This document shows positions 1 to 64,000 of a stretch of DNA of 64,000 nucleotides, one piece after another. The translations under genes were made by a program, and so were the position numbers. The stretch is from Pseudobacteriovorax antillogorgiicola. GTDB lineage: Bacteria; Bdellovibrionota_B; Oligoflexia; Oligoflexales; RGVZ01. Under the pieces are notes generated by a model. It did no database searches. It was not told where the DNA came from and saw only the letters and a list, made by a program, of their open reading frames with translations. The stretch's first letter is position 1; every line of letters starts with the position of its first letter. Location of the stretch: assembly GCA_945898195.1 (NCBI GenBank), contig CAMDHM010000013.1, positions 93 to 64,092 of the forward strand, in the 5' to 3' direction.

Positions 1-104
1 CCTTGGGGAATTACCCCATTCTACTTTTCTTGGAGTCCGTTTTCTTGAGGAAGTTCACTACGTAGTCTCCGGTTTTAGTAGCCTCGGCAAACCACTGTTT
101 GATC

Positions 105-614
105 CTACAAATCATCCGCTTCACATTCGTAAAATTCTGACTTCCCGAAGTAGATTGTTTTTCCCGTTCCAGCATCGCTAATGAATATTTTTAACGGAAT
201 CCACCATTCGTCCAGCGTAATTGCTGGGGAAAAAATCAAAAACCGTTCATCCTTTGCCCACTGAGCACTGAAGTATCTGGAAAGAATCTTTGAATTTTTT
301 GTCAAGCGATCTTTCTTGGCATCAGCAATCAGAAAAAGCGCACCCTCGGCAGAACTTTCATTCCATCGAATCTCGTACCGTCTGCTTGGTGAGAGATAGA
401 TATCTTCCACATCGCTCTTAACTATTATGGTTTTTTCCCACGGGGAGTCACAAAGATTAATCGTATTATCCAGGTATTTTTTGGCCCAAACGAGATCTTC
501 AGAATTCCTAAAAAACGCCCGAACCTCGCGGTGACGGTCGTATGACTTGTATACCCAACCAATCGCGCCTGCGACCAGTAACGGGAGCAAAATTTTTAAT
601 TTTTTTGATCGCAA
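105..614 (-). CDS. Hypothetical N-terminally membrane-anchored protein; possible partner/immunity protein of the upstream lysozyme-like gene
   Basis: 169-aa ORF with basic N-terminus and hydrophobic ILLPLLVAGAIGWV; TTG start 2 nt after the stop (617-619) of the extended upstream frame. Confidence 0.65.
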   Translation of the reverse strand: MRSKKLKILLPLLVAGAIGWVYKSYDRHREVRAFFRNSEDLVWAKKYLDNTINLCDSPWEKTIIVKSDVEDIYLSPSRRYEIRWNESSAEGALFLIADAKKDRLTKNSKILSRYFSAQWAKDERFLIFSPAITLDEWWIPLKIFISDAGTGKTIYFGKSEFYECEADDL

Positions 615-616
615 GT

Positions 617-1462
617 TTAATTCCGAAGTTCTCTGGCATACCGCCTCAAGTTTGTCGCAATTTGTGTTCCTCGCGAATTTGCTTGGTCAGAAAATTTACC
701 TCTTGAATAGCATGAGGCCACTTCTGCTGCGGAAGTTCCAAGGTTCCTTCTTTCTCTCAATTTTTCTATAAAACTGAGCTACGCGGCAGCAACCTGGACC
801 GAAACCTTATCATCAAGCAATAAGTCATAGAGCTCACTTTGGGAAATATTTGGATCAGCGGAATAATATCTTTTTTTGATAAGGTCTCGCGCCGTTGACA
901 TCCTGATTTGAGCGAGCCCAACGGTTGTATCAACTATGCCCATTTTCCCTAAAACGTCCAGGAGATCATCGGGTCCAACGCGGGCGATCTCATCAATCAA
1001 TATGGCCGCGAGCAGATTGGGATCGACCTCATATTTTTCGGCAGCTAAATTAATCGCATTTAATAATGGGCGAAGGCGTTTGATGACGTCTTTTTTTGGT
1101 ATCCGTGCTATGCCGCTAATATACACCAATTCATCGCGCTTGAATTTTTTCTCTAGAAATTTCCCGTATGCATCAGCATATAACGACACACGCTCATTTT
1201 CTTCCGGCAATTTGATTTGTTTGGAGAGGCTGCCGGCAGGAACGGAAAGAGATACAAGGTTGTCCTCTTTCGCATTGTTATTGTTGCTGCGTATGTACGT
1301 GCCACTTAGTCCATTAACGAGATGCACTCCCTTCAAAACCCCTCGTTTAATCAAGGCAATAGCTTCCTTAAGAAGCAAATACTGAAAGTCATCTGTAACA
1401 AAAGCCTGGCTGGCGCCCCGTGAATTCGTAATAACCAAAATAATTTGTTTAAAGGTAGCCAC
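617..1462 (-). pseudogene. DUF3892-like N-domain fused to lysozyme-like/lytic transglycosylase domain, interrupted by an in-frame TAG at 779-781
   Basis: GGGGAG RBS before GTG at 1462; EAIALIKRG..VHLVNG..YIRSN..DNLVSL resembles DUF3892; AAEKYEVDPNLLAAILIDE and VGLAQI are SLT-like; frame continues AAA*LSFIEKLRERR..ARELRN to TAA at 617. Confidence 0.65.
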
Positions 1463-1911
1463 AAGAACTCCCCATTGAAAAATCCCTGACAATTTGACCA
1501 CAAAAACTTTCCACAAATCTGCACGAAAACTCCCGCCATCTTTGGCCGGCGGTGTGGTTCAAAATTCAGTTGGTAATTGAAAGAAAATAGAAACTGCTGG
1601 CGGAGAGAGGTACTCGACTTTAGAACTGACTGCATCGCATGGGCAGCCTGACCTATCTCCCCGGAAAAACTATATATCCCTCCTCACTTCGCACCAAGCC
1701 TTTTGTTCCCACAGCGTTCTACAGGCTATTCTCGCGCGGCTTTCATGTTCTCGCATGTTCTCCGATCCCCTAGCCGCCAAAACGCCTTAATAGGAAGACC
1801 TGTGCAGCCTGTGTTGGTGTGTTGTTGGGGCGGGGTAGAACGGAGCTTGTTACCCCAAGGTTACACGCCATGCGGGCAATCCACAGCGGTACCGTCGTCT
1901 CCGGAAACCTC

Positions 1912-2787
1912 TCATCCGGTGGAGCCGTAGTTCACAATCAATAACTCTCCAATATTTCGTTCTTGCGACTTCAGATTGATCTCTCGTCGAGCACTGACCC
2001 CTATGAATCGGTACCGAGCATAAAGACCGCGAACAAATGGAGTATCGCTATTGCTAACCGCCCATCGGACGCCGCGTTGATCTAGTTCGTTGCAAAGAGC
2101 CGCTAGGCGGACATGATCCTTTGCTCGGAACTGGTCAGGAGTATAACGGTTGAAGTCAGAATATCCGCCCAGCTTGTAGTAAGGCGGATCGAAATAGACA
2201 AAATCGCCTTCATCAACACCAAGAATACCGCTTTCGAAGTCACCCTTATGAAGCTCCGCCTTTTTTAAGTATTGTGATGCTCGCTTCAAATTCTCAGGGT
2301 CGTAGTAGCGACGATCATACGCACCATAGGGGACGTTAAATTCGCCCTTGCGATTTACTCTAAATAAACCGCGAAAGCATGTCTTGTTCAGGTAAATAAA
2401 TTGTGCTGCGCGTCGATGCAGTTCAAGCGATTCCGGTCTAATTTTTCGAACATGAAGAAATTCTTCCTTCGTATTTTTGAAGGAATCAAGATGAGTTGCA
2501 ACTTGTGCCCAATCGTCTCGAATAGCGGTGTATGTGTCAATCAACCAGCCGTTTGAATCTGTAAGCGTGGCCTCAATCGGATTGAGTTCAAAAAAAACCG
2601 ACCCGCCTCCGAGAAAAGGCTCAAAGTATTTCCCAGAGAGAGGCGGGAAATGCACAGCCAAAGAACTGGCAAGTGCCTGTTTGCCTCCAGCCCATTTGAT
2701 AAATGCCGTTGCTGTGCCAACTTCTGCTGTACTCATCCGATGACTCTGTCCTTTTTCTTTATTCTCAAGCGTGTTAGTCATTGGCAA
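1912..2787 (-). CDS. dam: DNA adenine methyltransferase, Dam/DpnM (D12) family, probably GATC
   Basis: FIKWAGGK, YFEPFLGGGS, GLFRVNRKGEFNVPYG and DPPY motifs; true start may be a downstream ATG. Confidence 0.92.
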   Translation of the reverse strand: MPMTNTLENKEKGQSHRMSTAEVGTATAFIKWAGGKQALASSLAVHFPPLSGKYFEPFLGGGSVFFELNPIEATLTDSNGWLIDTYTAIRDDWAQVATHLDSFKNTKEEFLHVRKIRPESLELHRRAAQFIYLNKTCFRGLFRVNRKGEFNVPYGAYDRRYYDPENLKRASQYLKKAELHKGDFESGILGVDEGDFVYFDPPYYKLGGYSDFNRYTPDQFRAKDHVRLAALCNELDQRGVRWAVSNSDTPFVRGLYARYRFIGVSARREINLKSQERNIGELLIVNYGSTG

Positions 2788-2963
2788 TATCTTGCAGTCA
2801 TATCAGCATGATACGATGGCGTCAAGGCAGACGCAACCCGACTATACACTGAGTTAGACGACTTGAAGGTGCAAATCAAGTGACATCAATCGTTTTCGCC
2901 ATGAAGGATTTTGCCAATCAGCGACCAAGATATGCACACGCTACCATCCTATGAGGTCGTTCA

Positions 2964-3794
2964 GTGAAGACTGACATTGACAAGAGTGCCCGTTGGAGAA
3001 AATTAGGATGGTCTAGCCCGTTTTGGGAGCTTGTTAGATTCTATTGCTCCTTGCGTGGGAATGAGCAAAAGAAATTCTTACTTGACCTTAAAACGAAGGG
3101 CGGGTCCCCCTCTGCGACGCTGACCCTCTTGGGTTTATCTCCGGAGTCTATTGAGACTCTCACGGACTATATTCAGTATCGAACAGAACGGCTTGCTTCA
3201 GCAATCTCGAATCTCCGCTCTGAAGAAGAGGCGTTAGCTTACTGCAAGGCTGGCAACATTTCCTGGGTGGTTACCAAGACAAAAAGCAGGGATCACCACC
3301 AGTCCTCTCGCTGCATGATTGCTACGGTTTCCCACATTGCTGGCGAAGTCTGCTCTTCGTTCAAAATTGGCTTCGAAATCAGTCCTCAGCGACGGTGTGT
3401 GTGGAACAGAAGTGGTCACCTCCATGTTTCTGTCAGAAACTTAGACGGAGCGGTGCCTGGATTGCAGAACCCGTTCATTATTTGGGAAATTAAGGAATAT
3501 TGGGGCAAGACGAGTGGCGGAAGCAAAATGAGCGACGCGGTGTATGAATGCCATCTTGTCGGGAAAGAAATTCGGGACTGCGAACAGCGTGCCTCGATAA
3601 AGATATTTCATGCAGTCTTTGTCGATGGTCGTGAGCAATGGCTGAGTAGGAAGTCCGACCTTGCGCGTTTTTTAGACCTTGAAAGCCAGGGGCTGATTGA
3701 TCATTTATTTGTCGGACGTGACGTAGAGACGCAGTGGGAAAAAGTTCTTAAGACGGTCCTAAAAGAAGCTGCGGCAAAGAAACCCAACCCCTAA
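2964..3794 (+). CDS. Putative type II restriction endonuclease (PD-(D/E)XK-like)
   Basis: LDGAVP..WEIKEY catalytic-like motif; divergent from the MTase inside a mobile island. Confidence 0.65.
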   Translation: MKTDIDKSARWRKLGWSSPFWELVRFYCSLRGNEQKKFLLDLKTKGGSPSATLTLLGLSPESIETLTDYIQYRTERLASAISNLRSEEEALAYCKAGNISWVVTKTKSRDHHQSSRCMIATVSHIAGEVCSSFKIGFEISPQRRCVWNRSGHLHVSVRNLDGAVPGLQNPFIIWEIKEYWGKTSGGSKMSDAVYECHLVGKEIRDCEQRASIKIFHAVFVDGREQWLSRKSDLARFLDLESQGLIDHLFVGRDVETQWEKVLKTVLKEAAAKKPNP

Positions 3795-3797
3795 GAG

Positions 3798-3821
3798 GGG
3801 GGTGTAAGACGTTTTGTGTAA
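3798..3821 (+). mobile_element. Orphan IS256-family-like terminal inverted repeat
   Basis: GGGGG-TGT-AAGACGTTT-TGTGTAA fits the N5-TGT-N9-TGTGTAA geometry I recall for IS256-family ends; no partner end or IS256 transposase seen. Confidence 0.45.
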
Positions 3822-3951
3822 CCAGTCCTTTACGGGGATAGACTACGCCTCCATCTCTAGGGCACGTTCGCCATTAAGTTGAAAAACCCAGCGTTTTTCT
3901 TCTCTTCATCGCCAATGAAGAGCTGTGTGTCTCCGCGTCTGACGTACATTT

Positions 3952-4980
3952 ATGTCATATCAATCAGCACATAAAAAAAATTCAGGAGTGCAACTCGCCA
4001 TGACCTGTCGCGAGAAAACGCGAAAACGTCTAACTGGGGTAGAGTCGCGCTATCGTCAATTGCTCGGCGCACTTGTATTGATGGCGACTCGTGGCTGCAA
4101 CTATCGGGACGCCGAGGATTTGATTTCTTTCTACGCGCCGGCACGGTATCTCTGCGATTTGATGAACTCCGATATCGGTCTCGATCATGTGACCATCTTC
4201 GAATTCACCGAAATGTTTGGGCCGACAGGGATGGAGTCGATCAACAAAGTGATTCTTCAGCATGCTGTAAAAGCAGGACTTTGCAAACCGAAGATAATGA
4301 TGAGTGATACCACGGCCCAAGAGGCGAGAATTCCATATCCCATTGAAGCTGGCTTGATGAACCGCTTCACGTCTGTCGCGAGTCGAACCGTAGAAAAAAT
4401 GCGCGGCAAATTCGACGCCATCAAGACAGAAGTAAAAGAGGCATCAGCAAGAGTGCGGGGCTTACTCCGGAACTCGCACTTGTCTGCCAAGGGGCGGGAT
4501 CAAACGCGTAAGATCGAGCGGAAGATGTACCATACCGTCAAAGAGATCCAGAAAAAGATTGCGTCGATAATCGAGTCTGGCGCATCTGTCAAAAGTCGAT
4601 GTGGCCAGGAATTAAAAAAGATGAACTTGGCCATGAAGCGGCGGCTTCGTGCAAGGGTTTACTTTGGAGAATCGAAAACACGGTTGTGGACACGGCGTTT
4701 TGCAAACATTTGCTTTGCAAAAAAGTCAGGGGTCAAGCACGTGGGTATTGCGCCCCGCGGCAAGCGAGCCTGACCGGTGACCCAGAAAATGGCGGAACGC
4801 ATTCGATGCGAGCGGGCCCAGGCAGAAGGATCGATAGGCACGATAAAATCATCACGCTACGGCTTCACAACACCACGAGCATTCAGCTCTGCGGCATTGG
4901 AGAGGTGCGGGCATCGTCCGATTTTGGGATTCAACATGAGGAAAATGGTAGTTCTAGCCGCTGCAATGGCGCCGGCGTGA
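3952..4980 (+). pseudogene. IS5-family transposase remnant
   Basis: DHVTIFEF, SDTTAQEARIPYP and C-terminal RAQAEGSIGTIK motifs; in-frame TGA at 4771-4773; too short for an intact enzyme. Confidence 0.75.
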
Positions 4981-5050
4981 TGCGAAGCCTCGGCGGAACA
5001 GCTGAATAAGCTGCCGAGAAGAGGAAAACGAATCCAGAAAATGGCGTAGG

Positions 5051-5413
5051 CTCGGTCCAAACGCCGGGCGTCACGTGACCAAAGTCGGCACTGGTTTTGG
5101 CTACTACGAAGAAACTCCTCTCGCTAAAGGACGTCTCTGTTATTCGGTCAACTGATTTTCACTGCATTGCAATACCGTGGTAAATACTCACTCTCGCGAC
5201 GGCCTTCGCAAGCTTGTGGAATATATGGCACGCGCTCCGCTATTAAATGAGCGCTTGGAGCTGCTGCCTGACGGCAAAGTAAAGCTGAAGCTCAAAAACC
5301 TGTGGCACGACGGGACTTCGCACCTTGTGCTGACGCCGAGTGAGTTTCTTGAAAAACTCGCCGCCATTGTCCCGCCGCCTCGCGCCCATTTGGTGAAGTG
5401 GGGCGGTAGTTGA
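5051..5413 (+). pseudogene. IS91/ISCR-family (Y2 HUH) rolling-circle transposase, C-terminal fragment
   Basis: GPNAGRHV..SVN*FSLHC..LVEYMARAP..ERL..DGKV.LKLK..WHDGTSHLVLTP.EFLEKLAAIVPPPRAHL; TGA at 5153-5155 replaces the G of NGFSLH. Confidence 0.85.
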
Positions 5414-5509
5414 GATATTGATCGGTTTTAGGGGGGAGAATTTACGCAGCTAGAGGTTTGGGGCGCGAAAACGTTGGCGGGAACGGCTGCGGGATAGATC
5501 GTGAAGTGT

Positions 5510-5526
5510 GCTTGAATTTCCTACAA
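5510..5526 (+). repeat. oriIS-like 17-mer, copy 1 (GCTTGAATTTCCTACAA)
   Basis: About 100 bp downstream of the IS91 relic; resembles ISCR oriIS ends (TTGAA(C/T)TTCCTATAC); exact second copy at 6930-6946. Confidence 0.75.
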
Positions 5527-5651
5527 TCTTTATCCAGTCCACATGGACACTAGCATGTTCCTCGATGCGTTCCCGCGAACGAGCCGATGGAAGTTGTGAT
5601 GTCGATCATGGAGCGCTTACGTTTAAAGCGGTATTACAGGTTTTGTGTGCC

Positions 5652-5711
5652 TTGCAATGAGGTGCAGATGAGGTTATCATGAAAATTCGAAGTCCCATGT
5701 CGGATTTTCAT
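5652..5711 (+). promoter_or_regulatory. Sigma70 promoter with overlapping 12-9-12 inverted repeat (operator-like)
   Basis: TTGCAA(5652)-17 nt-TATCAT(5675); ATGAAAATTCGA-N9-TCGGATTTTCAT (5679-5711), one mismatch. Confidence 0.65.
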
Positions 5712-5724
5712 AGGCGACTGTAAC

Positions 5725-6900
5725 ATGCTGATACGAAACAAATATTTGCAATCAATTCATAGTAGCCTGCGTCAATTCCCTATTGTGGCGCTGCTGGGCC
5801 CGCGGCAATGTGGCAAAACGACGTTGGCGAGAGAGGTAGCTAACACTCAGACCGCAGCGCGTTTGAGCAGGCTCAATTATTTTGATTTGGAAGACTCGGA
5901 GGATCTGGCTCGGCTGGAGGATCCCAAGCTAGCCCTTAGCTCTCTTTCTGGTCTTGTGGTGATTGATGAGATCCAACGAATGCCGGGCCTGTTTAAAACA
6001 CTGCGATTTTTGGCTGATCGGCAAGACTCGACAACGAAATTTCTGATACTTGGTAGTGCAAGTCGAGACCTCATTCAGCAATCGAGCGAGTCACTGGCGG
6101 GGCGTGTTTGTTATGTGGAAATCACACCGTTTCAAATGGCAGAACTTCCGTCGAGTGACAATAGCTGCTTGTGGCTGCGCGGTGGATTTCCAAAAAGTTT
6201 TTATGCATCTTCTGAACAAGAAAGCTGGATTTGGCGAAACGAATACATCCGGACCTACCTGGAACAGGATCTACCAAATTTGGGCGTCCGTATTCCACCT
6301 ATGCATATTCGACGTTTTTGGATGATGCTATCACATTTTCATGGCCAAATATTCAACGCGTCCCAGCTCGCGTCTTCCTTGGATATAAGTGATCATACAG
6401 TTAAGCGGTACCTCGATATTCTTACTGGCACCTTCATGGTGCGGCAGCTCCAACCATGGTTTGAAAACACAAAGAAGCGGCAAATAAAATCGCCTAAAAT
6501 TTATTTTCGAGATTCTGGAATTTTTCATTTCTTGCAAGGAATTCAAAATCACGAAAGCCTGCTGACTAACCCAAAGCTCGGCGCGTCGTGGGAAGGGTTT
6601 GCTCTAGAACAAGTGATATATAAGTTACGCGCCACCCCTGAAGAAGCCTATTTCTGGGGTGTCCATGGAGCAGGTGAGTTGGATTTATTAATCGTGAAAG
6701 GCGGGAAACGAATAGGATTTGAAATAAAGCACACCAGCAGTCCAACACTTACTCATTCCATTAAATTGGCAATCGACGAATTGAAACTAGACCAGTTTTT
6801 TGTGATTTTTAATGGTTCAAAAAAATTTCAAATGGCTGACAAAGTTGTTGCGTGTCCGCTGCCCGAATTTATTTTGGATGAGTTTGAGCAAGATTTTTAA
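5725..6900 (+). CDS. AAA_14 ATPase with DUF4143 and C-terminal nuclease-like domain
   Basis: GPRQCGKTT Walker A, VIDEIQ Walker B, GSAS, ESLAGR, RGGFP, KSPKIYFRDSG, ELDLL..GFEIK. Confidence 0.92.
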   Translation: MLIRNKYLQSIHSSLRQFPIVALLGPRQCGKTTLAREVANTQTAARLSRLNYFDLEDSEDLARLEDPKLALSSLSGLVVIDEIQRMPGLFKTLRFLADRQDSTTKFLILGSASRDLIQQSSESLAGRVCYVEITPFQMAELPSSDNSCLWLRGGFPKSFYASSEQESWIWRNEYIRTYLEQDLPNLGVRIPPMHIRRFWMMLSHFHGQIFNASQLASSLDISDHTVKRYLDILTGTFMVRQLQPWFENTKKRQIKSPKIYFRDSGIFHFLQGIQNHESLLTNPKLGASWEGFALEQVIYKLRATPEEAYFWGVHGAGELDLLIVKGGKRIGFEIKHTSSPTLTHSIKLAIDELKLDQFFVIFNGSKKFQMADKVVACPLPEFILDEFEQDF

Positions 6901-6929
6901 TGGAGAAACTAGTTGTTATGTTGATTTGA

Positions 6930-6946
6930 GCTTGAATTTCCTACAA
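6930..6946 (+). repeat. oriIS-like 17-mer, copy 2 (direct repeat)
   Basis: Exact GCTTGAATTTCCTACAA 29 bp after the ATPase stop; marks the island's right edge. Confidence 0.75.
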
Positions 6947-6994
6947 ACGTTAACTCCCTTTATTTTTCCTAGTTTCGACCTTGAATCACTCTAT

Positions 6995-8254
6995 TTAAAA
7001 ACGATCGATATTGCGCGCGACGATGACAGCAGCCAGGAATTTCGGCACGTAGTCGACAGTTTCTTTCGGTAGTTGTCCGACAAGATGCCAAAAATCAGCG
7101 ACCCGTGATTGTTTGATGGTGCTGGCAATCTGAAAACGCTGAACCCGATTTTGGCCGCTATTATACGACGCGATCGCCAGCAAATAGCGCTGACTCCCGA
7201 AAGTCCGAATTAGCAAATTTAGATAAGCAGCGGCCGCCCTTGAACTTTTCACCGGGTCTGAACGTTCGTCAATTTTTCGGCTCAGATCGACCCGCAATCC
7301 ATACTCCCTGGCCGTCGCTGGCATGAGTTGCCAAAGTCCCCGAGCCCCAACCGGCGACATCGCCTCAATGTCATAACCTGACTCGATCCAGACAAGATAA
7401 CCAAGTTCCACGGGCAAATTTTGCTCGCGCAAGGCAACTTCTATTGGCTCGATAAACTTCTCACGGCGGCGCAGCAGGTCCTTGTGGTACCCGCGGACCG
7501 TAAACTTTGAAATCCAGAATTGGACCTTTGCGATGAAAGCATCATCCATAATCGACGGTGGGGTCTCACCGAATCTCACCGAGATATTTACGATTTCGTC
7601 CCAAATAAAATTCTTGTCTGGAGGGGCATTAACGATCCCATCTCCGGCAGGTTTCTTGATCTCCCGTGAAACCGGCGTAAGAGCCCGAAGTTCCACGGCA
7701 GGTTGCCGATCAACTCCGGACCGAAGATCCAAAACACCAACCCCAGTGAAAACCCCAAGAGCGAGGGCCAGACCGAACATGATACCAATCGAAACTGTCT
7801 TTATGCGATTCCCAGGACGCCAAGTAACATCACCGAATATTTTAGCCTCTTCGATATCAGATGGCCGTCTCCGTGACGACAAGCGGCTCATCGATGACAA
7901 CCTTCGCCTGAGGTGGCCCGTCATCCGGCTTGGCTGCAGGGCGTCCCAGATGCTACATTGAAAGGTCGATGTCTCTCCAACAGTAACCCTGTCCCCAGCT
8001 CGCAGTTTAGAAGTTTTGCGAAGTTGTTTTCCATTCAGGCGACTACCACCGTCGGAACCAAGGTCTTTGACCAGAACCTTGCCCGGGGCTCTGTAATAAA
8101 TACAAATATGCTTCTCAGCAATTGTGGGATCAGCTGGAACGACGGCTCCGCAGGTTGGGTCGGAGCCAACATAAAATAGCTCACCAGGTCCAATAGAATA
8201 GCTTTGTCCGCTAAGCGGACCAGAAATAAAACGAATGGTTACACGATCTGCCAC
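6995..8254 (-). CDS. FHA domain - TM - MltD-like lytic transglycosylase
   Basis: N-terminal FHA (DLGSDGGSRLNG..LRAGDRVTVG); TM IGIMFGLALALGVFTGVGV; SLT motifs IESGY, GARGLWQLMPATA, AAAAYL, ASYNSG, ETVDYVPKFLA. Confidence 0.88.
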   Translation of the reverse strand: MADRVTIRFISGPLSGQSYSIGPGELFYVGSDPTCGAVVPADPTIAEKHICIYYRAPGKVLVKDLGSDGGSRLNGKQLRKTSKLRAGDRVTVGETSTFQCSIWDALQPSRMTGHLRRRLSSMSRLSSRRRPSDIEEAKIFGDVTWRPGNRIKTVSIGIMFGLALALGVFTGVGVLDLRSGVDRQPAVELRALTPVSREIKKPAGDGIVNAPPDKNFIWDEIVNISVRFGETPPSIMDDAFIAKVQFWISKFTVRGYHKDLLRRREKFIEPIEVALREQNLPVELGYLVWIESGYDIEAMSPVGARGLWQLMPATAREYGLRVDLSRKIDERSDPVKSSRAAAAYLNLLIRTFGSQRYLLAIASYNSGQNRVQRFQIASTIKQSRVADFWHLVGQLPKETVDYVPKFLAAVIVARNIDRF

Positions 8255-8257
8255 CGT

Positions 8258-9883
8258 TCACCCCGCAACTGCATCCTCGGTTTCCGGACGAACCTCAAAT
8301 CGCAAATACATATTACCAATCTTCAAAACATCTCCATGGCAGATGAGCCTTGGTTCTGACAAAACAAAACCATTGACGCAGTCCTGTGGTCTTCTACCTA
8401 CTGCGGAAGGAAAAAGTTTCAATTGAGCTTTCCAGTTTTCAACCGTGATTTCAGCATGCTTGCGGCGTACTTTTCTGCTTTCAGGTAAATGAATACCGCA
8501 ACCGCCGGAGGTTCCTATTAAATTTCGCCCTTGCTTTACCGGAAGCACCATTCCAACGTTAGGACCACTAAGCACCGACAGCCAGCCCGCAAGGTCACTA
8601 TCGCGATATGGACAATTGCTAAAACTTCGCTTCACACGAAGGCCGCATGTCCTGCAACGGACCGTCCGAAGCCAGAGACGAAATCCAAGCCAAATATAAC
8701 GGACAACAAAACCAAGGGCAGTCAAAAGTACCAAGCAAAGGACGCCTCCGACGGCCCTCTCCGTCGCATTCAGGTCCAAAATTCCTGTGATTAGCTTCTC
8801 TCTCGTGCTCCGCGATTTATCAAACTGCGCTATATTTTCTTGCCACCGCCGTGGCAACGGTACAGATAGCAATCCCGACGACACGGATTGCCCGTGATAC
8901 CCCACCATCAGATTAAAGTAGGACACATTGCCTTCCGCTATGGCGCTCCTTCCATCCCAGGTGCCAATGAGTGGAAATAGATTGAATGTCGCTACGTATT
9001 CCTCATTTAAATTCGCAAGAACGTTCAGGAGTGCTGGAAACAGATCGACGCGCGACGAAACTTTTTGAATGAATCCGCCAGACATCAATTCCGGGCGAAG
9101 GAAAGGTGCCTCAGCTGATACGCCAGCGCCAGGTATCCGGTCTGCTCGCAATAGATAGACCGCAACATCATCAGCTGCGAGTTGGGAAAGGCAATCCTCA
9201 AGCGTTCGAATGCGCTCCCTCGAAGTTTCGGTTGGATTAGCCAATAGAATCAGGGCCTTTTGCTCGCCGGTCTTTGGCGCATAGCGCGACCACTCCTTGT
9301 ATTTTTTCGACGCGGCACAAACCAGCTCGCTTACCCCGGTAGAATTACCCTTAGGTTCAGCGTCAAGTAGCTTTCTTTGCAACGCACGAACATTGTCAGC
9401 TTCATCGGGAGTTGTCCCGGCCAACTCGCGCTGACCCTGCGATGAAACCGAAATGATCGATAAAAATTCGCTGCGGGTAAGCGGCAGATTCTCTGCAATC
9501 GTTTGCTGAAACTCCTGCAAGGCAGATTGCTGAATATTTGTGGCGAATGGGAGGGCGATCACCAGACGACGGGTTCTTGATTGCGATGCACTCCCAAAAG
9601 TTGTCAGAGACTCTGGCTTGATTTGCGTTTTGGTGGATCGGCCCAACTCCAAGATAAATGCGTCACGGTCCACGGTGGTAATGGGAAATGAAACATTGTT
9701 CTCAGATTCGAAAACCCGACCGTAAATAACCAGCTTGAATTCTTCCGTCGGCTCTAAACTTCGCACAACGATGTTTTTTGTCGCGGCCAAGGCGACGATC
9801 GGGGACATAAAAAAAGTGGCCGTCAAAAACGGAATAAACAATAGGTTAAAAACGCGAGTCATTTTCGTCGCCATGAATTTCAT
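8258..9883 (-). CDS. Signal peptide - VWA-like extracytoplasmic domain - TM - Cys motif - FHA protein
   Basis: Signal ending ALA; alpha/beta pattern (KALILLA, VAVYLL); TM near residues 378-395; CRTC..CPY; C-terminal FHA (GWLSVLSGPNVG..NLIG..HAEI..GDVLKIG). Confidence 0.75.
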   Translation of the reverse strand: MKFMATKMTRVFNLLFIPFLTATFFMSPIVALAATKNIVVRSLEPTEEFKLVIYGRVFESENNVSFPITTVDRDAFILELGRSTKTQIKPESLTTFGSASQSRTRRLVIALPFATNIQQSALQEFQQTIAENLPLTRSEFLSIISVSSQGQRELAGTTPDEADNVRALQRKLLDAEPKGNSTGVSELVCAASKKYKEWSRYAPKTGEQKALILLANPTETSRERIRTLEDCLSQLAADDVAVYLLRADRIPGAGVSAEAPFLRPELMSGGFIQKVSSRVDLFPALLNVLANLNEEYVATFNLFPLIGTWDGRSAIAEGNVSYFNLMVGYHGQSVSSGLLSVPLPRRWQENIAQFDKSRSTREKLITGILDLNATERAVGGVLCLVLLTALGFVVRYIWLGFRLWLRTVRCRTCGLRVKRSFSNCPYRDSDLAGWLSVLSGPNVGMVLPVKQGRNLIGTSGGCGIHLPESRKVRRKHAEITVENWKAQLKLFPSAVGRRPQDCVNGFVLSEPRLICHGDVLKIGNMYLRFEVRPETEDAVAG

Positions 9884-9891
9884 TCGGAGTC

Positions 9892-10686
9892 CTAAAGTAT
9901 TTTTACAAAAAAACTATGACTGCCAATTTGGACTTCATCTGAATCTAGAAGTGGACGACGGGTTGGATTCGTCCCATTCCCTTGGATCAATACACACTCC
10001 CCCGAAGCGACGGCAAAGTAGCCACTTCGCTGAGCTAACTTGGAATCAACGAGGGTTAGTTCCAGGTCTCTCTCCGAACCAAATTCGTTGTCGCCAGAAA
10101 CCAGCCGGAAATCCTGACCTGCGTAAGGTCCATATAATCCGACGAGCCATCCCAAGCAGACTCGTTTGGGGGCTTCATTACGGAACGTTGAAGAGGCCGG
10201 CCTGGGTCTCAACGTTGGCTTGTATCCGGGCTCCATGCGAAGGGCCGTGCGAAAAATAAAACGCGCCGCGCCAATTCCAATTTCGTCGCCGTCTAATAGT
10301 TGAGCCGAAGTGATTTGCTGGCCATTAACCAATAAACCGTCCCGCCCACCAAGATCATGCAGGCTGACCGCGCCAGATTCGATGCTGATTTCAGCATGCC
10401 TGACAGAAACGTCAGGGTGGGTCAGACAGATATTTGATTTATATCCAGACCCAATAGAATGGGTGCCATTGCAAATGCGAAAATCTTCGCCCCAGTGTTG
10501 CCCATTCAAACCGACAAGCCAGCCACCGACTGACTGGCCATTGAATCCGCCGGCGCTTTGCGTGGAGCAAAGAGAGTGGGCAAGACCGAACTGGGACTTC
10601 ATCGCTCCGCGCCCAAGTCCGCGTTCAGCCAAAGGACAGACCTTGCCCATCGCAACTCCTCCGATCGAAATACCGGAGGAGCTCAC
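9892..10686 (-). CDS. Tandem FHA-domain protein
   Basis: Two repeats of GWLVGL.G...G.DFR; VSVRHAEI, LVNG, LLDGDEIGIG and LLDSDEVQIG. Confidence 0.85.
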   Translation of the reverse strand: MSSSGISIGGVAMGKVCPLAERGLGRGAMKSQFGLAHSLCSTQSAGGFNGQSVGGWLVGLNGQHWGEDFRICNGTHSIGSGYKSNICLTHPDVSVRHAEISIESGAVSLHDLGGRDGLLVNGQQITSAQLLDGDEIGIGAARFIFRTALRMEPGYKPTLRPRPASSTFRNEAPKRVCLGWLVGLYGPYAGQDFRLVSGDNEFGSERDLELTLVDSKLAQRSGYFAVASGECVLIQGNGTNPTRRPLLDSDEVQIGSHSFFVKIL

Positions 10687-10693
10687 AAGCTGC

Positions 10694-11779
10694 CTACCGG
10701 GTGAAAATCAAATTTTTTCCATCCAGCATTTTTTCTGCCGGCACAACTTCACCAATCACTGCTGCAGAGACGAAACCAGCAGATCTTATCGCCTTCAATG
10801 CGTCTGCAGCCTGCTCAGCTGGGAGCGAAAGAAACAATCCACCTGACGTTTGAGGATCAACAACTAACTTCCGACGCACCTCAGTCCACTTTGCTGCATC
10901 GGCTCCATCAAGGTTCCACGCAACTTTCGCCCTCGTGTAAACATCATTGCTTGTGTGAGCCCGGGTCAAGTGACCCGCCTCAAGGCATTCAAAGCATCCC
11001 TTTAGTGTAGGCAAAGAATCAGGATTGATCAAAAATCCGCATCCGCTAGCTTCGGCCATCTGCATCGCATGCCCAGCCAACCCAAATCCGGTGATGTCGG
11101 TTGCGGCATTGACGGTAAATGGCGCCATCGCGTCGATCACATCGTTGATGGTGGTCATGCTCTCAATTGCGCCCTGGATCCAGGGTAACGAGGCTTCCCC
11201 CTTTTTAAGCGCGGCCGTAATGGTTCCGGTTCCCAAGCCCTTGGTGAGAATTAAAGCATCCCCGGGCCTGGCGCCCGCATTCGTCCAATGGCGACCCTTG
11301 TGCACAAAGCCACTGACCGAAAAACCCATTTTCAGGGTGTCATCATCGATCGTATGGCCTCCCCCCAAAGCAATCCCCGCCCGATTCAATACAGCCATCG
11401 CGCCGTCCATGAGGGGACGAATCATTTCCAAAGGCAAAACGCTCGAAGGAAACGCCAAGATAGTCATCGCCGTCGCCGGTTTACCACCCATCGCGTAAAC
11501 GTCGCTGATCGCATTGGCTGCTGCAACCGCACCGAAATCAAAGGCAGAATCAACAATTGGGGTGAAAAAATCCAAGGTTTGAACCAAAAGCCGTCCATCG
11601 CCAAGGTCCCACAAACAAGCATCATCCATCGTCTCATGGCCAACTAAGAGCTCTGCGGGGCGATTCTGCTTTAGTCCTGACAAAACTTCGCGCAGTGCAC
11701 CTGCCGGCAATTTTGCGGCACAGCCACCTTTTTGAACGGTTTGCGTCAATTTAATTTCGGTCATGTTTATCTTGTCCAT
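10694..11779 (-). CDS. selD: Selenide, water dikinase (selenophosphate synthetase), Cys form
   Basis: GGCAAK, DDA, QTLDFFTPIVD, ANAISDVYAMGG, GGHT, TDITGFGLAGH, DPQTSGGL. Confidence 0.96.
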   Translation of the reverse strand: MDKINMTEIKLTQTVQKGGCAAKLPAGALREVLSGLKQNRPAELLVGHETMDDACLWDLGDGRLLVQTLDFFTPIVDSAFDFGAVAAANAISDVYAMGGKPATAMTILAFPSSVLPLEMIRPLMDGAMAVLNRAGIALGGGHTIDDDTLKMGFSVSGFVHKGRHWTNAGARPGDALILTKGLGTGTITAALKKGEASLPWIQGAIESMTTINDVIDAMAPFTVNAATDITGFGLAGHAMQMAEASGCGFLINPDSLPTLKGCFECLEAGHLTRAHTSNDVYTRAKVAWNLDGADAAKWTEVRRKLVVDPQTSGGLFLSLPAEQAADALKAIRSAGFVSAAVIGEVVPAEKMLDGKNLIFTR

Positions 11780-11794
11780 CGTGAGTTCCCTTTT

Positions 11795-12988
11795 TTATCC
11801 CAGGCGACTTCTGCCATGGGTCGACAAAAAATTATGGCAAGCGCGACGGTCGCCGCGGAAAACGACGTCCCGTTCCGTCAATTCGGTAGAACGAGAATAG
11901 GCCCGGTCATAATAGTGCTCAAGAAGGAGCTGAATCCATCCTGCCTGCACCTCAAACTCCCTCGGCATACGTCGTCCATCCTCCAAAAGCCTCAAAGCAT
12001 CTGCGGTGTTCTTTCCCCCAAGGCGCCTCTCCAAAACCTTGATGTTTTCCGCAAGCACCTTCCATAAATCATCCACCGCGCAACCGCCATCTAGTGGCCG
12101 AGTCACATAATCCATGAAAATAGCTGCCGCTCGTTCTTGCAAAGGTGAGTCCACCACCACGAGGGGGGCATGTCGCATTTGACTGCGAAATCCCTCCGGA
12201 ATACTGACGCGACCAATCATGGTGCTCTCGTCTTCCACCACAAGCCTGCCCTCAGCCCCGTCATACAAAAGTAGACCAAGTTCATTTTCAAAAGTTTGTT
12301 GAGACGGTTGTGGCATACGCTGACCATCAATGCCTACAGCGTGACCAAACGAACTACCCCGGTGACGCGCCATACCCTCAAGGTCCACAATGCGATTTTT
12401 CTCGAATCCCGGGTCATTGAATAATTCGTGAAGCAGAATTGTTTTTCCGGAGCCGGTCATTCCAGCCAAAAGATCCATATCATGTGGTGCAGAAATTTTT
12501 TCCAGCAGCAATCCGCGCAGACTTTTGTAGCCACCAGACAAGCGGACGACGTCAACGGCATGAGCTCCGCCTTGATGCGAACCTGCCGCAGCGGCGATAA
12601 GCTCAGCCAACCAAGACGCCGCCAATTGAGACCTCAGTCCACCACGCCAACAAGACACAAGAATCCGGAGCGGAGCTGGTCCACGCTGAGCGCGCAGGCG
12701 TTGGGCCTGACCAAACCATTCTGCTGCACGTGCTGTGCGCTTTTCCCATACTAATTCCACGCCAAGATCGATTGCGGCCTGCTGCCCGCGCCTTTTATAA
12801 GTAAGCCCGACCTGATGGCGCTCATTATCATCCAAAACCGGACACGAGATCGCCCCTGGAATGTGCCCTTCAGCGAATTCACGAGGAGCCCGCACATCGA
12901 CTAAAATCCACGGCTCTCTTGCAAGTAAAAACGCCTCGGGGGCCATGATCGGAGTTTCAATGTACGGCTGTGGCAAATTGTCCATCAA
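11795..12988 (-). CDS. selU: tRNA 2-selenouridine synthase
   Basis: Rhodanese DVRAP.EF..GHIPGA, CWRGGLRS, GMTGSGKT, DLEG.A.HRGSSFG, QPSQQTFEN, EDES..IG; adjacent to selD. Confidence 0.95.
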   Translation of the reverse strand: MMDNLPQPYIETPIMAPEAFLLAREPWILVDVRAPREFAEGHIPGAISCPVLDDNERHQVGLTYKRRGQQAAIDLGVELVWEKRTARAAEWFGQAQRLRAQRGPAPLRILVSCWRGGLRSQLAASWLAELIAAAAGSHQGGAHAVDVVRLSGGYKSLRGLLLEKISAPHDMDLLAGMTGSGKTILLHELFNDPGFEKNRIVDLEGMARHRGSSFGHAVGIDGQRMPQPSQQTFENELGLLLYDGAEGRLVVEDESTMIGRVSIPEGFRSQMRHAPLVVVDSPLQERAAAIFMDYVTRPLDGGCAVDDLWKVLAENIKVLERRLGGKNTADALRLLEDGRRMPREFEVQAGWIQLLLEHYYDRAYSRSTELTERDVVFRGDRRACHNFLSTHGRSRLG

Positions 12989-13265
12989 TTTTCAAAATTC
13001 CATAATTATGAAGGCGTGCGAAGGATTCTTACTTAATCTTTCCCAGCGCTAACTGTCCACAACGAGCATCATCACAATTTGAAAATCCCAAAAAATGAAG
13101 AACAAGCAGCCGAAACTATTGGTAAATCACAAAAAAAACTCTGCCATCACCAAGCAAACTTTTATCTGACCCGCCTGTTCCACCTAATAGCGACATGATA
13201 AAATCAGAGTGAAATCGCCTAACCCAACTTCCGTCGTTTGCCTTGAATCCATGGAGGAACCCTTA

Positions 13266-14261
13266 ATGCGCCATCATTCGCTCCTGACTCTACTCTCGCT
13301 TCCGGTCTTACTCATGATCAATTCTTGTGGACCAAAGACGCACGGATCGCCGGTTAAAACGCCAATCATTACGGATCCACAGCCAACAATGGACGCCGAT
13401 GCCGCAGCCCTTCAGCTTGGTGAATTCGACTTATCAAAATCCCCAATAATCACAGCCGATGAAATAGAAAGGGCTGTCTCCGCCGTTTCTTTTCCCAAGA
13501 CCATCATCCTTGGACCAGGATCGTCTGCCGTTAACGCACTTCAAATTGCTCCTGTGCAACTCAAATTAACAGCCACCGAGTGCGATAGCGTCGGCCCAGC
13601 CCTTGACCGCATTACCGGCAGCGGTGAGACGATGACCTTTGACTTCGGGTACGACTATTCGACCTGCGCAAAACGCGAATGGGAAAAGGACGGTTCAACT
13701 GTTTCCAACATGAAATATCAGGTATCTCAGCACCTAAGCATGACCTGCCCAGGCGCCAACTACAATTCCATCAACGGCAAGTCGCTACAAGAGCTTGAGT
13801 CAAAGAAGCAAAGCAATTTGCTCGCGTGCAATTACAATGGTTCAAAAGACATCGCCTACACCTTCAAATTGCTTTTTGTGACCATTGCCTCCGGCACCGA
13901 CAAGGATGGCGCTGCATTTTCCGTCGATCAACGTTTGTCCAAGATGCTTGCAGGCACCGACGGATCTTGCACCCTCAATTCCACCGGCAACGTGGTCACC
14001 GTGAAAGAGTGCTTCCAAAGTGATCGCGCCCAGACTGAAGTCACCGGCATCGGCGAGCCAGCATCCGCATTGAATGTCGTGGCTAAAATAGACATGAAGG
14101 GATTTTCAGCAGCCCGAACGCTTCGTTACTACACCGGTTCAAATCCAGCGCCAGTTCAAGTCAACAACTGGACCGGCACTGCCATTTTTGATGGCACAGC
14201 CAAAGCCAGCCTGGCCCTCAGCAATGGCACTGACCACCATGAAGGTACCCTGACTCCTTAA
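13266..14261 (+). CDS. Hypothetical Cys-containing lipoprotein
   Basis: GGAGG RBS before ATG 13266; lipobox INSC; followed by a terminator. Confidence 0.75.
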   Translation: MRHHSLLTLLSLPVLLMINSCGPKTHGSPVKTPIITDPQPTMDADAAALQLGEFDLSKSPIITADEIERAVSAVSFPKTIILGPGSSAVNALQIAPVQLKLTATECDSVGPALDRITGSGETMTFDFGYDYSTCAKREWEKDGSTVSNMKYQVSQHLSMTCPGANYNSINGKSLQELESKKQSNLLACNYNGSKDIAYTFKLLFVTIASGTDKDGAAFSVDQRLSKMLAGTDGSCTLNSTGNVVTVKECFQSDRAQTEVTGIGEPASALNVVAKIDMKGFSAARTLRYYTGSNPAPVQVNNWTGTAIFDGTAKASLALSNGTDHHEGTLTP

Positions 14262-14292
14262 CCCCCAAGACAAATCAGGAAATTAGGCATTC

Positions 14293-14332
14293 AAGGCGCC
14301 GCAAACAGGGACGGACTGTTGCGGCGCCTTTA
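14293..14332 (+). terminator. Intrinsic terminator
   Basis: AAGGCGCCGCAA..TTGCGGCGCCTT hairpin with T tail. Confidence 0.7.
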
Positions 14333-14344
14333 TAAATTCATAAG

Positions 14345-15043
14345 ATGATGTTGCTGACGGATATTCTTTTTTCTGCCATAAACGTCGACATGAATGAAAA
14401 ATCAAAAAGGCTCCGCAGGGCCATCAAGATCACGAGCATTCTGGCCATTGCCCTTGCAGCCCCAATTGGCATCATGATTTACCTGCGGGTAACGCGCGGC
14501 GATTCCCTGCGCGACTTCGGTGAGGTTCAGCCGTTTATCGTAAAAGACCGTGCTGGCGCCTACTTCGACCACACTCAACTGACGAATCACGTCACGGTCG
14601 TTGCACTTTACCCAAAATCTTGCGATGGCTCTGCCGGCACCATCTGCACCAAGATGATCAAGGCCTCTGCCGTGGCTGGGGCATGGCTCAGCAAAAACCT
14701 CGCCACTGAACCCAACAAGCCAAAGGCCCCCGTCCAACAGGTCGCTGTGGTGCCAGAGGGGTTCGAGGCTGCTACTGGCTGGAGAGTTTTTGATTTAAAT
14801 GTTTTTTCGTTGCAGCAAATCGTTCCGGGAGATCCAACCCTTACCGCCCCAGGATTTTACGCCATCGATCCATTGCGTCACTTTCGCGCTAGATTTCCGC
14901 TGGACGTCGATGGAAATGTCGTCTGGAAAGATTTTGAAACGGCGCTCTCGCGCATGACGATGAATCTTTATTTCAACGACTATTTGGCCAAGCGGACCTT
15001 TTTTGGTCCGGTCAAAGAACCAGCGAAACCATCGCGCCCTTGA
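14345..15043 (+). CDS. Membrane-anchored SCO/thioredoxin-like protein, divergent
   Basis: TM followed by FGEVQPF.VKDRAG..F, VTVVAL, C-x7-C and FYAIDP..HFRARF. Confidence 0.5.
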   Translation: MMLLTDILFSAINVDMNEKSKRLRRAIKITSILAIALAAPIGIMIYLRVTRGDSLRDFGEVQPFIVKDRAGAYFDHTQLTNHVTVVALYPKSCDGSAGTICTKMIKASAVAGAWLSKNLATEPNKPKAPVQQVAVVPEGFEAATGWRVFDLNVFSLQQIVPGDPTLTAPGFYAIDPLRHFRARFPLDVDGNVVWKDFETALSRMTMNLYFNDYLAKRTFFGPVKEPAKPSRP

Positions 15044-16073
15044 GGGCCGTCAGCTTATCTTCTAAAAACGTAACCGGAAGGTTTGCTAGTAAGGGCCTAA
15101 ATCGTCCTTTTGCGCACATGCCTTCTCGAAAGGCATCCAGATAGCGCCCCTTAAGGGCGACTTTCATTCGCTGCACTAAACCGCCCGAGACGAACACGCC
15201 TCCGGTCGCAAGTACTTTCAGAGCAAGGTTTCCTGTCTCTTGCCCCATCAGTCCCATAAACATTTCTAAAACTTTGCTCGCGACAGGATCACCCTCGTCG
15301 GCGGCCGTCATCAATGCCTGAACCGGTTGCTCGCCATCGATAACTTCGGCCTCGAGGCCTTCCACCTTCGTTTGCATGCCAAGGTCTCGGGTCACAAAAA
15401 GATAGAGATTGGGCAGGCCGAATTTCCCTGACACGAGGCGCTCCCAGCTCACGTGATGGTGCCCTTGGGTATGGCGCAAGAAGTTCAAAAGGCGCATTTG
15501 TTCATCGTCGATGGGTGAAAAGCTCGAGTGGCCACCCTCTGATCCCACCGGCTGGTGCTTTGACCCAGTCCAGACGATAAAGCCTTCGCCAAGGCCTGTT
15601 CCTGGCGCAATGACACAGGCGCTACCCTGGGGATCGACTTTCCCGCCCAACAGCTCCGACGACTCCACCAATAGGCCTGCCGGCACAGCCACGCCACGTC
15701 GATGGGCCATCAAAGCAACCGCCGCGTGACCGTGGGCTTCCATGTCATTCATCAAATGGATGCGCGCGCCAGGGAAGAGTCCTCTCAGCACGTCTTCCTC
15801 CACTGCCCAAGGCACATTGGTCAGATGGGCGCGACCACCGACAACTGGACCGGCAACAGCAACAGCGGCGCCGCTGAGGATTCCATCACCGGCTTGAAGG
15901 GCACGCAGCACTGCGGCCATCACACTGCTAAAGCTGCTATGATCGCCTGTGGCCACCCGCACTGTCTTAAACGATTTCAGCCGCCCCGATTCAAGGCCAG
16001 CGATCGCCGCTTCGATTTTGGTTCCGCCGATATCGAAAGCTAGGAAATTCCCGGAAATGCCGGACGCGACCAT
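15012..16073 (-). CDS. glk: Glucokinase
   Basis: FDIGGTK, AVAGPV, LTNVPW, LMNDMEA, APGTGLG, SEGGH, SWERLVSG; ATG at 16073 overlaps the upstream stop. Confidence 0.92.
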   Translation of the reverse strand: MVASGISGNFLAFDIGGTKIEAAIAGLESGRLKSFKTVRVATGDHSSFSSVMAAVLRALQAGDGILSGAAVAVAGPVVGGRAHLTNVPWAVEEDVLRGLFPGARIHLMNDMEAHGHAAVALMAHRRGVAVPAGLLVESSELLGGKVDPQGSACVIAPGTGLGEGFIVWTGSKHQPVGSEGGHSSFSPIDDEQMRLLNFLRHTQGHHHVSWERLVSGKFGLPNLYLFVTRDLGMQTKVEGLEAEVIDGEQPVQALMTAADEGDPVASKVLEMFMGLMGQETGNLALKVLATGGVFVSGGLVQRMKVALKGRYLDAFREGMCAKGRFRPLLANLPVTFLEDKLTALKGAMVSLVL

Positions 16074-16312
16074 CAGCTTTGAGCTCCGCCGCAACATTTC
16101 TTAAACTTCTTGCCGGAGCCGCAAGGACACGGGTCGTTCCGGCCAATTTTAGGCGAACTGCGCACGTAAGGATCATGATGATCATGTTGGCCGTGATGAT
16201 GATGTCCGTGATGGCAGTCGGGGCCGTGAACATGCCCACCGATTGCGGATCCGCCATGATCTTCATTAGCTGCGGGTTCTGTTGACGTTTCCGGTGATTT
16301 TCTATTTTCCAC
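16073..16312 (-). CDS. Small His-rich SEC-C motif protein
   Basis: [34 protein letters not shown]. Confidence 0.9.
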
Positions 16313-16659
16313 GAGGTTTTGCTCCCCTCATCGATCTAAGCCAAGCTGCATGAGCAACATCCCATAAGGGTTCCTTCTTAGGCCACTCTTAAATTGACTG
16401 TGTTTAAAGAAAAACAGCCACAGCCGATGCACAATTCCAGCGATTACGACGGTCAGTCCATCGGCAGGGCGCAAAGGTTCTGGCCCACATCTGGGATATG
16501 GCATCTGAAAACAGCGTAGAAGCGAGCAGGAGTGTACGGTGCAAGGCTATTCCAGTTGAAACGAACAGCCCGGACTGGTTCCCATTGCTTCCGTAAATAG
16601 GCGGTATTTTTGATCTGTTTTTTTTAAAACCTAAAAAAAATTCTGAAAAAATTTTTTGT

Positions 16660-16687
16660 TAAAGATGCACTGGGACGTCCCCGACAA
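16660..16687 (+). promoter_or_regulatory. Sigma28-like promoter
   Basis: TAAA-N16-CCCGACAA upstream of the cytochrome lipoprotein. Confidence 0.45.
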
Positions 16688-16736
16688 AACTCGCATGCTT
16701 CCACATCCGGGAGCAAAAAATTAGAGGAAATTTACC

Positions 16737-17180
16737 ATGCAACTTTTTCACAGACTCGGTCGGGCCCATCTCTTCGTACTATTGATTCTATTATCGGCAT
16801 GTGGCCAGGATAATTCTGTACCGGGCAATCCAACAGGAGTTCCGGGGCAACCAGTTGTGCCAACGCCTACCCCAAATGGCGATGCTAATGGCACAACCCC
16901 CGCACCAGGGACGAACCCTGTTCCAACATCGTCACCCACCCCCGGCGCATATGCGGTTGGGTATAATGAGGATGTGGCACCGGTCTTTCAAAGCCAGTGC
17001 CAATCCTGCCACGGCGGTTCAGGGTTGATGGACACCTACAGCGAGTCGAAATCTAACTTCAGCAATCTTATTTCCCGCATTAATTCAGGCAATATGCCGA
17101 AGGGCCGCCCCGCCTTGTCCCAGGCCACAAAGAACCTGTTGAACACCTGGGCCACCGAGGGTTTCCCCCAGACGCGTTAA
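16737..17180 (+). CDS. Lipoprotein with Pro/Thr linker and monoheme cytochrome c domain
   Basis: LSAC lipobox; PT-rich linker; CQSCH heme motif; distal GNMP Met. Confidence 0.85.
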   Translation: MQLFHRLGRAHLFVLLILLSACGQDNSVPGNPTGVPGQPVVPTPTPNGDANGTTPAPGTNPVPTSSPTPGAYAVGYNEDVAPVFQSQCQSCHGGSGLMDTYSESKSNFSNLISRINSGNMPKGRPALSQATKNLLNTWATEGFPQTR

Positions 17181-17209
17181 ACAGCAGCAGACTCGACACG
17201 GCGTAAGAT

Positions 17210-17236
17210 TAAAGTTTCAGAAATTCGAACCGAATC
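17210..17236 (+). promoter_or_regulatory. Sigma28-like promoter
   Basis: TAAAGTTT-N11-ACCGAATC. Confidence 0.55.
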
Positions 17237-17279
17237 CCTAAAAGTGGTAATTTTAACGGATCGAAAAAAGGAGCATCCA

Positions 17280-18416
17280 ATGATCAATTCAAAGTTCTCT
17301 AGGACGCTAGGAGCATCCATTTTGTCAGGTGGACTTATTATGTCTTGCGGCAAATCCTCAGACGAAGGCAGCACGGCCACAGCCTCATCCGTCTCTGATC
17401 TTGGGCTTTCGGGTGCGCTGAGAATCACGATTCCCGACACCATGGCTGCCGCTGCCGGCGGAACTGCAGCCAGCTTGACCCTCGCTGGGGGCAGCGACCA
17501 CTTGAACCTTGTTGGAAAAAAATCCTCCGAAGCCTGCCGCACAATGGAAAACACCAACAGGGTTTTGGAAAACATGCAAGAACTCGGCGGCATGTTCTGC
17601 CATCTCGAAGTCGAATCCGCGAAGATGAAATTTGGCACCAAATACGAAATCGCGATGACCGGTGATCCGGGCCTTGCTGGATCACCAGCAATGGCGATTT
17701 GGGTCGACAACAGCAACGCCGCTGAGTTGAAAGTCTACATGTGCCAAAATGGAACCTTGAAGCAAAACATCACGATCAGTGGATATACGGGTTCCGGCAA
17801 GGCCAAAGGTTCAATGAGCAGCACGCACAGTGACGGCAACGGAAGCGGTGGAATCAACCTTGATTTTGATTTAACCCAGGACGGCTATAAAATTGTCAAA
17901 GCCAGCATGAAGCATACGAATACCACTGGCTCCGACACCGGTTCCTTTCGTAATTACAGCGATATCAGCCTGGCGGACTCCGGAGTGAGCACCGTCAAGA
18001 TGTCCAGCGTCGGCACCAGGGGCAGCGACACCTTTAGCGATCAGGGATCGGTCTTGTTCAATGGAACCATGGGCCAGGCCTTGTTCAGTGGCGCAGGAAG
18101 CCAATCACAAGGCGGCGTCGCCCATACCTACAACTGGACGAGCCGCTCCACCTTTGGCGCGGACGGAATTACGGTTCCGAAGGCCAGTGCAACTGCTGAT
18201 ATTACGGTTGCTGCAGCCAGCTTGCCAGAGAAATTGGCCGAGTCTTTTGCTCCTACCGCACCGGCCGGATGGGACTGCTCAGGCACCACTGAAACGGTCG
18301 CAATTGATATGACCAATGCCACGACCAAGGCCGCCCACGATGCGTGTAAGTCCGACCACAACCGGTCTTTTAACGCCTGCTGGGGATCTGATTTTGAGCA
18401 AGGCGATCACGAATAA
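17280..18416 (+). CDS. Hypothetical beta-rich lipoprotein
   Basis: AAGGAG RBS; IMSC lipobox; Ser/Thr/Gly-rich with several Cys. Confidence 0.8.
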   Translation: MINSKFSRTLGASILSGGLIMSCGKSSDEGSTATASSVSDLGLSGALRITIPDTMAAAAGGTAASLTLAGGSDHLNLVGKKSSEACRTMENTNRVLENMQELGGMFCHLEVESAKMKFGTKYEIAMTGDPGLAGSPAMAIWVDNSNAAELKVYMCQNGTLKQNITISGYTGSGKAKGSMSSTHSDGNGSGGINLDFDLTQDGYKIVKASMKHTNTTGSDTGSFRNYSDISLADSGVSTVKMSSVGTRGSDTFSDQGSVLFNGTMGQALFSGAGSQSQGGVAHTYNWTSRSTFGADGITVPKASATADITVAAASLPEKLAESFAPTAPAGWDCSGTTETVAIDMTNATTKAAHDACKSDHNRSFNACWGSDFEQGDHE

Positions 18417-18437
18417 TTTACGCGGTTCCCTGATTTG

Positions 18438-18475
18438 AAAGGCTCCCGTTGACCGACGGTGAACGGGAGCCTTTT
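18438..18475 (+). terminator. Intrinsic terminator
   Basis: AAAGGCTCCCGTT..AACGGGAGCCTTTT. Confidence 0.75.
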
Positions 18476-18561
18476 CTGGTATCGCGCCCCCCCCCAAGGC
18501 TGCCTGACCGGTGGACGACGCAAGCAAACACCGTATATAAGAGAACTCACAGGGGGTTCTC

Positions 18562-20097
18562 ATGACAAAACAAAATGCCCGACCCGGCCAGATGGCAGAA
18601 CACCTCATGCACATGCAGGGTGCCCGTGTCTTCATCGTCGGCGACGTGATCCTGGACCAATACATTTCGGGCAAGGTCAGTCGCATTTCGCCCGAAGCCC
18701 CCGTCCCGGTTTTACTTGAAGCCTCGCAGAAATCCGTCCTTGGTGGCGCCGCCAACGTTGCTGCCAACGTTGCCTCATTTGGGGCCACGGCAATCCTTGC
18801 AGGGCGCATTGGCGCCGACTCCGATGGCGAACTCCTGACTAGACTTTGTCAGGCGCAGGGGATCCACACGGGCCCTATGGTCAAATGCAGCGATCAACCA
18901 ACCACGCGCAAGTTGCGGGTCCTCGCCGGTTATCAGCAAATCGTTCGCATTGACGCGGAATCCACCGAACGCCTTAATGCCGTCGCGGAAGATGCGATCT
19001 TGGATTCTTTCGATTCATTTTTAAACAGTACGGAACGGAACGGCAATCACCATGCAAATGACAAATCCCTCGTCATCAGCGACTACGGAAAAGGTGTCTG
19101 CACACCGCGCCTGCTCAGCAGTCTAATTGCCAAAGCTGTTGCCGGCGGAATCCCGGTGATCACAGACCCAAAATCTAGTGATTTGTCGCGTTACCGTGGA
19201 ACAACGTTTATCAAACCAAATCTTTCTGAGGGCCGTGAAATTCTGCTGCGCATAAAACCGAACGCATGGCACGAAAATCTCGAAGAGGAAATCGCATCGC
19301 TCTTGAAGGTGGTCGAGGCCGAATGCGGCGCGCGCCATGTCGTGCTCAGTTTGTCCGAAAATGGCGTCGTCGCATCAACAGCCGGAACGGCAAATCTACT
19401 TCGCTACAAAAGCGAAGTCCTTCAGGTGGCAGATGTCTCTGGGGCCGGAGACACGATGATCGCCTTTCTTGCTATGGCGGCAGCCTGTAATTTGCCGCTG
19501 GATCGCAACGTGCAACTGGCAAATATCGCCGCGGGTACCGTGTGCGGAAAACTTGGTACCGCAACCCTGAGCAGTGCGGAATTTATGGAAGCCTTTCAGG
19601 AGCGTGAGGGTGCAACTCACCCAGAAAAAGTCATCACTCACGAGGAAGCCTCACGCATCGCGGCACAGTATCGCAGCGCCGGACGCTCTGTTGTCTTTAC
19701 CAATGGTTGTTTTGACCTTCTGCACGCTGGCCATGTAACCTTGCTGCAACACGCGCGAGACCAAGGCGATATCTTGATGCTCGGCCTCAACGCAGACTCG
19801 TCCATCAAACGCCTAAAGGGTCCTGACCGGCCCGTCCAAAATGAACAGGACCGCGCCTCCATCATGTCTGGACTTGGTTGCGTCAACTACATTGTTTTAT
19901 TTGAGGAAGACACGCCAATTAAATTGATTGAGGCCATTAAACCCGACGTCATTGTCAAAGGCGGTGATTATCACCCCGACGAGGTTGTCGGCGCTGATGT
20001 GGTCAAATCCCACGGTGGCCGGGTTGCAATCGTCCCCCTACTGGAGGGGCGCAGCACAACACGAATCATTGAACGCTCGCACGGAAAACCCCGGTGA
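18562..20097 (+). CDS. hldE: Bifunctional heptose 7-phosphate kinase / heptose 1-phosphate adenylyltransferase
   Basis: RISPEAPVPV, GGAANVA, SDYGKG, DVSGAGDT, FTNGCFDLLHAGH, KGGDY. Confidence 0.96.
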   Translation: MTKQNARPGQMAEHLMHMQGARVFIVGDVILDQYISGKVSRISPEAPVPVLLEASQKSVLGGAANVAANVASFGATAILAGRIGADSDGELLTRLCQAQGIHTGPMVKCSDQPTTRKLRVLAGYQQIVRIDAESTERLNAVAEDAILDSFDSFLNSTERNGNHHANDKSLVISDYGKGVCTPRLLSSLIAKAVAGGIPVITDPKSSDLSRYRGTTFIKPNLSEGREILLRIKPNAWHENLEEEIASLLKVVEAECGARHVVLSLSENGVVASTAGTANLLRYKSEVLQVADVSGAGDTMIAFLAMAAACNLPLDRNVQLANIAAGTVCGKLGTATLSSAEFMEAFQEREGATHPEKVITHEEASRIAAQYRSAGRSVVFTNGCFDLLHAGHVTLLQHARDQGDILMLGLNADSSIKRLKGPDRPVQNEQDRASIMSGLGCVNYIVLFEEDTPIKLIEAIKPDVIVKGGDYHPDEVVGADVVKSHGGRVAIVPLLEGRSTTRIIERSHGKPR

Positions 20098-20258
20098 AAT
20101 AGCGCCAGCGGCCACAAACGCCCCCTTCGGTAACACTTATTGTGGCGCTACTCGGGGAGCAGACCATCGTAACACAATGATTTCATAGCATTAACTTCTA
20201 TGGACTTCATCTATTCACCATAAATACCGATGAACCCCTTACTTGCAAGGGAGCGTCA

Positions 20259-21191
20259 TTGAATTTACCGAGCAAACCAATTTTAATTTGTGCGGTTGCC
20301 GTTGTGTTGACGGCGTCTTGCGGCGGAGGACTCCCATCTCCGGATCTTGGCCAGACTAAAAAGAAATCCGACAATGCACAGCCGGCCATCAACTCGCTCA
20401 TCGAGCAGCTCCTACCTGAAGGCAATTTTATCGAAGCACTCTACACCGTAAACGCCTCTTCGGGGATCCTCGTCAATTGCAAAGGCACAACCAAGTTCAA
20501 CGTGACCACGCGATTCGCGATGAAAATGACGGAATCAAATATCGATTGCGGACTTTTCGGCAAGATGGACCTTGCCAGTTCCATGGCCGGAATGGACCCA
20601 CGCCGGGCGGAATCTGAACTCGGTGATATGTCAAAGTTCATCAGCAACGATGGCACGTTCATCCGCACCACCCGGTTACCAAGCTTTGAGTTCTACCCGC
20701 CGCGTCCAATGGTCGTCTCTGCTCTAAATCTTGATATTTCAAAAGTAAGGGTCGGTGGTCCAGGAGCCGTCGAAACCTTTAACGCACGAGACTTGCGAGC
20801 CAACATCAAAACGGAACGACAGGCAACGGGAACCGCCACTTATTTTGCTTTAGGAAAAAACGAAGTGATTGCTTCCAAGAACTTCTCGAAGCCGTTCAGC
20901 AGTATTTTTCGCTGGAAACTGCAATACGACGGATTCGCTGGTATCGACCGCATGGCTTCCATGCTGTTTAACAGCATGGAAGTATCATGGAACATGGCAC
21001 CCCTTGCGATTCCTAAAATCGTCATCGTAACGCGCCTAGGCAACGTGTTGGCTGGCGCCGCAAATAACGACGCAGCTGCAATGCAACAGATGGCCAGTAG
21101 CCTTTTGAACTCACCGTTTGGAAGTATGGCCGATTTTCTCGTTGGCGAGATCAAAATCGAGCTGACCTTGTTTAGTCAGAAGGGGTTATAA
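20259..21191 (+). CDS. Hypothetical lipoprotein (paralog of 22044-22964)
   Basis: LTASC lipobox; shares F.PPRP, W...P..IP and GE.....L motifs with 22044-22964. Confidence 0.75.
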   Translation: MNLPSKPILICAVAVVLTASCGGGLPSPDLGQTKKKSDNAQPAINSLIEQLLPEGNFIEALYTVNASSGILVNCKGTTKFNVTTRFAMKMTESNIDCGLFGKMDLASSMAGMDPRRAESELGDMSKFISNDGTFIRTTRLPSFEFYPPRPMVVSALNLDISKVRVGGPGAVETFNARDLRANIKTERQATGTATYFALGKNEVIASKNFSKPFSSIFRWKLQYDGFAGIDRMASMLFNSMEVSWNMAPLAIPKIVIVTRLGNVLAGAANNDAAAMQQMASSLLNSPFGSMADFLVGEIKIELTLFSQKGL

Positions 21192-21192
21192 A

Positions 21193-22047
21193 ATGAGGGA
21201 ATGCACCTTACAAAAAAGTGCCCTCGTTGGTATTTTGACTCTTGTTGGCGCCTGTGGCGCGCCATCGAAATCATCTCAATCTGTTTCATCGGGACTCAAT
21301 GCCACAGCCGCAGAACGCCTCGGTGGCATTTGCCTTAGCCTCCAGAATTCACAGCAGGCTCTTGTCACAGGACTCAAACGTTTTCAACCAACGAATTGCT
21401 CGGCTGGCGCCGACCGAAAACAAAAACTCACACGAACTTTATCCTTGGATCAACCACTTCTCGATAAGGCCACACGTCAAACTGGATCCAGTGTGGATGA
21501 CAAAGTCCTCGACATAAGTGCCTCCGCAACCGTGCAGCTTGGAATTTCTTTTGCACGATTTGCCGCCCAATTAGGTAAGGCCATGGCGGATTCCAAGACG
21601 TCTGGCAAGCCGCTATTTGACCCCAACAAACAACCACCGAGCACTGGAACACTTCAGGATCTCATGCAAATGCAAACAATCGAGAAAAAAAAGCTCGAAT
21701 TCGATGCAACAGGAAAATCATTTTCGGGTGCAATGGACGTGGTAAACAAAACCGCAACCCCGAAAATAAATTTGAATCTTGAAATTTCAGGAAAAATACT
21801 TGATGACTCCGTTGTTGTCCGTTTCACCAGCAGCGGAAGCAAGCCATACGAACAGTCGTTGCTTGAAAAAATCCAAGGGCTAATCCTGCTTGTTCCGTAC
21901 GACAACGATGTTTTGGCTGTCCTCTATGTTGATGCCAGCATTTATCAAATTTTGAACGGCGAAAAGGCCATGCTGGACCAGGTTGCTAAGGCGCTTGGCG
22001 GCGGTTTTGGATTAGTTTTCAGCGGCCTCGCTCAGGTGCAGCCATGA
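21193..22047 (+). CDS. Hypothetical lipoprotein
   Basis: LVGAC lipobox; tightly coupled within the operon. Confidence 0.75.
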   Translation: MRECTLQKSALVGILTLVGACGAPSKSSQSVSSGLNATAAERLGGICLSLQNSQQALVTGLKRFQPTNCSAGADRKQKLTRTLSLDQPLLDKATRQTGSSVDDKVLDISASATVQLGISFARFAAQLGKAMADSKTSGKPLFDPNKQPPSTGTLQDLMQMQTIEKKKLEFDATGKSFSGAMDVVNKTATPKINLNLEISGKILDDSVVVRFTSSGSKPYEQSLLEKIQGLILLVPYDNDVLAVLYVDASIYQILNGEKAMLDQVAKALGGGFGLVFSGLAQVQP

Positions 22048-22964
22048 TAAAAAAAACCACCATGCTGCTGAGCGCGTTCTTGCTAACTTTATCGCCGTTG
22101 CTCTCGTGGTCCTGCAGTAATGCACCGCAAAAAAAGACCCAACAAGGTGACACTAAAAACGCCGTAAAAGCCGCTGCCCCAACCCTTTTATCAAGGACTG
22201 TTTACGAGGTTCGGGTATTACCCCTTGGGCCTGTTCACAATTGCGAATCCACTGCAGGTTGCGATGTGGATGATTCCAGCAAAGTTCTGGTATTGGCGGG
22301 CGGCGAAATTGTCATGGAAACAATGTCCAACTTCTCCATTAAATTTGTTAGTGGATCGGTGAGCATCTTAAATAATCCTGCCCTCACCATTGATTTAAGC
22401 AAGAGCCTGAGCCAATTTGCACCGGACGCAACTCAAGACACGATGTCAGGCAACATTTCCAGCGACCTTGACGGTCATGTGGTAATGACCAAACGTATTG
22501 GCAACATAACATTTGATCCGCCGCGCCCCTTAATCTTGGGACCAATCATTCAGGACCCAAACGACTTTTCGAAGATCGACAAGGTCTACCCGGCGATTCA
22601 TTTCAAATCTACGGCAGACGCAAAAGGACCGGCCGTGGCGGGCACCGCAACGATCCATCTCAAGGTAATTAATGCACGGGAATCCTACAAACCTCGCCCC
22701 TCGGCAAAATTTGCCACGGCACCGTTTGAGGTTCTGCATTGGGAAATGTCTCTCGATAATTCAACGGCTGCAACCGAACAGAATGTTCAGGCCCTTTTGC
22801 TAAATCGCATCGCATTCTACTGGCGAACGAGGCCGATTCAAATTCCACGCCTGGCGTTGGACACAGACCTGGGCAGCCTACTTGGCGGAAAGTCGGATCC
22901 AAATACCCAAGCGATCGGAGAAGTTCGCGTGATTCTGGATGCAAAAGAAATCACCAGTTTTTGA
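22044..22964 (+). CDS. Hypothetical lipoprotein (paralog of 20259-21191)
   Basis: SWSC lipobox; ATGA overlap with the upstream gene; FDPPRPLIL, WRTRPIQIPRL. Confidence 0.75.
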   Translation: MIKKTTMLLSAFLLTLSPLLSWSCSNAPQKKTQQGDTKNAVKAAAPTLLSRTVYEVRVLPLGPVHNCESTAGCDVDDSSKVLVLAGGEIVMETMSNFSIKFVSGSVSILNNPALTIDLSKSLSQFAPDATQDTMSGNISSDLDGHVVMTKRIGNITFDPPRPLILGPIIQDPNDFSKIDKVYPAIHFKSTADAKGPAVAGTATIHLKVINARESYKPRPSAKFATAPFEVLHWEMSLDNSTAATEQNVQALLLNRIAFYWRTRPIQIPRLALDTDLGSLLGGKSDPNTQAIGEVRVILDAKEITSF

Positions 22965-22976
22965 AGCAAGGACGAC

Positions 22977-24350
22977 ATGAAGTTTTGGCCAACGACTCCG
23001 ACGTCACAACACATGCGCTGCATCGGCGTAGCTGTTTTATTGCTGACCCTCAGTGCTCCAGCCCTTGGTAGTCCATTTACCATGGGTGTTTCCTCTGCCC
23101 TGCCTGACGCGCAGAATGCCCAGCAGAACCCCGCACTCGCTGGTGCCATGGAGCAGACGGAGGTAATGGCGGCACCATCCATTTCCATTCAAAACACTTT
23201 CCTACTGCGATACCCTGACTCGGGAACCATTGAGAAGCCTCTTGGAATCATGGGTGATCTGACATCTTTCATTCCTGCCTTCATCTATAAAATCAACCCT
23301 CGTTTGGGCGTTGGAATTACTGAGATTGCGCCACCCCTAAAAATCAAGCAGGTGATCACGGGTGTTCCCATCGTCCTCCTTCATTCGACCCAGCTGATCG
23401 ATATCGAGGCAAATGTAACCCTGCATGGCGCCTTCGGCGGTGTCGTTGGTTATCGGTTTTCTGACTATTTGTCCTTGGGGGCCAAATTCAATTATCGCTC
23501 CGTCCTGATCGATGCCGATGTCGTCCCGGCAGGCGGCGGAGAGCCCCTGGCTAAGCAGCATATGGATGTGACGACGACAACGCTGATGGCCGGAATTCTT
23601 TTGGAACCCATTCCAAACCGCCTTCGTCTCGGGCTTTCCACTATAGTTTTTGGATCAAACACTTCTGCAACGAGCGTCGAATCTGCATTTGTTGCGCAGC
23701 AGAACGCATCGGACGGCAGTGGAAAAAGCACCACCACTGCGGCGGCAACCTTTTCCCAATTTATTGCCGGCGGCGCGTTTCTGCTTAGCCCTCGACGCTA
23801 TATCGCCGCTGACCTTGATTACAAAGCGACAAGTCCCACTGCAAAGGAGTTTTCTATGGTGGACTTCAAGGAAAAACCGATTGATGGCTATGCCCGCCTC
23901 GATTTCCGAATGACGGCCGAATGGGCGATCAGCCGAACAACTTCCGTTGTTGGTGGCTTTGCCATGGAAAATTCCAGCAAAGGTGCCGGTCGCCGTGGTA
24001 CGGACGATGATCCTGGGAAATCTGGATTCGGCAGTGGAGATGTGATCCAGATTTATACTGGTCAGGCTACGCTCTTGCCTGCGCAATCATTCATGGGGGG
24101 AGTTAAACTCTACTTTTTAAATGATCCAAAAAAAGAGCCGGACACTAAAAGGAAAACCCATCCTCACGCCCAAGAAAAATTAAAGCCTGAGAAGGAAGCC
24201 TCAGAGAAAACAAATCCAACGGGTTGGATTGTTGGTGTTGGCCTAGGTTATCGCAAGGCAACCCTTGGTATCGATTCAAGCGGCGAGCTGCCTGGGGCTT
24301 ACGAACAAACCAGGATTTACCTCCCACTCGAATTTACCCGCCGATTTTAA
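22977..24350 (+). CDS. Putative outer-membrane beta-barrel (FadL/PorV-like NPA motif)
   Basis: Signal peptide; MGVSSA..QNPAL N-terminus; alternating beta-strands; C-terminal Phe (EFTRRF). Confidence 0.7.
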   Translation: MKFWPTTPTSQHMRCIGVAVLLLTLSAPALGSPFTMGVSSALPDAQNAQQNPALAGAMEQTEVMAAPSISIQNTFLLRYPDSGTIEKPLGIMGDLTSFIPAFIYKINPRLGVGITEIAPPLKIKQVITGVPIVLLHSTQLIDIEANVTLHGAFGGVVGYRFSDYLSLGAKFNYRSVLIDADVVPAGGGEPLAKQHMDVTTTTLMAGILLEPIPNRLRLGLSTIVFGSNTSATSVESAFVAQQNASDGSGKSTTTAAATFSQFIAGGAFLLSPRRYIAADLDYKATSPTAKEFSMVDFKEKPIDGYARLDFRMTAEWAISRTTSVVGGFAMENSSKGAGRRGTDDDPGKSGFGSGDVIQIYTGQATLLPAQSFMGGVKLYFLNDPKKEPDTKRKTHPHAQEKLKPEKEASEKTNPTGWIVGVGLGYRKATLGIDSSGELPGAYEQTRIYLPLEFTRRF

Positions 24351-24700
24351 GCACGAAAAAACCCCCTCTCGGGGGCTTTCAGCTCTGACCACTTAAGGTG
24401 ATATTCAATTGAATTGATGAGAAATCAAAGGATTGGACTGAACTAGCAGAAAATACACAAAAACGGGAAAGGCTGAGAAATTTTGCAGTGGTCCGAGCTT
24501 TTTTTTCGATTGCACTATGGCCTTATATAGCTTGGAATCTAAGAATTCCTTAAGCTGACATGCTTCCTTTGCGCCCCGAAATCTGATCGGGTCTTTAATC
24601 TATATAATTCTTAATAACAAGTAAGTTTTAATAATATTAATACAACGGATTTTAATTAATCTGTAAATTACTGATTATATTGATATTTCATAAATTTTTA

Positions 24701-24727
24701 TAATGTTCTCCCTAATTTCTCCGATCC
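24701..24727 (+). promoter_or_regulatory. Sigma28-like promoter at the end of an AT-rich tract
   Basis: TAATGTT..: TAAT-N15-TCCGATCC. Confidence 0.5.
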
Positions 24728-24788
24728 CAAACTGGTCTGGAGATGGTTCCAGATTGGTCATCCCCTGAAGGCCTGCACGAGGGTTCGT

Positions 24789-25895
24789 ATGTTTGGTAAA
24801 AGAATCAAAAAATCCGCCGCACTGGTTTCTTTTGGAGCACTGGCCGCAGTCACCCAGTGGTTTTGGCCCGATCCAGCCTTGGCCGATCAATTCCAGCGCA
24901 TTTACCGTTCTCCGTACTTCTTAGGCCGCGGAGACACAGGTGTGGCTGTGGCCGACAACGAAGAAGCCATCTTTTATAATCCGGCTGGACTTGCGCAAGG
25001 TTCCGGCATTTTCAAAGGTTTATCCATATTTTCACCAGGAATTGAAATATCGAGCGACACGCGCTCCCTCGTAAAAGACTTGGCCTCGTCTCAAGGCGGC
25101 AACACGATCAGCAAGTTGACGGAACACATTGGGGAGAATCAACACATCGGATTCAACAACTTCTCAGGGTTGCTTTTCCGACGCGCTGCCATCGGCATCG
25201 TGACTTCAAATGAAACTGACGTTCTCGTCTACAAAGACCCAAAGCAAGGAGGCCTTGAAGCTGTCCAAGCCGACCTATACTCCACAACCGGATTGACCTT
25301 TACCCTTGCCGACTCGTTTTACGGCGGCAAAATGCTGCTGGGTATGACCCTTGCATACTATAAACGAGCGCAGGCCGAGTTGGACCTTGGCCTCCTCGAA
25401 GCTCAATCGCTCAACGATACTTCTAGTATTTTCGGATACGGAACAACCTCGCCCGTCACATTTGGTGCGATGTTTTTATTACCTGGAAAAAATGAATCCA
25501 GCATTGGAGTTACCATCCATAACGTCGGGGATGCCCATGTTACTCCCGACAATCCGGATCTATCGGTCGACAATTTAAAGCAACGAATTGACCTGGGCTA
25601 TGCATCCACGTCCAGTTCCAAAGCCGCCACGGCACGCCTCCTCGTCGATTACATTGACGCGACAAGTGCGTACTCATCAAACGTCTATAAAAAGCTTCAT
25701 GTTGGCGGTGAGATTGGACTCGGAAAACGTGTTGGTTTGAGTGCCGGGCTAAATCAAGGTGGTCCTTGTGCCGGGATTTTTATTGATGCCTGGCTGCTTC
25801 GAATCGACAGTGGATTTTACACCGAAGAGCTTAGCGACAAGGTTGGCCTGCGATCAGATCGGCGTTATTTCGTGCGTATTAAAGCCGGATTTTAA
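24789..25895 (+). CDS. Outer-membrane beta-barrel, TraF-like/PorV-like
   Basis: LGRGDTGVAVAD..AIFYNPAGL; LHVGGE, GLNQG; C-terminal RIKAGF. Confidence 0.8.
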   Translation: MFGKRIKKSAALVSFGALAAVTQWFWPDPALADQFQRIYRSPYFLGRGDTGVAVADNEEAIFYNPAGLAQGSGIFKGLSIFSPGIEISSDTRSLVKDLASSQGGNTISKLTEHIGENQHIGFNNFSGLLFRRAAIGIVTSNETDVLVYKDPKQGGLEAVQADLYSTTGLTFTLADSFYGGKMLLGMTLAYYKRAQAELDLGLLEAQSLNDTSSIFGYGTTSPVTFGAMFLLPGKNESSIGVTIHNVGDAHVTPDNPDLSVDNLKQRIDLGYASTSSSKAATARLLVDYIDATSAYSSNVYKKLHVGGEIGLGKRVGLSAGLNQGGPCAGIFIDAWLLRIDSGFYTEELSDKVGLRSDRRYFVRIKAGF

Positions 25896-25922
25896 AAACC
25901 GGATTGGCAGCAAGGGGATATC

Positions 25923-26642
25923 ATGAACTGGAAAACGATGACCATGACGATAGCCATGACGATGTCCGTTTTGATGGTTTCCGCGTGCGGATCAAACGTC
26001 TATGCGCCCCTTCAGTCCCAGGATCCCTCTGACCAGGCGGCCCGCTACCTTGAAGAAGGAAAACCGCAAAAGGCCATCGATTTACTTGAAAAAGCCCTTG
26101 CTGATGATGCCGGAAACTCATCTTACCTATCCATGCTGGCACTTTCTTATGCCCAACGTGCCGGCGTCGCACCGATTGATTTCGTTGAAAACATGGGCAG
26201 TGCCCAATCCAGTGCAACTTCGGGGACAAATAGTATCACTGCCTTATTCAGCGTAACCCCACCTGCTACTAGCAGCGCCATATCTGATGTTGATTATGCA
26301 ATTACGTTGATGGGACAACTTCCGACGGGGGCGTTAAATGACGCAGAAAAACTTAAACTGTCGATTTTTCAAACGGCATCCACTGTATTGAAAATAAAAA
26401 TTCTCGACACCGACGGTGACGGGGCAATATCCATTACCGAAATGCTGAACCTCACCGATGCCACCGCAGAATCCATCGTCTTAGGTTTAATCAATGCAGC
26501 GTCACTCTTGAGCGGCGGGGGCTCGAGCGCCAGCAGCGGAGGCGATGCTGCTGCCAGCCAAATCAGCGCCATGGTGAGTGGCATAGACGGACAAACGGGA
26601 AGCAGCAGCCGCGACAAACTGGCTGGCTACCTTCAGAACTAA
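25923..26642 (+). CDS. Lipoprotein with TPR-like helices and an EF-hand-like loop
   Basis: VSAC lipobox; YLEEGKPQKAIDLLEKAL; DTDGDGAISITE. Confidence 0.75.
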   Translation: MNWKTMTMTIAMTMSVLMVSACGSNVYAPLQSQDPSDQAARYLEEGKPQKAIDLLEKALADDAGNSSYLSMLALSYAQRAGVAPIDFVENMGSAQSSATSGTNSITALFSVTPPATSSAISDVDYAITLMGQLPTGALNDAEKLKLSIFQTASTVLKIKILDTDGDGAISITEMLNLTDATAESIVLGLINAASLLSGGGSSASSGGDAAASQISAMVSGIDGQTGSSSRDKLAGYLQN

Positions 26643-26650
26643 CAGCCCAC

Positions 26651-27076
26651 TCAACTACTGTGGTGAGCGCCAACCTTGCAGCCAGTGTCCACACTTCGCA
26701 TGATGTCATCGCGCGGAATCAATTCCGTCGGCAATGAGGCACGGCGAAGATTCGCATGGAACAAAATCGCCCCCCGCAGCTTGGCATAATCGAGGTCAGC
26801 ATCTTCAAGGTTTGCATTGGTGAAGTTCGCACCCTCAAGGTTTGCATTCCACAGAGATACACCGCGCATGTCGGCATCCGTGAAATTTGCATCCTTCAAG
26901 TTCGAATAAGAGAAATTGGTGTTCTGCAGGTCGCAATTGGAAAAATCAATCTTGATGAGGTTTGCCTTGCGAATATCCAGACCGCTCAGGTCTTTGGTCG
27001 CAGCAAGAGTTTCGAGAACTTCTTTACGTGTCAGCGTTACAGTCTTATCGGATTCTTTGGTCATCTTATCATCCAA
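26651..27076 (-). CDS. Pentapeptide repeat protein
   Basis: A(N/D)L/F-xx repeats (ANLEGANFTNANLEDADL). Confidence 0.9.
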   Translation of the reverse strand: MDDKMTKESDKTVTLTRKEVLETLAATKDLSGLDIRKANLIKIDFSNCDLQNTNFSYSNLKDANFTDADMRGVSLWNANLEGANFTNANLEDADLDYAKLRGAILFHANLRRASLPTELIPRDDIMRSVDTGCKVGAHHSS

Positions 27077-27113
27077 TCAATAGGGCCAAGATTCAGGAAT
27101 ACCAGGGAGATCC

Positions 27114-28118
27114 TCAGGACATCAAAAGGCGCGCAACGTCAAGCATACGCCAACTGAATCCCGTTTCATTATCGTACCACGACAGCACCTTGACCAACGT
27201 CCCTTCCATCACGGCCGTGCTTGCGCCGTCGACAAAACTACTGTGATTGTCGCCGTTGTAATCAATCGAAACGAGAGGTTCATCGGTATAGCCAAGGATT
27301 CCTTTCATCGCTCCGTTTGCCGCCTTGCGCATGGCGTCATTAATTTCCTCCACCGTCACCGCACGACTAACTTCGAAGGTCACGTCGACTAAAGATACAT
27401 TAGGTGTCGGAACCCGAATTGCCATGCCGTGCATCTTCCCCTTTAGCTCCGGCATCACCAGCCCGATGGCTTTAGCCGCCCCCGTAGAAGTCGGGATCAT
27501 CGAGACACCCGCAGCCCGCGCGCGCCGAAGATCCTTGTGTGGCAAATCAAGAATACTTTGATCATTGGTATACGAATGCACTGTGGTCATGAGCCCGCGC
27601 TTGATTCCAGCGAGGTCATGAATCACCTTGGCTACGGGAGCCAGGCAGTTTGTGGTGCAACTGCCATTGGATACGATTGTATGCTTCACCTTGTCTATTT
27701 TTTGGTGATTCACACCGTACACGACGGTGATATCCTCATCCGTCGCAGGAGCGGAAATAAGCACCTTGCGAGCCCCAGCCTTCAAATGTCCTTCTGCAGC
27801 GGCACGCTTAGTGAATACGCCCGAACATTCAAACACAATGCCGACCTCATTCGACTTCCACGGCAGCTCCTCCGGATTTTTAATCGCGGAGACGGAAATT
27901 TTACGGCCATCAACAATAATGGCACCGTCAGCGGCTTCGACGTTATGATCAAAACGCCCGTGAACACTGTCGTACTTAAGCAAGTGCGCAAGGGTTTTGG
28001 TGTCCGTCAGATCGTTAATGTGAACGATCTCAAAGTCGCTGTTGCCTTTTGCATAGGCCGCACGGAACACGGTCCGGCCGATCCTTCCAAATCCATTAAT
28101 GCCAACGCGAATGGTCAT
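27114..28118 (-). CDS. gap: Glyceraldehyde-3-phosphate dehydrogenase, type I
   Basis: GINGFGRIGR, SNGSCTTNCLAP, WYDNE. Confidence 0.98.
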   Translation of the reverse strand: MTIRVGINGFGRIGRTVFRAAYAKGNSDFEIVHINDLTDTKTLAHLLKYDSVHGRFDHNVEAADGAIIVDGRKISVSAIKNPEELPWKSNEVGIVFECSGVFTKRAAAEGHLKAGARKVLISAPATDEDITVVYGVNHQKIDKVKHTIVSNGSCTTNCLAPVAKVIHDLAGIKRGLMTTVHSYTNDQSILDLPHKDLRRARAAGVSMIPTSTGAAKAIGLVMPELKGKMHGMAIRVPTPNVSLVDVTFEVSRAVTVEEINDAMRKAANGAMKGILGYTDEPLVSIDYNGDNHSSFVDGASTAVMEGTLVKVLSWYDNETGFSWRMLDVARLLMS

Positions 28119-28249
28119 GTCTGATTCCTTCGACAAAGTGCCCTTAAGTTAGCAAAGGGACAGCTCTCAGCAAGTGATTTCAGGAGAATAATGCGGTTCA
28201 GGCAAACTATATCGACCTGAAGGGCCAACGGATGCCCCGAATTGCCGGT

Positions 28250-29344
28250 TCAGAGCCCTTTTAGGCAATTTGCGAAGGCCGAGCAAACCTTGGGCATTGC
28301 GTCTGCCCGAACATCCAGATGGGTCACCGCACGAATCCAGCCCCCTCCCGTTGGCAGAACCAAAACGCCGACGGCAGCCAGAGCGTCAACCAGGGCCTGA
28401 GCCTTTTTAGGCCGGACCTGCAGATAAACCATGTTTGTTTGGGGATTCGGGGTTTTGGCAGCAAGGGCCTTTTCAGGATGTTCCGCACAGAGGTCTCGGA
28501 ACAACTTAGCCAACACGCCGGCTTGAAGGTGATCCTCGCCGATCCGTTCCCGGTGATGCCGCAGAGCATACAAGGCCCCCGCGGCAACGATTCCCGCTTG
28601 ACGCATTCCGCCGCCCCAACGTTTTCTGACTTTGCGTGCGCGTGCCACCAGATCACGAGAGCCACATAAGGCCGAACCCACTGGTGCACCAAGTCCCTTT
28701 GAAAAACAAACTGACGCCGAATCAAACCCGCGCAACAGCTCCGAAACATCCTTGTCAGTCGCAGCGGCAGCGTTCCAGATTCGCGCTCCGTCACAATGCA
28801 GGGCCACGCCCTTGTGACTCTGCCGAAAGGCACGGATCCGCTCCAAACCGCTTAATGGAAAAACTCGTCCACCATGACGATTGTGGGTATTTTCAAGCAC
28901 GATCATCGAGGTGGTCGCAGAATGCAGGCTGTCCTCACGCACTAAAGCCATGGCCGAATCATTCCACTGCATGAAGTCCTCGGAATTCACGCAATCAAAT
29001 TGAATGCCGGAAAGTGCTGGCCCGGCCCCTGCCTCGTATATGAAGACATGACTCTCTGCCTCAATCAAAACAGAATCACCGGGGCGGGTCTGTAAATTGA
29101 TGGCGATCTGATTCGACATCGTGCCACTTGGCACGTAGATAGCAGCTTCAAAACCGGTGATACCAGCGACCAACTCTTCAAGTTCAAGGATGGTGGGATC
29201 TTCCTGAAAAACATCATCTCCGACTTCCGCGGATGCCATCGCAGCACGCATGCCTTTGCCAGGTTGCGTGAACGTGTCGGACCTTAAATCTGCAATGATA
29301 TTTCTGATGGAGCTGGTCGTCGGTTGATTCATGGAATGGATCAC
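28250..29344 (-). CDS. ltaE: Low-specificity L-threonine aldolase
   Basis: DLRSDT, GDDV..EDPT, SGTMSNQ, ENTHN, DGARIWNA, SKGLGAPVGS, GGGMRQAG. Confidence 0.94.
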   Translation of the reverse strand: MIHSMNQPTTSSIRNIIADLRSDTFTQPGKGMRAAMASAEVGDDVFQEDPTILELEELVAGITGFEAAIYVPSGTMSNQIAINLQTRPGDSVLIEAESHVFIYEAGAGPALSGIQFDCVNSEDFMQWNDSAMALVREDSLHSATTSMIVLENTHNRHGGRVFPLSGLERIRAFRQSHKGVALHCDGARIWNAAAATDKDVSELLRGFDSASVCFSKGLGAPVGSALCGSRDLVARARKVRKRWGGGMRQAGIVAAGALYALRHHRERIGEDHLQAGVLAKLFRDLCAEHPEKALAAKTPNPQTNMVYLQVRPKKAQALVDALAAVGVLVLPTGGGWIRAVTHLDVRADAMPKVCSAFANCLKGL

Positions 29345-30063
29345 GGCACTCGGTTGTCGGGCACCGGACGACGCATTGGAATCAATACCCCACGCCTCTC
29401 GACGCGCGGCGTGAGTCGGGCAAGGTCGCCCAACCGTCGCGGTCGGACGCGACGCGTTGTCGTCGTCGTCGTCATCCGTTCCCGAGGATCGGACGGCGTC
29501 ATTAGAAACGCAGAAATACCCGAACCGTCGATCAATCGACCTGCGGCCAATCCGGCCTTCACCAATTGGCCTGCCTTGAAATCTATTTCCGGAAAAGCCG
29601 CAAGGCGTTCGACGCCAAGAGCGACTCTGGCACGAACGAGGGTTTGCATGGCTTCGTCAACGGCCCCACCCATCAAATGACAGCGCATTTGATGACTGAA
29701 AACTCCAGCCATGATCTCAATCGTGTCTGCCGCACCAACCAAATCTGCCTTTTGTTTGGCAGAAAGGCTCGCAAGTTGAGCTTCAATATGCCGGACAAGC
29801 GGGCCAAGACGGCGGCCAGCCTGTCGATAGTCACCGCGAATGTAAGAGGGAATTGACCAGAATGCAGCCGCAAATGCACGGCGCAGGATTCGGCGGCGCA
29901 TGACGCCCCTCCCCAAAATCCCAATCACCCGTTTTTCACAAAGGCATGCACGGGACAGCAAAAACAGCGTCCGAACAACCCCCGCGAGCTCTAAAGCGCC
30001 AATCTTGGCAAAAGCGAGGATCCCAGCAAAAATGACCAATGAAACCGTAATCACGTGGAGCAA
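29341..30063 (-). CDS. Hypothetical membrane-anchored protein
   Basis: 240-aa ORF with N-terminal hydrophobic segment; 4-nt overlap with ltaE. Confidence 0.55.
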   Translation of the reverse strand: MLHVITVSLVIFAGILAFAKIGALELAGVVRTLFLLSRACLCEKRVIGILGRGVMRRRILRRAFAAAFWSIPSYIRGDYRQAGRRLGPLVRHIEAQLASLSAKQKADLVGAADTIEIMAGVFSHQMRCHLMGGAVDEAMQTLVRARVALGVERLAAFPEIDFKAGQLVKAGLAAGRLIDGSGISAFLMTPSDPRERMTTTTTTRRVRPRRLGDLARLTPRVERRGVLIPMRRPVPDNRVP

Positions 30064-30246
30064 ATGCCTCCGATGGAAACCATCTCCCTGACACCAGGAC
30101 GATGCATTGACCTTTTGGCTTTAGTGCAATTTTATCGCGCTTGGCAATGCCTAGATTTAGATAGATTGCATTAAAGGTGGTTAGAAATTAAGCGGGGAGA
30201 TTATTGTTGCGGGGGGAGCCCTGCCGTGCTTAAACTTGCGGCCCGT

Positions 30247-30322
30247 GGCGTCGTACCCAAGTGGCTAAGGGGGCGCATTGCAAATGCGTTATTCGCCGGT
30301 TCGATTCCGGCCGACGCCTCCA
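30247..30322 (+). tRNA. tRNA-Cys(GCA)
   Basis: GGCGTCG/CGACGCC acceptor stem, anticodon loop TT-GCA-AA, GGTTCGATTCC T-arm, U73, encoded CCA. Confidence 0.96.
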
Positions 30323-30330
30323 CAAAACAA

Positions 30331-30361
30331 AAAAACCCGCGCTTTCACAGCGCGGGTTTTT
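30331..30361. terminator. Bidirectional intrinsic terminator
   Basis: AAAAACCCGCGCT..AGCGCGGGTTTTT between the tRNA and a convergent gene. Confidence 0.85.
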
Positions 30362-30388
30362 CTGTTTCAACAGCTTAACTATCGCCGA

Positions 30389-31324
30389 TTAACGGCTCGC
30401 AACAGCACTGTCGAGGGGGAACCATTTTGGTTCGTCAACCTGCACGGCCTTCAAAGGAAAGCCGGTCGTCGCACCAGATTCTTCCACAGCCATATCCCAG
30501 ATGGTTGCCAGAACTGCGGAAGCAAAACCCATCCGGGGAGCAAAGTAAGTCTTCAGGCCCCTATCATCCTGGGAACCACGATCACCAAAGTGATCTAGAA
30601 CACCAGCCAATTCTCCAAAAGCCACTTCGCCTTCGTGCATGGCAAGGCCTTTCGCGGCCCCTTCACTGGGACGGCCGTTGTGGCGGCCGGCTAAAGTCGG
30701 TTTACGCTTCTCACCGTCAGCGATGGTATCGCCCACCAAACGGTCATGGGGGACCGTTTCCACCAAAGTTGACTCAAAGTATTTATGAACACCCGGGCGC
30801 TTGATCGACTGACCGTCATAATCGCTGGAAACATGCATCGGCTGAGCGATGTCACCAACGTAATGACCAAGAACGCCGGCCATCTGAATCGATTCTTCCC
30901 AATTTTTTTTCTGCAGAGCCGTAACTAGGCGGCGGTAGATGCTGGAAATACGGAACATGGCCGAGCCATTTTCGTCCACGAAAGCCATTCCCATTTTATT
31001 GATCACAGAGCCCAGTGTCAGCCCATCGAATGAGCCAAGTAGGTTAGACTTCTTGTAGACATCCCAATGAAAAAAGTGCGTGCCGCGCTCTTTCTCATAA
31101 ACTCCCGGACGTTTCCACAGGCCGTCTGGCGTATTGGCAAAGCGTCCCAAAGTCTGTTTGTTATTTCTAAAAAATTCAGCCGCAGGCGAACTCGTAAGTT
31201 CTGCTGCGGCTTCGTTAACTATAAAATGGCCTTTGGCTCCCCAAGCAAAACACGGACTGCTCAGGGCCGTCGAAAAAACAAGTCCAGCTACTGCGAATAC
31301 ACCGGTCCTGACGCGACTTTGCAT
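30389..31324 (-). CDS. Secreted S1/P1 nuclease / Zn-dependent phospholipase C-family protein
   Basis: Signal peptide then WGAKGH; ANTPD, HFF, GHYVGDIAQPMH, VHKYFE Zn ligands. Confidence 0.88.
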   Translation of the reverse strand: MQSRVRTGVFAVAGLVFSTALSSPCFAWGAKGHFIVNEAAAELTSSPAAEFFRNNKQTLGRFANTPDGLWKRPGVYEKERGTHFFHWDVYKKSNLLGSFDGLTLGSVINKMGMAFVDENGSAMFRISSIYRRLVTALQKKNWEESIQMAGVLGHYVGDIAQPMHVSSDYDGQSIKRPGVHKYFESTLVETVPHDRLVGDTIADGEKRKPTLAGRHNGRPSEGAAKGLAMHEGEVAFGELAGVLDHFGDRGSQDDRGLKTYFAPRMGFASAVLATIWDMAVEESGATTGFPLKAVQVDEPKWFPLDSAVASR

Positions 31325-31527
31325 AAATCCCCCTAGTAGACAAACATTTACGGTGTTTGGTAGAAACGCCGGACCAATTACCGGCTTATATTTTGGGCAC
31401 AGCCACAGAGGCTTGTAATCTCTAATTTTTTTTAACGAAATGAGGTATAACGAGCACCACCATAGAAGTCAAGACCGCTTCAAGTTAAGATCCTGTAAAG
31501 GCCTTTTTTTACAGGTTTTTTTACGTT

Positions 31528-31779
31528 TTACTTGTTTGTTTTTTGGCGCGCCTTGCCAGGCTGATTGCCACCATCCTGCATCACTTTTTCCATCACACCG
31601 GCGGCCTTATTTTTAACGCCCCGGAACAAGAAAAACACACCAACCCCACCCAAAGCTACCGGGCCAAGCGAGCGAAACAACTCAGACATTGCAGCAGCAC
31701 CCTCTGCCCTCGACATGATCCCCGCCACCAACAATGCGGCCGCAAGTAATTGAAACCTAAGATTCCAAAGATTCTTCAT
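31528..31779 (-). CDS. Small membrane protein
   Basis: Two hydrophobic segments; last gene of the ccm operon. Confidence 0.55.
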   Translation of the reverse strand: MKNLWNLRFQLLAAALLVAGIMSRAEGAAAMSELFRSLGPVALGGVGVFFLFRGVKNKAAGVMEKVMQDGGNQPGKARQKTNK

Positions 31780-32740
31780 TTAAAAACTCCTCTTTGCGTT
31801 TCGGACGTCCCCACCAGGCCAAGCCACCACCCAGCCCAAATAACAGTGACGCCATAGAAAGTCCTATGATCCAAAGGCGTTGGCGGCCCTCGGCCACTCC
31901 AGCCACTTCAAACATCAGCGCTTCTCCGGGTGCTAGCGGAGCCGTTATGCCCCAAACCCCAGACCCGCGATCTCCTCCTCGACTCACCAAACGCTCCGCC
32001 CCCTGAAGATCAAGTCCGCTACCCTTGGCTGTCAGGATCTGCAAGTCCGGAACCTGATATGGCGCCATAAACTCAAGGCGAGACCTTCCAGCTTTCGCCC
32101 CCACAATAAATCCAAAACTCACCAGATGGACACCGGGCTCGACCTTTTTGCGAATGGCAACTGTCCCGCCTTCTCCGACGACCACCTCATCAGGCAACAG
32201 GCCGTCCTGTGGGCGGATATCAATGGCACCTGTCGGCAACATGATCGGGGTCGTAAACTCCTCCGCAACTTTGCCATCGTTTTGAAGGGTAAACACATAA
32301 TGCCCCCAAAGCTGATCCACGCCGCCACGTAACATAATCGCATGGCGCGGACCAATGACCGTTGAAGCCTGCGCCGAACCTAACGGGAAAAAAATCTGGC
32401 CCATTCCTGCCAAGGAGACGCCAAGAAGCACAGCAAGGGTGGAACCACCTCGACGGACACGCTGCAGAAAATCAAGCCGCCGGGCGACGTCGATATAGCG
32501 GTGCCGCAAATATTCTTGGCGCCGCGCCCACTCCCGCCGCGATAAATCGCCGTTGTCGAAAACAATCTCTTCTTTGACATAGCGACCGACAATGGCGGCC
32601 TTCATGGATTCCAAGCGTTCTAAATTATTGATCGTGCCCGCCGCCGCTAAAAAGCCTCCACGCCCCAAAAAAAACGGCAAAATCGTAGCGGCCAGAGCAC
32701 CTAAGGCAAAAAGCATAGATACGATCATAATTGCGGTCAT
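31757..32740 (-). CDS. Cytochrome c biogenesis-associated membrane protein (CcmI-like N-terminus plus extracytoplasmic domain)
   Basis: Coupled to ccmH; TM plus EEIVFDNGDLSRREW motif; internal and C-terminal TMs. Confidence 0.55.
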   Translation of the reverse strand: MTAIMIVSMLFALGALAATILPFFLGRGGFLAAAGTINNLERLESMKAAIVGRYVKEEIVFDNGDLSRREWARRQEYLRHRYIDVARRLDFLQRVRRGGSTLAVLLGVSLAGMGQIFFPLGSAQASTVIGPRHAIMLRGGVDQLWGHYVFTLQNDGKVAEEFTTPIMLPTGAIDIRPQDGLLPDEVVVGEGGTVAIRKKVEPGVHLVSFGFIVGAKAGRSRLEFMAPYQVPDLQILTAKGSGLDLQGAERLVSRGGDRGSGVWGITAPLAPGEALMFEVAGVAEGRQRLWIIGLSMASLLFGLGGGLAWWGRPKRKEEFLNEESLES

Positions 32741-33258
32741 GCCTTCTCCCCTTTTGTCACGCCTAATTCAGTAGCCAATCTGATCGCAGCACCGGCCTTG
32801 ACCTTGGTGATATCATTGGTCCATTCCGTGAGAATTTCTTCGAGCGGCTTCACAGCCTCCACCCCAACAAGATTGTCGCGGCGACGCCACACCAAAAGCC
32901 AGACGACAAGTGGTCCCATCACCAGCACGAGCAATGGAATCGCCCATGCCAGAACACTGACTCCTGTCTTGGGTGGAACTCGTAAAATCCATGGGCCATA
33001 TCGTTCCGTAAAAAACGACAGAATCTCCTCATGGGATTTCCCAGCCTTGAGCTGAATTGTAACCTCTTCTTTAATCTGCTTGGAAAACGGCGCGTCTGAT
33101 TCCAGGACGCTCAATCCAACACAGGTGGGACAACGCAAATCACTTGCGACATCCCGAAACTGATTTTGAAAGGCGTCCGCCTCTGCAAAACTCAACGATC
33201 CGTGCCACAAAGCAAGAGCCAACCACAACCCTGGTGCCATCCGAAAAAAAGACCTCAT
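32737..33258 (-). CDS. ccmH: Cytochrome c maturation protein CcmH
   Basis: LRCPTC, S..ESDAP, ERYGPWIL.VPP, LAWAIP. Confidence 0.93.
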   Translation of the reverse strand: MRSFFRMAPGLWLALALWHGSLSFAEADAFQNQFRDVASDLRCPTCVGLSVLESDAPFSKQIKEEVTIQLKAGKSHEEILSFFTERYGPWILRVPPKTGVSVLAWAIPLLVLVMGPLVVWLLVWRRRDNLVGVEAVKPLEEILTEWTNDITKVKAGAAIRLATELGVTKGEKA

Positions 33259-35309
33259 GGCGACACCCCACTGGCTGCATCATTGGCACTTCCAAAAGCG
33301 CTACTGTGCTCCCAAACACCACCCGCAACATCACGACTACGATCGCCACGGAACCGATCCAAGGCCGCGATGATGCCGCCAAAGACCATGATTATAACGC
33401 TGATAAAAACAAGGCGAACTGTCGGGTTAACGTGAAGTTGCAACGTCACGGTCTCACCGGATTTTTTCTCAAAATCAACCATTACAGCGTAAAGATCGTG
33501 CCAAAATCCACCCAGCACGCCCACTTCGTTCATAAGCTCTGGCTTGGTCGGATAGCGGCTTTTGGCTGGATAGACGGTCCCGATTTCACGGCCATCCCTG
33601 GTGATCAAAAGTGGCGCCTCAAAAAGCGTTGCATTGCCCTCTTCGCGGACCTGAAATTTACCCATCGTAAAGTCATAACCAAAAAGCGAGGCTGTTTCAC
33701 CGGAACGCAAAGTCACCTCGCGGTCGACGCCCCGATAATTCCCAAGAAACCCAAGAATGGCCAATAATGCGCCGATATGGGCAATAAAAGCCCCCGTGTA
33801 GGCCGTGTTCCGTAAAATAAAAACTCGCAGTCGACCAAGAAAGCCGCCGGAAACATTGGCCAATGGTTCAAGCCGCAACAAAAAGTCCGCACACAAACAA
33901 ATCACGGACCACATCACCAAATAAATTCCCACAATTTGTGCCCCAAGAGGCCAAGGCCGCGTCGTCTTAAAAACATCGCCACCCCAATAGAAGAAACCCG
34001 CCGGCACCAGCGCGATAACGGCCGCATTGATCATTAACCTGCGCCCACCTGGGATTCTGGCCGAGTGATATCGCAGTAAGTTGCCAATCGCGACGGCGAC
34101 AATCAGCGCCAGACCGATCCACGGTGCAAAGGCGTTAAAATAAGGTGCTTGAATTGAAATTCGTTGGCCACTGACGGCCTCTGACACAATCGGAAATACC
34201 GTTCCGATAAAGACGACCGTGGCCAGGGTCAACAACAAAAACTGGGTGACAATCAGGGCTGATTCTTTCGATACACCCCAAACTTTCCCGGCATCCGGAG
34301 GCAAAATAGACGGCGCCCGAAAGGCAAATAAAAGCAGGCTGCCCACCAAAAGAACGGCGATAAAAATCAGATAATTTGGGCCAATATTGCCGTCGGCAAA
34401 ACTGTGAACTGACGTGATGATCCCTGACCTTGTGATGAACGTTCCAAAAAAGCTAAAGAAAAAGGCGAGGATCGCCAAAATAACGCCCGAGCGTTTCAAA
34501 TGGCCAAGCTTGTCCTGAATGACCATCGAGTGCAGCAAAGCCGTCGCCATAAGCCAAGGCATTAAACTGGAATTCTCCACTGGATCCCACGCCCAATAGC
34601 CTGCCCAACCGAGTTCCACGTAAGCCCAGTGCCCCCCCAGCGCAACCCCAGCCGTTAGGGCGCACCAGGCAAACAGCGTCCAACGCCGCGTGGTTTTAAG
34701 CCAACCCTCGGTGATGTCACCGTAAGCCATCGCTGCAATCGCATAAGCAAAGGGGATTGCAAGGGCCGTGTAACCCGTAAAAAGGGTTGGGGGATGAATC
34801 GCCATATACGGATTTTGCAGCAGCGGATTCTTACCAAGGCCATTGGATGGGGCTGGAAGTTGCATCACAAACGGATCCGAATGACTTACTGAAAGGTAAA
34901 GCATCCAACTGACCACAGCCAATAATGAAGCTGCCACCCAAGGCATGATGTGCTCGTTATCGCGATTGCCAGTCCACAACGCAATCACCGTGAAAATCGA
35001 AAGGATCATCATCCACAGGAAGTGCGAACCCTCTAAAGCAGACCAAAAAGTAGTAAAGGTATAAAAAGCTGGAAGGTCATTACTGGAATTGCGCCAGACG
35101 TAGGCGATGGAATAATCGCGTGAAAACAGCGACAACCACATGACAATGGCAGCCAGCACGACAAACATCGCGGTCATTGTTGCGGCCATTCGGCCGGAGC
35201 GGTAGAGGCGGCGATGACGCAACCAGGCGGCAGCAATACTCGCCCCAAAACCGTAGATGCTAAAAATCAGAGCTAAAAGCAAAAACATGAATCCGAGATG
35301 TGCAGGCAT
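33255..35309 (-). CDS. ccmF: Heme lyase CcmF
   Basis: WSALEGS, NPLLQNPYMAIHPP, WAYVELGWAGYWAWDPVENSS, RSGIITSVHSF. Confidence 0.97.
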   Translation of the reverse strand: MPAHLGFMFLLLALIFSIYGFGASIAAAWLRHRRLYRSGRMAATMTAMFVVLAAIVMWLSLFSRDYSIAYVWRNSSNDLPAFYTFTTFWSALEGSHFLWMMILSIFTVIALWTGNRDNEHIMPWVAASLLAVVSWMLYLSVSHSDPFVMQLPAPSNGLGKNPLLQNPYMAIHPPTLFTGYTALAIPFAYAIAAMAYGDITEGWLKTTRRWTLFAWCALTAGVALGGHWAYVELGWAGYWAWDPVENSSLMPWLMATALLHSMVIQDKLGHLKRSGVILAILAFFFSFFGTFITRSGIITSVHSFADGNIGPNYLIFIAVLLVGSLLLFAFRAPSILPPDAGKVWGVSKESALIVTQFLLLTLATVVFIGTVFPIVSEAVSGQRISIQAPYFNAFAPWIGLALIVAVAIGNLLRYHSARIPGGRRLMINAAVIALVPAGFFYWGGDVFKTTRPWPLGAQIVGIYLVMWSVICLCADFLLRLEPLANVSGGFLGRLRVFILRNTAYTGAFIAHIGALLAILGFLGNYRGVDREVTLRSGETASLFGYDFTMGKFQVREEGNATLFEAPLLITRDGREIGTVYPAKSRYPTKPELMNEVGVLGGFWHDLYAVMVDFEKKSGETVTLQLHVNPTVRLVFISVIIMVFGGIIAALDRFRGDRSRDVAGGVWEHSSAFGSANDAASGVSP

Positions 35310-35312
35310 TGG

Positions 35313-36119
35313 TCACCACTTTACTGTAGGCGGGAGCGAGACAAAAATAGCCTCGGTGTTACCGCCAGTCATAAGTCCAAAACGAGTTCCGCGGTCCCAC
35401 GCCAAATTGAACTCAGCGTAGCGCCCACGCCAGTATAACTGGCCCTCTTTTTCTACTTCGGTCCAAAGCATCGCTTTGCGTCGCTCCAGAATACGCGGAT
35501 AAACATCCGTGTAGGCGTCCGTTAGCGCCTTCATAAAACCAAGGCAGCGATCAAAATCACCTTCAAGGTAATCAAAAAAAATCCCACCAACCCCACGTCG
35601 CGATTGGCGGTGCGGAATATAAAAATATTCGTCGCACCAGGCGCGAAATCTCGGATGGCAGTCTGGCGCCCAAGACTTGCAGGCCTCCGCCATTGCAGCG
35701 TGAAATTCGCGGGTGTCATCCTCATACTCAATGAATGGGGTTAGATCGGCGCCCCCGCCAATCCAAAAAGAATCCCCGACCTCAAGCATCCGGACATTCA
35801 TGTGGGCAATGGGCGCATGGGGATTCATCATGTGAGCAATGGTGGATAGGCCAGCAGCGGTGAACGGCTTACCTCGATGCTCACCTTCCATTGCTGGATA
35901 TTCCGGGCCGGACACCGATGAAATATTAACCCCGGCCTTTTCAACCACAGCCCCTCGAAGGACTGCCATTGTGCCGCCTCCGCCCTCAGGCCTGGTCCAA
36001 GGTTTAAATTGAATTTTAGCAGCACCATCAGCCGCTTCCAGCTTTACAGCGAGGCGGCTTCTGGCGTCTTCCAAGAACGCCTGCAGGCGCTCCCGTTGTT
36101 CAGGTAAAAGTTTCATCAA
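35313..36119 (-). CDS. hemF: Oxygen-dependent coproporphyrinogen III oxidase
   Basis: EKAGVN, HMNVR, GGGADLTP, WCDEYFYIPHR..RGVGGIFFD, RGRYAEFNL..DRGT.FGL. Confidence 0.96.
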   Translation of the reverse strand: MMKLLPEQRERLQAFLEDARSRLAVKLEAADGAAKIQFKPWTRPEGGGGTMAVLRGAVVEKAGVNISSVSGPEYPAMEGEHRGKPFTAAGLSTIAHMMNPHAPIAHMNVRMLEVGDSFWIGGGADLTPFIEYEDDTREFHAAMAEACKSWAPDCHPRFRAWCDEYFYIPHRQSRRGVGGIFFDYLEGDFDRCLGFMKALTDAYTDVYPRILERRKAMLWTEVEKEGQLYWRGRYAEFNLAWDRGTRFGLMTGGNTEAIFVSLPPTVKW

Positions 36120-36205
36120 TGAAGGTCATAGCATCTCCCGTAAACGGGAACAATTCTTAAGGTTTCTCCCCAAAGATAGCGGCCTGAGCGTCAATGGCCA
36201 TCTGC

Positions 36206-36889
36206 CTAGGGAAGCCTGATGTCATGCCGAGGTATGGAGTCCACACCCAGTTCGACCGCAACCCACTCATTCGTACTTTGTGTAGCCATGCCCCAACGGC
36301 GCAGTGAGTCAAAAACGGCAACGCTCGCGCCGAATCCATGCCGGAATTCCGTCCTCAAAAGGCCGCCAACATCGCTCACGGCGTGAATGCAATTAATGGC
36401 GCCACCCGAACGAAATTGATAAACCCCGCTGCGATACGGCTTGTCGTCCACAATGTATGAAACCGAACCAGATTCAAGGAAGGCAATGCGCCTCAATCCA
36501 GCCTGGTAAAACCCTTCGGAGACTTCAATTGGCCCCCAACGCATGACAGAAAGCCGCGCATCAGAAGCAATTTGGAGGGTTTCCGACAGAGAAAAATTTC
36601 GCGCCGACTGAGGTGACAAACGCAGTAGGCGGACATCGCGAGAAACCGGAAGCCAGCTGATCGAATGCGACTCGAACCCTTGGAGGTCGTCCGCATCTCG
36701 AGACCCAGTCGATTCGATAAAAGAGGCAAAGGTATGGGAATTATGGACGCTATTGCTGCGGTCCTGGTACCCGTACACAATTAGATAGTGATGCCGAAGG
36801 GACTGCCCATTGGCCGCGCCAGCAAGCCCCCACGACATCAAAACAACCTGAATGACCCTAGCGGCATATGGCGCCAACGCACGAATCAT
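36206..36889 (-). CDS. Secreted hypothetical protein, possible permuted papain-like fold
   Basis: Signal peptide; SHTFA upstream of NCIHAV. Confidence 0.55.
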   Translation of the reverse strand: MIRALAPYAARVIQVVLMSWGLAGAANGQSLRHHYLIVYGYQDRSNSVHNSHTFASFIESTGSRDADDLQGFESHSISWLPVSRDVRLLRLSPQSARNFSLSETLQIASDARLSVMRWGPIEVSEGFYQAGLRRIAFLESGSVSYIVDDKPYRSGVYQFRSGGAINCIHAVSDVGGLLRTEFRHGFGASVAVFDSLRRWGMATQSTNEWVAVELGVDSIPRHDIRLP

Positions 36890-37019
36890 AAAAACTCCCC
36901 TTGATCCCGCAAAACAGTTTCATGATTTGTTGTTAATAATCATTAAAACCATACCGCAGCAATAAAAAAGTGGCCGCGGCTGTTCCTATTTCCGGGAATC
37001 ATTTGAAGGGGGATAGTAG

Positions 37020-37124
37020 TTATTCCTTCAATTTCTTCTTTTCACGCTTTTCTTGTTTTTTTTCCTTCGCCGTTTTCAGGGCTGGCTTCTTCTCGGCCTT
37101 TTTCGAAACTTGACCTTTTGCCAT
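37020..37124 (-). CDS. 34-aa Lys-rich small protein (not in the ORF track)
   Basis: AAGGAG RBS; MAKGQVSKKAEKKPALKTAKEKKQEKREKKKLKE*. Confidence 0.75.
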   Translation of the reverse strand: MAKGQVSKKAEKKPALKTAKEKKQEKREKKKLKE

Positions 37125-37227
37125 GAGGGACTCCTTCAACTAGTTGTTAACGTAACCCGCTATTATCATCGCAAAACCGCGACGACCTTTCGAGTGCTTT
37201 TTGAACCCAACCTCAACCGCCTGATAA

Positions 37228-39993
37228 TCAGGCCTTCACAGGCGCTTTATGACCAACTGTTGAGGATGCCCGCCCTGATTTGCTACGGGACAGGTACCGG
37301 TCAATCCAAAGCAAGTAGCCGCTGCCTACAAAGTTTGTCGTTAACGTCGCACCAACGATGCCGACCGACATTGCGATGGCAAAATTCCGTATGCTCTCTG
37401 GCCCAAAAATAATGATCCCGACGAGGGACAAATTGGTCACAAGAGACGTATTGATCGTTCTAGTCAAAGTCTCGTTCAAGCTGCTGTTGATCAATTCTGG
37501 AAATGGCTTGGGGTTTTTCGACTTTAGATTTTCTCTAATCCGGTCAAACACCACAATCACGTCGTTCACGGAATAACCGATGCCGGTTAAAAGCGCCGCC
37601 ACCGAGGTTAGGTCGAACGACTTCCAAAAAATCAGGTAGAACGCCAGCATGGCACACGTATCGGGGATCAGTTTCAGCACGGCGGCAGATCCAAACCGAA
37701 AGTCAAAGCGAAACCCTAAGTACAGCATAATGCCGATGATCGCATAGATCATCGAAAAGAAGCCCTGATTGCGCATCTCTCGTCCAATCTGTGGGCCGAC
37801 ATAATCAACTCTCGTGATTTGCGGCGCAAATTGCACTAGCTGCGTCCGGATGGCTTCTTGCAACTTATTAATCCGCACGCCACCCGAAGCTTGATTGACG
37901 TCTTTCCCCGCATCCACATTCGATGGACTACCGTGACCAGAGGTCTCTTCAAACCGCAGCAAATATTCTTTTTGTCCGCCCTGCAATGCCTGGATGCTCA
38001 TGTCATCGATACCGATGCTTTTTGCGGTTTCACGAATCGCGTCTGGGGTAACTTCCTGATTAAATTTAACCTCAACTTCAGTACCACCAACAAAATCCAC
38101 CGACCAATTAAACCCTTTGGTGAATCCTGTGACAAGTACGGCAATTGACATCAGGACTGCAAAAATAGTCACCGGAGCATCCCACTTCAGGAAATTGAAC
38201 TGGAATTTTCGCTCGCGGCTTGCGGCATCGCCACCAAGCCACACCCTGATTTTTGCAGGATCCGTTTGACCATGCAGCGCCCAATCAAAAAACGCATGAG
38301 AGCAGTAGAGTGAAGTAAACAGGGATAGGACTAATCCAATCATCAGCGTCACAGCAAATCCGCGAATTGGACCAGATGGGTTGGTTGACAAAAGAATTCC
38401 AGAAGCCAAAAGAGCGGTGACGTGACTATCCACGACCGTCCAAAAAACTTTCGAAAAACCATTATCAAGGGCGTTACGGGCAGCGCGCCCTTCACGTAAT
38501 TCTTGACGAATCCGCTCGTTGATCAAAACGTTTGCGTCAACAGCCATTCCAAGACTCAACACAAAGCCAGCAATTCCTGGCAGGGTCAAAGCAAAGCCAA
38601 GCAAGGACATCGACGCAAGAAGAAAAACGCCGTTTAAAACAAGGGCCACTGAGGCATTGATGCCGGGCCTGCGATAATAAAGGATCATGAACACAAACAC
38701 GCACGCAAGACCGACCAAGACGCCCCAGACGCCCTTTTGCGCAAGCTCCGGTCCAAGGCTCGCTCCAATCTGGCGCTGCTCAAGAATCGTGATAGTTGCC
38801 GGGAGGGCACCGGACTTAAGCACCAAGGCAAGCTCGGTGGCATCCTTTTGCATGGCCTCATAACCGCGACTTCCGCCCATATTGATTACCGCGCTACCCC
38901 CACCAATCTTCTGATTGATGACCGGAGCCGATTCAATGTTGTCATCAAGAACAATCGCCATTCGTTTTTTGACGTTCGCGCCAGTGACTTCTTCAAACCG
39001 TTTTCCGCCCAACGCAGTAAACTGCAGAGAAACTGCTGGATCGCTCGATAGGCGCGACTGGTCCATCGTCACATTAGCATCGAGAACATCGTCACCGCTG
39101 ATCTCGGTTGCCGCACTAACAACGTAGCTTCTGTAACGAGATTTTTGTCCGTCAGCAATTGACTCGCGAGAGAAAAGCAATTCCCGATCAGGAGGAAGAA
39201 GGCCTTTCGTCAGATTGACGATCCCATCCTTACTTTCGGAAACAAACGCAATGCTGTTGCCGCTTCGCTCTGAAGTAATGTTGGGCGGTAGCTTACCGAC
39301 TAAATCACTGAAGCCCTTGAAATCATCGTCCACAATTTTAAATTTCAACTGAGCCGTCCGTCCAAGGAGCTCCTTTGCCTTTTCAGGATCCTTGAAACCA
39401 GGAAGTTGGGCCAGGATTGATCCATCTAGCCGACGGTTGATGATAGGCTCGGTTACGCCCCATTTATCGACGCGACTCCGTACGACGCGCTCCGCTTGCT
39501 CCAGCGCTGATGCCTTGATGGAATCAATTTGGTCGGCCTTAAACACAAAGTCCTGAGCGCTATTCGCCATTCCCTTGGATTCAAGGGTTGGAAAATTTTT
39601 GCGGAGAGCGGCTGAAAAAGCCTCGATATTTGCGTTTGGCTCAAACTCCACGCGAAGTCTATTTTCACCTTTAACGACATAGGCCGTCTTGACGCCAAAC
39701 TGCCGGTCTTTATCTTCCTTCCAATGGATCAAGTCCGTTCCGATCCGCGCTAGGCGGTTCTCCACCGCTTCGGAAAGATTGACACCCAAAACCAATTGAA
39801 CCCCCCCTTGAAGGTCAAGGCCCAAGTTGAGGTGACCTTTGGGCAGCCAAGCTGGAATTTTCTTAGCCATGTACTCATGATCGTTTCGAAGATCAGCCGG
39901 CTCCCGCAGGTAAAGATAACTCGGTATCAGAATGTACGACGAGAAAAGCGTCAGGATAGCAATCAGCGATAAACGCCGGCGGAGCGACTTCAT
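37228..39993 (-). CDS. secDF: Fused protein translocase SecDF
   Basis: LGLDLQGG, GALP, IGASLG, LTLPGIAG, GMAVDANVLINERI, DFVGGT, GYSVNDVIVVFDRIRE, RTINTS. Confidence 0.97.
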   Translation of the reverse strand: MKSLRRRLSLIAILTLFSSYILIPSYLYLREPADLRNDHEYMAKKIPAWLPKGHLNLGLDLQGGVQLVLGVNLSEAVENRLARIGTDLIHWKEDKDRQFGVKTAYVVKGENRLRVEFEPNANIEAFSAALRKNFPTLESKGMANSAQDFVFKADQIDSIKASALEQAERVVRSRVDKWGVTEPIINRRLDGSILAQLPGFKDPEKAKELLGRTAQLKFKIVDDDFKGFSDLVGKLPPNITSERSGNSIAFVSESKDGIVNLTKGLLPPDRELLFSRESIADGQKSRYRSYVVSAATEISGDDVLDANVTMDQSRLSSDPAVSLQFTALGGKRFEEVTGANVKKRMAIVLDDNIESAPVINQKIGGGSAVINMGGSRGYEAMQKDATELALVLKSGALPATITILEQRQIGASLGPELAQKGVWGVLVGLACVFVFMILYYRRPGINASVALVLNGVFLLASMSLLGFALTLPGIAGFVLSLGMAVDANVLINERIRQELREGRAARNALDNGFSKVFWTVVDSHVTALLASGILLSTNPSGPIRGFAVTLMIGLVLSLFTSLYCSHAFFDWALHGQTDPAKIRVWLGGDAASRERKFQFNFLKWDAPVTIFAVLMSIAVLVTGFTKGFNWSVDFVGGTEVEVKFNQEVTPDAIRETAKSIGIDDMSIQALQGGQKEYLLRFEETSGHGSPSNVDAGKDVNQASGGVRINKLQEAIRTQLVQFAPQITRVDYVGPQIGREMRNQGFFSMIYAIIGIMLYLGFRFDFRFGSAAVLKLIPDTCAMLAFYLIFWKSFDLTSVAALLTGIGYSVNDVIVVFDRIRENLKSKNPKPFPELINSSLNETLTRTINTSLVTNLSLVGIIIFGPESIRNFAIAMSVGIVGATLTTNFVGSGYLLWIDRYLSRSKSGRASSTVGHKAPVKA

Positions 39994-40240
39994 TGACAAT
40001 TTATCTCCATTCCAAGTTGGTGCCTGCAAAAACTAATATTTAGGCTAATAGGAAAGTTCGTCACTGGCCACAAAAAAAGATCCTAACCACACGGAAAAAC
40101 AGGGTTAGTTATTCCATCCTGAATGCCTAGCATAAGATCCAAAACACCCCAAAAGCCTCCTCCTAACCCCATATTGATGGACATTTCTTAAAGCTTCTAA
40201 TAGAAACTTCAGCGAATTCTAGTGAGACTCATCGAGCGCC

Positions 40241-41653
40241 ATGCCTAAAACTACCAGTACCGATCATTCAAACCAGACCGTGTTCATCAAAACCCTTGGA
40301 TGCAAGGTCAACACCTTTGACGGGAACGCCATTAGCAACCAGTTCCGGGCCAAAGGCTACACCATTGTCGATTCCGCCGATGGGGCTGATATCACTGTCC
40401 TCAACACCTGCAGTGTGACCTCGGCGGCTGACCGGGAAGCCAGATATTTGATCCGGCGCTATCGTCGGGAAAATCCAAATTCCAAAATGGTGGTCACCGG
40501 TTGCTACGCCCAGACGGATTCAGCCCGGCTTGCAGCGATGCAGGAAGTCGATTTTGTCGTTCCAAACGAAGCCAAAGAACGCCTGGTTCAATTCATCGAA
40601 GGTGAGACGGACGCCCCCCCGGAAAACATCGCCCCCGAAAGCCCCGGCGCTAAAATGCCGACTGACGTGAAGCCCGTCAGCGAAAACCGCCAGTCCCACT
40701 TCAAATCATCTCTTGTTTTATTCGACGATGCCTCTTCATCGCAGACCAGAGCTTTTGTGAAAATCCAAGACGGCTGCAACGGCTTCTGCGCCTATTGCCT
40801 AATCCCTTACGCCCGAGGCGCAAGCCGCAGTGTTGGGCCAGAACAAGCCTTCCAAGAGATCAAACGCCTGATCGATGCCGGCACACCAGAAATTGTTTTG
40901 ACGGGGATTCACATCGGCGACTACGGTCGCGATCTGGACAGTTTTGCTGGTAATGCAGAACCTTTTGCGACGTTTGTGTCATCGATCATGGAAATTCCCG
41001 GGCTTCAGCGCCTGCGGATTTCCTCCCTCGAGCCCGGGGAACTAAGCAAAGACCTTCTAGAGGTTTTAAAACTCCACGCGGACAAATTCTGTCCGCACTT
41101 TCATCTGCCATTACAGTCTGGGCATGACCGCATCTTGAAACTGATGCGCCGTAGTTATGATAAAGCGGGCTACGAGGCTGCTGTGGTCATGGCGCGGGAT
41201 TATTTTCCGGGTGCAAGCTTTGGCGCCGATGTTATTCCTGGCTTCCCAAGTGAAACCGACGAGGAAGCCGACGCAACTTTGGCCTTCATCGAGCACATGG
41301 GCCTAAATTACCTCCACGTTTTCCCCTACTCGCTGCGTCCAAATACGTCCGCCGCGCGAATGCCGGGCCATTTGCCTCCTGAAGTCGTCAAAAAACGGGC
41401 GGCTAAACTCCGCGCCCTATCGGAAAAACTTGCGCCACAGTATGCCGCGCAATTCATTGGAAAAACGGTCGACGTATTGTGGGAAAAAGACATTGATTCC
41501 GAAGGGCGCAGATCTGGCCTGACTCGAAACTACCTCGGCGTCGTCAGCGTAAGTAGTTTAAATCCCGCTGATTCTCCTGCCCCGGGAACCAGCGCCTTAT
41601 GTCGGGTCAAGGGCTTTACCGAAGCCGGAAAGCTTCTGGTTATCCCTGTTTAG
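40241..41653 (+). CDS. mtaB: tRNA t6A37 methylthiotransferase
   Basis: TLGCKVN, NTCSVT, VTGCYAQ, KIQDGCNGFCAYCLIPYARG. Confidence 0.93.
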   Translation: MPKTTSTDHSNQTVFIKTLGCKVNTFDGNAISNQFRAKGYTIVDSADGADITVLNTCSVTSAADREARYLIRRYRRENPNSKMVVTGCYAQTDSARLAAMQEVDFVVPNEAKERLVQFIEGETDAPPENIAPESPGAKMPTDVKPVSENRQSHFKSSLVLFDDASSSQTRAFVKIQDGCNGFCAYCLIPYARGASRSVGPEQAFQEIKRLIDAGTPEIVLTGIHIGDYGRDLDSFAGNAEPFATFVSSIMEIPGLQRLRISSLEPGELSKDLLEVLKLHADKFCPHFHLPLQSGHDRILKLMRRSYDKAGYEAAVVMARDYFPGASFGADVIPGFPSETDEEADATLAFIEHMGLNYLHVFPYSLRPNTSAARMPGHLPPEVVKKRAAKLRALSEKLAPQYAAQFIGKTVDVLWEKDIDSEGRRSGLTRNYLGVVSVSSLNPADSPAPGTSALCRVKGFTEAGKLLVIPV

Positions 41654-41825
41654 GGATAAACCCAACAGCGGTGGCCGACATGGACTTATTAAATCCCGTT
41701 CCGCTCAAGGTAACGGTGTCACCAGAGTTGATCACCAGCGGGCGGCGACTGGTCAGGGAGAGCAACGCGGAACTCTCTGCAGCGCACCGCGGCGGCACAC
41801 ACCTTTACTATGAAGATCTAAAGTG

Positions 41826-41858
41826 CTACTTTAAATATTATTGAATTATATAAAGTAG
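41826..41858 (+). promoter_or_regulatory. 12-9-12 inverted repeat (operator-like) upstream of the second AAA-DUF4143 gene
   Basis: CTACTTTAAATA-N9-TATATAAAGTAG, one mismatch. Confidence 0.6.
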
Positions 41859-41866
41859 AGGTTTAA

Positions 41867-43021
41867 ATGAATTTTAGACGTGAATTCAGTCTGTTAGATG
41901 CACTTAAGGCAAAATCCCACTTCCTTCTCGGCCCTCGGGGAACCGGTAAAACCTTTTTAGTCCGCCAGCAACTTGAGGGTCGTGCCGCCATTATCAATCT
42001 CCTGCGATCAGAGGCATCGAGAGTGCTGCTTGCAGACCCTTCCCGTCTTGAATCCATCATTATTGCAAATATACCCAAGGGCTCAAAATTTGTGGTTATT
42101 GATGAGGTTCAAAAAATACCAGCCTTACTCGATGAAGTTCATCGACTCATTGAAGAAGCTGGATATAAATTTCTTTTGACCGGGAGCAGCGCACGTAAAC
42201 TTCGATCTGGTGGTGTTAACCTTCTTGCCGGAAGAGCCTGGCCCATGGGGCTATTTCCATTAACGACCTCGGAGCTTGGAACTGCGTTTCAATTAGACAA
42301 ATACTTGCGCTATGGTGGTCTGCCGAGTGTGATCCGTTCTGATACACCACAATTAGAATTGGATGCATATGTAGGTCTCTATCTCGATGAGGAAATCAAG
42401 ATGGAAGGACTCGTTCGTCGGCTTGCTCCATTTAGCGAGTTCTTGCGGCTTGCGGGCCTATCAAATGGAAAAGTGATCAACTTTTCAAAAATGGCAAATG
42501 AGGTTGGTGTGTCCTCGCCCACTATCCGCGAGTATTTTCACATTCTTGAAGATACCTTGGTTGGAAACTTAATTCCTCTGTGGAGAAAATCACCGACCCG
42601 CAAGCCAGGCAGCTCAGCGCGTTTCTATTTTTTTGACACTGGAGTTGCGAACACACTTGCAGGAATCAATGCATTAGACCCTGCAAGTGACTTATTCGGC
42701 AGATGCTTTGAGCAATTCATATATATGGAAATAAAAGCATGGATGACTTACCGCCGAAAGAAGTTTCCAATGAGCTATTGGCAAAAATCAAACGAGTGTG
42801 AAGTTGACTTGCTGCTTGGAAACGATATTGCCATTGAGGTGAAATCAACGACAAGGTTGAATGCCGATGACTTAAGAGGGCTCAAGGAGGTGATAAATGA
42901 AGTGCCCATCAAACGTCGCATACTTGTTTCGAGAGACCCCATAGCAATCGAAAATGAAGGAATACTATGCCTCCCCTGGAGCAAATTCTGCGCACGACTT
43001 TGGAGTGATGAACTTTTTTGA
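41867..43021 (+). CDS. AAA_14 ATPase with DUF4143 (second, divergent copy)
   Basis: GPRGTGKT, VIDEVQK, TGSSARKL, NLLAGRA, YGGLP, FYFFDTGV, EVDLL..AIEVK; AT-richer than its flanks. Confidence 0.92.
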   Translation: MNFRREFSLLDALKAKSHFLLGPRGTGKTFLVRQQLEGRAAIINLLRSEASRVLLADPSRLESIIIANIPKGSKFVVIDEVQKIPALLDEVHRLIEEAGYKFLLTGSSARKLRSGGVNLLAGRAWPMGLFPLTTSELGTAFQLDKYLRYGGLPSVIRSDTPQLELDAYVGLYLDEEIKMEGLVRRLAPFSEFLRLAGLSNGKVINFSKMANEVGVSSPTIREYFHILEDTLVGNLIPLWRKSPTRKPGSSARFYFFDTGVANTLAGINALDPASDLFGRCFEQFIYMEIKAWMTYRRKKFPMSYWQKSNECEVDLLLGNDIAIEVKSTTRLNADDLRGLKEVINEVPIKRRILVSRDPIAIENEGILCLPWSKFCARLWSDELF

Positions 43022-43087
43022 ACTCTGAATTTTCTGCAAGCGCTCCATGATCGACATCGATCGAGGGGAGCGACGCACAGCGTTGAC

Positions 43088-44584
43088 TTAATAAAGCGCA
43101 TAAAGAACCACGTTATTCAAAACAATAAACGTCATATTCTTGTTCAGTCGCTCCGCAATAAATTCGGGCATGACACTGAATGGGGCAAGGCCCGCCATCA
43201 AGATGGGTTTGGTCTCGCCCTCAAGGTTCAATTTTTTTATCCACTCTTCCACGTAAGCCTGGGTCTCCAGGTTCAAATTATGCGAAATCGGGATGGCCGT
43301 TTCGTTTAAACCGTAAACCAGAGCAGGACCACGAACAAGCCGATCACGAAGCATCGCCACATGATGATTTTCGTTAAAACCAGCCCCATAGAAAACTGCG
43401 GCCGAACGCTCGCCTGTCATGTTTTTAATAACTTGGGCGGCTCGCCGCCAGCCCTCATTTTCCAAGGGATCCATCGCATTTAACAGCCCCGAAAGAACAA
43501 TCCCTGCGACCGTCAGGACCTGCAGCGAAGCCCTGGACAAGGCCCACTGAAAAACACCGCCCATCATGATCGCAGCAGGAACAAGCCCAGCCGTCAGGTA
43601 TCGAATATTCAGTATTGAGGCCCCCGTCCGCGCCAGCAATATGGCATGAAGAACCATCGGGACGGCAACCAAAGCCGCGCAGAGCCACCAAACGAAGAAG
43701 ACCCCAGGTAGCGGGATTTGATGACCTGCTTGATTGATTCCGGGATTGATTGCCCCCGGCACGGCCTGCCTCTTCAGCACCAAGTGCGCCGCAACCGATG
43801 CCAAAAGCAAAAGCAAAATTTCCTGCTGAAACGTTCGAAAGAAAACCACATGACCCATAAAATAGACATCATCAGAAAACGCACGCGAATGCAAAGCGCT
43901 TTGCACGGAAAAATGCAGGACAAGGGGCAACTGGATTAGCGAAACAAGCACGGGGAGCGTTAATGGGGTAAGGGCAGAAAGAATTGAAAGTGTTTTTTTA
44001 TCGCGCAGTTTCCACACCAGAAAGGGAACATATACGATCATCGCCTCTGCGGCGAAAACCTTCACGGTGCAGGCAAAGGCCGAATAAACGGAGAACCCCA
44101 ATAGGGCCTTTCGGTCACCGCGGGTCGTGTAATCAAGAAACGCTCCCAAGGCCCTCGTTTAAAGGTAGATCAGTGCCGCGTATGGTCTGGCTTGGGTGGC
44201 AAAACGCTGAAATTCAGGCAATGCAGCAAGAATCAAACAGATAAGCAATGATATGAAATTGGTGAATCGCAGGTGACGTGAAATTTTCCACGCCTCAAAA
44301 AGAATCAAGATTGCGCAAATAAATGACGGCAGGCGCAACAGAAATTCATTCATCCCAGTCACGCGCAACCAACCCCACATAACGACTTCGTACAGAGAAA
44401 TCATGGGATAGGTTCGTGTGTAAGATTCAAACATCACACCAAACGGCTGGTCCAGCAAAGCCAACATCCCGGATTCGTCGAGCGTGAAGGAATGAAACAG
44501 CTTAAAAAAAACAGCTGCCCCACACCCGACCAAAGCATAGAACGCAAGGCGCTGCATCCGTGGGCTATCCATTTTAACGCACAC
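43088..44584 (-). pseudogene. GT-C (PMT/ArnT-like) membrane glycosyltransferase split by an in-frame TAA at 44159-44161
   Basis: SFTLDE, LRLPS and ARPYA motifs; ALIYL*TRALGAFL stays in frame across the two ORFs. Confidence 0.7.
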
Positions 44585-45245
44585 GACCGATGAAAAGCGT
44601 GTGCCAACCTCCGCCGCTCGGGTGAGTCCGCGCCCGTTCCACCGTTACGGTGAATCCGGATTGGCGCATCAATTTAACGAATGCTGGATCGTCACTGGCA
44701 GACCAGATTGCTAGGCATCCATCCGACTTCAATGCCGATCTAGCCATGGCTAATCCTGCAGCTTTGTAAAGGCGGCTATTGGAATCCGCGCTCATGCCGC
44801 TGGCGCCGTTATCGATGTCGAGGATGATCGAATCAAAAGTGCCGCGATTTTTCCGGAGGACATCCGTCACGTCACCTTCGATGACCTCAACACGCGGATC
44901 AGCCATCGCATCTCCGCCAAGCTTGTATTCGGGAACAAGATTCCATTTAATCACCGCAGGCATAATCTCTGCGACAACGACAGCAGCATCAGCTGCAACG
45001 TTTTTCAAAGCGGCGCGTAAGGTAAACCCTAAACCCAACCCACCAATCAAAACTCGAGCGCCAGGCGATTTTACACGAATGTGCGCACAGGCAAGTTCGG
45101 CGATTTTTTCTTCTGAATTATAGTGCCGGCTCGACATCAGCTCTGCACCAGCAATGCGAATGACAAATGACCCTTCATGTTCATGAAGGGTCATAATTTT
45201 ACCGTCAATGGTTGTCGTCTGATCGCGAAGGATAGTTTTTTTCAT
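44574..45245 (-). CDS. Spermidine synthase-like SAM-dependent methyltransferase
   Basis: ELMSSR, VLIGGLGLGFTL, ILDIDNG, AIWS. Confidence 0.85.
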   Translation of the reverse strand: MKKTILRDQTTTIDGKIMTLHEHEGSFVIRIAGAELMSSRHYNSEEKIAELACAHIRVKSPGARVLIGGLGLGFTLRAALKNVAADAAVVVAEIMPAVIKWNLVPEYKLGGDAMADPRVEVIEGDVTDVLRKNRGTFDSIILDIDNGASGMSADSNSRLYKAAGLAMARSALKSDGCLAIWSASDDPAFVKLMRQSGFTVTVERARTHPSGGGWHTLFIGRVR

Positions 45246-45284
45246 GAAACTTTCGGAAAAATCAGTTCACGATCCAAACACGAT

Positions 45285-45695
45285 TTACTTATGTAAATCA
45301 TCACCGAGCTTTTTGAACAGGCCGGCCGTCGAAGTGAGAGCCCCACCAATGGTCTCCCTAACCTGAGCCTTCAGATCCGTAGCTTGCATGGATACGAGAT
45401 CTCTGACTTCCTTATCCAGGCCGGTAAGGCGTTTTTCGAGATCGTTCATTTCGGCCTTCAAATGCTTTTGAGCCGATTCGGTCCGCGCTCCGGCGTTTTT
45501 GTTGAGTTCATCACTCAGGCCGCCCAACTCTTTGTGCAATGACTTAAGCCTTGATGCGATTGCATCATCAGAATCTTCCACAGCCGTCTTTACTTCGCTT
45601 TTTGCTTTGGAAGGCGATGCGACATCGGCCGCAAACAGCTGAATGGACTGGCTAATAGCAGCAATAAACATGAGACTCTTGATCAGTTTCAACAT
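45285..45695 (-). CDS. Secreted coiled-coil hypothetical protein
   Basis: AAGGGG RBS; signal peptide; helical heptad pattern. Confidence 0.6.
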   Translation of the reverse strand: MLKLIKSLMFIAAISQSIQLFAADVASPSKAKSEVKTAVEDSDDAIASRLKSLHKELGGLSDELNKNAGARTESAQKHLKAEMNDLEKRLTGLDKEVRDLVSMQATDLKAQVRETIGGALTSTAGLFKKLGDDLHK

Positions 45696-45737
45696 ACTAA
45701 TCCCCTTACACGCATATTTTAAAATCAATTCAAAGAA

Positions 45738-46511
45738 TCAAACAATCAAAGATCCAATACCATTAAAAACAGTGCCGTAACAGTCCCGATGAAAAATTTT
45801 CTCGGGGGGAAAGCGCGGACTAAGCTTGGCGGGTTCGGGCGCAAATCCGATCGGAATAATCATCGGTATTGTATAGTTCCCCGGCAGGCCAACAGCCTTC
45901 CGCACCCAACGTTCGTCAATGCCTTCCATTGGACAAGTATCAAGACCATGGGCCGACGCGGCAAGCATGAACGTCTGCGCTGCAAGTGAAGACTGTTTCC
46001 AGCCATAACCCGCAAAGCCAGCATCACCAAATGGGACCATCGGCATTGGACGAAAGAAGCTTAAACTACGGGTCCCAGCCCAACGGATGAAATTGCCTAT
46101 TCCGAAAAATTCCCGGCCAAACACAGCATTTACAATCCGGCGGAGGTACTTCACATAAGACTCCGACCAGTGACCAAGATCAAGGGCGTGGGCGGCCGTG
46201 CTCTCAAAATTACGGGCCACATGAGTGTCCGTGGCAAAAACCACAACCGCTGGTGCATCCTCTACCTGCCGCTGGTTGAATGCGGCCTTACGGAGTTTCG
46301 ATTTGACCTCAGAGTCGGTCACAATGATCGCTATCCAACCTTGTAGATTGTAGCCGGTCGGTGCGCGTTGGGTGATCGCGAGTACATTTTCAAGAATGCC
46401 CTCAGGGATTGGATTAGAAAGAAAGCGACGAACAGAACGCCTCGCCAAAACAATGCGTCGAAGTGCATCTACATCTGCGAACTGGCAACCATTTGCATGG
46501 ACTTCAATCAT
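45738..46511 (-). CDS. Nitroreductase family protein
   Basis: RRSVRRF, APTGYNLQ, GLDTCPMEG. Confidence 0.92.
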   Translation of the reverse strand: MIEVHANGCQFADVDALRRIVLARRSVRRFLSNPIPEGILENVLAITQRAPTGYNLQGWIAIIVTDSEVKSKLRKAAFNQRQVEDAPAVVVFATDTHVARNFESTAAHALDLGHWSESYVKYLRRIVNAVFGREFFGIGNFIRWAGTRSLSFFRPMPMVPFGDAGFAGYGWKQSSLAAQTFMLAASAHGLDTCPMEGIDERWVRKAVGLPGNYTIPMIIPIGFAPEPAKLSPRFPPEKIFHRDCYGTVFNGIGSLIV

Positions 46512-46546
46512 CTTTTTACAACCTTTTTACGGCTATTTTCCAGATT

Positions 46547-48145
46547 TTAAGAAGCATCAAACCCACCAAGAATCATGGACCTGACACCTTCCAGAATCAG
46601 GTAATCTTTGACCAATAAATCGCATTCCCAATTGGTCAATTTTTTAAAGCCTAGCATCACTGTCTTGGCGTGACCACCAGTAAACACGACGCGAATTTTT
46701 GAGCCAAGATGGCACCTTGCTTGCTCAAGCAGCACTTGAATGGCGCCAGCAACCATAGCCAGTTCGCCGCCCAATATCGCATCATGAGTTGATAACCCAA
46801 TGACATTGACGGAGCCGACTTTAGCGGCCTCCCGCGACAAGTCAGGCAGTGCCGGAGCCGCCACGTGCAGCGCATGCAATGACGTGGTTATTCCCGGCAT
46901 GATCACACCACCAAAATGCCGGCCCGCAAAAGTGACAAGGTCGATGGTGGTCGCAGTTCCAGCACATACCACAACCCCAATGGCGTCATCATCGCCCCGA
47001 ACCGAAGGGTCAAGTCCAGCAAGAAATCCCTCCATGGCAGCCACTCGGTCCACACCAATTTCTGTCCAGGAATAATTGCTGCGCAGCATCACCGTGCGTT
47101 TTGAAAAGGTCTGCACCCTGATCCCCGACACCAGCGCCGCATCAGAAAACATCTGAAGATTTGATGCATTGACCGAAACAGCATGGCAGATAAGTGGGAC
47201 ATCCAATTTGTGAATTGAGGCACCAAGCACCATAGCTGCCCAGTCTACCGAACCCAAATTACCAGCGACCACGCTGCATTGAACGACAGGGACCGCATCG
47301 GCTGCTGACTTCCAGACAGCGATCTTAATGCGGGAATTGCCCACATCAGCTACCATAATTGGGGGACGATTACCGGTCGCACCAACACCTAATTCACGAG
47401 AGCAGACCTGATAGAGCCAACGCCACGTCTGATCCGCACTGGTCAGCCGAAAGCTTTTCTCGCCTTTAACAGGCTTAAGAAGAAATGCCCCGCCGGAGTC
47501 AATCCCGTTGGCGATGGCGGCTTCGGTTTCGCTGAGAAAAATTTGACCCGATTCGATTCCAAATTCCTCAAAATCGCCCGACAATGAATTCGGATCGAGA
47601 ACGTTCCAATTGGCAATCATCCATGTCGCGAGTTCGCGGCCAACCGTTGCACAATCTGGAAGGGAACTTTGCTGGCGACCCAAAATTTCTTCCAGACAGA
47701 TCGTGCCCACACCGTCTGCGCCGGATAAGTGGGGGGCGGCAGACATATTCAGGCCAATTCCGACTAGGAGATCGCCAAAACTAGCCCCCGTCGAGCTGCT
47801 CTCACAAAGAATTCCGGCAAGTTTGCGCCCAGCGAATAAGACGTCATTCGGCCATTTTAAAGTTACCCGAATTCCGAAGCGATCTCGAATGAATCGAGCG
47901 ACAAGAATCGCAGCTTTCAGCGGCGCAGTTTCAAGCCCCTGCCCTGCGGTCCAAACTTGAGCCGGCAGCACCACCGTCATCATGAGATTGCCCGGCATAC
48001 TGCTCCAACCTCGACCGCGACGACCACGTCCTGCCGTCTGCATTTTGGCCATCACGGCAAAGGGTGCCGTCTGTTGGGCCGTGCACATACGCTGAGCTTC
48101 AGCAGAGGTTGAATCCACAACTTCATGGATCACGAATTCATTCAT
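46547..48145 (-). CDS. birA-coaX: Biotin-protein ligase fused to type III pantothenate kinase
   Basis: QTAGRGRRGRGW, KWPND, KLAGILCE; then DVGNSRIK, GVDR, AGTATTID, GGVIMPG, TGG. Confidence 0.92.
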   Translation of the reverse strand: MNEFVIHEVVDSTSAEAQRMCTAQQTAPFAVMAKMQTAGRGRRGRGWSSMPGNLMMTVVLPAQVWTAGQGLETAPLKAAILVARFIRDRFGIRVTLKWPNDVLFAGRKLAGILCESSSTGASFGDLLVGIGLNMSAAPHLSGADGVGTICLEEILGRQQSSLPDCATVGRELATWMIANWNVLDPNSLSGDFEEFGIESGQIFLSETEAAIANGIDSGGAFLLKPVKGEKSFRLTSADQTWRWLYQVCSRELGVGATGNRPPIMVADVGNSRIKIAVWKSAADAVPVVQCSVVAGNLGSVDWAAMVLGASIHKLDVPLICHAVSVNASNLQMFSDAALVSGIRVQTFSKRTVMLRSNYSWTEIGVDRVAAMEGFLAGLDPSVRGDDDAIGVVVCAGTATTIDLVTFAGRHFGGVIMPGITTSLHALHVAAPALPDLSREAAKVGSVNVIGLSTHDAILGGELAMVAGAIQVLLEQARCHLGSKIRVVFTGGHAKTVMLGFKKLTNWECDLLVKDYLILEGVRSMILGGFDAS

Positions 48146-48990
48146 GGATCGATACTGAATAGCAGGCTCAAGTCAGCCCAGCGGGATGAGTGAAACACCG
48201 CACTGGTTGAAATAAAATCAACGCCCGTCTCTGCAACGCGGCGCACATTTTCCAAGCGAACATTACCAGAGGCTTCGATAAGCGCACGGCCGCGCACCGT
48301 GCGAACCGCCATAGCCATTTCAGCCAAGGACATATTATCGAGCATAAGCACGTGGGCTCCGGCATCCAAGGCTTCCTGAACTTCCTCCAGGTTGCTCACC
48401 TCGACCTCCACTTTGAGGGTCGGCGGGAGGCTCTCAAGGAGGCGGGAAACCGCCGGTTTAATCCCCCCGGATGCGCGGATATGGTTTTCTTTAACAATAA
48501 CACCGTCGCACAAGCTAAATCGGTGATTTCGGGCCCCACCAATGACGGTTGCCGATTTTTCAAGGATGCGCAGGCCAGGGGTCGTCTTGCGTGTATCCAG
48601 CAATTGGGCCTTGGTTCCCTCAAGCTGATCGACAAAGGCACGAGTCATTGTGGCTATGCCGCACATCCTGGCGAATAGATTTAATGCCACACGTTCGGCT
48701 TTGAGGATCGATCGCGCGCAGCCATTAATTTTCAGTAAAACGTCACCTTTTTGCGCCAATTGGCCGTTTTTCAGGACGACTTCAATGGACAACGAAGGGT
48801 CAACGCGGCGAAATACAGCCGCCGCAATATCCACGCCGGCAATAAGGGCTGATTCCTTGGCAATGATAGTCGCAAAAGAAAGTTTATCCGCCGGAACACA
48901 AATGTCGGTCGTCCAATCACCAAAACCCCAGTCTTCCTCAAGGGCGCGGGTGATTATGGGGTCGATTTGAATGGCGTGTAAATCATGCAT
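48142..48990 (-). CDS. nadC: Nicotinate-nucleotide pyrophosphorylase
   Basis: ERVALN, DTRKTTPGLR, NHRF, KENH, EVEV, LDNM, EASG. Confidence 0.97.
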   Translation of the reverse strand: MHDLHAIQIDPIITRALEEDWGFGDWTTDICVPADKLSFATIIAKESALIAGVDIAAAVFRRVDPSLSIEVVLKNGQLAQKGDVLLKINGCARSILKAERVALNLFARMCGIATMTRAFVDQLEGTKAQLLDTRKTTPGLRILEKSATVIGGARNHRFSLCDGVIVKENHIRASGGIKPAVSRLLESLPPTLKVEVEVSNLEEVQEALDAGAHVLMLDNMSLAEMAMAVRTVRGRALIEASGNVRLENVRRVAETGVDFISTSAVFHSSRWADLSLLFSIDP

Positions 48991-49017
48991 ACGCGAGGCA
49001 CATTCACCCAGACAGCA

Positions 49018-49920
49018 TCAAATGTCAACGAGGTGCCGGGCCTTCTCTTCTGCGAGGCGACGAAGTTCAGCTGTGATGACCTCGATGGCAAGACTACGGA
49101 AATGCCGATCACAATAAGACTCGACCGCCTGACGAAGCTGCTTAGCCATATCGTCACCCAATAGCGGGGATGGCGACGACGACTGGAAAGAAGGCGCTAG
49201 AGGAGGAGGAGGCGAAGCTCCTGGCGGCGTGAAGCCGTGACCCTGATGGCCATGAGGCGGTGGCGGTGGCGGTGGCGGTGGCGGTGGCGTCAAATTAAAG
49301 AGGTCCTCGGGGGCTAAATCAAATGCCTTTTTACCCTTCCTGGCGGCATCGATAAGATCGGCTGGAAGAGGAGGCAAACCCCCAAAATCACTTTGTTTTT
49401 CTGAAGATGACCCAGGCATCTCGACGCTAAATAAATCTAGCGATGATGATGGCGCCGGTGGCGGTGGCGGTGGTGGTGGTGAGGCAGCTGCCGGGCTTGA
49501 GATCCCGACGGTTGATGCAACACGTGATAAGCCAGCTAAGTTAGAGACGATGCCAATCAGTTCGTTACTGTCAAAAGGCTTCTGAATAACCTGGGAAATT
49601 CCACACTCCAACAAGGCTGCTTCCGTCAACGAACGGTCATGCGACCCCTGCATCACAAGGATTGGCACTTTACCGGCCGCGGCAACAACCTCTTTGAGTT
49701 TAGCGGGGTCCGACCCAACACCAGGCAAATTGACGTCGAGAAGCAGCAGGGCGACCCCAGTTCCGATCTTTGACGAAGCATCAAGCCAAGATGATGCGAC
49801 TTCAATTTTCACGGCCTGGCGCGCGAGTGCGATGCGAACGACTTTTTGGATGGTATCCGAGTCGTCGGCAACAAGAATGCGTGGCACGAAATCATTGGAA
49901 GAAGGACGGTTCATAGTCAT
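49018..49920 (-). CDS. romR: RomR-like response regulator (receiver, Pro-rich linker, C-terminal helix)
   Basis: ADDSDTIQKVV receiver start; poly-Pro linker; LAIEVITAELRRL C-terminus; upstream of nadC and birA-coaX. Confidence 0.7.
   Translation of the reverse strand: MTMNRPSSNDFVPRILVADDSDTIQKVVRIALARQAVKIEVASSWLDASSKIGTGVALLLLDVNLPGVGSDPAKLKEVVAAAGKVPILVMQGSHDRSLTEAALLECGISQVIQKPFDSNELIGIVSNLAGLSRVASTVGISSPAAASPPPPPPPPAPSSSLDLFSVEMPGSSSEKQSDFGGLPPLPADLIDAARKGKKAFDLAPEDLFNLTPPPPPPPPPPPHGHQGHGFTPPGASPPPPLAPSFQSSSPSPLLGDDMAKQLRQAVESYCDRHFRSLAIEVITAELRRLAEEKARHLVDI
49256..49289. repeat. (GGCGGT)n hexamer repeat encoding poly-Pro
   Basis: Tandem hexamers; a second tract lies near 49457-49480. 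Confidence 0.85.
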
Positions 49921-49927
49921 TAAGATA

Positions 49928-50239
49928 TCAGGATACTTGGCGTTTTGCGAGATTGTCTGCGATCGCGAGCAGAACAACCTGACGCAACTGAAGGCTAGCT
50001 TGAACTGAGGCTTCGACAATCAGTGCCTGATCCTCCACCGTAAAATGTGACCCGTTGGCGCTATTGGTTTCCTTGAAACACTTGACCCGCAAGTTTTTCA
50101 GGTAAACGACCTTGCTCTCGCAAAGCCGCTTCAACGTATCGAAATCCAAGCCTTCGCCGGAAATCGGGAGAAGTAGGTCCCCCATGATCTCGCGATAGGT
50201 GGGGTAATCAAACTGGTTATGACTGCCTGTGATTTCCAC
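49928..50239 (-). CDS. Hypothetical protein
   Basis: AGGAGG RBS before GTG; 103 aa; stop 7 nt before the romR-like gene. Confidence 0.7.
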   Translation of the reverse strand: MEITGSHNQFDYPTYREIMGDLLLPISGEGLDFDTLKRLCESKVVYLKNLRVKCFKETNSANGSHFTVEDQALIVEASVQASLQLRQVVLLAIADNLAKRQVS

Positions 50240-50495
50240 GGTGGTCCTCCTGGATCCATCAGGCGAATCGGAGGCGGAGGATGAAACCTTAGGTCTGAGA
50301 TTGAAAATCTTTAAGCCAAAGTCAACTCAGAAAATAAATGCTCAAAAAATACGCAAATTAAAACTCCTGAAGCCGCGAGCTTTCCCCTCACTACTTGCCA
50401 AATGACCAACTCCTTGACCGCAACCAACACCGAGCATAAAGTCTCGGAAGATTTTACCGGTAAACCCCCCGTTCGTTGCCTTCAAGGACATCGTC

Positions 50496-51287
50496 ATGAC
50501 GATTTATTCCGGCCAAGTTCATGTCACACGCTTCAAAGTGCTTCGTCCAGAGGGCGACCTTAAAAAGCCAGTTCCATTTGCCACCATCAATGAAGCTGCC
50601 GCCAAATGGAAGTCCGTACCCCTGGTGAGTTTCCTTGAAGATGCACCGCGCAAAGGATCCACCAACATCACAGTCCGTGAGGTCACCACTGGCTGGGTAG
50701 CTCCCGAGGGCTTGGCCGCTGTGCGAGAATGGCGCGATGGTGCAGAGGAAGCCGGACAGCAGGCTGGCTTTGATTCAGGCTGGGACATCTCTATCGGAGC
50801 CGTAAACGATGGACTCCTGTTGCGGATGCGTATCGACCGCAGGCGCGTCCCTGCCCCCTTGGTTCAGGCCCTTTACAAACAACAGCTTCATGCCGAAGAA
50901 AACACCAAAGGTGGCCGCAAAAAGCGCCTTCCCCGCACTGAACGAGATGCCCTGAAGCAGCATGTCCGGGAAACTCTGATTGGTCGCGCGCTTCCCACAT
51001 TTGCCTTTGTCGACGCATTCTGGCGGGAGGCAGCTGCAGAACTCCAAGTTTTCACGACCTCAGAACCGGCCATCAAAGCTTTTGAAGAACTTTTTGCGCG
51101 GACTTTTGGTGGTCCCCTAGATGTTTCATTGATGCGCATCCAGCCGCCAATGACCGCTGCTCCAAAAGGATTTTGGGCAAATGGCAAGTCGGTTGGCGCC
51201 GATGTGGACCAATGGCTTGCGATGCTCTCGGAAACCATTCCCGCTTCAGTTGGTGTTGCTGACCTCGGGGAAAGTACAGGAGCTTGA
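50496..51287 (+). CDS. RdgC-like recombination-associated protein
   Basis: VTRFKV, TGWV, LRMRIDRRRVPA, L..RALP, F.ELF.RTF motifs. Confidence 0.65.
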   Translation: MTIYSGQVHVTRFKVLRPEGDLKKPVPFATINEAAAKWKSVPLVSFLEDAPRKGSTNITVREVTTGWVAPEGLAAVREWRDGAEEAGQQAGFDSGWDISIGAVNDGLLLRMRIDRRRVPAPLVQALYKQQLHAEENTKGGRKKRLPRTERDALKQHVRETLIGRALPTFAFVDAFWREAAAELQVFTTSEPAIKAFEELFARTFGGPLDVSLMRIQPPMTAAPKGFWANGKSVGADVDQWLAMLSETIPASVGVADLGESTGA

Positions 51288-51355
51288 TCCTGCACCCTGT
51301 CTCGTGCCAATGTGTTGGATCTTAAAATATTCGCGCCCAGCGGACGGAGCTTAAA

Positions 51356-52030
51356 GTGACGGTAACAGCGAACGGACCCCATAACGAGTCAGAGTCTAAA
51401 TCAGAAAACGGTGCAACAACCGAAACACCAGAAAACGGTGGTACCACTGACTGGGCCAAAATGAGCCCGGTTGAAATTGGCGAAAAACTATTTCAATTAC
51501 GTGACTTCACGCCAGTACCATTGATCCTTCTCATGTTCCTTGCCGCCAAGCCGACCGTTGCCTCGGCAACATTGGGTCTGCTAATCATTGCGATTGGTGA
51601 ACTGATCCGAATGTACGCGGTTTCGTTTATCGGGGGTGTCTCTCGCACCCGCACAACGAGCACCAATCATCACCTCATCACCGATGGTGCTTTCTCTATT
51701 GTGCGCAATCCGCTTTATGTCGGTAACTTTTTGATCACGTCCGGTGTTGCTGTTTACTCTGGATTGATCTGGATCGTCGTTCTGGCTGCTGCGGCCTTCG
51801 CGTTTCAGTATTATTATATCGTGAAGTACGAAGAATCTTTGCTGCTGAAAAAATTCGGAAGCGATTACGAAGACTACCTTAAAAAAATTCCAGCCTGGAT
51901 TCCCGCCAAGGTTCCTGCCTTGGATGAATTGCCCTGGCCAACCACCTTTGCGCCGGCCATCCGCAGCGAAAAAAGAACTCTAACCGCCATCGCGGTCGTC
52001 ATCGTACTGCTGCTACTCAGAGCATCCTAA
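51356..52030 (+). CDS. Isoprenylcysteine carboxyl methyltransferase-family membrane methyltransferase
   Basis: LITDGAFSIVRNPLYVGN, EE..L..KFG.DY..Y...IPAWIP. Confidence 0.88.
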   Translation: MTVTANGPHNESESKSENGATTETPENGGTTDWAKMSPVEIGEKLFQLRDFTPVPLILLMFLAAKPTVASATLGLLIIAIGELIRMYAVSFIGGVSRTRTTSTNHHLITDGAFSIVRNPLYVGNFLITSGVAVYSGLIWIVVLAAAAFAFQYYYIVKYEESLLLKKFGSDYEDYLKKIPAWIPAKVPALDELPWPTTFAPAIRSEKRTLTAIAVVIVLLLLRAS

Positions 52031-52115
52031 TTAAAGTGCCCAGTCCCGCCGCGAAAAACGCCGAGATCCAGGTTGGGGGGGCGTCGATATTTTTCTCGAC
52101 TCGCCTTAAAGATTT

Positions 52116-53048
52116 TTAAAGGGTCGTTGTTGAAAACGTAGGACTGGGTCGCCCTGACCTTGTTTGCTCGTGCAACACACGACTAAGACCTTCCTGCAAA
52201 GCGCCGGGCAAACTCTTGAGGCGAAGTGAAACGGAATCGCGAATCGCCGTTGCCACCTCGGAGGCGTCACCATCATGCCAGGCCAACAAGCGTGCCATGA
52301 TTCCTGTGGCAATCTCATGTGTCTGCCCGATAATAGGCGGCGCCATCAACAGAACTGCGTCAACGACTAAAAAAGCTGTCATGCGTGCAGAGATCAACGC
52401 AATACCGGCAGCTCCAGGAATTTTTTCTACTGCTTCGTATAATGCCTCATCGCTCAATTTGGCGATGATCGTCGCTCGCTCAAATGCGACAGCAAAACTA
52501 GCTTCATCACAAGAACCAAGACGTTTCCACATCTCGTAGTTAGTCATCAGATCGACGGAAACTATAGACAATTCAGAGGCGTGCGGGGGAACGGTCGCAC
52601 CTTTTTTTTCGACCACGATCGTGGCGTCCACACCACCATCAGGGTCATGCGAAACGCCTCCGCTAAATATCGGTGTCGATTCTTCTTTCAAAAGAAATTC
52701 GCTTACCGTCGCAGTTAATTCGATGGTTGGGAACACTTCGGCTTCCAGGCGTTTGCGTTCTTGACGCAAAACCTGAACCTTGGCACGACGCCCCATCTTA
52801 TCCAAAGCCTCTTCGGCGATGGCAAGTGATTCGAGGCGTGCCGGAGCACACCGAAAAGCCGCATGGGCACAGATTAAACCAAGTCTAGGCGAAACCCCCA
52901 GCAGCATCTGTGCCGCGGCAAGGAGTTGGTCTACCTTGTACTCGCCGTCGGGAATATCCTGCAGCAAGGATACAATTCTGGACGCCAACAGCTCGTCCGA
53001 TGGATCGGCGGCGAGCTGCTGTAACAGACTGGAAAGTCCTGGGTACAA
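52116..53048 (-). CDS. Hypothetical helical protein
   Basis: 310-aa ORF 12 nt downstream of accC. Confidence 0.6.
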   Translation of the reverse strand: MYPGLSSLLQQLAADPSDELLASRIVSLLQDIPDGEYKVDQLLAAAQMLLGVSPRLGLICAHAAFRCAPARLESLAIAEEALDKMGRRAKVQVLRQERKRLEAEVFPTIELTATVSEFLLKEESTPIFSGGVSHDPDGGVDATIVVEKKGATVPPHASELSIVSVDLMTNYEMWKRLGSCDEASFAVAFERATIIAKLSDEALYEAVEKIPGAAGIALISARMTAFLVVDAVLLMAPPIIGQTHEIATGIMARLLAWHDGDASEVATAIRDSVSLRLKSLPGALQEGLSRVLHEQTRSGRPSPTFSTTTL

Positions 53049-53060
53049 AATTTAACCGCC

Positions 53061-54416
53061 CTATGGAGCCGACTGCGAAGGCGGCTGCAGAAACGTTTCG
53101 AGAAACTTGGTCGAAAAGTCTCCCTCGATGAATTTTGGATCATCGAGAACCCTCAAATGGAACGCAATATTTGTGCGGATTCCGTCCACTTTCATTTCGC
53201 GAAGGGCACGCCGCATTCTTGCCAGCGCCTCTTCACGATCCCGTCCGTATGAAATCAATTTGGCGATCATCGAGTCATAAAGTGAAGGCACCGTGTAACC
53301 GGCATAGACCATGCTATCCACGCGAATGCCTGGCCCACCTGGCTCGTGATATGCCGTAATCTTTCCCGGCCAAGGAGCAAAAGTAGAAGGATCTTCGGCA
53401 TTGATACGGCACTCGATGGAGTGCCCAGACAACTTGGCTTCACGAACCGCAGCGGAAAGTTCATGGCCCATGGCAATCTTGATTTGCTCTTTGACGAGGT
53501 CCACACCCATGACGGATTCCGTCACTGGATGTTCCACTTGAACACGAGTGTTTACTTCCATGAAGTAGAACTGGCCGTCCTCATCCAGCAAAAACTCCAC
53601 CGTACCCAACGATTCGTAGCCAACGGTTTTCGCAAGGCTGACAGCCGTTGCCCCAATGGCATCCCGCTGTGCCTGGGTCAAAACAGGGCACGGAGCCTCT
53701 TCGATCAATTTCTGGTGGCGGCGCTGGATGGAGCAGTCACGTTCTCCTAGGTGCAGAACATTGCCATGCTCATCGGAGATCAACTGGATTTCGACGTGAC
53801 GCGGGCGGTCGCAGTAGCGTTCAATAAAACAATCAGGGTTTCCGAACCCGTTGAGGGCTTCCACCTGTGCCAATTGAAAGAGACGAAACAAATCGGCCTC
53901 GGCACGGACAATCTTCATGCCGCGACCACCACCGCCTGCGGCAGCCTTGATGATCAACGGGTAACCGATTTCCTTCGCAATCGCGTGGGCTTCGTCTTCA
54001 GTCCGCACAACACCCCGACTGCCAGGCAGCATGGGGACTCCAGCCTTCTCGGCCAACGCCCGGGCTGAAACCTTATTACCAAGAGCCTGAATGTGCTCTG
54101 GTTTCGGTCCGATAAACTTGATGCCATAGGCACGGCAGACATTGGCAAATTCATAGTTTTCCGAAAGGAATCCGTAACCAGGATGAATCGCATCAACGCC
54201 AGCCAATTCTGCTGCGCTCATGATGCTCGGAATCGAAAGGTAAGATTTTGAACTTGGCCCGGGACCGATGCAGATGCTCTCGTCGGCCAGCTTGGCATGA
54301 AGGCTATCCCGGTCGGCCGTGGAGTGCACAGCCACCGTACGTAAACCTAATTCTTGGCAGGCTCGGATGACGCGGACAGCAATCTCACCACGGTTGGCAA
54401 TCAGAACCTTTTGCAT
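53061..54416 (-). CDS. accC: Acetyl-CoA carboxylase biotin carboxylase
   Basis: KVLIANRGEIAVR, HPGYGFLSEN, GGGGRGM, ERDCSIQRRHQK, EVNTRVQVEHPVTE. Confidence 0.98.
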   Translation of the reverse strand: MQKVLIANRGEIAVRVIRACQELGLRTVAVHSTADRDSLHAKLADESICIGPGPSSKSYLSIPSIMSAAELAGVDAIHPGYGFLSENYEFANVCRAYGIKFIGPKPEHIQALGNKVSARALAEKAGVPMLPGSRGVVRTEDEAHAIAKEIGYPLIIKAAAGGGGRGMKIVRAEADLFRLFQLAQVEALNGFGNPDCFIERYCDRPRHVEIQLISDEHGNVLHLGERDCSIQRRHQKLIEEAPCPVLTQAQRDAIGATAVSLAKTVGYESLGTVEFLLDEDGQFYFMEVNTRVQVEHPVTESVMGVDLVKEQIKIAMGHELSAAVREAKLSGHSIECRINAEDPSTFAPWPGKITAYHEPGGPGIRVDSMVYAGYTVPSLYDSMIAKLISYGRDREEALARMRRALREMKVDGIRTNIAFHLRVLDDPKFIEGDFSTKFLETFLQPPSQSAP

Positions 54417-54423
54417 AGGCCGC

Positions 54424-54858
54424 CTACTCGACGATAAAAAGTGGCTGATCGAATTCCACAGGATGCTCGTTTTCCACGAGAATCTCGCGAATAACGCCAT
54501 CCATTTCGGATTCGATTTCGTTCATGAGCTTCATGGCTTCAACGATGCAAAGGACTTCGCCCTTTTTGACCCGCTGGCCGACGCTAACAAGCGCCGGACT
54601 GCCCGGCTGGGATGACCGGTAGAAAGTCCCTACAAACGGCGATTTAATCATTTTGCCAACGGCGGTCGCAGGGCGAACCGCAGCAGCGACTGGCTCGTGG
54701 TGCACTGGCGCATGGCTTACGGCAGCCACATGCATCGGAACGCCCGCCGCCGACGGAGCCTTGATGCTGATTTCAAGATTCTCGTCAGCAACACTGATTT
54801 CCTGCATCCCATGCTTGCGCATGAGTTCCATCAACTTCTCAATCTTTGCGAAGTCCAT
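54424..54858 (-). CDS. accB: Biotin carboxyl carrier protein
   Basis: SPFVGTFYR, EAMKLMNEIE. Confidence 0.97.
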   Translation of the reverse strand: MDFAKIEKLMELMRKHGMQEISVADENLEISIKAPSAAGVPMHVAAVSHAPVHHEPVAAAVRPATAVGKMIKSPFVGTFYRSSQPGSPALVSVGQRVKKGEVLCIVEAMKLMNEIESEMDGVIREILVENEHPVEFDQPLFIVE

Positions 54859-54897
54859 TTCTGCAATATCCTTAGAAGGCCCCATCGGGCCGATGGT

Positions 54898-55458
54898 TTA
54901 TCTGACTTTTTCTATGTAAGCATTGGTGCGAGTGTCGATCTTCAACAGATCTCCCTCACTGACGTGAAACGGCACGGAAACAACAAGGCCCGTTTCCAAC
55001 GTGGCCGGCTTTCCGCCGCCGCCGGATGTATCACCTTTGATGTTCGGTTGAGTCTGGGTAACCCGAAGAAGAACGAAGTTCTCAACTTCAACTGCCACCG
55101 GACGGGCATTATAAAACGTCACCATCACACTTGCGTTCTCAATGATGTAGAAACGACTGTCGCCGAGTTCTTCGCCAGTCAAGGTGTACTGATCGTAGGT
55201 TCCGCTATCCATGAAGGTGTACACGCTGCCGTCGTTGTACAGGTATTGCATGGTCCGAGTTTCGACGTCGGGAATGGCCACCTTATCGCCTGATTTGAAT
55301 GTAACTTCGAGGACTTGCGCCGTCTCGAGGTTTTTCAGTTTGGTGCGTACAAACGCCGATCCCTTTCCGGGACTCACGTGCTGAAAGTCAACGATGACCC
55401 AAGCTTTGGCGTTGTATTCGATTTTTAAACCTTTGCGGAATTCGGTCGTCGCGTACAT
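54898..55458 (-). CDS. efp: Elongation factor P
   Basis: HVSPGKGSAFVR, KGDTS.GG.KPATLETG, KIDTR. Confidence 0.97.
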   Translation of the reverse strand: MYATTEFRKGLKIEYNAKAWVIVDFQHVSPGKGSAFVRTKLKNLETAQVLEVTFKSGDKVAIPDVETRTMQYLYNDGSVYTFMDSGTYDQYTLTGEELGDSRFYIIENASVMVTFYNARPVAVEVENFVLLRVTQTQPNIKGDTSGGGGKPATLETGLVVSVPFHVSEGDLLKIDTRTNAYIEKVR

Positions 55459-55546
55459 CTCGTCCCCTGATTTCAGATGGCAATGGTTCAAGTGATGCAT
55501 TGGATGCAATTCGAGCGGCCGACTTTAACCCCGAAAAACCAGAAGT

Positions 55547-56227
55547 TCAATGGTCTTGAACCGTTGAGGTCAGGCTCTTATGCCTCAAAATCCTCAAGAG
55601 GGGCCCTCGGAACTGACCCAAGTCCGCCCAGCGCTCCCGTTGAATGCCCTGGCCAGGCTCCCTGATGTCGCGCCCCCCTGTCGCATGGATCACATCAGCC
55701 TTACCATTATTTCGAAGGCGTTCCACCATCGCGACATGCCCTTTGTAGACCAAAAGATCCCCAGGTTGAGCAACATTTGCCCCACCCACCAAGGTCAAAA
55801 AACCAAAATCCCTGGCCAGGCGCTCGGGAGATAAAGCCGCCATATCTTTGGACGTCAAATAAGGATGGGACATGCCCGCTCGCTCAAAAACGATTTGTGT
55901 AAAATGACTGCAGTCCAAACTACAGCGATTGCACTCCGGACATACAATCAGCCGACGGTTCGCCGCCGGATGTTCGCCCTCAAGGCATTCATTGCAAGTC
56001 GCGCAATCGGTCGCCGTCCCGAGCTTGGCACCGCCGTAAACATAAGAAACAGTTGCCTCCTCAAGGAGCTTCCTTGCCGAATGAACCAGATCTCGTTGCT
56101 TTCCGACCAATTTCTGGCCAACTCGGATACGAACCGTCTCCGGGCCAACCGAACTGATCGGCAAAGCGGCAAAAGCCGTCCCCAAAAAAAGCCATAACAC
56201 TATGATAACAAATGACTTTTTATTCAT
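55547..56227 (-). CDS. Secreted NlpC/P60-family protein with Cys-rich insertion
   Basis: YVYGG..LDCSHFT, QPGDLL, GHVAM, VIHA. Confidence 0.8.
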   Translation of the reverse strand: MNKKSFVIIVLWLFLGTAFAALPISSVGPETVRIRVGQKLVGKQRDLVHSARKLLEEATVSYVYGGAKLGTATDCATCNECLEGEHPAANRRLIVCPECNRCSLDCSHFTQIVFERAGMSHPYLTSKDMAALSPERLARDFGFLTLVGGANVAQPGDLLVYKGHVAMVERLRNNGKADVIHATGGRDIREPGQGIQRERWADLGQFRGPLLRILRHKSLTSTVQDH

Positions 56228-56301
56228 TGGACAAGACCCTGATAGAATTAGACAATTTTTCCGATCATACTACAGAATGACAACTGCCAGGGCGCTAGTT
56301 T

Positions 56302-57753
56302 ATGGAACGGGAACAGCCATATAGTTATCGCGAGCAGATCCTCTGGGTTCTGTTGATTGAAGCATTGCTCGTTACAGGGCTCATGTTTGTGTCGACCTTT
56401 TTTTGGACTTCCATCTGCACAGATAGCCTCAAATCCTGCATTGCTGAGGGCACCGCATTGGGCCCCCTTACCTTTCTATTTTTATCTGCCTTGCGTCCTT
56501 TTGTTTTCACCCCGTTTTTCTTCATGGCCCTGATTGCAGGTCCAGCCTTCGGAACTCCAGCCGGAACTGCATTCACCCTACTCGGTGGACTGGCCTCCAC
56601 TCTGGTCATCGCCAGCATTGGGCGAATCGTGGGCAAACACCTGGTCACTCCCTGGATGACGTCGAATCTGCCCCAAACTTCCCGGTTCATTCGATTGCAA
56701 GACTACAAAATCGCATTCTTTCTGCGCCTGGTGCCTTTCGTTCCTTTTGATCTGGCTTCGCTGTTTTTTGGGGCACTCGGCTTTCGCTGGCGACACATCC
56801 TCTGGACCACTTTGGCTGGATCACTGCCGGAAGCCCTGCTTTTCGCTCGGATCAGTTCGCCTTCCGCAACGCTGACGGAATCAGCCTTTGACACCTTAGG
56901 TTTGGTTGCCATTGCCGTAATTCTGCCCCTTCTTGTCGGAGAATTTTTGTCCCGACGCAATGGCCGCAGCATGTGGCAGCAAGCTCGTCTCGTTTACCGC
57001 GAACTTTTGAATGAAGTGAGAAGCAACAACCTGATCATGCGGCGCACAAACCTCAGCCCTGATCGGACTCCCATTCTGCTGTTGTACGGTTTTTTTTCAT
57101 CTCGAAGGTCCCTTGGAATCTTGGAACGCCACTTAACGGGACGGGGATTTGACGTCATTTCTTTCAACCTCGGCGGCCTCCTCGGGACATTTTTTACTAA
57201 TTCAATCCTGGAAAGTGCCTCGTTCATTGATGGCAAAATCAAACGTCAGGTCGAGCGCCATGGACTCAAAAAAATTCACGTCGTCGCCCATTCCAAGGGC
57301 GGTCTGGTTGCCTTGTGGTGGCTGTTAAAAATGGGGGGCGATCAGCTCTGCAGCAAGGTCGTGACCTTGGGGACCCCCTTCAAAGGATCGCGGCTGACCT
57401 ATCTGGCCTTAATCACGCCGTTAGGTTTGATTTGGCGGGACATGTGGCAAATGCGACCGGGTTCTAATTTTCTTAAACAACTGGATCGCGCGGCAATTCC
57501 GGCGGGTTTGGACATTTACTGCTTCCACTCCACCTTAGACGGCGTTGCCAACGGTAAAGACGGTCTATACCAGCCCGAGCCCCCGTCATCACAGGTACAT
57601 CCAATCCAGATGGACGAGGTGTCCCATTTCGGATTCCTTTCCCATCGGCACGTGGTTGATCGAATCGTCGCCATCTTGGGCGCCCCCGACAGCTCTGATT
57701 CTAAAGAGAGTGCGGAAATCACAGCGAAAAATGTATTGTTGCGGCAAGGCTGA
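56302..57753 (+). CDS. DedA/VTT membrane domain fused to an alpha/beta-hydrolase (lipase-like)
   Basis: AGPAFG..GT and LRLVPFVPFD (DedA); LLYGFF, VAHSKGG, TLGTPFKGS, SHFGFL (hydrolase). Confidence 0.85.
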   Translation: MEREQPYSYREQILWVLLIEALLVTGLMFVSTFFWTSICTDSLKSCIAEGTALGPLTFLFLSALRPFVFTPFFFMALIAGPAFGTPAGTAFTLLGGLASTLVIASIGRIVGKHLVTPWMTSNLPQTSRFIRLQDYKIAFFLRLVPFVPFDLASLFFGALGFRWRHILWTTLAGSLPEALLFARISSPSATLTESAFDTLGLVAIAVILPLLVGEFLSRRNGRSMWQQARLVYRELLNEVRSNNLIMRRTNLSPDRTPILLLYGFFSSRRSLGILERHLTGRGFDVISFNLGGLLGTFFTNSILESASFIDGKIKRQVERHGLKKIHVVAHSKGGLVALWWLLKMGGDQLCSKVVTLGTPFKGSRLTYLALITPLGLIWRDMWQMRPGSNFLKQLDRAAIPAGLDIYCFHSTLDGVANGKDGLYQPEPPSSQVHPIQMDEVSHFGFLSHRHVVDRIVAILGAPDSSDSKESAEITAKNVLLRQG

Positions 57754-57776
57754 TTTGGGTTCATTCTCGGGAAATC

Positions 57777-58211
57777 ATGGAACGTTTACAAACTAGAATC
57801 GATAAAGATCAACTGACCCGCCTGCAAAGCCTCGCTTCTGCGACGCGCGCCCAATTCGGTGCGAACGTGAGCCAGGTTCGGGTACCTGCACGCCTGATTG
57901 TCGATTTTGATCCATGGGCGCTCAGCCTTGATATCATTGCGACCGCCATTTCAGCTGGCAGCATTCGTGCCGAAATCGATTTATCGAACTTGCCCGCCGA
58001 TGCAGACAATTTGCTGTCACCAGGTGATTTGTACCGCATCCAATTTCACACTAACAATTTTCCGGGCAACCCTCAGTTTGTCCTCCCCCTTCTCACGGCG
58101 CGGCTAGAAAATAAGGACACCAAGGGAACCGGCCTGCGTTTTAAACTGCTCCTCGATCAAACCATCGAACGCGAATTTCAGAATTTTCTACGCCTTATGG
58201 ATAAGTCGTGA
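57777..58211 (+). CDS. Hypothetical protein
   Basis: 144-aa ORF overlapping the panP start. Confidence 0.6.
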   Translation: MERLQTRIDKDQLTRLQSLASATRAQFGANVSQVRVPARLIVDFDPWALSLDIIATAISAGSIRAEIDLSNLPADADNLLSPGDLYRIQFHTNNFPGNPQFVLPLLTARLENKDTKGTGLRFKLLLDQTIEREFQNFLRLMDKS

Positions 58212-59857
58212 CGGGAAAAAAGGCGGAGGCGTCCCTCGAACACTTGCGACGTGTTTTCACGGTTCCGGAAGGGGAAGACTCAGCCCTTGCCGCAATCGAC
58301 CGTGAAATTTCGCACAATCTAACTGGATTTCTCCGCGAGCACATCGTCAGCGAAGAGCAAGCCCCAGCAAAACTCGAACGCGATTTTATGGAATCGGCAT
58401 TGCCGGACGATCCATGCTTTGTCTCCGAACAGGCTAAATTTCTACTGGAAAAAGTGGTGGCCCAATCGGTGCATACTGCCTCGCCAGCGTTCATCGGCCA
58501 TATGACTTCGGCAATCCCCTACTTCATGCTGCCTCTCGCAAAAATCATGTTTGCTCTGAATCAGAACACCGTCAAAATCGAAACCTCCAAGGTCTTCACA
58601 CCGATGGAATCCCAAGTCCTCGGAATCCTGCACAGATTGATTTTCGGTTGTGATCCGGCCTTTGACGACAAATTCTATCGCCGCTGGATTCAAAATCGCG
58701 ACCACGCCCTCGGTGTCTTCTGTTCTGGTGGCACTGTGGCCAACTTGACCGCCTTGTGGGTCGCACGGAACCGGCTCCTTGCACCTCGGGATGATTTTGC
58801 TGGGGTATCAGAAGATGGCATCCTCGCCGGAATGCGGGCATGGGGCTACGAAGACCTTGTGGTTATGGTTAGCAAACGGGGCCATTATTCTCTAAAAAAA
58901 TCTTGCGACGTCCTGGGACTTGGCAAACGCAACCTCATCACGGTGGATACCATCAATCACCGCCTTGATCCTGATGACCTGTGTCGCAAAATTGCTGAAC
59001 AAAAGTCCCGACGCGCTGGAATCATTGCATTGGTTGGCGTGGCAGGAACCACTGAAACCGGTCACGTCGATCCATTGGAAACGATGGCCGCTATCGCAGC
59101 GGAACATAAAATCCATTTCCACGTGGACGGCGCCTGGGGCGCTCCGACCCTTTTTTCTGACCGATACCGTCACCTCTTGAAGGGAATCGAGCGCGCCGAC
59201 TCGGTGACAATTGATGCCCACAAACAACTCTACGTCCCCGTCGGTGCGGGTATGACTTTATTCAAAGACCCGACTGCCCTCGATGCCGTTGAACATTCTG
59301 CACAATACATCATCCGGAAAGGTTCACGCGACCTTGGGAAACATACCCTTGAAGGTTCTCGTCCGGGAATGGCCATGCTCGTGCATTCTGGCCTACATGT
59401 TCTGGGGCGCAAGGGCTATGAGATGCTTATAGATCTTGGAATCGGCAAAGCCGGTCAGTTTGCAAAAATGATTCAATCGTCAAGCGACTTCGAATTAACG
59501 ACCGAGCCTGAACTTAACCTGCTGACCTATCGCCACGTTCCGTTGTACGCGCGCGAGGCTCTTAAACGTGCTGAGCCAGCTGCCGCGGGACGGATCAACG
59601 ATGCACTCAGTGATCTAACGGGCGAGATTCAAAAAGCGCAGCGTGCAAAAGGCAAAACCTTTGTCTCGCGAACACGATTTGAATTACCGCAGCATCACAA
59701 TTACGCCTGCACGGTTTTTCGGGTAGTTTTGGCAAATCCACTGACCACAAGACAAGTCCTCTCTGAAATTTTGGAGGAGCAGCGCGAAACCAGCGAGCGT
59801 TTACTCGGCGGCCCGGTCGGGCGCAAACTCCGCGCTGCATGCGCGGCCGTAAATTAA
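58208..59857 (+). CDS. panP: PLP-dependent aspartate 1-decarboxylase (PanP type)
   Basis: FIGHMTSA, LNQN.VKIETSK, CSGGTVANLTALWVARN, DAHKQLYVP, TLEGSRPG. Confidence 0.88.
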   Translation: MTGKKAEASLEHLRRVFTVPEGEDSALAAIDREISHNLTGFLREHIVSEEQAPAKLERDFMESALPDDPCFVSEQAKFLLEKVVAQSVHTASPAFIGHMTSAIPYFMLPLAKIMFALNQNTVKIETSKVFTPMESQVLGILHRLIFGCDPAFDDKFYRRWIQNRDHALGVFCSGGTVANLTALWVARNRLLAPRDDFAGVSEDGILAGMRAWGYEDLVVMVSKRGHYSLKKSCDVLGLGKRNLITVDTINHRLDPDDLCRKIAEQKSRRAGIIALVGVAGTTETGHVDPLETMAAIAAEHKIHFHVDGAWGAPTLFSDRYRHLLKGIERADSVTIDAHKQLYVPVGAGMTLFKDPTALDAVEHSAQYIIRKGSRDLGKHTLEGSRPGMAMLVHSGLHVLGRKGYEMLIDLGIGKAGQFAKMIQSSSDFELTTEPELNLLTYRHVPLYAREALKRAEPAAAGRINDALSDLTGEIQKAQRAKGKTFVSRTRFELPQHHNYACTVFRVVLANPLTTRQVLSEILEEQRETSERLLGGPVGRKLRAACAAVN

Positions 59858-59870
59858 GGGCAAATCTGCC

Positions 59871-61256
59871 ATGACACCTAACATGAAACAAATTCACGTG
59901 CCTCAAGGCAATTCAGCGACGGATGGCCATCGGGCTCGAACGTTCATTAAGAATTTACGGGTGCTGACTCCGGAAGGAACCGCCGGCCGCCCCAAATTTA
60001 TTCACGCCGACTTGTTAATCGCGGGGAATCGCATCGAAGCTGTCTATGTTGATGGCAGTCAGTCCCAAAAAGAGTTCGCCTCAAACATGGACGCCGATCT
60101 CATTATCGACGGCGCTGGTTATCTGGCAATCCCAGGCCTGATCAATGTGCACACCCATGCCGCCATGGGTTTTTTTCGTGGACTTGGTCATGGCCACACG
60201 AACATGATCGAGAACTTTCTTTTTCCGGCAGAGAAAGCCCTAACCCCCGAACTACTCGAGCCCCTATCCTGGTCTTATCTGATCACCAGCCTGCGGGCCG
60301 GGGTGACTTGTATTGGCGATCATTACTACATGATTGACGGTGTTGGTCGGGCCCTAGAACGCCTCGGAATGCGCGGATTTATTGGCGAGACCATTGCCGA
60401 TCTTGGCGGGGCCTTTCCTGGATGGGAGTCATGGACCAAGGCCCGGGACGCCATCCAATCATGGAACTTTTCCAACCGTATCCGACCCGTCGTGGCTCCC
60501 CACGCAGCCGACACCGTCTCGTCAAAAATGCTGCGCGATGCCGCCCAGTTCGCGCGAAAAAATGATCTGACGTTGCACATGCATTTAAGTCAGACGACCG
60601 GTGAATTGAAGCGCGTTCGTGAGCAAGATGGAATGACTCCCGTTCAAAAAGCCTTTGCGTGTGACGCCTTATGGGAACGTACCCTTGCCGTGCATATGGT
60701 CTCTGCGCGTGAGGCAGACTTTGCAGAGCTGCGAACATCCGGAGCAACGGCCGTCATTTGTCCGGCGTCACAAATTATTTACGAGCACCTGGCACCTCTG
60801 GAAAATATTGCGGCGACAGGAGTCTATTGGGCAACGGCTACGGATTGTGCAGCCAGCAATGATGGTTCGGACTTGCTGAACGACTGCAAATGGATGGGTC
60901 TCCTTGCCCGCGATCGCAAGATCTCTCACGAGACATTTGAGCCGAGCGCATTGCTCGCAAGCGTGACGTCTACCCCCGCTCGGGCACTTGGCATGACGGG
61001 GCAGCTTGGCGTTCTGCAAGCCAAGTCCTTGGCTGACATTGTATTTCTTCGGGATGATATTTCGATGCGACCGGCTTTCGATGACGTGAGAAATCTGATT
61101 TACTCTGCCGGGTCGAGTGGCGTCGAACATGTGATGATCGATGGCCACTGGCGTCTTTGGCGCCGCGAGTTATGTTCTGTTGACGAACAACAGCTCACAC
61201 TGGCTTTTGAACAAGCGGTCCAGGAAATCATGCGACGGACTGGCCTTAAACACTGA
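59871..61256 (+). CDS. Amidohydrolase (MtaD/TrzA-like deaminase)
   Basis: PGLINVHTH, APHA, HMHLSQ, ATDCAASN, ADIV. Confidence 0.88.
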   Translation: MTPNMKQIHVPQGNSATDGHRARTFIKNLRVLTPEGTAGRPKFIHADLLIAGNRIEAVYVDGSQSQKEFASNMDADLIIDGAGYLAIPGLINVHTHAAMGFFRGLGHGHTNMIENFLFPAEKALTPELLEPLSWSYLITSLRAGVTCIGDHYYMIDGVGRALERLGMRGFIGETIADLGGAFPGWESWTKARDAIQSWNFSNRIRPVVAPHAADTVSSKMLRDAAQFARKNDLTLHMHLSQTTGELKRVREQDGMTPVQKAFACDALWERTLAVHMVSAREADFAELRTSGATAVICPASQIIYEHLAPLENIAATGVYWATATDCAASNDGSDLLNDCKWMGLLARDRKISHETFEPSALLASVTSTPARALGMTGQLGVLQAKSLADIVFLRDDISMRPAFDDVRNLIYSAGSSGVEHVMIDGHWRLWRRELCSVDEQQLTLAFEQAVQEIMRRTGLKH

Positions 61257-61264
61257 GAGCATCT

Positions 61265-61891
61265 ATGCAACTCATCGACATCTCGCCGGTTCTGAGTGAA
61301 CTGACACCAGTATGGCCGGGCGATACGCCCCTTTCCCGGCAGTGGCTGACACGCCTTAAAAGCGGATCGAATATTGACCTTTCAACATTAAACACAACGG
61401 TGCACATCGGGGCTCATGCCGATGCGCCGAGCCATTACTCGGACGGTGGTCCGACGATCGACCAGGTTGACCTCGTTCCCTATCTTGGGCCATGCGTTGT
61501 GGTCGATGCTCGGGGCTGCGAACAAATTCAACCAGAGCATTTTGCGGCCGCAATCCAATCCGGGGCAAGGCGTCTGCTCTTCAAAACGCGAAAGCAGCGC
61601 GAGGGCTTGGTTTTTGAGACGGATTTCGCCTCGTTTTCGCCTGAATCCGTGGCCATCATGGGCGAAGCCGGTATCCTCTTGGCGGGGATCGACACCAGCT
61701 CGGTTGATCCATTCCATTCAAAGGAACTTCCCGCCCACAAGGTTTTCGGGCAGTACAACATCAGGAACTTGGAGGGACTTGATCTTTTTCATGTTGAACC
61801 AGGTCAGTATGAGTTAATTGCCCTTCCACTCAAACTTCAGGGCTTTGATGCTAGCCCCGTAAGGGCAATTCTCAGAAGGACCACTAAATGA
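61265..61891 (+). CDS. kynB: Cyclase family protein / kynurenine formamidase
   Basis: WPGDTP, HIGAHADAPSH, GIDT.SVDP, LEGL, ASPVRA. Confidence 0.8.
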   Translation: MQLIDISPVLSELTPVWPGDTPLSRQWLTRLKSGSNIDLSTLNTTVHIGAHADAPSHYSDGGPTIDQVDLVPYLGPCVVVDARGCEQIQPEHFAAAIQSGARRLLFKTRKQREGLVFETDFASFSPESVAIMGEAGILLAGIDTSSVDPFHSKELPAHKVFGQYNIRNLEGLDLFHVEPGQYELIALPLKLQGFDASPVRAILRRTTK

Positions 61892-62538
61892 AAAAACGAA
61901 TGAGTCTACGATTGGGTCAACGAATGGACCAACGAATGGACCAACGAATGACCCCACGACTCGGCAAGGGCATTCTCACTACTATTGCGGCGGCAGCAAT
62001 AGCCTTGGCCCTGCAGTGGACCAATAAGGGCCAAAGCCTTTCTGTCACCGACGTGACCACGGAAAAAACGGGACGTATGCCAGCATCGGTCAAACATTGC
62101 CACGATGGTGATACCTGCCGCATCGTCACAGAGCCTGGTCACATGTGGATGAATGTCCGTCTGGCTGGAATTGACGCTCCTGAAACCTCGAATCGTCACA
62201 ATAAGAGCAAAGGCCAGCCAATGGGCGATGAGGCGACAGAATACGTCAATGGCATCCTTGCAGGTAAAACGGTCGAAATCGAGCAGGTGGACCTTGATGC
62301 CTATAACCGCCCCGTGGTGGTGATCTGGAACGACGGCAAAAACTTCAACCTAACGCTCGTGGAAAACGGCTTCGCAGAAGCCTACCGTGGAGCCGTCAAG
62401 CGCATTGACCAAGGTGCTTACGTCCAGGCTGAAGCTGGAGCAAAATTAGCTAAAAAAGGTATTTGGAGCCTACCTGACACCATTCGGCAATCCCCGGCCG
62501 AATACCGCAAAGGGCTGCGGCAGCAAATCAAAAAATAG
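61888..62538 (+). CDS. Thermonuclease (SNase) family protein
   Basis: HDGDT, VRLAGIDAPE, DAYNR, N..LV..GFA, A...KKGIWS. Confidence 0.92.
   Translation: MKKRMSLRLGQRMDQRMDQRMTPRLGKGILTTIAAAAIALALQWTNKGQSLSVTDVTTEKTGRMPASVKHCHDGDTCRIVTEPGHMWMNVRLAGIDAPETSNRHNKSKGQPMGDEATEYVNGILAGKTVEIEQVDLDAYNRPVVVIWNDGKNFNLTLVENGFAEAYRGAVKRIDQGAYVQAEAGAKLAKKGIWSLPDTIRQSPAEYRKGLRQQIKK
61894..61965 (+). repeat. 12-bp tandem repeat (CAACGAATGGAC-like, about 6 units, partly degenerate)
   Basis: Encodes KRMS-LRLG-QRMD-QRMD-QRMT-PRLG at the nuclease N-terminus. Confidence 0.8.
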
Positions 62539-62577
62539 TGTCCTCACGAGGACTTACGCAGCACTTTCCTAAGGTCC

Positions 62578-62604
62578 TAAAGCCACGCCTGGGCATTCCG
62601 ACTA
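62578..62604 (+). promoter_or_regulatory. Sigma28-like promoter
   Basis: TAAA-N15-TCCGACTA. Confidence 0.55.
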
Positions 62605-62634
62605 CAAACTTAGCGGACAATTAAAGGGATTATA

Positions 62635-63981
62635 ATGCGGCATCTATCATACATCGTCGCGATGGTTTTTACTTTCGGCACTTCGGGTTGTGGCTCGACA
62701 GGCAAGGGTAAGGTTACAGCTATTGTCACGACCGGAAAACCGTCAGCGGTTCTCGATTCTGCAATTGATATTCAGCGTGTCGCTGAAATCGTTCCTGCTA
62801 ATAGCAGCTATGCTAACAGCGTGACCTCTTCGAATCTGACCTTGGAAGGAACCTGCATCTCCGGTTCCGCCGCTGTTTCAATTTCGCTGATTTCAACCGA
62901 TCTTAATCTTGTCCTCGCGTGTGACGAGTCCACCGGCGGCTTCTCCGGCGCGTTAGATATCAGCCACTTTCCAGACGGCACAATCACGCTGTCAATCGCA
63001 TTCTTGAAGACCCTAACCACCACCGCCCCTGTTTACGTCGTGCAGCGAACCATCGTAAAAGATACGTCGGGGCTTGCGGTTTTTACCGTTCCTTCAGCAT
63101 TCACCGCATCCAGCGACGCTATTAGTCTCGATGCGGTTGAAGGTGCAGCATTTTACCGCGCAACCTTCACCCCTGTGACCGGTGGATCTGCCATTGGCCC
63201 GATTCAATCCAGTAGCAACTCGATTCCCGTAACATCCCTTGCTATGTGGACGAGCTATACGGTTTCTGTCGTCGCATTGGATGCGGCCGGAAATATTTCT
63301 GCGGCGAGCAACACCGGGACTTTTACGAAGACCGCCACGGTCAGAGCTACCTTGAGCAGCAACCTACCGACTGGAGTTACTGCCGTTTCTTTTTATAAAC
63401 TGACGGGGGAAAGCAGCTATTACTGTTCACCAGGATTTAATTACTGCAATCCAAACATGAATGTAACGGATGCCATAACCCTTGCCGGTCCCACTTTAAT
63501 CAACGCCGGTCAGACAATTACGATCGGATCCAATTTGCTCGAAACCGACATGTACTACATCGCTCCCATCAACCCGGCAGGGATTGCATGCGAAGCCAGC
63601 GCTGCCTCCCCAGCCCTGTGGGCTTTTGTCACAGCCGATGTGACAATCGATATTATTTGTCATCTTGACCCGCCCGACCCGACCGCTTTTTCGGCAACGG
63701 TTGCCTCCAGCTCGCAGATCGACCTGTCATGGACTTCCGGGGGCGGCGGCACCAGGGGCTACCGGCTAGCATACCAGGCAGGTGTAGTTGCGCCAGCAGA
63801 CTGCAGCTCAACTGGCACAGGGATCACGCTGATCGATGAAAACTACATCGACTTCATGATTGGGACGAGTACGCAAATCACTGGGCTCACGACGAACACT
63901 CAGTATTCTTTCCGATTGTGTTCCATATCTTCGAGTGACGAGTCGTATGGCGTGATGGTAACGGCTCTCACAGCCAATTAG
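62635..63981 (+). CDS. Lipoprotein with Ig-like and fibronectin type III domains
   Basis: TSGC lipobox; YTVSVVALDAAGNIS, SSSQIDLSW, TGLTTNTQYSFRLC. Confidence 0.85.
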   Translation: MRHLSYIVAMVFTFGTSGCGSTGKGKVTAIVTTGKPSAVLDSAIDIQRVAEIVPANSSYANSVTSSNLTLEGTCISGSAAVSISLISTDLNLVLACDESTGGFSGALDISHFPDGTITLSIAFLKTLTTTAPVYVVQRTIVKDTSGLAVFTVPSAFTASSDAISLDAVEGAAFYRATFTPVTGGSAIGPIQSSSNSIPVTSLAMWTSYTVSVVALDAAGNISAASNTGTFTKTATVRATLSSNLPTGVTAVSFYKLTGESSYYCSPGFNYCNPNMNVTDAITLAGPTLINAGQTITIGSNLLETDMYYIAPINPAGIACEASAASPALWAFVTADVTIDIICHLDPPDPTAFSATVASSSQIDLSWTSGGGGTRGYRLAYQAGVVAPADCSSTGTGITLIDENYIDFMIGTSTQITGLTTNTQYSFRLCSISSSDESYGVMVTALTAN

Positions 63982-64000
63982 GGAAGCGCTCCGGCTAAGG

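What the first reader, a model, noticed from the sequence alone, without database searches (positions are those of the whole stretch)
5051..6946. AAA-DUF4143 gene bracketed by two identical oriIS-like 17-mers behind an IS91/ISCR transposase relic
Seen: GCTTGAATTTCCTACAA occurs at 5510-5526, just after the Y2 transposase fragment, and exactly again at 6930-6946. The copies enclose a 1.4-kb unit of promoter, operator-like palindrome and one ATPase-nuclease gene. Known: ISCR oriIS ends resemble TTGAACTTCCTATAC, IS91-family elements make no target duplications, and they normally capture DNA on the terIS side. Inference: a non-autonomous oriIS-terminated cassette stacked at an existing oriIS, i.e. 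a possible integron-like way for HUH transposases to accumulate or excise defence-like cassettes.
Basis: partly seen in the sequence, partly recalled or inferred. Interest (0 to 1): 0.72.

Follow-up and report, generated by a model that had tools for sequence, protein, structure and literature searches.

The report
Eroded rolling-circle transposon ends around gene
The two identical 17-letter repeats are tail ends of a rolling-circle jumping gene whose worn-down tails are scattered through this bacterium's genome, and the putative defence gene between them most likely sits between two separate, decayed insertions rather than in a working cassette system.

Summary
The repeat is real. GCTTGAATTTCCTACAA lies at 5510 and 6930 and is the origin end (oriIS) of an IS91/ISCR-like element. 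An intact 1.93-kb copy (542-aa transposase, 37% identical to ISCR2's) was found in a metagenome. The genome holds 16 such ends but only 3 left ends, cut back to anything from 17 to over 500 bp. Copy 2 is a 19-bp stub.

The integron-like reading is not supported:
- Neighbouring relics show no significant bias to direct orientation (12 direct, 9 inverted).
- No circle or empty site appeared in contigs of six runs.
- The 1.4-kb unit also holds an IS66-like relic.
- The gene's 80%-identical homologue elsewhere has no stub.
- Two cases show shortening after insertion.

Part of the idea holds. Transposase-less units with 230-400 bp ends have moved with upstream DNA. AAA-DUF4143 (PADLOC candidate PDC-S01) genes are enriched beside these ends in this genus (4 of 12 loci against 2 of 64 other repeats), but not in four other genomes of the order (0 of 14).

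Right-end fragments and two-oriIS 'sandwiches' are already described for IS801 and ISCR28. Verdict: a new member of a known kind.

The parts
1912..2787 (-). Type II DNA adenine methyltransferase (context, left part of the island)
   Evidence: PF02086 E 1e-53; PADLOC MTase_II
2964..3794 (+). Type II restriction endonuclease-like gene (DUF7687) (context)
   Evidence: PF24736; PADLOC REase_II E 1.4e-23
3857..5051 (+). IS5/ISNCY-like insertion sequence relic that abuts, and likely truncated, the IS91-like element at about element position 896
   Evidence: Weak NCBIfam ISNCY/IS5 hits below cut-off; G003 copies end at 5051; junction
5052..5406 (+). Internal fragment of the IS91/ISCR-like transposase gene (element positions about 897-1250)
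   Evidence: PF04986; 90% nucleotide identity to intact element L150
5407..5528 (+). Right end of the element (about positions 1819-1939), joined to the fragment by a 570-bp internal deletion at a short GTGG repeat; the same deletion recurs at C35
5510..5528 (+). oriIS core, copy 1 (GCTTGAATTTCCTACAATC); the element ends at 5528
   Evidence: contigs in runs X1, X2 and X6 diverge after 5528
5550..5622 (.). Internally deleted terminal relic of another repeated IS, likely IS66 family (family label from recalled terminal motif and the adjacent transposase tail at C10)
   Evidence: 84-100% matches to the ends of C6, C10 and C22; deletion at a GATGTCGA repeat
5652..5711 (+). Predicted promoter (TTGCAA-17-TATCAT) and overlapping operator-like palindrome (5679-5711); the palindrome is partly conserved upstream of the G003 homologue
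   Evidence: function not tested
5725..6900 (+). AAA_14-wHTH-DUF4143 gene (PADLOC candidate PDC-S01); in a 94%-identical homologue the frame runs on to the TAG at 6910-6912
6930..6948 (+). oriIS stub, copy 2 (19 bp, GCTTGAATTTCCTACAAAC); lacks the outer box at -39..-30 that sister subfamilies conserve
6979..7109 (+). 131-bp copy of the SLT gene's 3' end, repeated with 4 mismatches at C30:1444-1574 next to the gene that neighbours SLT in relatives; likely boundary of the island
6995..8254 (-). FHA-SLT lytic transglycosylase gene, conserved in the genus; copy 2 faces its 3' end at 47 bp

Best explanation
Both repeats are origin (oriIS) ends of one family of IS91/ISCR-like rolling-circle elements, and they most likely come from two separate insertions into a mobile-gene hot spot that were later cut back from the left, leaving a 490-bp relic before the AAA-DUF4143 gene and a 19-bp stub after it. 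Shown: the identity and exact end of the element; many ends of different lengths; shortening after insertion at two other loci; movement of transposase-less units with ends of 230 bp or more. Inferred: rolling-circle transposition starts at oriIS, so every new copy and every re-mobilised fragment keeps that end while left parts are lost through short-repeat deletions and neighbouring IS insertions. The AAA gene likely arrived as ordinary upstream (terIS-side) cargo of copy 2, or copy 2 landed in the tolerated gap between two convergent genes. The 19-bp stub is likely too short to start transposition now.
For: (1) G000 has 15-17 right ends against 3 left ends, and coverage rises toward oriIS. 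(2) Stub lengths form a continuum from 17 to over 500 bp, several being mosaics of internal deletions. (3) Same right junction with different left truncation: L156 vs L160 (99.7% identical flank; 1695 vs 298 bp kept) and G003 C10 vs G012 (98.5% over 2.6 kb; 233 vs 38 bp). (4) Neighbouring relic pairs within 5 kb: 12 direct two-copy vs 9 inverted, p=0.66. (5) All 16 right junctions lie between predicted ORFs and 11 of 16 face a gene's 3' end, as copy 2 does. (6) The other IS relic inside the unit is eroded the same way. (7) The 80%-identical homologue in G003 sits elsewhere, near a transposase relic but with no 17-mer. (8) Copy 2 matches copy 1 at 3/10 positions of the outer box, where sister subfamilies match 6-7/10 in 6 of 7. 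(9) IS801 precedent: right-end fragments move, but most genomic fragments were judged to come from reorganisation (PMC3189936, passages).
Against: (1) AAA-type ATPase genes are enriched beside these ends more than beside other repeats (4 of 12 loci vs 2 of 64, p=0.005; G003 4 of 14 vs about 4% expected), which a neutral graveyard does not predict. (2) Left boundaries recur at 19 bp (2 loci) and 38-43 bp (5 loci with non-element flanks), hinting at preferred cut points or selection. (3) G003 C14 repeats the layout relic-AAA-19-bp stub at nearly the same spacing. (4) Counting all same-strand pairs gives 19 vs 9 (p=0.087). (5) The excess of right ends needs a directional process, not deletion alone. 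(6) No intermediate allele of this locus was found.
Confidence: 0.6

Rival explanations
1. ISCR-style circle plus homologous recombination built the island. Rolling-circle copying from copy 2 in a donor would run left through the whole island and stop 30 bp beyond the SLT stop codon. The circle would then recombine into an intact SLT gene through the 131-bp piece, leaving the duplication and copy 2 30 bp from the repeat. This is the complex class 1 integron (ISCR1) and ISCR28 'sandwich' model. It is compatible with later erosion.
For: The 131-bp SLT repeat, with 4 mismatches, lies 30 bp right of copy 2. Left-end fragments of the element (positions 25-543) lie about 270 bp from the other repeat copy on C30 in the same orientation, colinear with the window's fragments. 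C30 and C13 end in opposite ends of an IS3-like element in matching orientation. Model described in PMC13023784 (passages) and, second-hand, PMC12772301.
Against: C30-C13 contiguity is not proven: C4 starts with the same IS3 end, and no target duplication links C30 to C13. A one-sided homologous, one-sided illegitimate uptake of foreign DNA would give the same duplication (inference). No donor allele was found.
Confidence: 0.2
2. Active integron-like system. The HUH transposase would recombine oriIS with oriIS, treating 19-43-bp stubs as minimal sites, so that single defence genes circularise and stack behind a resident oriIS.
For: Several direct arrays carry defence-like cargo: this locus, G003 C22 (end-AbiEi/AbiEii-end-AAA-fragment), G003 C14, and L153 in another host. 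Stub lengths recur. AAA genes are enriched beside the ends. Earlier scan notes describe one-directional arrays in other genomes (unchecked leads).
Against: No orientation bias. The right-hand copy is not systematically the shorter one. No circle or empty site in contigs of six runs (contigs drop rare variants). The unit contains an unrelated IS relic. Enrichment is absent in G033, G059, G065 and G070 (0 of 14). The stub lacks the outer conserved box. No intact transposase is assembled in G000.
Confidence: 0.12
3. Copy 2 was inserted as such: a miniature right-end fragment made by premature termination, like the 229-679-nt IS801 fragments.
For: IS801 does this at high frequency (PMC3189936). 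Two independent 19-bp stubs start at the same base.
Against: In 6 of 6 cases where both flanks and an oriIS-free homologue of the right flank were visible, the left flanks differed, so none was a simple insertion. No shared tetranucleotide marks the left boundaries. The described minis are more than 10 times longer.
Confidence: 0.08

Closest known systems
ISCR2 / ISVsa3 (IS91 family, ISCR group) and ISCR1
   Same: Zn_Tnp_IS91 + Y2_Tnp transposase of about 500-540 aa, 36-37% identical over 92-96%. The end lies about 220-235 bp after the stop with a TTCCTA+5 terminus. Diverse genes lie right of oriIS, and left ends are often lost. ISCR2-gene-ISCR2 cassettes are known (PMC7722449, passages).
   Different: The oriIS is only 10/19 identical to ISCR2's. 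The protein scores below the NCBIfam cut-offs for ISCR clade Ia (341 vs 925 bits) and IS91 (96 vs 125). The host is an environmental Oligoflexales-type bacterium, and neighbours are defence-like or unknown genes, not resistance genes.
Miniature right-end fragments of IS801 in Pseudomonas syringae (PMC3189936; PMC6354349)
   Same: Fragments share one right terminus and vary on the left; they move with a transposase in trans; many genomic fragments were attributed to reorganisation; several ori copies occur per replicon.
   Different: Fragments here go down to 17-43 bp. No target or terminator tetranucleotide was found (37 distinct 6-mers right of 38 ends), unlike GAAC/CAAG for IS801.
ISCR28 'sandwich' capture of armA (Yuan et al. 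2024; seen only as cited in PMC12772301)
   Same: A gene lies between an element relic with oriIS and a second oriIS in the same direction.
   Different: Here the second oriIS is a 19-bp stub with no transposase. The mechanism could not be compared because the original paper was not read.
Integrons (attI/attC cassette arrays)
   Same: Single defence-like genes are separated by a repeated short site at some loci.
   Different: No tyrosine recombinase was seen near the ends, the site length is not fixed, orientation is unbiased, and no excision product or empty site was found.
PADLOC candidate system PDC-S01 (AAA_14 + DUF4143)
   Same: The cargo gene hits PDC-S01 models (E 9e-81).
   Different: A candidate only; anti-phage activity of this protein is untested.

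Membership tests
IS91 family / ISCR-like rolling-circle IS | HUH (Y2) transposase with N-terminal zinc domain | tested here: met
   PF04986 in the window; PF14319 + PF04986 in the C18 copy; HLH and CxxC motifs in the intact L150 protein; 37% to ISCR2. Below NCBIfam curated cut-offs.
IS91 family / ISCR-like rolling-circle IS | Conserved oriIS end about 200-240 bp downstream of the transposase gene | tested here: met
   223 bp after the stop; fixed end after ...CAATC; similar ends in other elements of the order and in ISCR2
IS91 family / ISCR-like rolling-circle IS | No terminal inverted repeats and no target duplication | tested here: inconclusive
   The left and right ends of L150 are unrelated. 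No clean filled/empty pair was found to test target duplication.
IS91 family (IS91, IS801, IS1294) | Tetranucleotide target next to oriIS (CTTG/GTTC type; PMC13181058) | tested here: not met
   Right flanks show no consensus: 37 distinct 6-mers at 38 ends. This fits ISCR-like behaviour as recalled, not IS91 proper.
IS91 family / ISCR-like rolling-circle IS | One-ended mobilisation of DNA on the terIS side | tested here: met
   Comparative only: L161/L166 share 887 bp (about 470 bp passenger + 400 bp end) at two targets; the G003 C10 pair share 478 bp at two targets
IS91 family / ISCR-like rolling-circle IS | Single-stranded circular intermediates | not testable with these tools
   Only assembled contigs were available; no joint was seen
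Integron-like cassette system | Repeated sites in one orientation separating cassettes | tested here: not met
   12 direct vs 9 inverted pairs, p=0.66; 19 vs 9 if colinear splits are added, p=0.087
Integron-like cassette system | Empty-site alleles or excised circles with one site | tested here: inconclusive
   None in contigs of 6 runs from 3 studies or in 6 same-genus genomes; contigs drop rare variants and the loose-end tables were cut
Integron-like cassette system | The same cassette found at different positions with its site | tested here: not met
   The G003 homologue (80% aa) has no stub. The DNA context of the 94%-identical P0003 could not be obtained.
Integron-like cassette system | A dedicated recombinase acting on the sites | not testable with these tools
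   No tyrosine recombinase among 135 ORFs near the ends; activity of the HUH transposase on short stubs needs an assay
PDC-S01 candidate defence system | Single AAA_14 + DUF4143 gene | tested here: met
PDC-S01 candidate defence system | Protection against phage | not testable with these tools
   Needs a bench assay

The most novel reading that the evidence does not exclude
In this genus the HUH transposase uses oriIS stubs as short as 19-43 bp as minimal recombination or termination sites. It thereby builds and reshuffles small islands of AAA-DUF4143 and toxin-antitoxin genes at intergenic sites, a recombinase-free, integron-like route to defence-gene arrays that could help explain the 15-57 AAA-DUF4143 copies in these 2.5-Mb genomes.
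Probability: 0.13. Interest if true: 0.72.

Novelty: new member of a known kind. Interest (0 to 1): 0.28.

Why it matters
As it most likely stands, this is a previously unnamed ISCR-like element in an environmental lineage. It shows the behaviour known from IS801 and clinical ISCRs: right ends persist, left parts erode, and upstream DNA hitch-hikes. It offers a natural length series of oriIS ends (17, 19, 24, 25, 38-43, 53-98 bp and longer) that makes one question testable: how short an oriIS can be and still work, and whether two oriIS in tandem release the DNA between them. If stubs of 19-43 bp proved active, any such scar could mobilise its neighbouring gene, which would matter for how defence and resistance genes are captured.

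Tried and rejected
Chance origin of copy 2: rejected.

Terminator role: no hairpin-U tract at the stub.

Outward promoter role: the end contains TACAAT, but the scan called no promoter there and most ends face 3' gene ends. Left open, not favoured.

A terIS-like left boundary at 5529: no similarity to the element's left end. The sequences 5529-5549, 6901-6929 and 6949-6978 were found nowhere else in the genome or loci held.

Circle or empty allele in public runs: X1-X4 laid on 1-9000 and X1, X2, X5, X6 on 5490-7140 (6 of 21 listed runs). No such joint. Contigs in X1, X2, X3 and X5 bridge the copy-2 junction in the window's arrangement. The loose-end tables were cut (71 and 28 rows hidden) and contigs cannot show absence. 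X1 has almost no cover over 300-3900; not used as evidence. No RNA holder was listed.

Viral contigs: 0 matches.

Target-site consensus: none.

Generality of the AAA association: 0 of 14 ends in four other genomes of the order, found with a hand-made degenerate pattern; G036 gave no end; 4 of 154 DUF4143 hits were not listed.

C30-C13 linkage by IS3 target duplication: not confirmed.

Literature: the DUF4143 search gave 4 papers (listings; one read by passage, uninformative). One search was swamped by irrelevant hits. PMC2944590 and PMC1489542 are not held, so the Toleman and Schleinitz models are known to me only through citing papers and recall. No supplements were read. Searches showed no paper on stubs of 25 bp or less; that is not proof of absence. 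Earlier-finding look-ups by place, by sequence and by one word set were empty.

The DNA context of P0003 (94% identical) could not be obtained, which leaves open whether the gene-plus-stub occurs at a second site.

Full report
Observation. The 17-mer is present exactly at 5510-5526 and 6930-6946 and nowhere else in the window with up to 3 mismatches (chance mean 0.19). A scan of the GTDB collection gave 42 exact hits. Six carry the element's subterminal sequence; 36 have unrelated flanks, so the second copy is not chance. The ORF at 5177-5413 is a Y2_Tnp fragment and 5725-6900 encodes AAA_14 plus DUF4143, matching PADLOC's candidate PDC-S01. A promoter-like site and a palindrome precede the gene. 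The unit between the copies also holds 5550-5622, an internally deleted end of another repeated IS that recurs at the ends of C6, C10 and C22; I label it IS66-like from recalled motifs.

What the motif is. The genome has 16 copies with at most one mismatch, and a same-genus genome (G003) has 11; 9 of 41 genomes searched had a match. Loci titled Oligoflexales carry the same end. A metagenome scan returned 22 loci, among them an intact element, L150:1782 to about 3711. It is about 1.93 kb, with a 542-aa transposase bearing HLH and CxxC motifs, and ends 223 bp after the stop with GCTTGAATTTCCTACAATC. The protein is 36-37% identical to ISCR2/ISVsa3 and scores below the NCBIfam cut-offs for ISCR clade Ia and IS91. 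ISCR2's own end in a plasmid record shows the same TTCCTA+5 terminus, 10/19 identical; PMC13023784 gives a similar ISCR1 22-mer (passages). In 9 junctions visible, homologues of the right flank begin at the base after ...CAATC, which fixes the end. Right flanks show no target consensus. Copy 1 is therefore a true oriIS on a relic cut on the left by an IS5-like element and internally deleted. Copy 2 is an 18/19 match ending in AAC, a terminus also seen in sister subfamilies; one substitution could equally explain it.

The genome-wide pattern. Element coverage in G000 is 15 at the last 50 bp and 3 at the left end (motif counts 17 against 2-3). Four right ends lie near contig ends, so some left ends may be unassembled. 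Retained blocks run from 17 bp to over 500 bp, often as mosaics of internal deletions. Two processes are visible. Shortening after insertion: L156 and L160 share the same right junction and 99.7% identical flank but keep 1695 and 298 bp; G003 C10 and G012 share a 2.6-kb flank at 98.5% but keep 233 and 38 bp. Movement of transposase-less units: L161 and L166 share 887 bp (passenger plus a 400-bp end) at different targets, and two G003 C10 copies share 478 bp at different targets. The shortest end with such evidence is about 230 bp. This matches IS801, whose 229-679-nt right-end fragments move while most genomic fragments were attributed to reorganisation (PMC3189936, passages), and whose one-ended events are limited by toxin-antitoxin genes (PMC6354349, passages). 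One-ended transposition and circles are described for IS91 (PMC13181058, passages) and in Sphingobium (PMC5737581, passages).

Tests of the cassette idea. Among 28 pairs of neighbouring relics within 5 kb (all of G000 plus selected regions of relatives and metagenome contigs), the script classed 10 as direct two-copy, 9 as colinear, 6 as convergent and 3 as divergent. I moved two pairs in which both members keep oriIS (this locus and G003 C23) to direct, giving 12 direct, 7 colinear and 9 inverted; p=0.66, or 0.087 if colinear pairs count as direct. These loci are not independent. In the six direct pairs with both extents known and both copies keeping or running to oriIS, the right copy is shorter in two (this locus, G003 C23) and longer in four (G003 C22, G003 C10, L151/L150, G000 C18). 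No left-end-like sequence bounds the unit. Contigs from six runs of three studies show no circle or empty-site joint, and contigs in four runs bridge the copy-2 junction in the window's arrangement; contigs cannot exclude rare forms and one run may be the source sample. The closest homologue with context (80% aa, G003 C26) lies at another site, behind a transposase relic and another ATPase, with no stub. In a 94%-identical protein the frame ends at the TAG at 6910-6912, 17 bp before the stub. Sister subfamilies conserve a second box at -39..-30 (6-7/10 in 6 of 7, against 2-4/11 further out); copy 2 has 3/10 (these ends were found with the 17-mer, which biases the inner match). Since a circle of the unit would have to start at the right-hand copy, I infer it is probably inactive. 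A two-oriIS sandwich has been reported for ISCR28 (seen only as cited in PMC12772301), and ISCR2-gene-ISCR2 units are known (PMC7722449).

Evidence that does not fit a neutral graveyard. In G000, 6 of 16 ends (4 of 12 loci) lie within 300 bp of one of 14 AAA-DUF4143 genes, against 2 of 64 copies of other repeats (Fisher p=0.005 by locus). In G003 it is 4 of 14, against about 4% expected, using approximate gene limits. G003 C14 holds a 3.6-kb island (relic, AAA, 19-bp stub, ATPase, inverted 43-bp stub) between two genes that are adjacent in G000. G003 C22 reads end, AbiEi/AbiEii, end, AAA, fragment. Left boundaries recur at 19 and 38-43 bp. However, in four other genomes of the order with 17-66 DUF4143 hits each, 0 of 14 ends lie beside one, so the link is limited to this genus in what I searched. 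It is best read as the element having delivered or flanked some of these genes, with selection keeping the gene while the element erodes (inference).

The larger island. 6979-7109 duplicates the SLT gene's 3' end (4 mismatches) at C30, next to the membrane-protein gene that directly neighbours SLT in G004 and G006. C30 also carries left-end fragments of the element in the same orientation and ends in an IS3-like element whose other end starts C13. An island of about 9 kb between the repeats is plausible and would fit the ISCR1 circle-and-recombination model, but the contig link is unproven.

Earlier scan notes describe similar oriIS-end arrays in other genomes, some one-directional. I used them as leads only; they pointed me to the IS801 paper, which I then read.

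Verdict. Real feature; oriIS identity shown; integron-like mechanism not supported at this locus; a new member of a known kind. Interest 0.28. The open point worth a bench test is whether 19-43-bp ends are active.

Noticed in passing
G000:C9:14877-14917 (L051): A 41-bp perfect palindrome made of two 20-bp oriIS cores back to back, 1 bp from the stop of another AAA-DUF4143 gene. One flank is a 1.9-kb segment 94% identical to G003, whereas their SLT genes are about 75% identical.
   Followed up: partly
Genomes G000, G003, G033, G036, G059, G065, G070: Large expansions of AAA_14-DUF4143 (PDC-S01-like) genes: 15, 57, 28, 10, 33, 66 and 17 DUF4143 hits; 57 in a 2.5-Mb genome.
   Followed up: partly
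G003:C14:44700-48360 (L023:6735-10361): A 3.6-kb island made only of three element relics and two ATPase genes, inserted between two genes that are adjacent in G000 C39.
   Followed up: partly
G003:C10 (L024:7880-10485) and G012:C47 (L028:233-2838): A 2.6-kb fatty-acid hydroxylase / DCC1-like module, 98.5% identical between two genera, with the same oriIS junction; recent horizontal transfer together with the element end.
   Followed up: partly
window 1912-3794: Divergent type II methyltransferase and DUF7687 endonuclease pair; run X3 has a contig with foreign sequence joined at 2471 inside the methyltransferase.
   Followed up: no
window 3952-4980: The IS5/ISNCY-like transposase is split into two frames; contigs in runs X2-X4 lack one base at 4685.
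   Followed up: no
G000:C6:343-457 and 24 other places: A family of about 110-bp palindromic repeats with 29-bp inverted arms, 25 copies mostly at contig ends; possibly a MITE.
   Followed up: no
L153:304-1132 and L159:1155: In a different, higher-GC host, two oriIS-like ends 810 bp apart bracket an ORF that looks like a PIN toxin by eye (no PADLOC or NCBIfam hit); their subterminal sequence is a distinct subfamily.
   Followed up: partly
window 779-1516: DUF3892-SLT fusion gene with a paralogue on C1; a DUF3892 gene also lies between two AAA-DUF4143 genes on C8.
   Followed up: no
L024:7327-7684, L026:1-129, G000:C18:6200-6260, C30:1330-1380: REP-like hairpins (GTCCTGAGCGCAGCGAAG type; label recalled) sit inside or beside element relics.
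   Followed up: no
window 10694-12988: Two adjacent genes that look by sequence like selenophosphate synthetase (selD) and tRNA 2-selenouridine synthase (selU) (labels recalled, not tested).
   Followed up: no

Follow-up and report, generated by a model that had tools for sequence, protein, structure and literature searches.

The window, a 64,000-nucleotide stretch of contig CAMDHM010000013.1 from Pseudobacteriovorax antillogorgiicola, carries on its minus strand three closely packed genes, here called A, B and C, that encode proteins with FHA domains. A is separated from B by 8 nt, and B from C by 3 nt. The features of the locus, in the direction of reading, are:

10646..10690, minus strand: RNA hairpin (predicted fold) between the selD stop and the start of gene A
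9892..10650, minus strand: gene A, soluble tandem-FHA protein, 252 aa
residues 1-37 of A: conserved, disordered N-terminal segment, below pLDDT 50 in the AF2 model
10246-10530, minus strand: FHA1 of A (residues ~41-135)
9898-10158, minus strand: FHA2 of A (residues ~165-251)
8258..9883, minus strand: gene B, 541 aa, with signal peptide, VWA fold, TM helix, Cys3 motif and FHA domain
9782-9883, minus strand: signal peptide of B (residues ~1-34; hydropathy window 11-29)
residues ~35-100 of B: N-terminal beta-sandwich
9002-9577, minus strand: MIDAS-less VWA fold of B (residues 103-294; AF2 model and structure match)
residues ~296-344 of B: C-terminal beta domain
8684-8761, minus strand: TM helix of B (residues ~375-400; hydropathy 375-393, long AF2 helix 373-406)
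8609-8656, minus strand: CxxC-x10-CP motif of B (residues 410-425)
8291-8593, minus strand: FHA domain of B (residues ~431-531)
6995..8254, minus strand: gene C, 419 aa, with FHA domain, TM helix and MltD-like SLT domain
7955-8254, minus strand: FHA domain of C (residues 1-100), predicted to be cytoplasmic
between FHA and TM of C: Arg/Ser-rich linker
7730-7807, minus strand: TM helix of C (residues ~150-175; hydropathy window 150-168)
residues ~214-264 of C: conserved periplasmic extension
6998-7462, minus strand: MltD-like SLT catalytic domain of C (residues 265-419; catalytic E291)

The three minus-strand reading frames and their gaps of 3-8 nt lie where the first-pass annotation had put them, except for the start of A, which it had set at GTG 10686, the upstream limit of the open reading frame. 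The most likely start is ATG 10650, because a Shine-Dalgarno sequence (GGAGGAG) lies 6 nt upstream of it and homologues align only from residue 12-17 of the open reading frame; A would therefore be 252 aa long. Pfam places PF16697 on two stretches of A, and PF00498 scores 54.6 bits against a cut-off of 20.7. The AF2 model likewise contains two beta-sandwiches (pLDDT 77.5, pTM 0.77), and hydropathy analysis finds no hydrophobic segment, in keeping with its earlier description as a soluble FHA-FHA protein.

Gene C combines an FHA domain (43.2 bits; cut-off 20.7) with an SLT domain (PF01464; 83 bits, cut-off 21.3). The motifs IES, GLWQLM and ASYNSG are intact, as had been claimed for this gene, and E291, S292, G306, Q309, Y364 and N365 are invariant in all 13 homologues. 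From this strict conservation of catalytic residues, C is predicted to be an active lytic transglycosylase of the MltD type. Among solved chains, 8rhe is the nearest match (E 4.9e-21). Together with its N-terminal extension, the SLT domain aligns with MltD, whose ES, GLWQ and YN motifs it shares, but the NCBIfam MltD model NF008050 covers only residues 255-419 (E 1.6e-29), and the 102.5 bits it gives are far short of the equivalog cut-off, 508. C further differs from MltD in lacking LysM repeats (no LysM match in the Pfam scan) and a lipoprotein signal (there is no lipobox, and the N-terminus is the FHA domain), and in having a cytoplasmic FHA domain and a TM anchor.

The window's B has no VWA match in Pfam. 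The annotation of B as VWA-like is nevertheless correct by fold, because residues 103-294 of its AF2 model (pLDDT 83.2) match VWF A1 with Z 19.8 and an rmsd of 2.4 A over 179 residues. Pfam VWA matches are weak in the orthologue from genus g3, and the orthologue from genome G104 exceeds the PF00092 cut-off (33.1 vs 23.8 bits). Foldseek matches of the B model include integrin I domains, ITIH1, BatB and the GarA FHA domain, with the ArnAB structure 8s05 among the VWA matches. The MIDAS (DxSxS ... T ... D) is absent from the window's B, where the corresponding strands read ALPFATN and LANPTE; it is retained as DNSS and TDG in the orthologue from G104. The FHA domain of B scores 20.4 bits, just below the Pfam cut-off of 20.7, and its model matches the GarA/OdhI FHA structures with TMt of 0.82-0.89 (Foldseek). 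C189 and C231 are conserved in 13/13 homologues and C410, C413 and C424 in 11/13. The Pfam scan detected no kinase domain in B.

Hydropathy windows, the AF2 helix 373-406 of B and the Arg/Lys-rich stretches that border each TM segment towards its FHA domain agree on a predicted topology in which all four FHA domains are cytoplasmic and the VWA-like and SLT domains periplasmic, as the first-pass annotation had proposed. The one contact that we modelled is that between the periplasmic parts of B (36-372) and C (205-419). Three runs gave ipSAE values of 0.58, 0.50 and 0.59 (best of three controls, 0.00), shared at least 84% of their contacts and had partner pLDDT of at least 81. Of 157 solved complexes, 116 pass the ipSAE mark used, as do 2 of 215 mismatched pairs; values up to 0.60, where the B-C pair falls, comprise only 18 of these complexes and both passing mismatches. 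The model thus lends weak support to a periplasmic contact between B and C.

Across the phylum, B occurs in 31 of 131 genomes and C, as a full-length or strong match, in 32. All 31 B-positive genomes carry a full-length C, and the additional C-positive genome (G021) is 66% complete, with C at a contig edge. The carriers, all from this one phylum, are mostly multi-contig draft assemblies. The order A-B-C was found in 7/7 loci of one set and in 4/5 of another, the fifth reading FHA-kinase-FHA-B-C; in a second set of seven loci B adjoins C in each, and a set of ten is consistent throughout with A-B-C (eight with all three genes, two cut by sequence ends). Order and tight spacing persist at 25-45% identity and across two orders. 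Genomes of genus g54 hold two paralogous triads, the triad having been duplicated as a unit, and the trees of A, B and C, drawn without support values, give the same five clades. The earlier annotation had named failure to co-occur in other genomes as evidence against a functional link; on the contrary, because of the co-occurrence and conserved order seen here, the linkage is more than chance. The three genes are one conserved, co-inherited module.

This module is absent from 2 of 7 genomes of the window's genus (g1) and from 3 of 14 of g3, and is therefore dispensable or lineage-variable. In the two genomes of the window's genus without it (G001 and G002), selD and a nearby glucokinase were likewise not found by the queries used, so that no clean indel can be demonstrated there. 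Flanking genes vary by genus: selD and mnmH in g1, RNA methyltransferases and helicases in g3, and others in g54. A functional tie to selD/mnmH was rejected, as these are neighbours only in the window's genus. The window also has an AAA ATPase and other non-secretion genes nearby, and in none of the lineages read does the module have conserved genes for secretion, pili or flagella beside it.

The FHA domains depart from the canonical phosphothreonine reader, which excerpts of the MxiG literature define by GR, SxxH and NG motifs (PMC3162421). None of the A and C sequences has the Arg of GR (0/12 A-FHA1, 0/12 A-FHA2, 0/13 C-FHA; 0/37 combined), and 4/13 B-FHA sequences have it. Ser occupies this position in 11/12, 11/12 and 11/13 of the A-FHA1, A-FHA2 and C-FHA sequences, respectively, and the window's own four domains read GS, GS, GT and GS. 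The His of SxxH is invariant in A-FHA1, B-FHA and C-FHA and its Ser occurs in 9/13 C-FHA sequences; the Asn of NG is found in 0/12 A-FHA1 and 6/13 C-FHA sequences. Judged by these alignments, A and C have FHA domains of a non-canonical 'G-S' type without the phosphate-binding Arg.

The B family is narrow, with 23 representatives at E <= 2.6e-28 among the 1.84 billion searched. The next matches are generic proteins, of which 22 of 25 scanned are VWA proteins with a C-terminal FHA domain, and the nearest relatives outside the family share the SP-VWA-TM-FHA layout of B. These generic proteins have both MIDAS and GR in their consensus, with DxSGS and SDG in the VWA domain. The closest of them, in a metagenomic cluster around P0154, has an FHA-kinase gene on one side and a gene for a small FHA protein on the other; one abstract completes the view of gene context in the wider VWA-TM-FHA class, and this source describes DRA0331-0334 of Deinococcus radiodurans as a VWA/kinase/FHA-type signalling cluster (bioRxiv 10.64898/2026.01.23.701218). 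Within the family, the G104 variant has a TM Ser/Thr kinase inside the module, next to a B protein that keeps DNSS...TDG, and 13 of 14 fully read modules lack both kinase and PP2C phosphatase. Like the VWA/kinase/FHA(/PP2C) clusters, the module encodes a VWA protein together with one or more FHA proteins; unlike them, it has an FHA-bearing lytic transglycosylase and has lost the MIDAS and the FHA Arg. Sequence comparison thus suggests that the module descended from VWA-TM-FHA / Ser-Thr-kinase / FHA signalling clusters.

Lytic transglycosylases are dangerous to the cell, and how they are restrained and directed is poorly understood. To our knowledge, their control involves periplasmic partners or recruitment by secretion machines. 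We propose, with a probability of about one half, that the three proteins assemble into a self-contained complex in the inner membrane, with the MltD-type transglycosylase as its output, and that this complex positions or gates the enzyme. A signalling-cluster ancestor would have gained an FHA-tagged transglycosylase as effector, and in most lineages both the MIDAS site and the kinase within the cluster would have disappeared. The tandem FHA domains of A may link B to C through the FHA domains in their tails, in a manner largely independent of phosphothreonine, while the periplasmic VWA fold of B may touch the catalytic domain of C; together such contacts would set where, or whether, C cuts peptidoglycan. 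The sensor-adaptor-effector circuit suggested in the first-pass annotation is consistent with the conserved module, its kinase-linked relatives and the B-C model; the Arg count of 0/37 and the lost MIDAS speak against its classical phospho-FHA form.

A different route to control of C, which we regard as possible but rather unlikely, is phospho-dependent: kinases encoded elsewhere would mark Thr residues on A, B or C, and the FHA domains would read these marks and switch or move the transglycosylase, in the manner of PpkA acting on Fha1. Its precedent is the PpkA-PppA-Fha1 (TagE/TagG/TagH) threonine phosphorylation pathway of the Pseudomonas aeruginosa H1-T6SS, as portrayed in extracts of three papers (PMC3224232, PMC1262709, PMC13584744). 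According to these extracts, a membrane protein that spans the membrane once and has its VWA domain in the periplasm is coupled there with an FHA scaffold in the cytoplasm that governs an envelope process, as B and its FHA partners might be here; B has an FHA domain in place of the PpkA kinase. The kinases of the G104 module and of the nearest outgroup cluster fit this route, as do four Pkinase matches above cut-off in the window's genome. SxxH and NG are partly retained in the C FHA domain and the ancestry includes a kinase, so that phospho-dependent binding could still occur. Against it, the phosphate-binding Arg is missing from all A and C FHA domains, even in the kinase-bearing G104 variant (GC, GT, GS), the conserved linkers of A and C hold no invariant Thr, and nearly all fully read modules are without kinase or PP2C.

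A further reading is, in our estimate, unlikely: an out-in-out relay across the inner membrane in which wall or ligand status sensed at the MIDAS-less VWA fold of B would pass through the TM helix and FHA domain of B to A and on to the FHA domain of C, so that wall cleavage would be governed by contacts between FHA proteins instead of by phosphorylation. Its logic would be comparable to FtsEX-type control. If true, this kinase-independent FHA relay, assembled from degenerate signalling components, would represent a new class of control over a peptidoglycan hydrolase exerted across the membrane.

We consider it improbable that the module is a space-making or scaffold unit for an envelope-spanning machine, in which FHA-TM proteins would act like the SctD/YscD rings while C opens the wall. 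All FHA domains score at least as high on PF16697 (YscD-type) as on PF00498, the C FHA domain matches the chlamydial T3SS-linked FHA domain 3gqs (E 5.8e-9), and recruitment and activation of MltE with the T6SS, in the extract of PMC13584744, exemplify a lytic transglycosylase serving a secretion complex. B and C also resemble SctD (YscD/MxiG/PrgH) in having a cytoplasmic FHA domain, one TM segment and a periplasmic domain, and in apparently leaving the canonical pThr pocket unused; the MxiG N-terminal domain is reported, in the excerpts cited above, not to bind pThr (PMC3162421). Their periplasmic parts, however, are an enzyme (C) or a VWA fold (B) rather than ring-building domains, and T3SS genes are absent nearby. 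Scores fall far under the NCBIfam cut-offs for SctD (TIGR02500; 17.9-23.4 bits vs 86) and TagH (TIGR03354; 19.3 vs 120), placing the proteins outside both families. The 14 genomes (of 131) in which TssC (PF05943) was detected include neither any of the 31 carriers nor G000 (89.5% complete), and a T6SS accessory role was rejected on this basis. Together with flanks that consist of differing housekeeping genes between genera, these counts run against the earlier suggestion of envelope-machine assembly. The notion that the three genes are neighbours with unrelated roles (A as a generic FHA regulator, B as a membrane protein with a VWA domain, C as a transglycosylase for housekeeping) finds some footing in how common each domain type is alone (the window's genome has 8 FHA and several SLT matches), but is highly improbable and strongly disfavoured by the 31/31 co-occurrence of B and C, the order and spacing conserved across divergent lineages, the duplication as a unit and the shared clades.

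Literature searches, mostly at title and abstract level, returned no description of an FHA-SLT fusion or of the A-B-C triad, in line with the first-pass statement that no description of the arrangement was known. What is new is a transglycosylase with its own FHA domain inside a VWA/FHA module; the themes themselves are known. The Cys-rich motif that immediately precedes the FHA domain of B and the involvement of a VWA domain recall Sulfolobus ArnA (zinc-ribbon and FHA) and ArnB (VWA), which regulate archaellum expression. In B, the VWA and FHA domains instead share one chain on opposite sides of the membrane, and only three Cys are conserved. An anti-phage defence role was rejected, as PADLOC matched no family to A, B or C at E <= 0.01.

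That an FHA-bearing transglycosylase always occurs with VWA-TM-FHA and tandem-FHA genes suggests control from the cytoplasm via a dedicated membrane complex. The series would lead from a Ser/Thr-kinase cluster to an assembly that lacks the kinase and apparently does not depend on phosphorylation; one intermediate is extant. If confirmed, this would be a compact three-protein system in which to study transmembrane control of wall cleavage, although its reach is narrow (31/131 genomes, one phylum).

Upstream of A, the predicted hairpin pairs an anti-Shine-Dalgarno sequence, CUCCUCC (10675-10681), with the GGAGGAG of A (10656-10662). The fold has an MFE of -31.3 kcal/mol (z -3.83), and none of 200 shuffles folds equally well. 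The region has no match in Rfam, and a promoter and terminator scan of 6700-13300 gave no more sites than shuffles. The pairing stem is predicted in 5/5 same-genus loci, with slight covariation, and the hairpin may control translation of A, or processing or termination of the selD transcript.

Three adjoining minus-strand genes encode a soluble tandem-FHA protein (A, 252 aa), a protein with signal peptide, VWA fold, TM segment, Cys motif and FHA domain (B, 541 aa), and an FHA/TM/MltD-like SLT protein (C, 419 aa). The features of the locus and its upstream side are as follows.

6995..8254, minus strand, gene C (ORF reading)
8258..9883, minus strand, gene B (ORF reading)
9892..10686, minus strand, gene A (ORF reading)
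10646-10690, minus strand, hairpin between selD and A, pairing an anti-Shine-Dalgarno segment with the Shine-Dalgarno sequence of A (-31.3 kcal/mol, z -3.83)
10694..11779, minus strand, selD, upstream of A
11795..12988, minus strand, mnmH, upstream of A beyond selD

Intergenic gaps are 8 nt from A to B and 3 nt from B to C. The ATG at 10650 is most likely the start of A, because a GGAGGAG Shine-Dalgarno sequence lies 6 nt upstream and homologue alignments begin only at ORF residues 12-17. A stem equivalent to the hairpin is predicted in all five same-genus loci; it has no Rfam match and might serve in translational control or as the place where the RNA between selD and A is processed. Just downstream of C lies a DUF4143/AAA_14 ATPase gene (5725-6900, plus strand).

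Pfam recognizes two FHA stretches in A (PF16697 in two stretches; PF00498 at 54.6 bits), and its structural model has two FHA sandwiches (pLDDT 77.5, pTM 0.77), with residues 1-37 conserved in sequence yet predicted to be disordered. For B, Pfam and NCBIfam return a weak FHA match only (20.4 bits vs. a cut-off of 20.7). Modelled by AF2 from 13 homologues (mean pLDDT 83.2), B begins with a hydrophobic helix, presumably a signal peptide, and continues with a beta-sandwich, an alpha/beta domain (103-294), another beta domain, a long helix (373-406) and a C-terminal FHA sandwich resembling GarA/OdhI in Foldseek (TMt 0.82-0.89). The alpha/beta domain matches VWF A1 (Z 19.8, rmsd 2.4 Å, 179 residues), with Foldseek matches also to integrin I domains, ITIH1, BatB and ArnAB; the 'VWA-like' label of the first-pass annotation is right by fold, and the residues of the VWA metal site (MIDAS) are absent from this B. 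In C, Pfam finds FHA (43.2 bits) and SLT (83 bits), and the MltD model matches residues 255-419 partially (E 1.6e-29; 102.5 bits vs. a 508-bit equivalog cut-off). Hydropathy segments (none in A, 11-29 and 375-393 in B, 150-168 in C) and their basic flanks agree with the topology predicted earlier, which would place all four FHA domains in the cytoplasm and the VWA-like and SLT domains in the periplasm. The first-pass observation of three tightly coupled genes with the proposed domains is confirmed. Two periplasmic cysteines of B, C189 and C231, are invariant in 13/13 homologues, and a cytoplasmic juxtamembrane CxxC-x10-CP motif is kept in 11/13.

A, B and C form one unit. Their order is repeated in relatives although B identity is just 25-29% outside the genus of the window. 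The first ten loci were all compatible with A-B-C (eight with all three genes, two ended by sequence limits); the triad was present in 7/7 wider loci and 4/5 loci of a further set, and B adjoined C in 7/7 loci of another family. In total we read 16 modules in 14 genomes, comprising 13 complete triads, two ended by sequence limits and one variant. Among 131 genomes of the phylum, the B N-terminal profile matches 31 and strong C-type matches occur in 32. Co-occurrence elsewhere had been set beforehand as a test of the proposed module, and it was passed, with C present in every one of the 31 B-positive genomes; the sole C genome lacking a B match is 66% complete and has C at a contig edge. Carriers comprise 5/7 genomes of the window's genus, g1 (its own genome included), 11/14 for B and 12/14 for C in genus g3, the single g53 genome, all 13 of g54 (a genus of a different order in the same class) and one fragmentary genome of another family. 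At least two B matches occur in 12/13 g54 genomes, and the second locus was a complete second triad in both genomes read there (L030/L033 in G107, L031/L032 in G109). FastTree trees of A, B and C, midpoint-rooted and with no support values shown, give the same five clades each. This narrow distribution limits the reach of the module.

The second g54 copy has lost the three cytoplasmic cysteines of B. One C homologue is labelled Silvanigrellaceae by its source. A glucokinase gene lies near the module in the window, and in two congeners, each about 90% complete, protein searches found A-B-C, selD and glucokinase all missing.

A profile of the extracytoplasmic part of B, searched against 1.84 billion representatives, retrieved 23 proteins with E values up to 2.6e-28, almost all of them 490-541 aa long, before a gap in the matches. 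Weaker matches are generic: 22 of 25 scanned, from 145 listed, carry Pfam VWA and a C-terminal FHA in about 500-650 aa, and their consensus keeps MIDAS (DxSGS, SDG) and canonical FHA motifs (IGR, S..H, STNGT). The nearest of them, P0154, known from a single locus, is flanked on one side by a gene fusing FHA and kinase domains and on the other by a gene for a 148-aa FHA protein, after which comes an ECF sigma/anti-sigma pair; that locus has no SLT gene. The g53 genome, G104, has the order FHA (200 aa), TM Ser/Thr kinase (591 aa), FHA (148 aa), B, C.

L034:6060-7835, minus strand, G104 kinase gene between two single-FHA genes, with kinase domain, TM segment and an extracytoplasmic tail of about 130 aa

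Its B passes Pfam VWA (33.1 vs. 23.8 bits) and keeps DNSS...TDG. We infer, order of events included, that this variant is a halfway form on the path from a VWA/kinase/FHA signalling cluster to the triad without a kinase. In the sequence of the G104 kinase, HAD stands where HRD is expected.

The transglycosylase motifs of C, reported as intact by the first reading, are present and invariant in 13/13 homologues (E291-S292, G306..Q309, Y364-N365), and among solved chains the MltD-like 8rhe is nearest to it (E 4.9e-21). According to PMC3162421, phosphothreonine binding by FHA domains needs the GR, SxxH and NG motifs, and MxiG-N, an FHA domain of the T3SS, fails to bind pThr. The GR arginine is found in 0/12 A-FHA1, 0/12 A-FHA2, 0/13 C-FHA (two Lys) and 4/13 B-FHA domains and is missing also in the kinase-bearing G104 variant; serine takes its position in 11/12, 11/12 and 11/13 of A-FHA1, A-FHA2 and C-FHA. 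The SxxH histidine is invariant in A-FHA1, B-FHA and C-FHA, its serine is kept in 6/12, 5/13 and 9/13, and the NG asparagine in 0/12 A-FHA1 and 6/13 C-FHA. A-FHA2 is the most degenerate, and A-FHA1 aligned with GarA has the same motif substitutions. With its SLT motifs invariant, C is very probably an active enzyme, while the FHA domains partnered with it have the look of docking modules and not of classical pThr readers.

The FHA domains look phospho-independent by their residues, and no invariant Thr was found in the conserved linkers; a phospho-dependent signalling output is less likely but has support from the kinase ancestry of the module, four Pkinase matches in the window's genome and the partly kept FHA pocket residues. 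Scaffolding or space-making for an envelope machine, an assembly role entertained by the first-pass annotation, is not supported by context, as the module is surrounded by housekeeping genes and unknown ones and TssC occurs in 14/131 genomes (13/13 of g55, one of g52), none a carrier. Flanking genes are unconserved between genera: selD and mnmH in g1, SpoU-type and other methyltransferases with XPB/RecQ helicases in g3, and different genes in g54. PADLOC models gave no match for the module. Mutual exclusivity of TssC (14 genomes) and A-B-C (31) among the 131 tracks lineages and may reflect ancestry alone.

The sensor-adaptor-effector circuit of the first reading is plausible as a hypothesis. 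We modelled B(36-372) with C(205-419) on paired 13-row alignments with three controls. Scores were 0.58, 0.50 and 0.59 (best control 0.00), with at least 84% of contacts in common between runs and partner pLDDT of at least 81; the verdict is 'weak support', a mark passed by 116/157 solved complexes and 2/215 mismatches, where scores <=0.60 include only 18 of those solved complexes and both mismatches. The models hint at a periplasmic B-C contact.

Similar logic is seen in the Pseudomonas H1-T6SS, where PpkA (periplasmic VWA, kinase) leads to Fha1 (PMC3224232, PMC1262709, PMC13584744), and in VWA/STPK/FHA/PP2C operons such as DRA0331-0334. SctD shares the FHA-TM-periplasmic-domain layout, and MltD is alike in its enzyme, but C lacks LysM and lipobox. 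Agreement with each compared family stops at the domain level, and literature searches brought up no paper on an FHA-SLT fusion or the triad.

Elsewhere in the window, six consecutive ORFs at 20259-26642 (plus strand; 310, 284, 306, 457, 368 and 239 aa; some of them overlap or abut) match no Pfam family at E <= 1e-5. A D12-class N6-adenine DNA methyltransferase gene (1912-2787, minus) adjoins one for a DUF7687 protein (2964-3794, plus). A purine riboswitch aptamer (31317-31413, minus; 45.6 bits vs. a gathering score of 37) directly precedes an ORF whose product has an S1/P1 nuclease domain (30389-31324, minus; E 3.3e-8), an arrangement that would put a nuclease gene under a purine-sensing switch.
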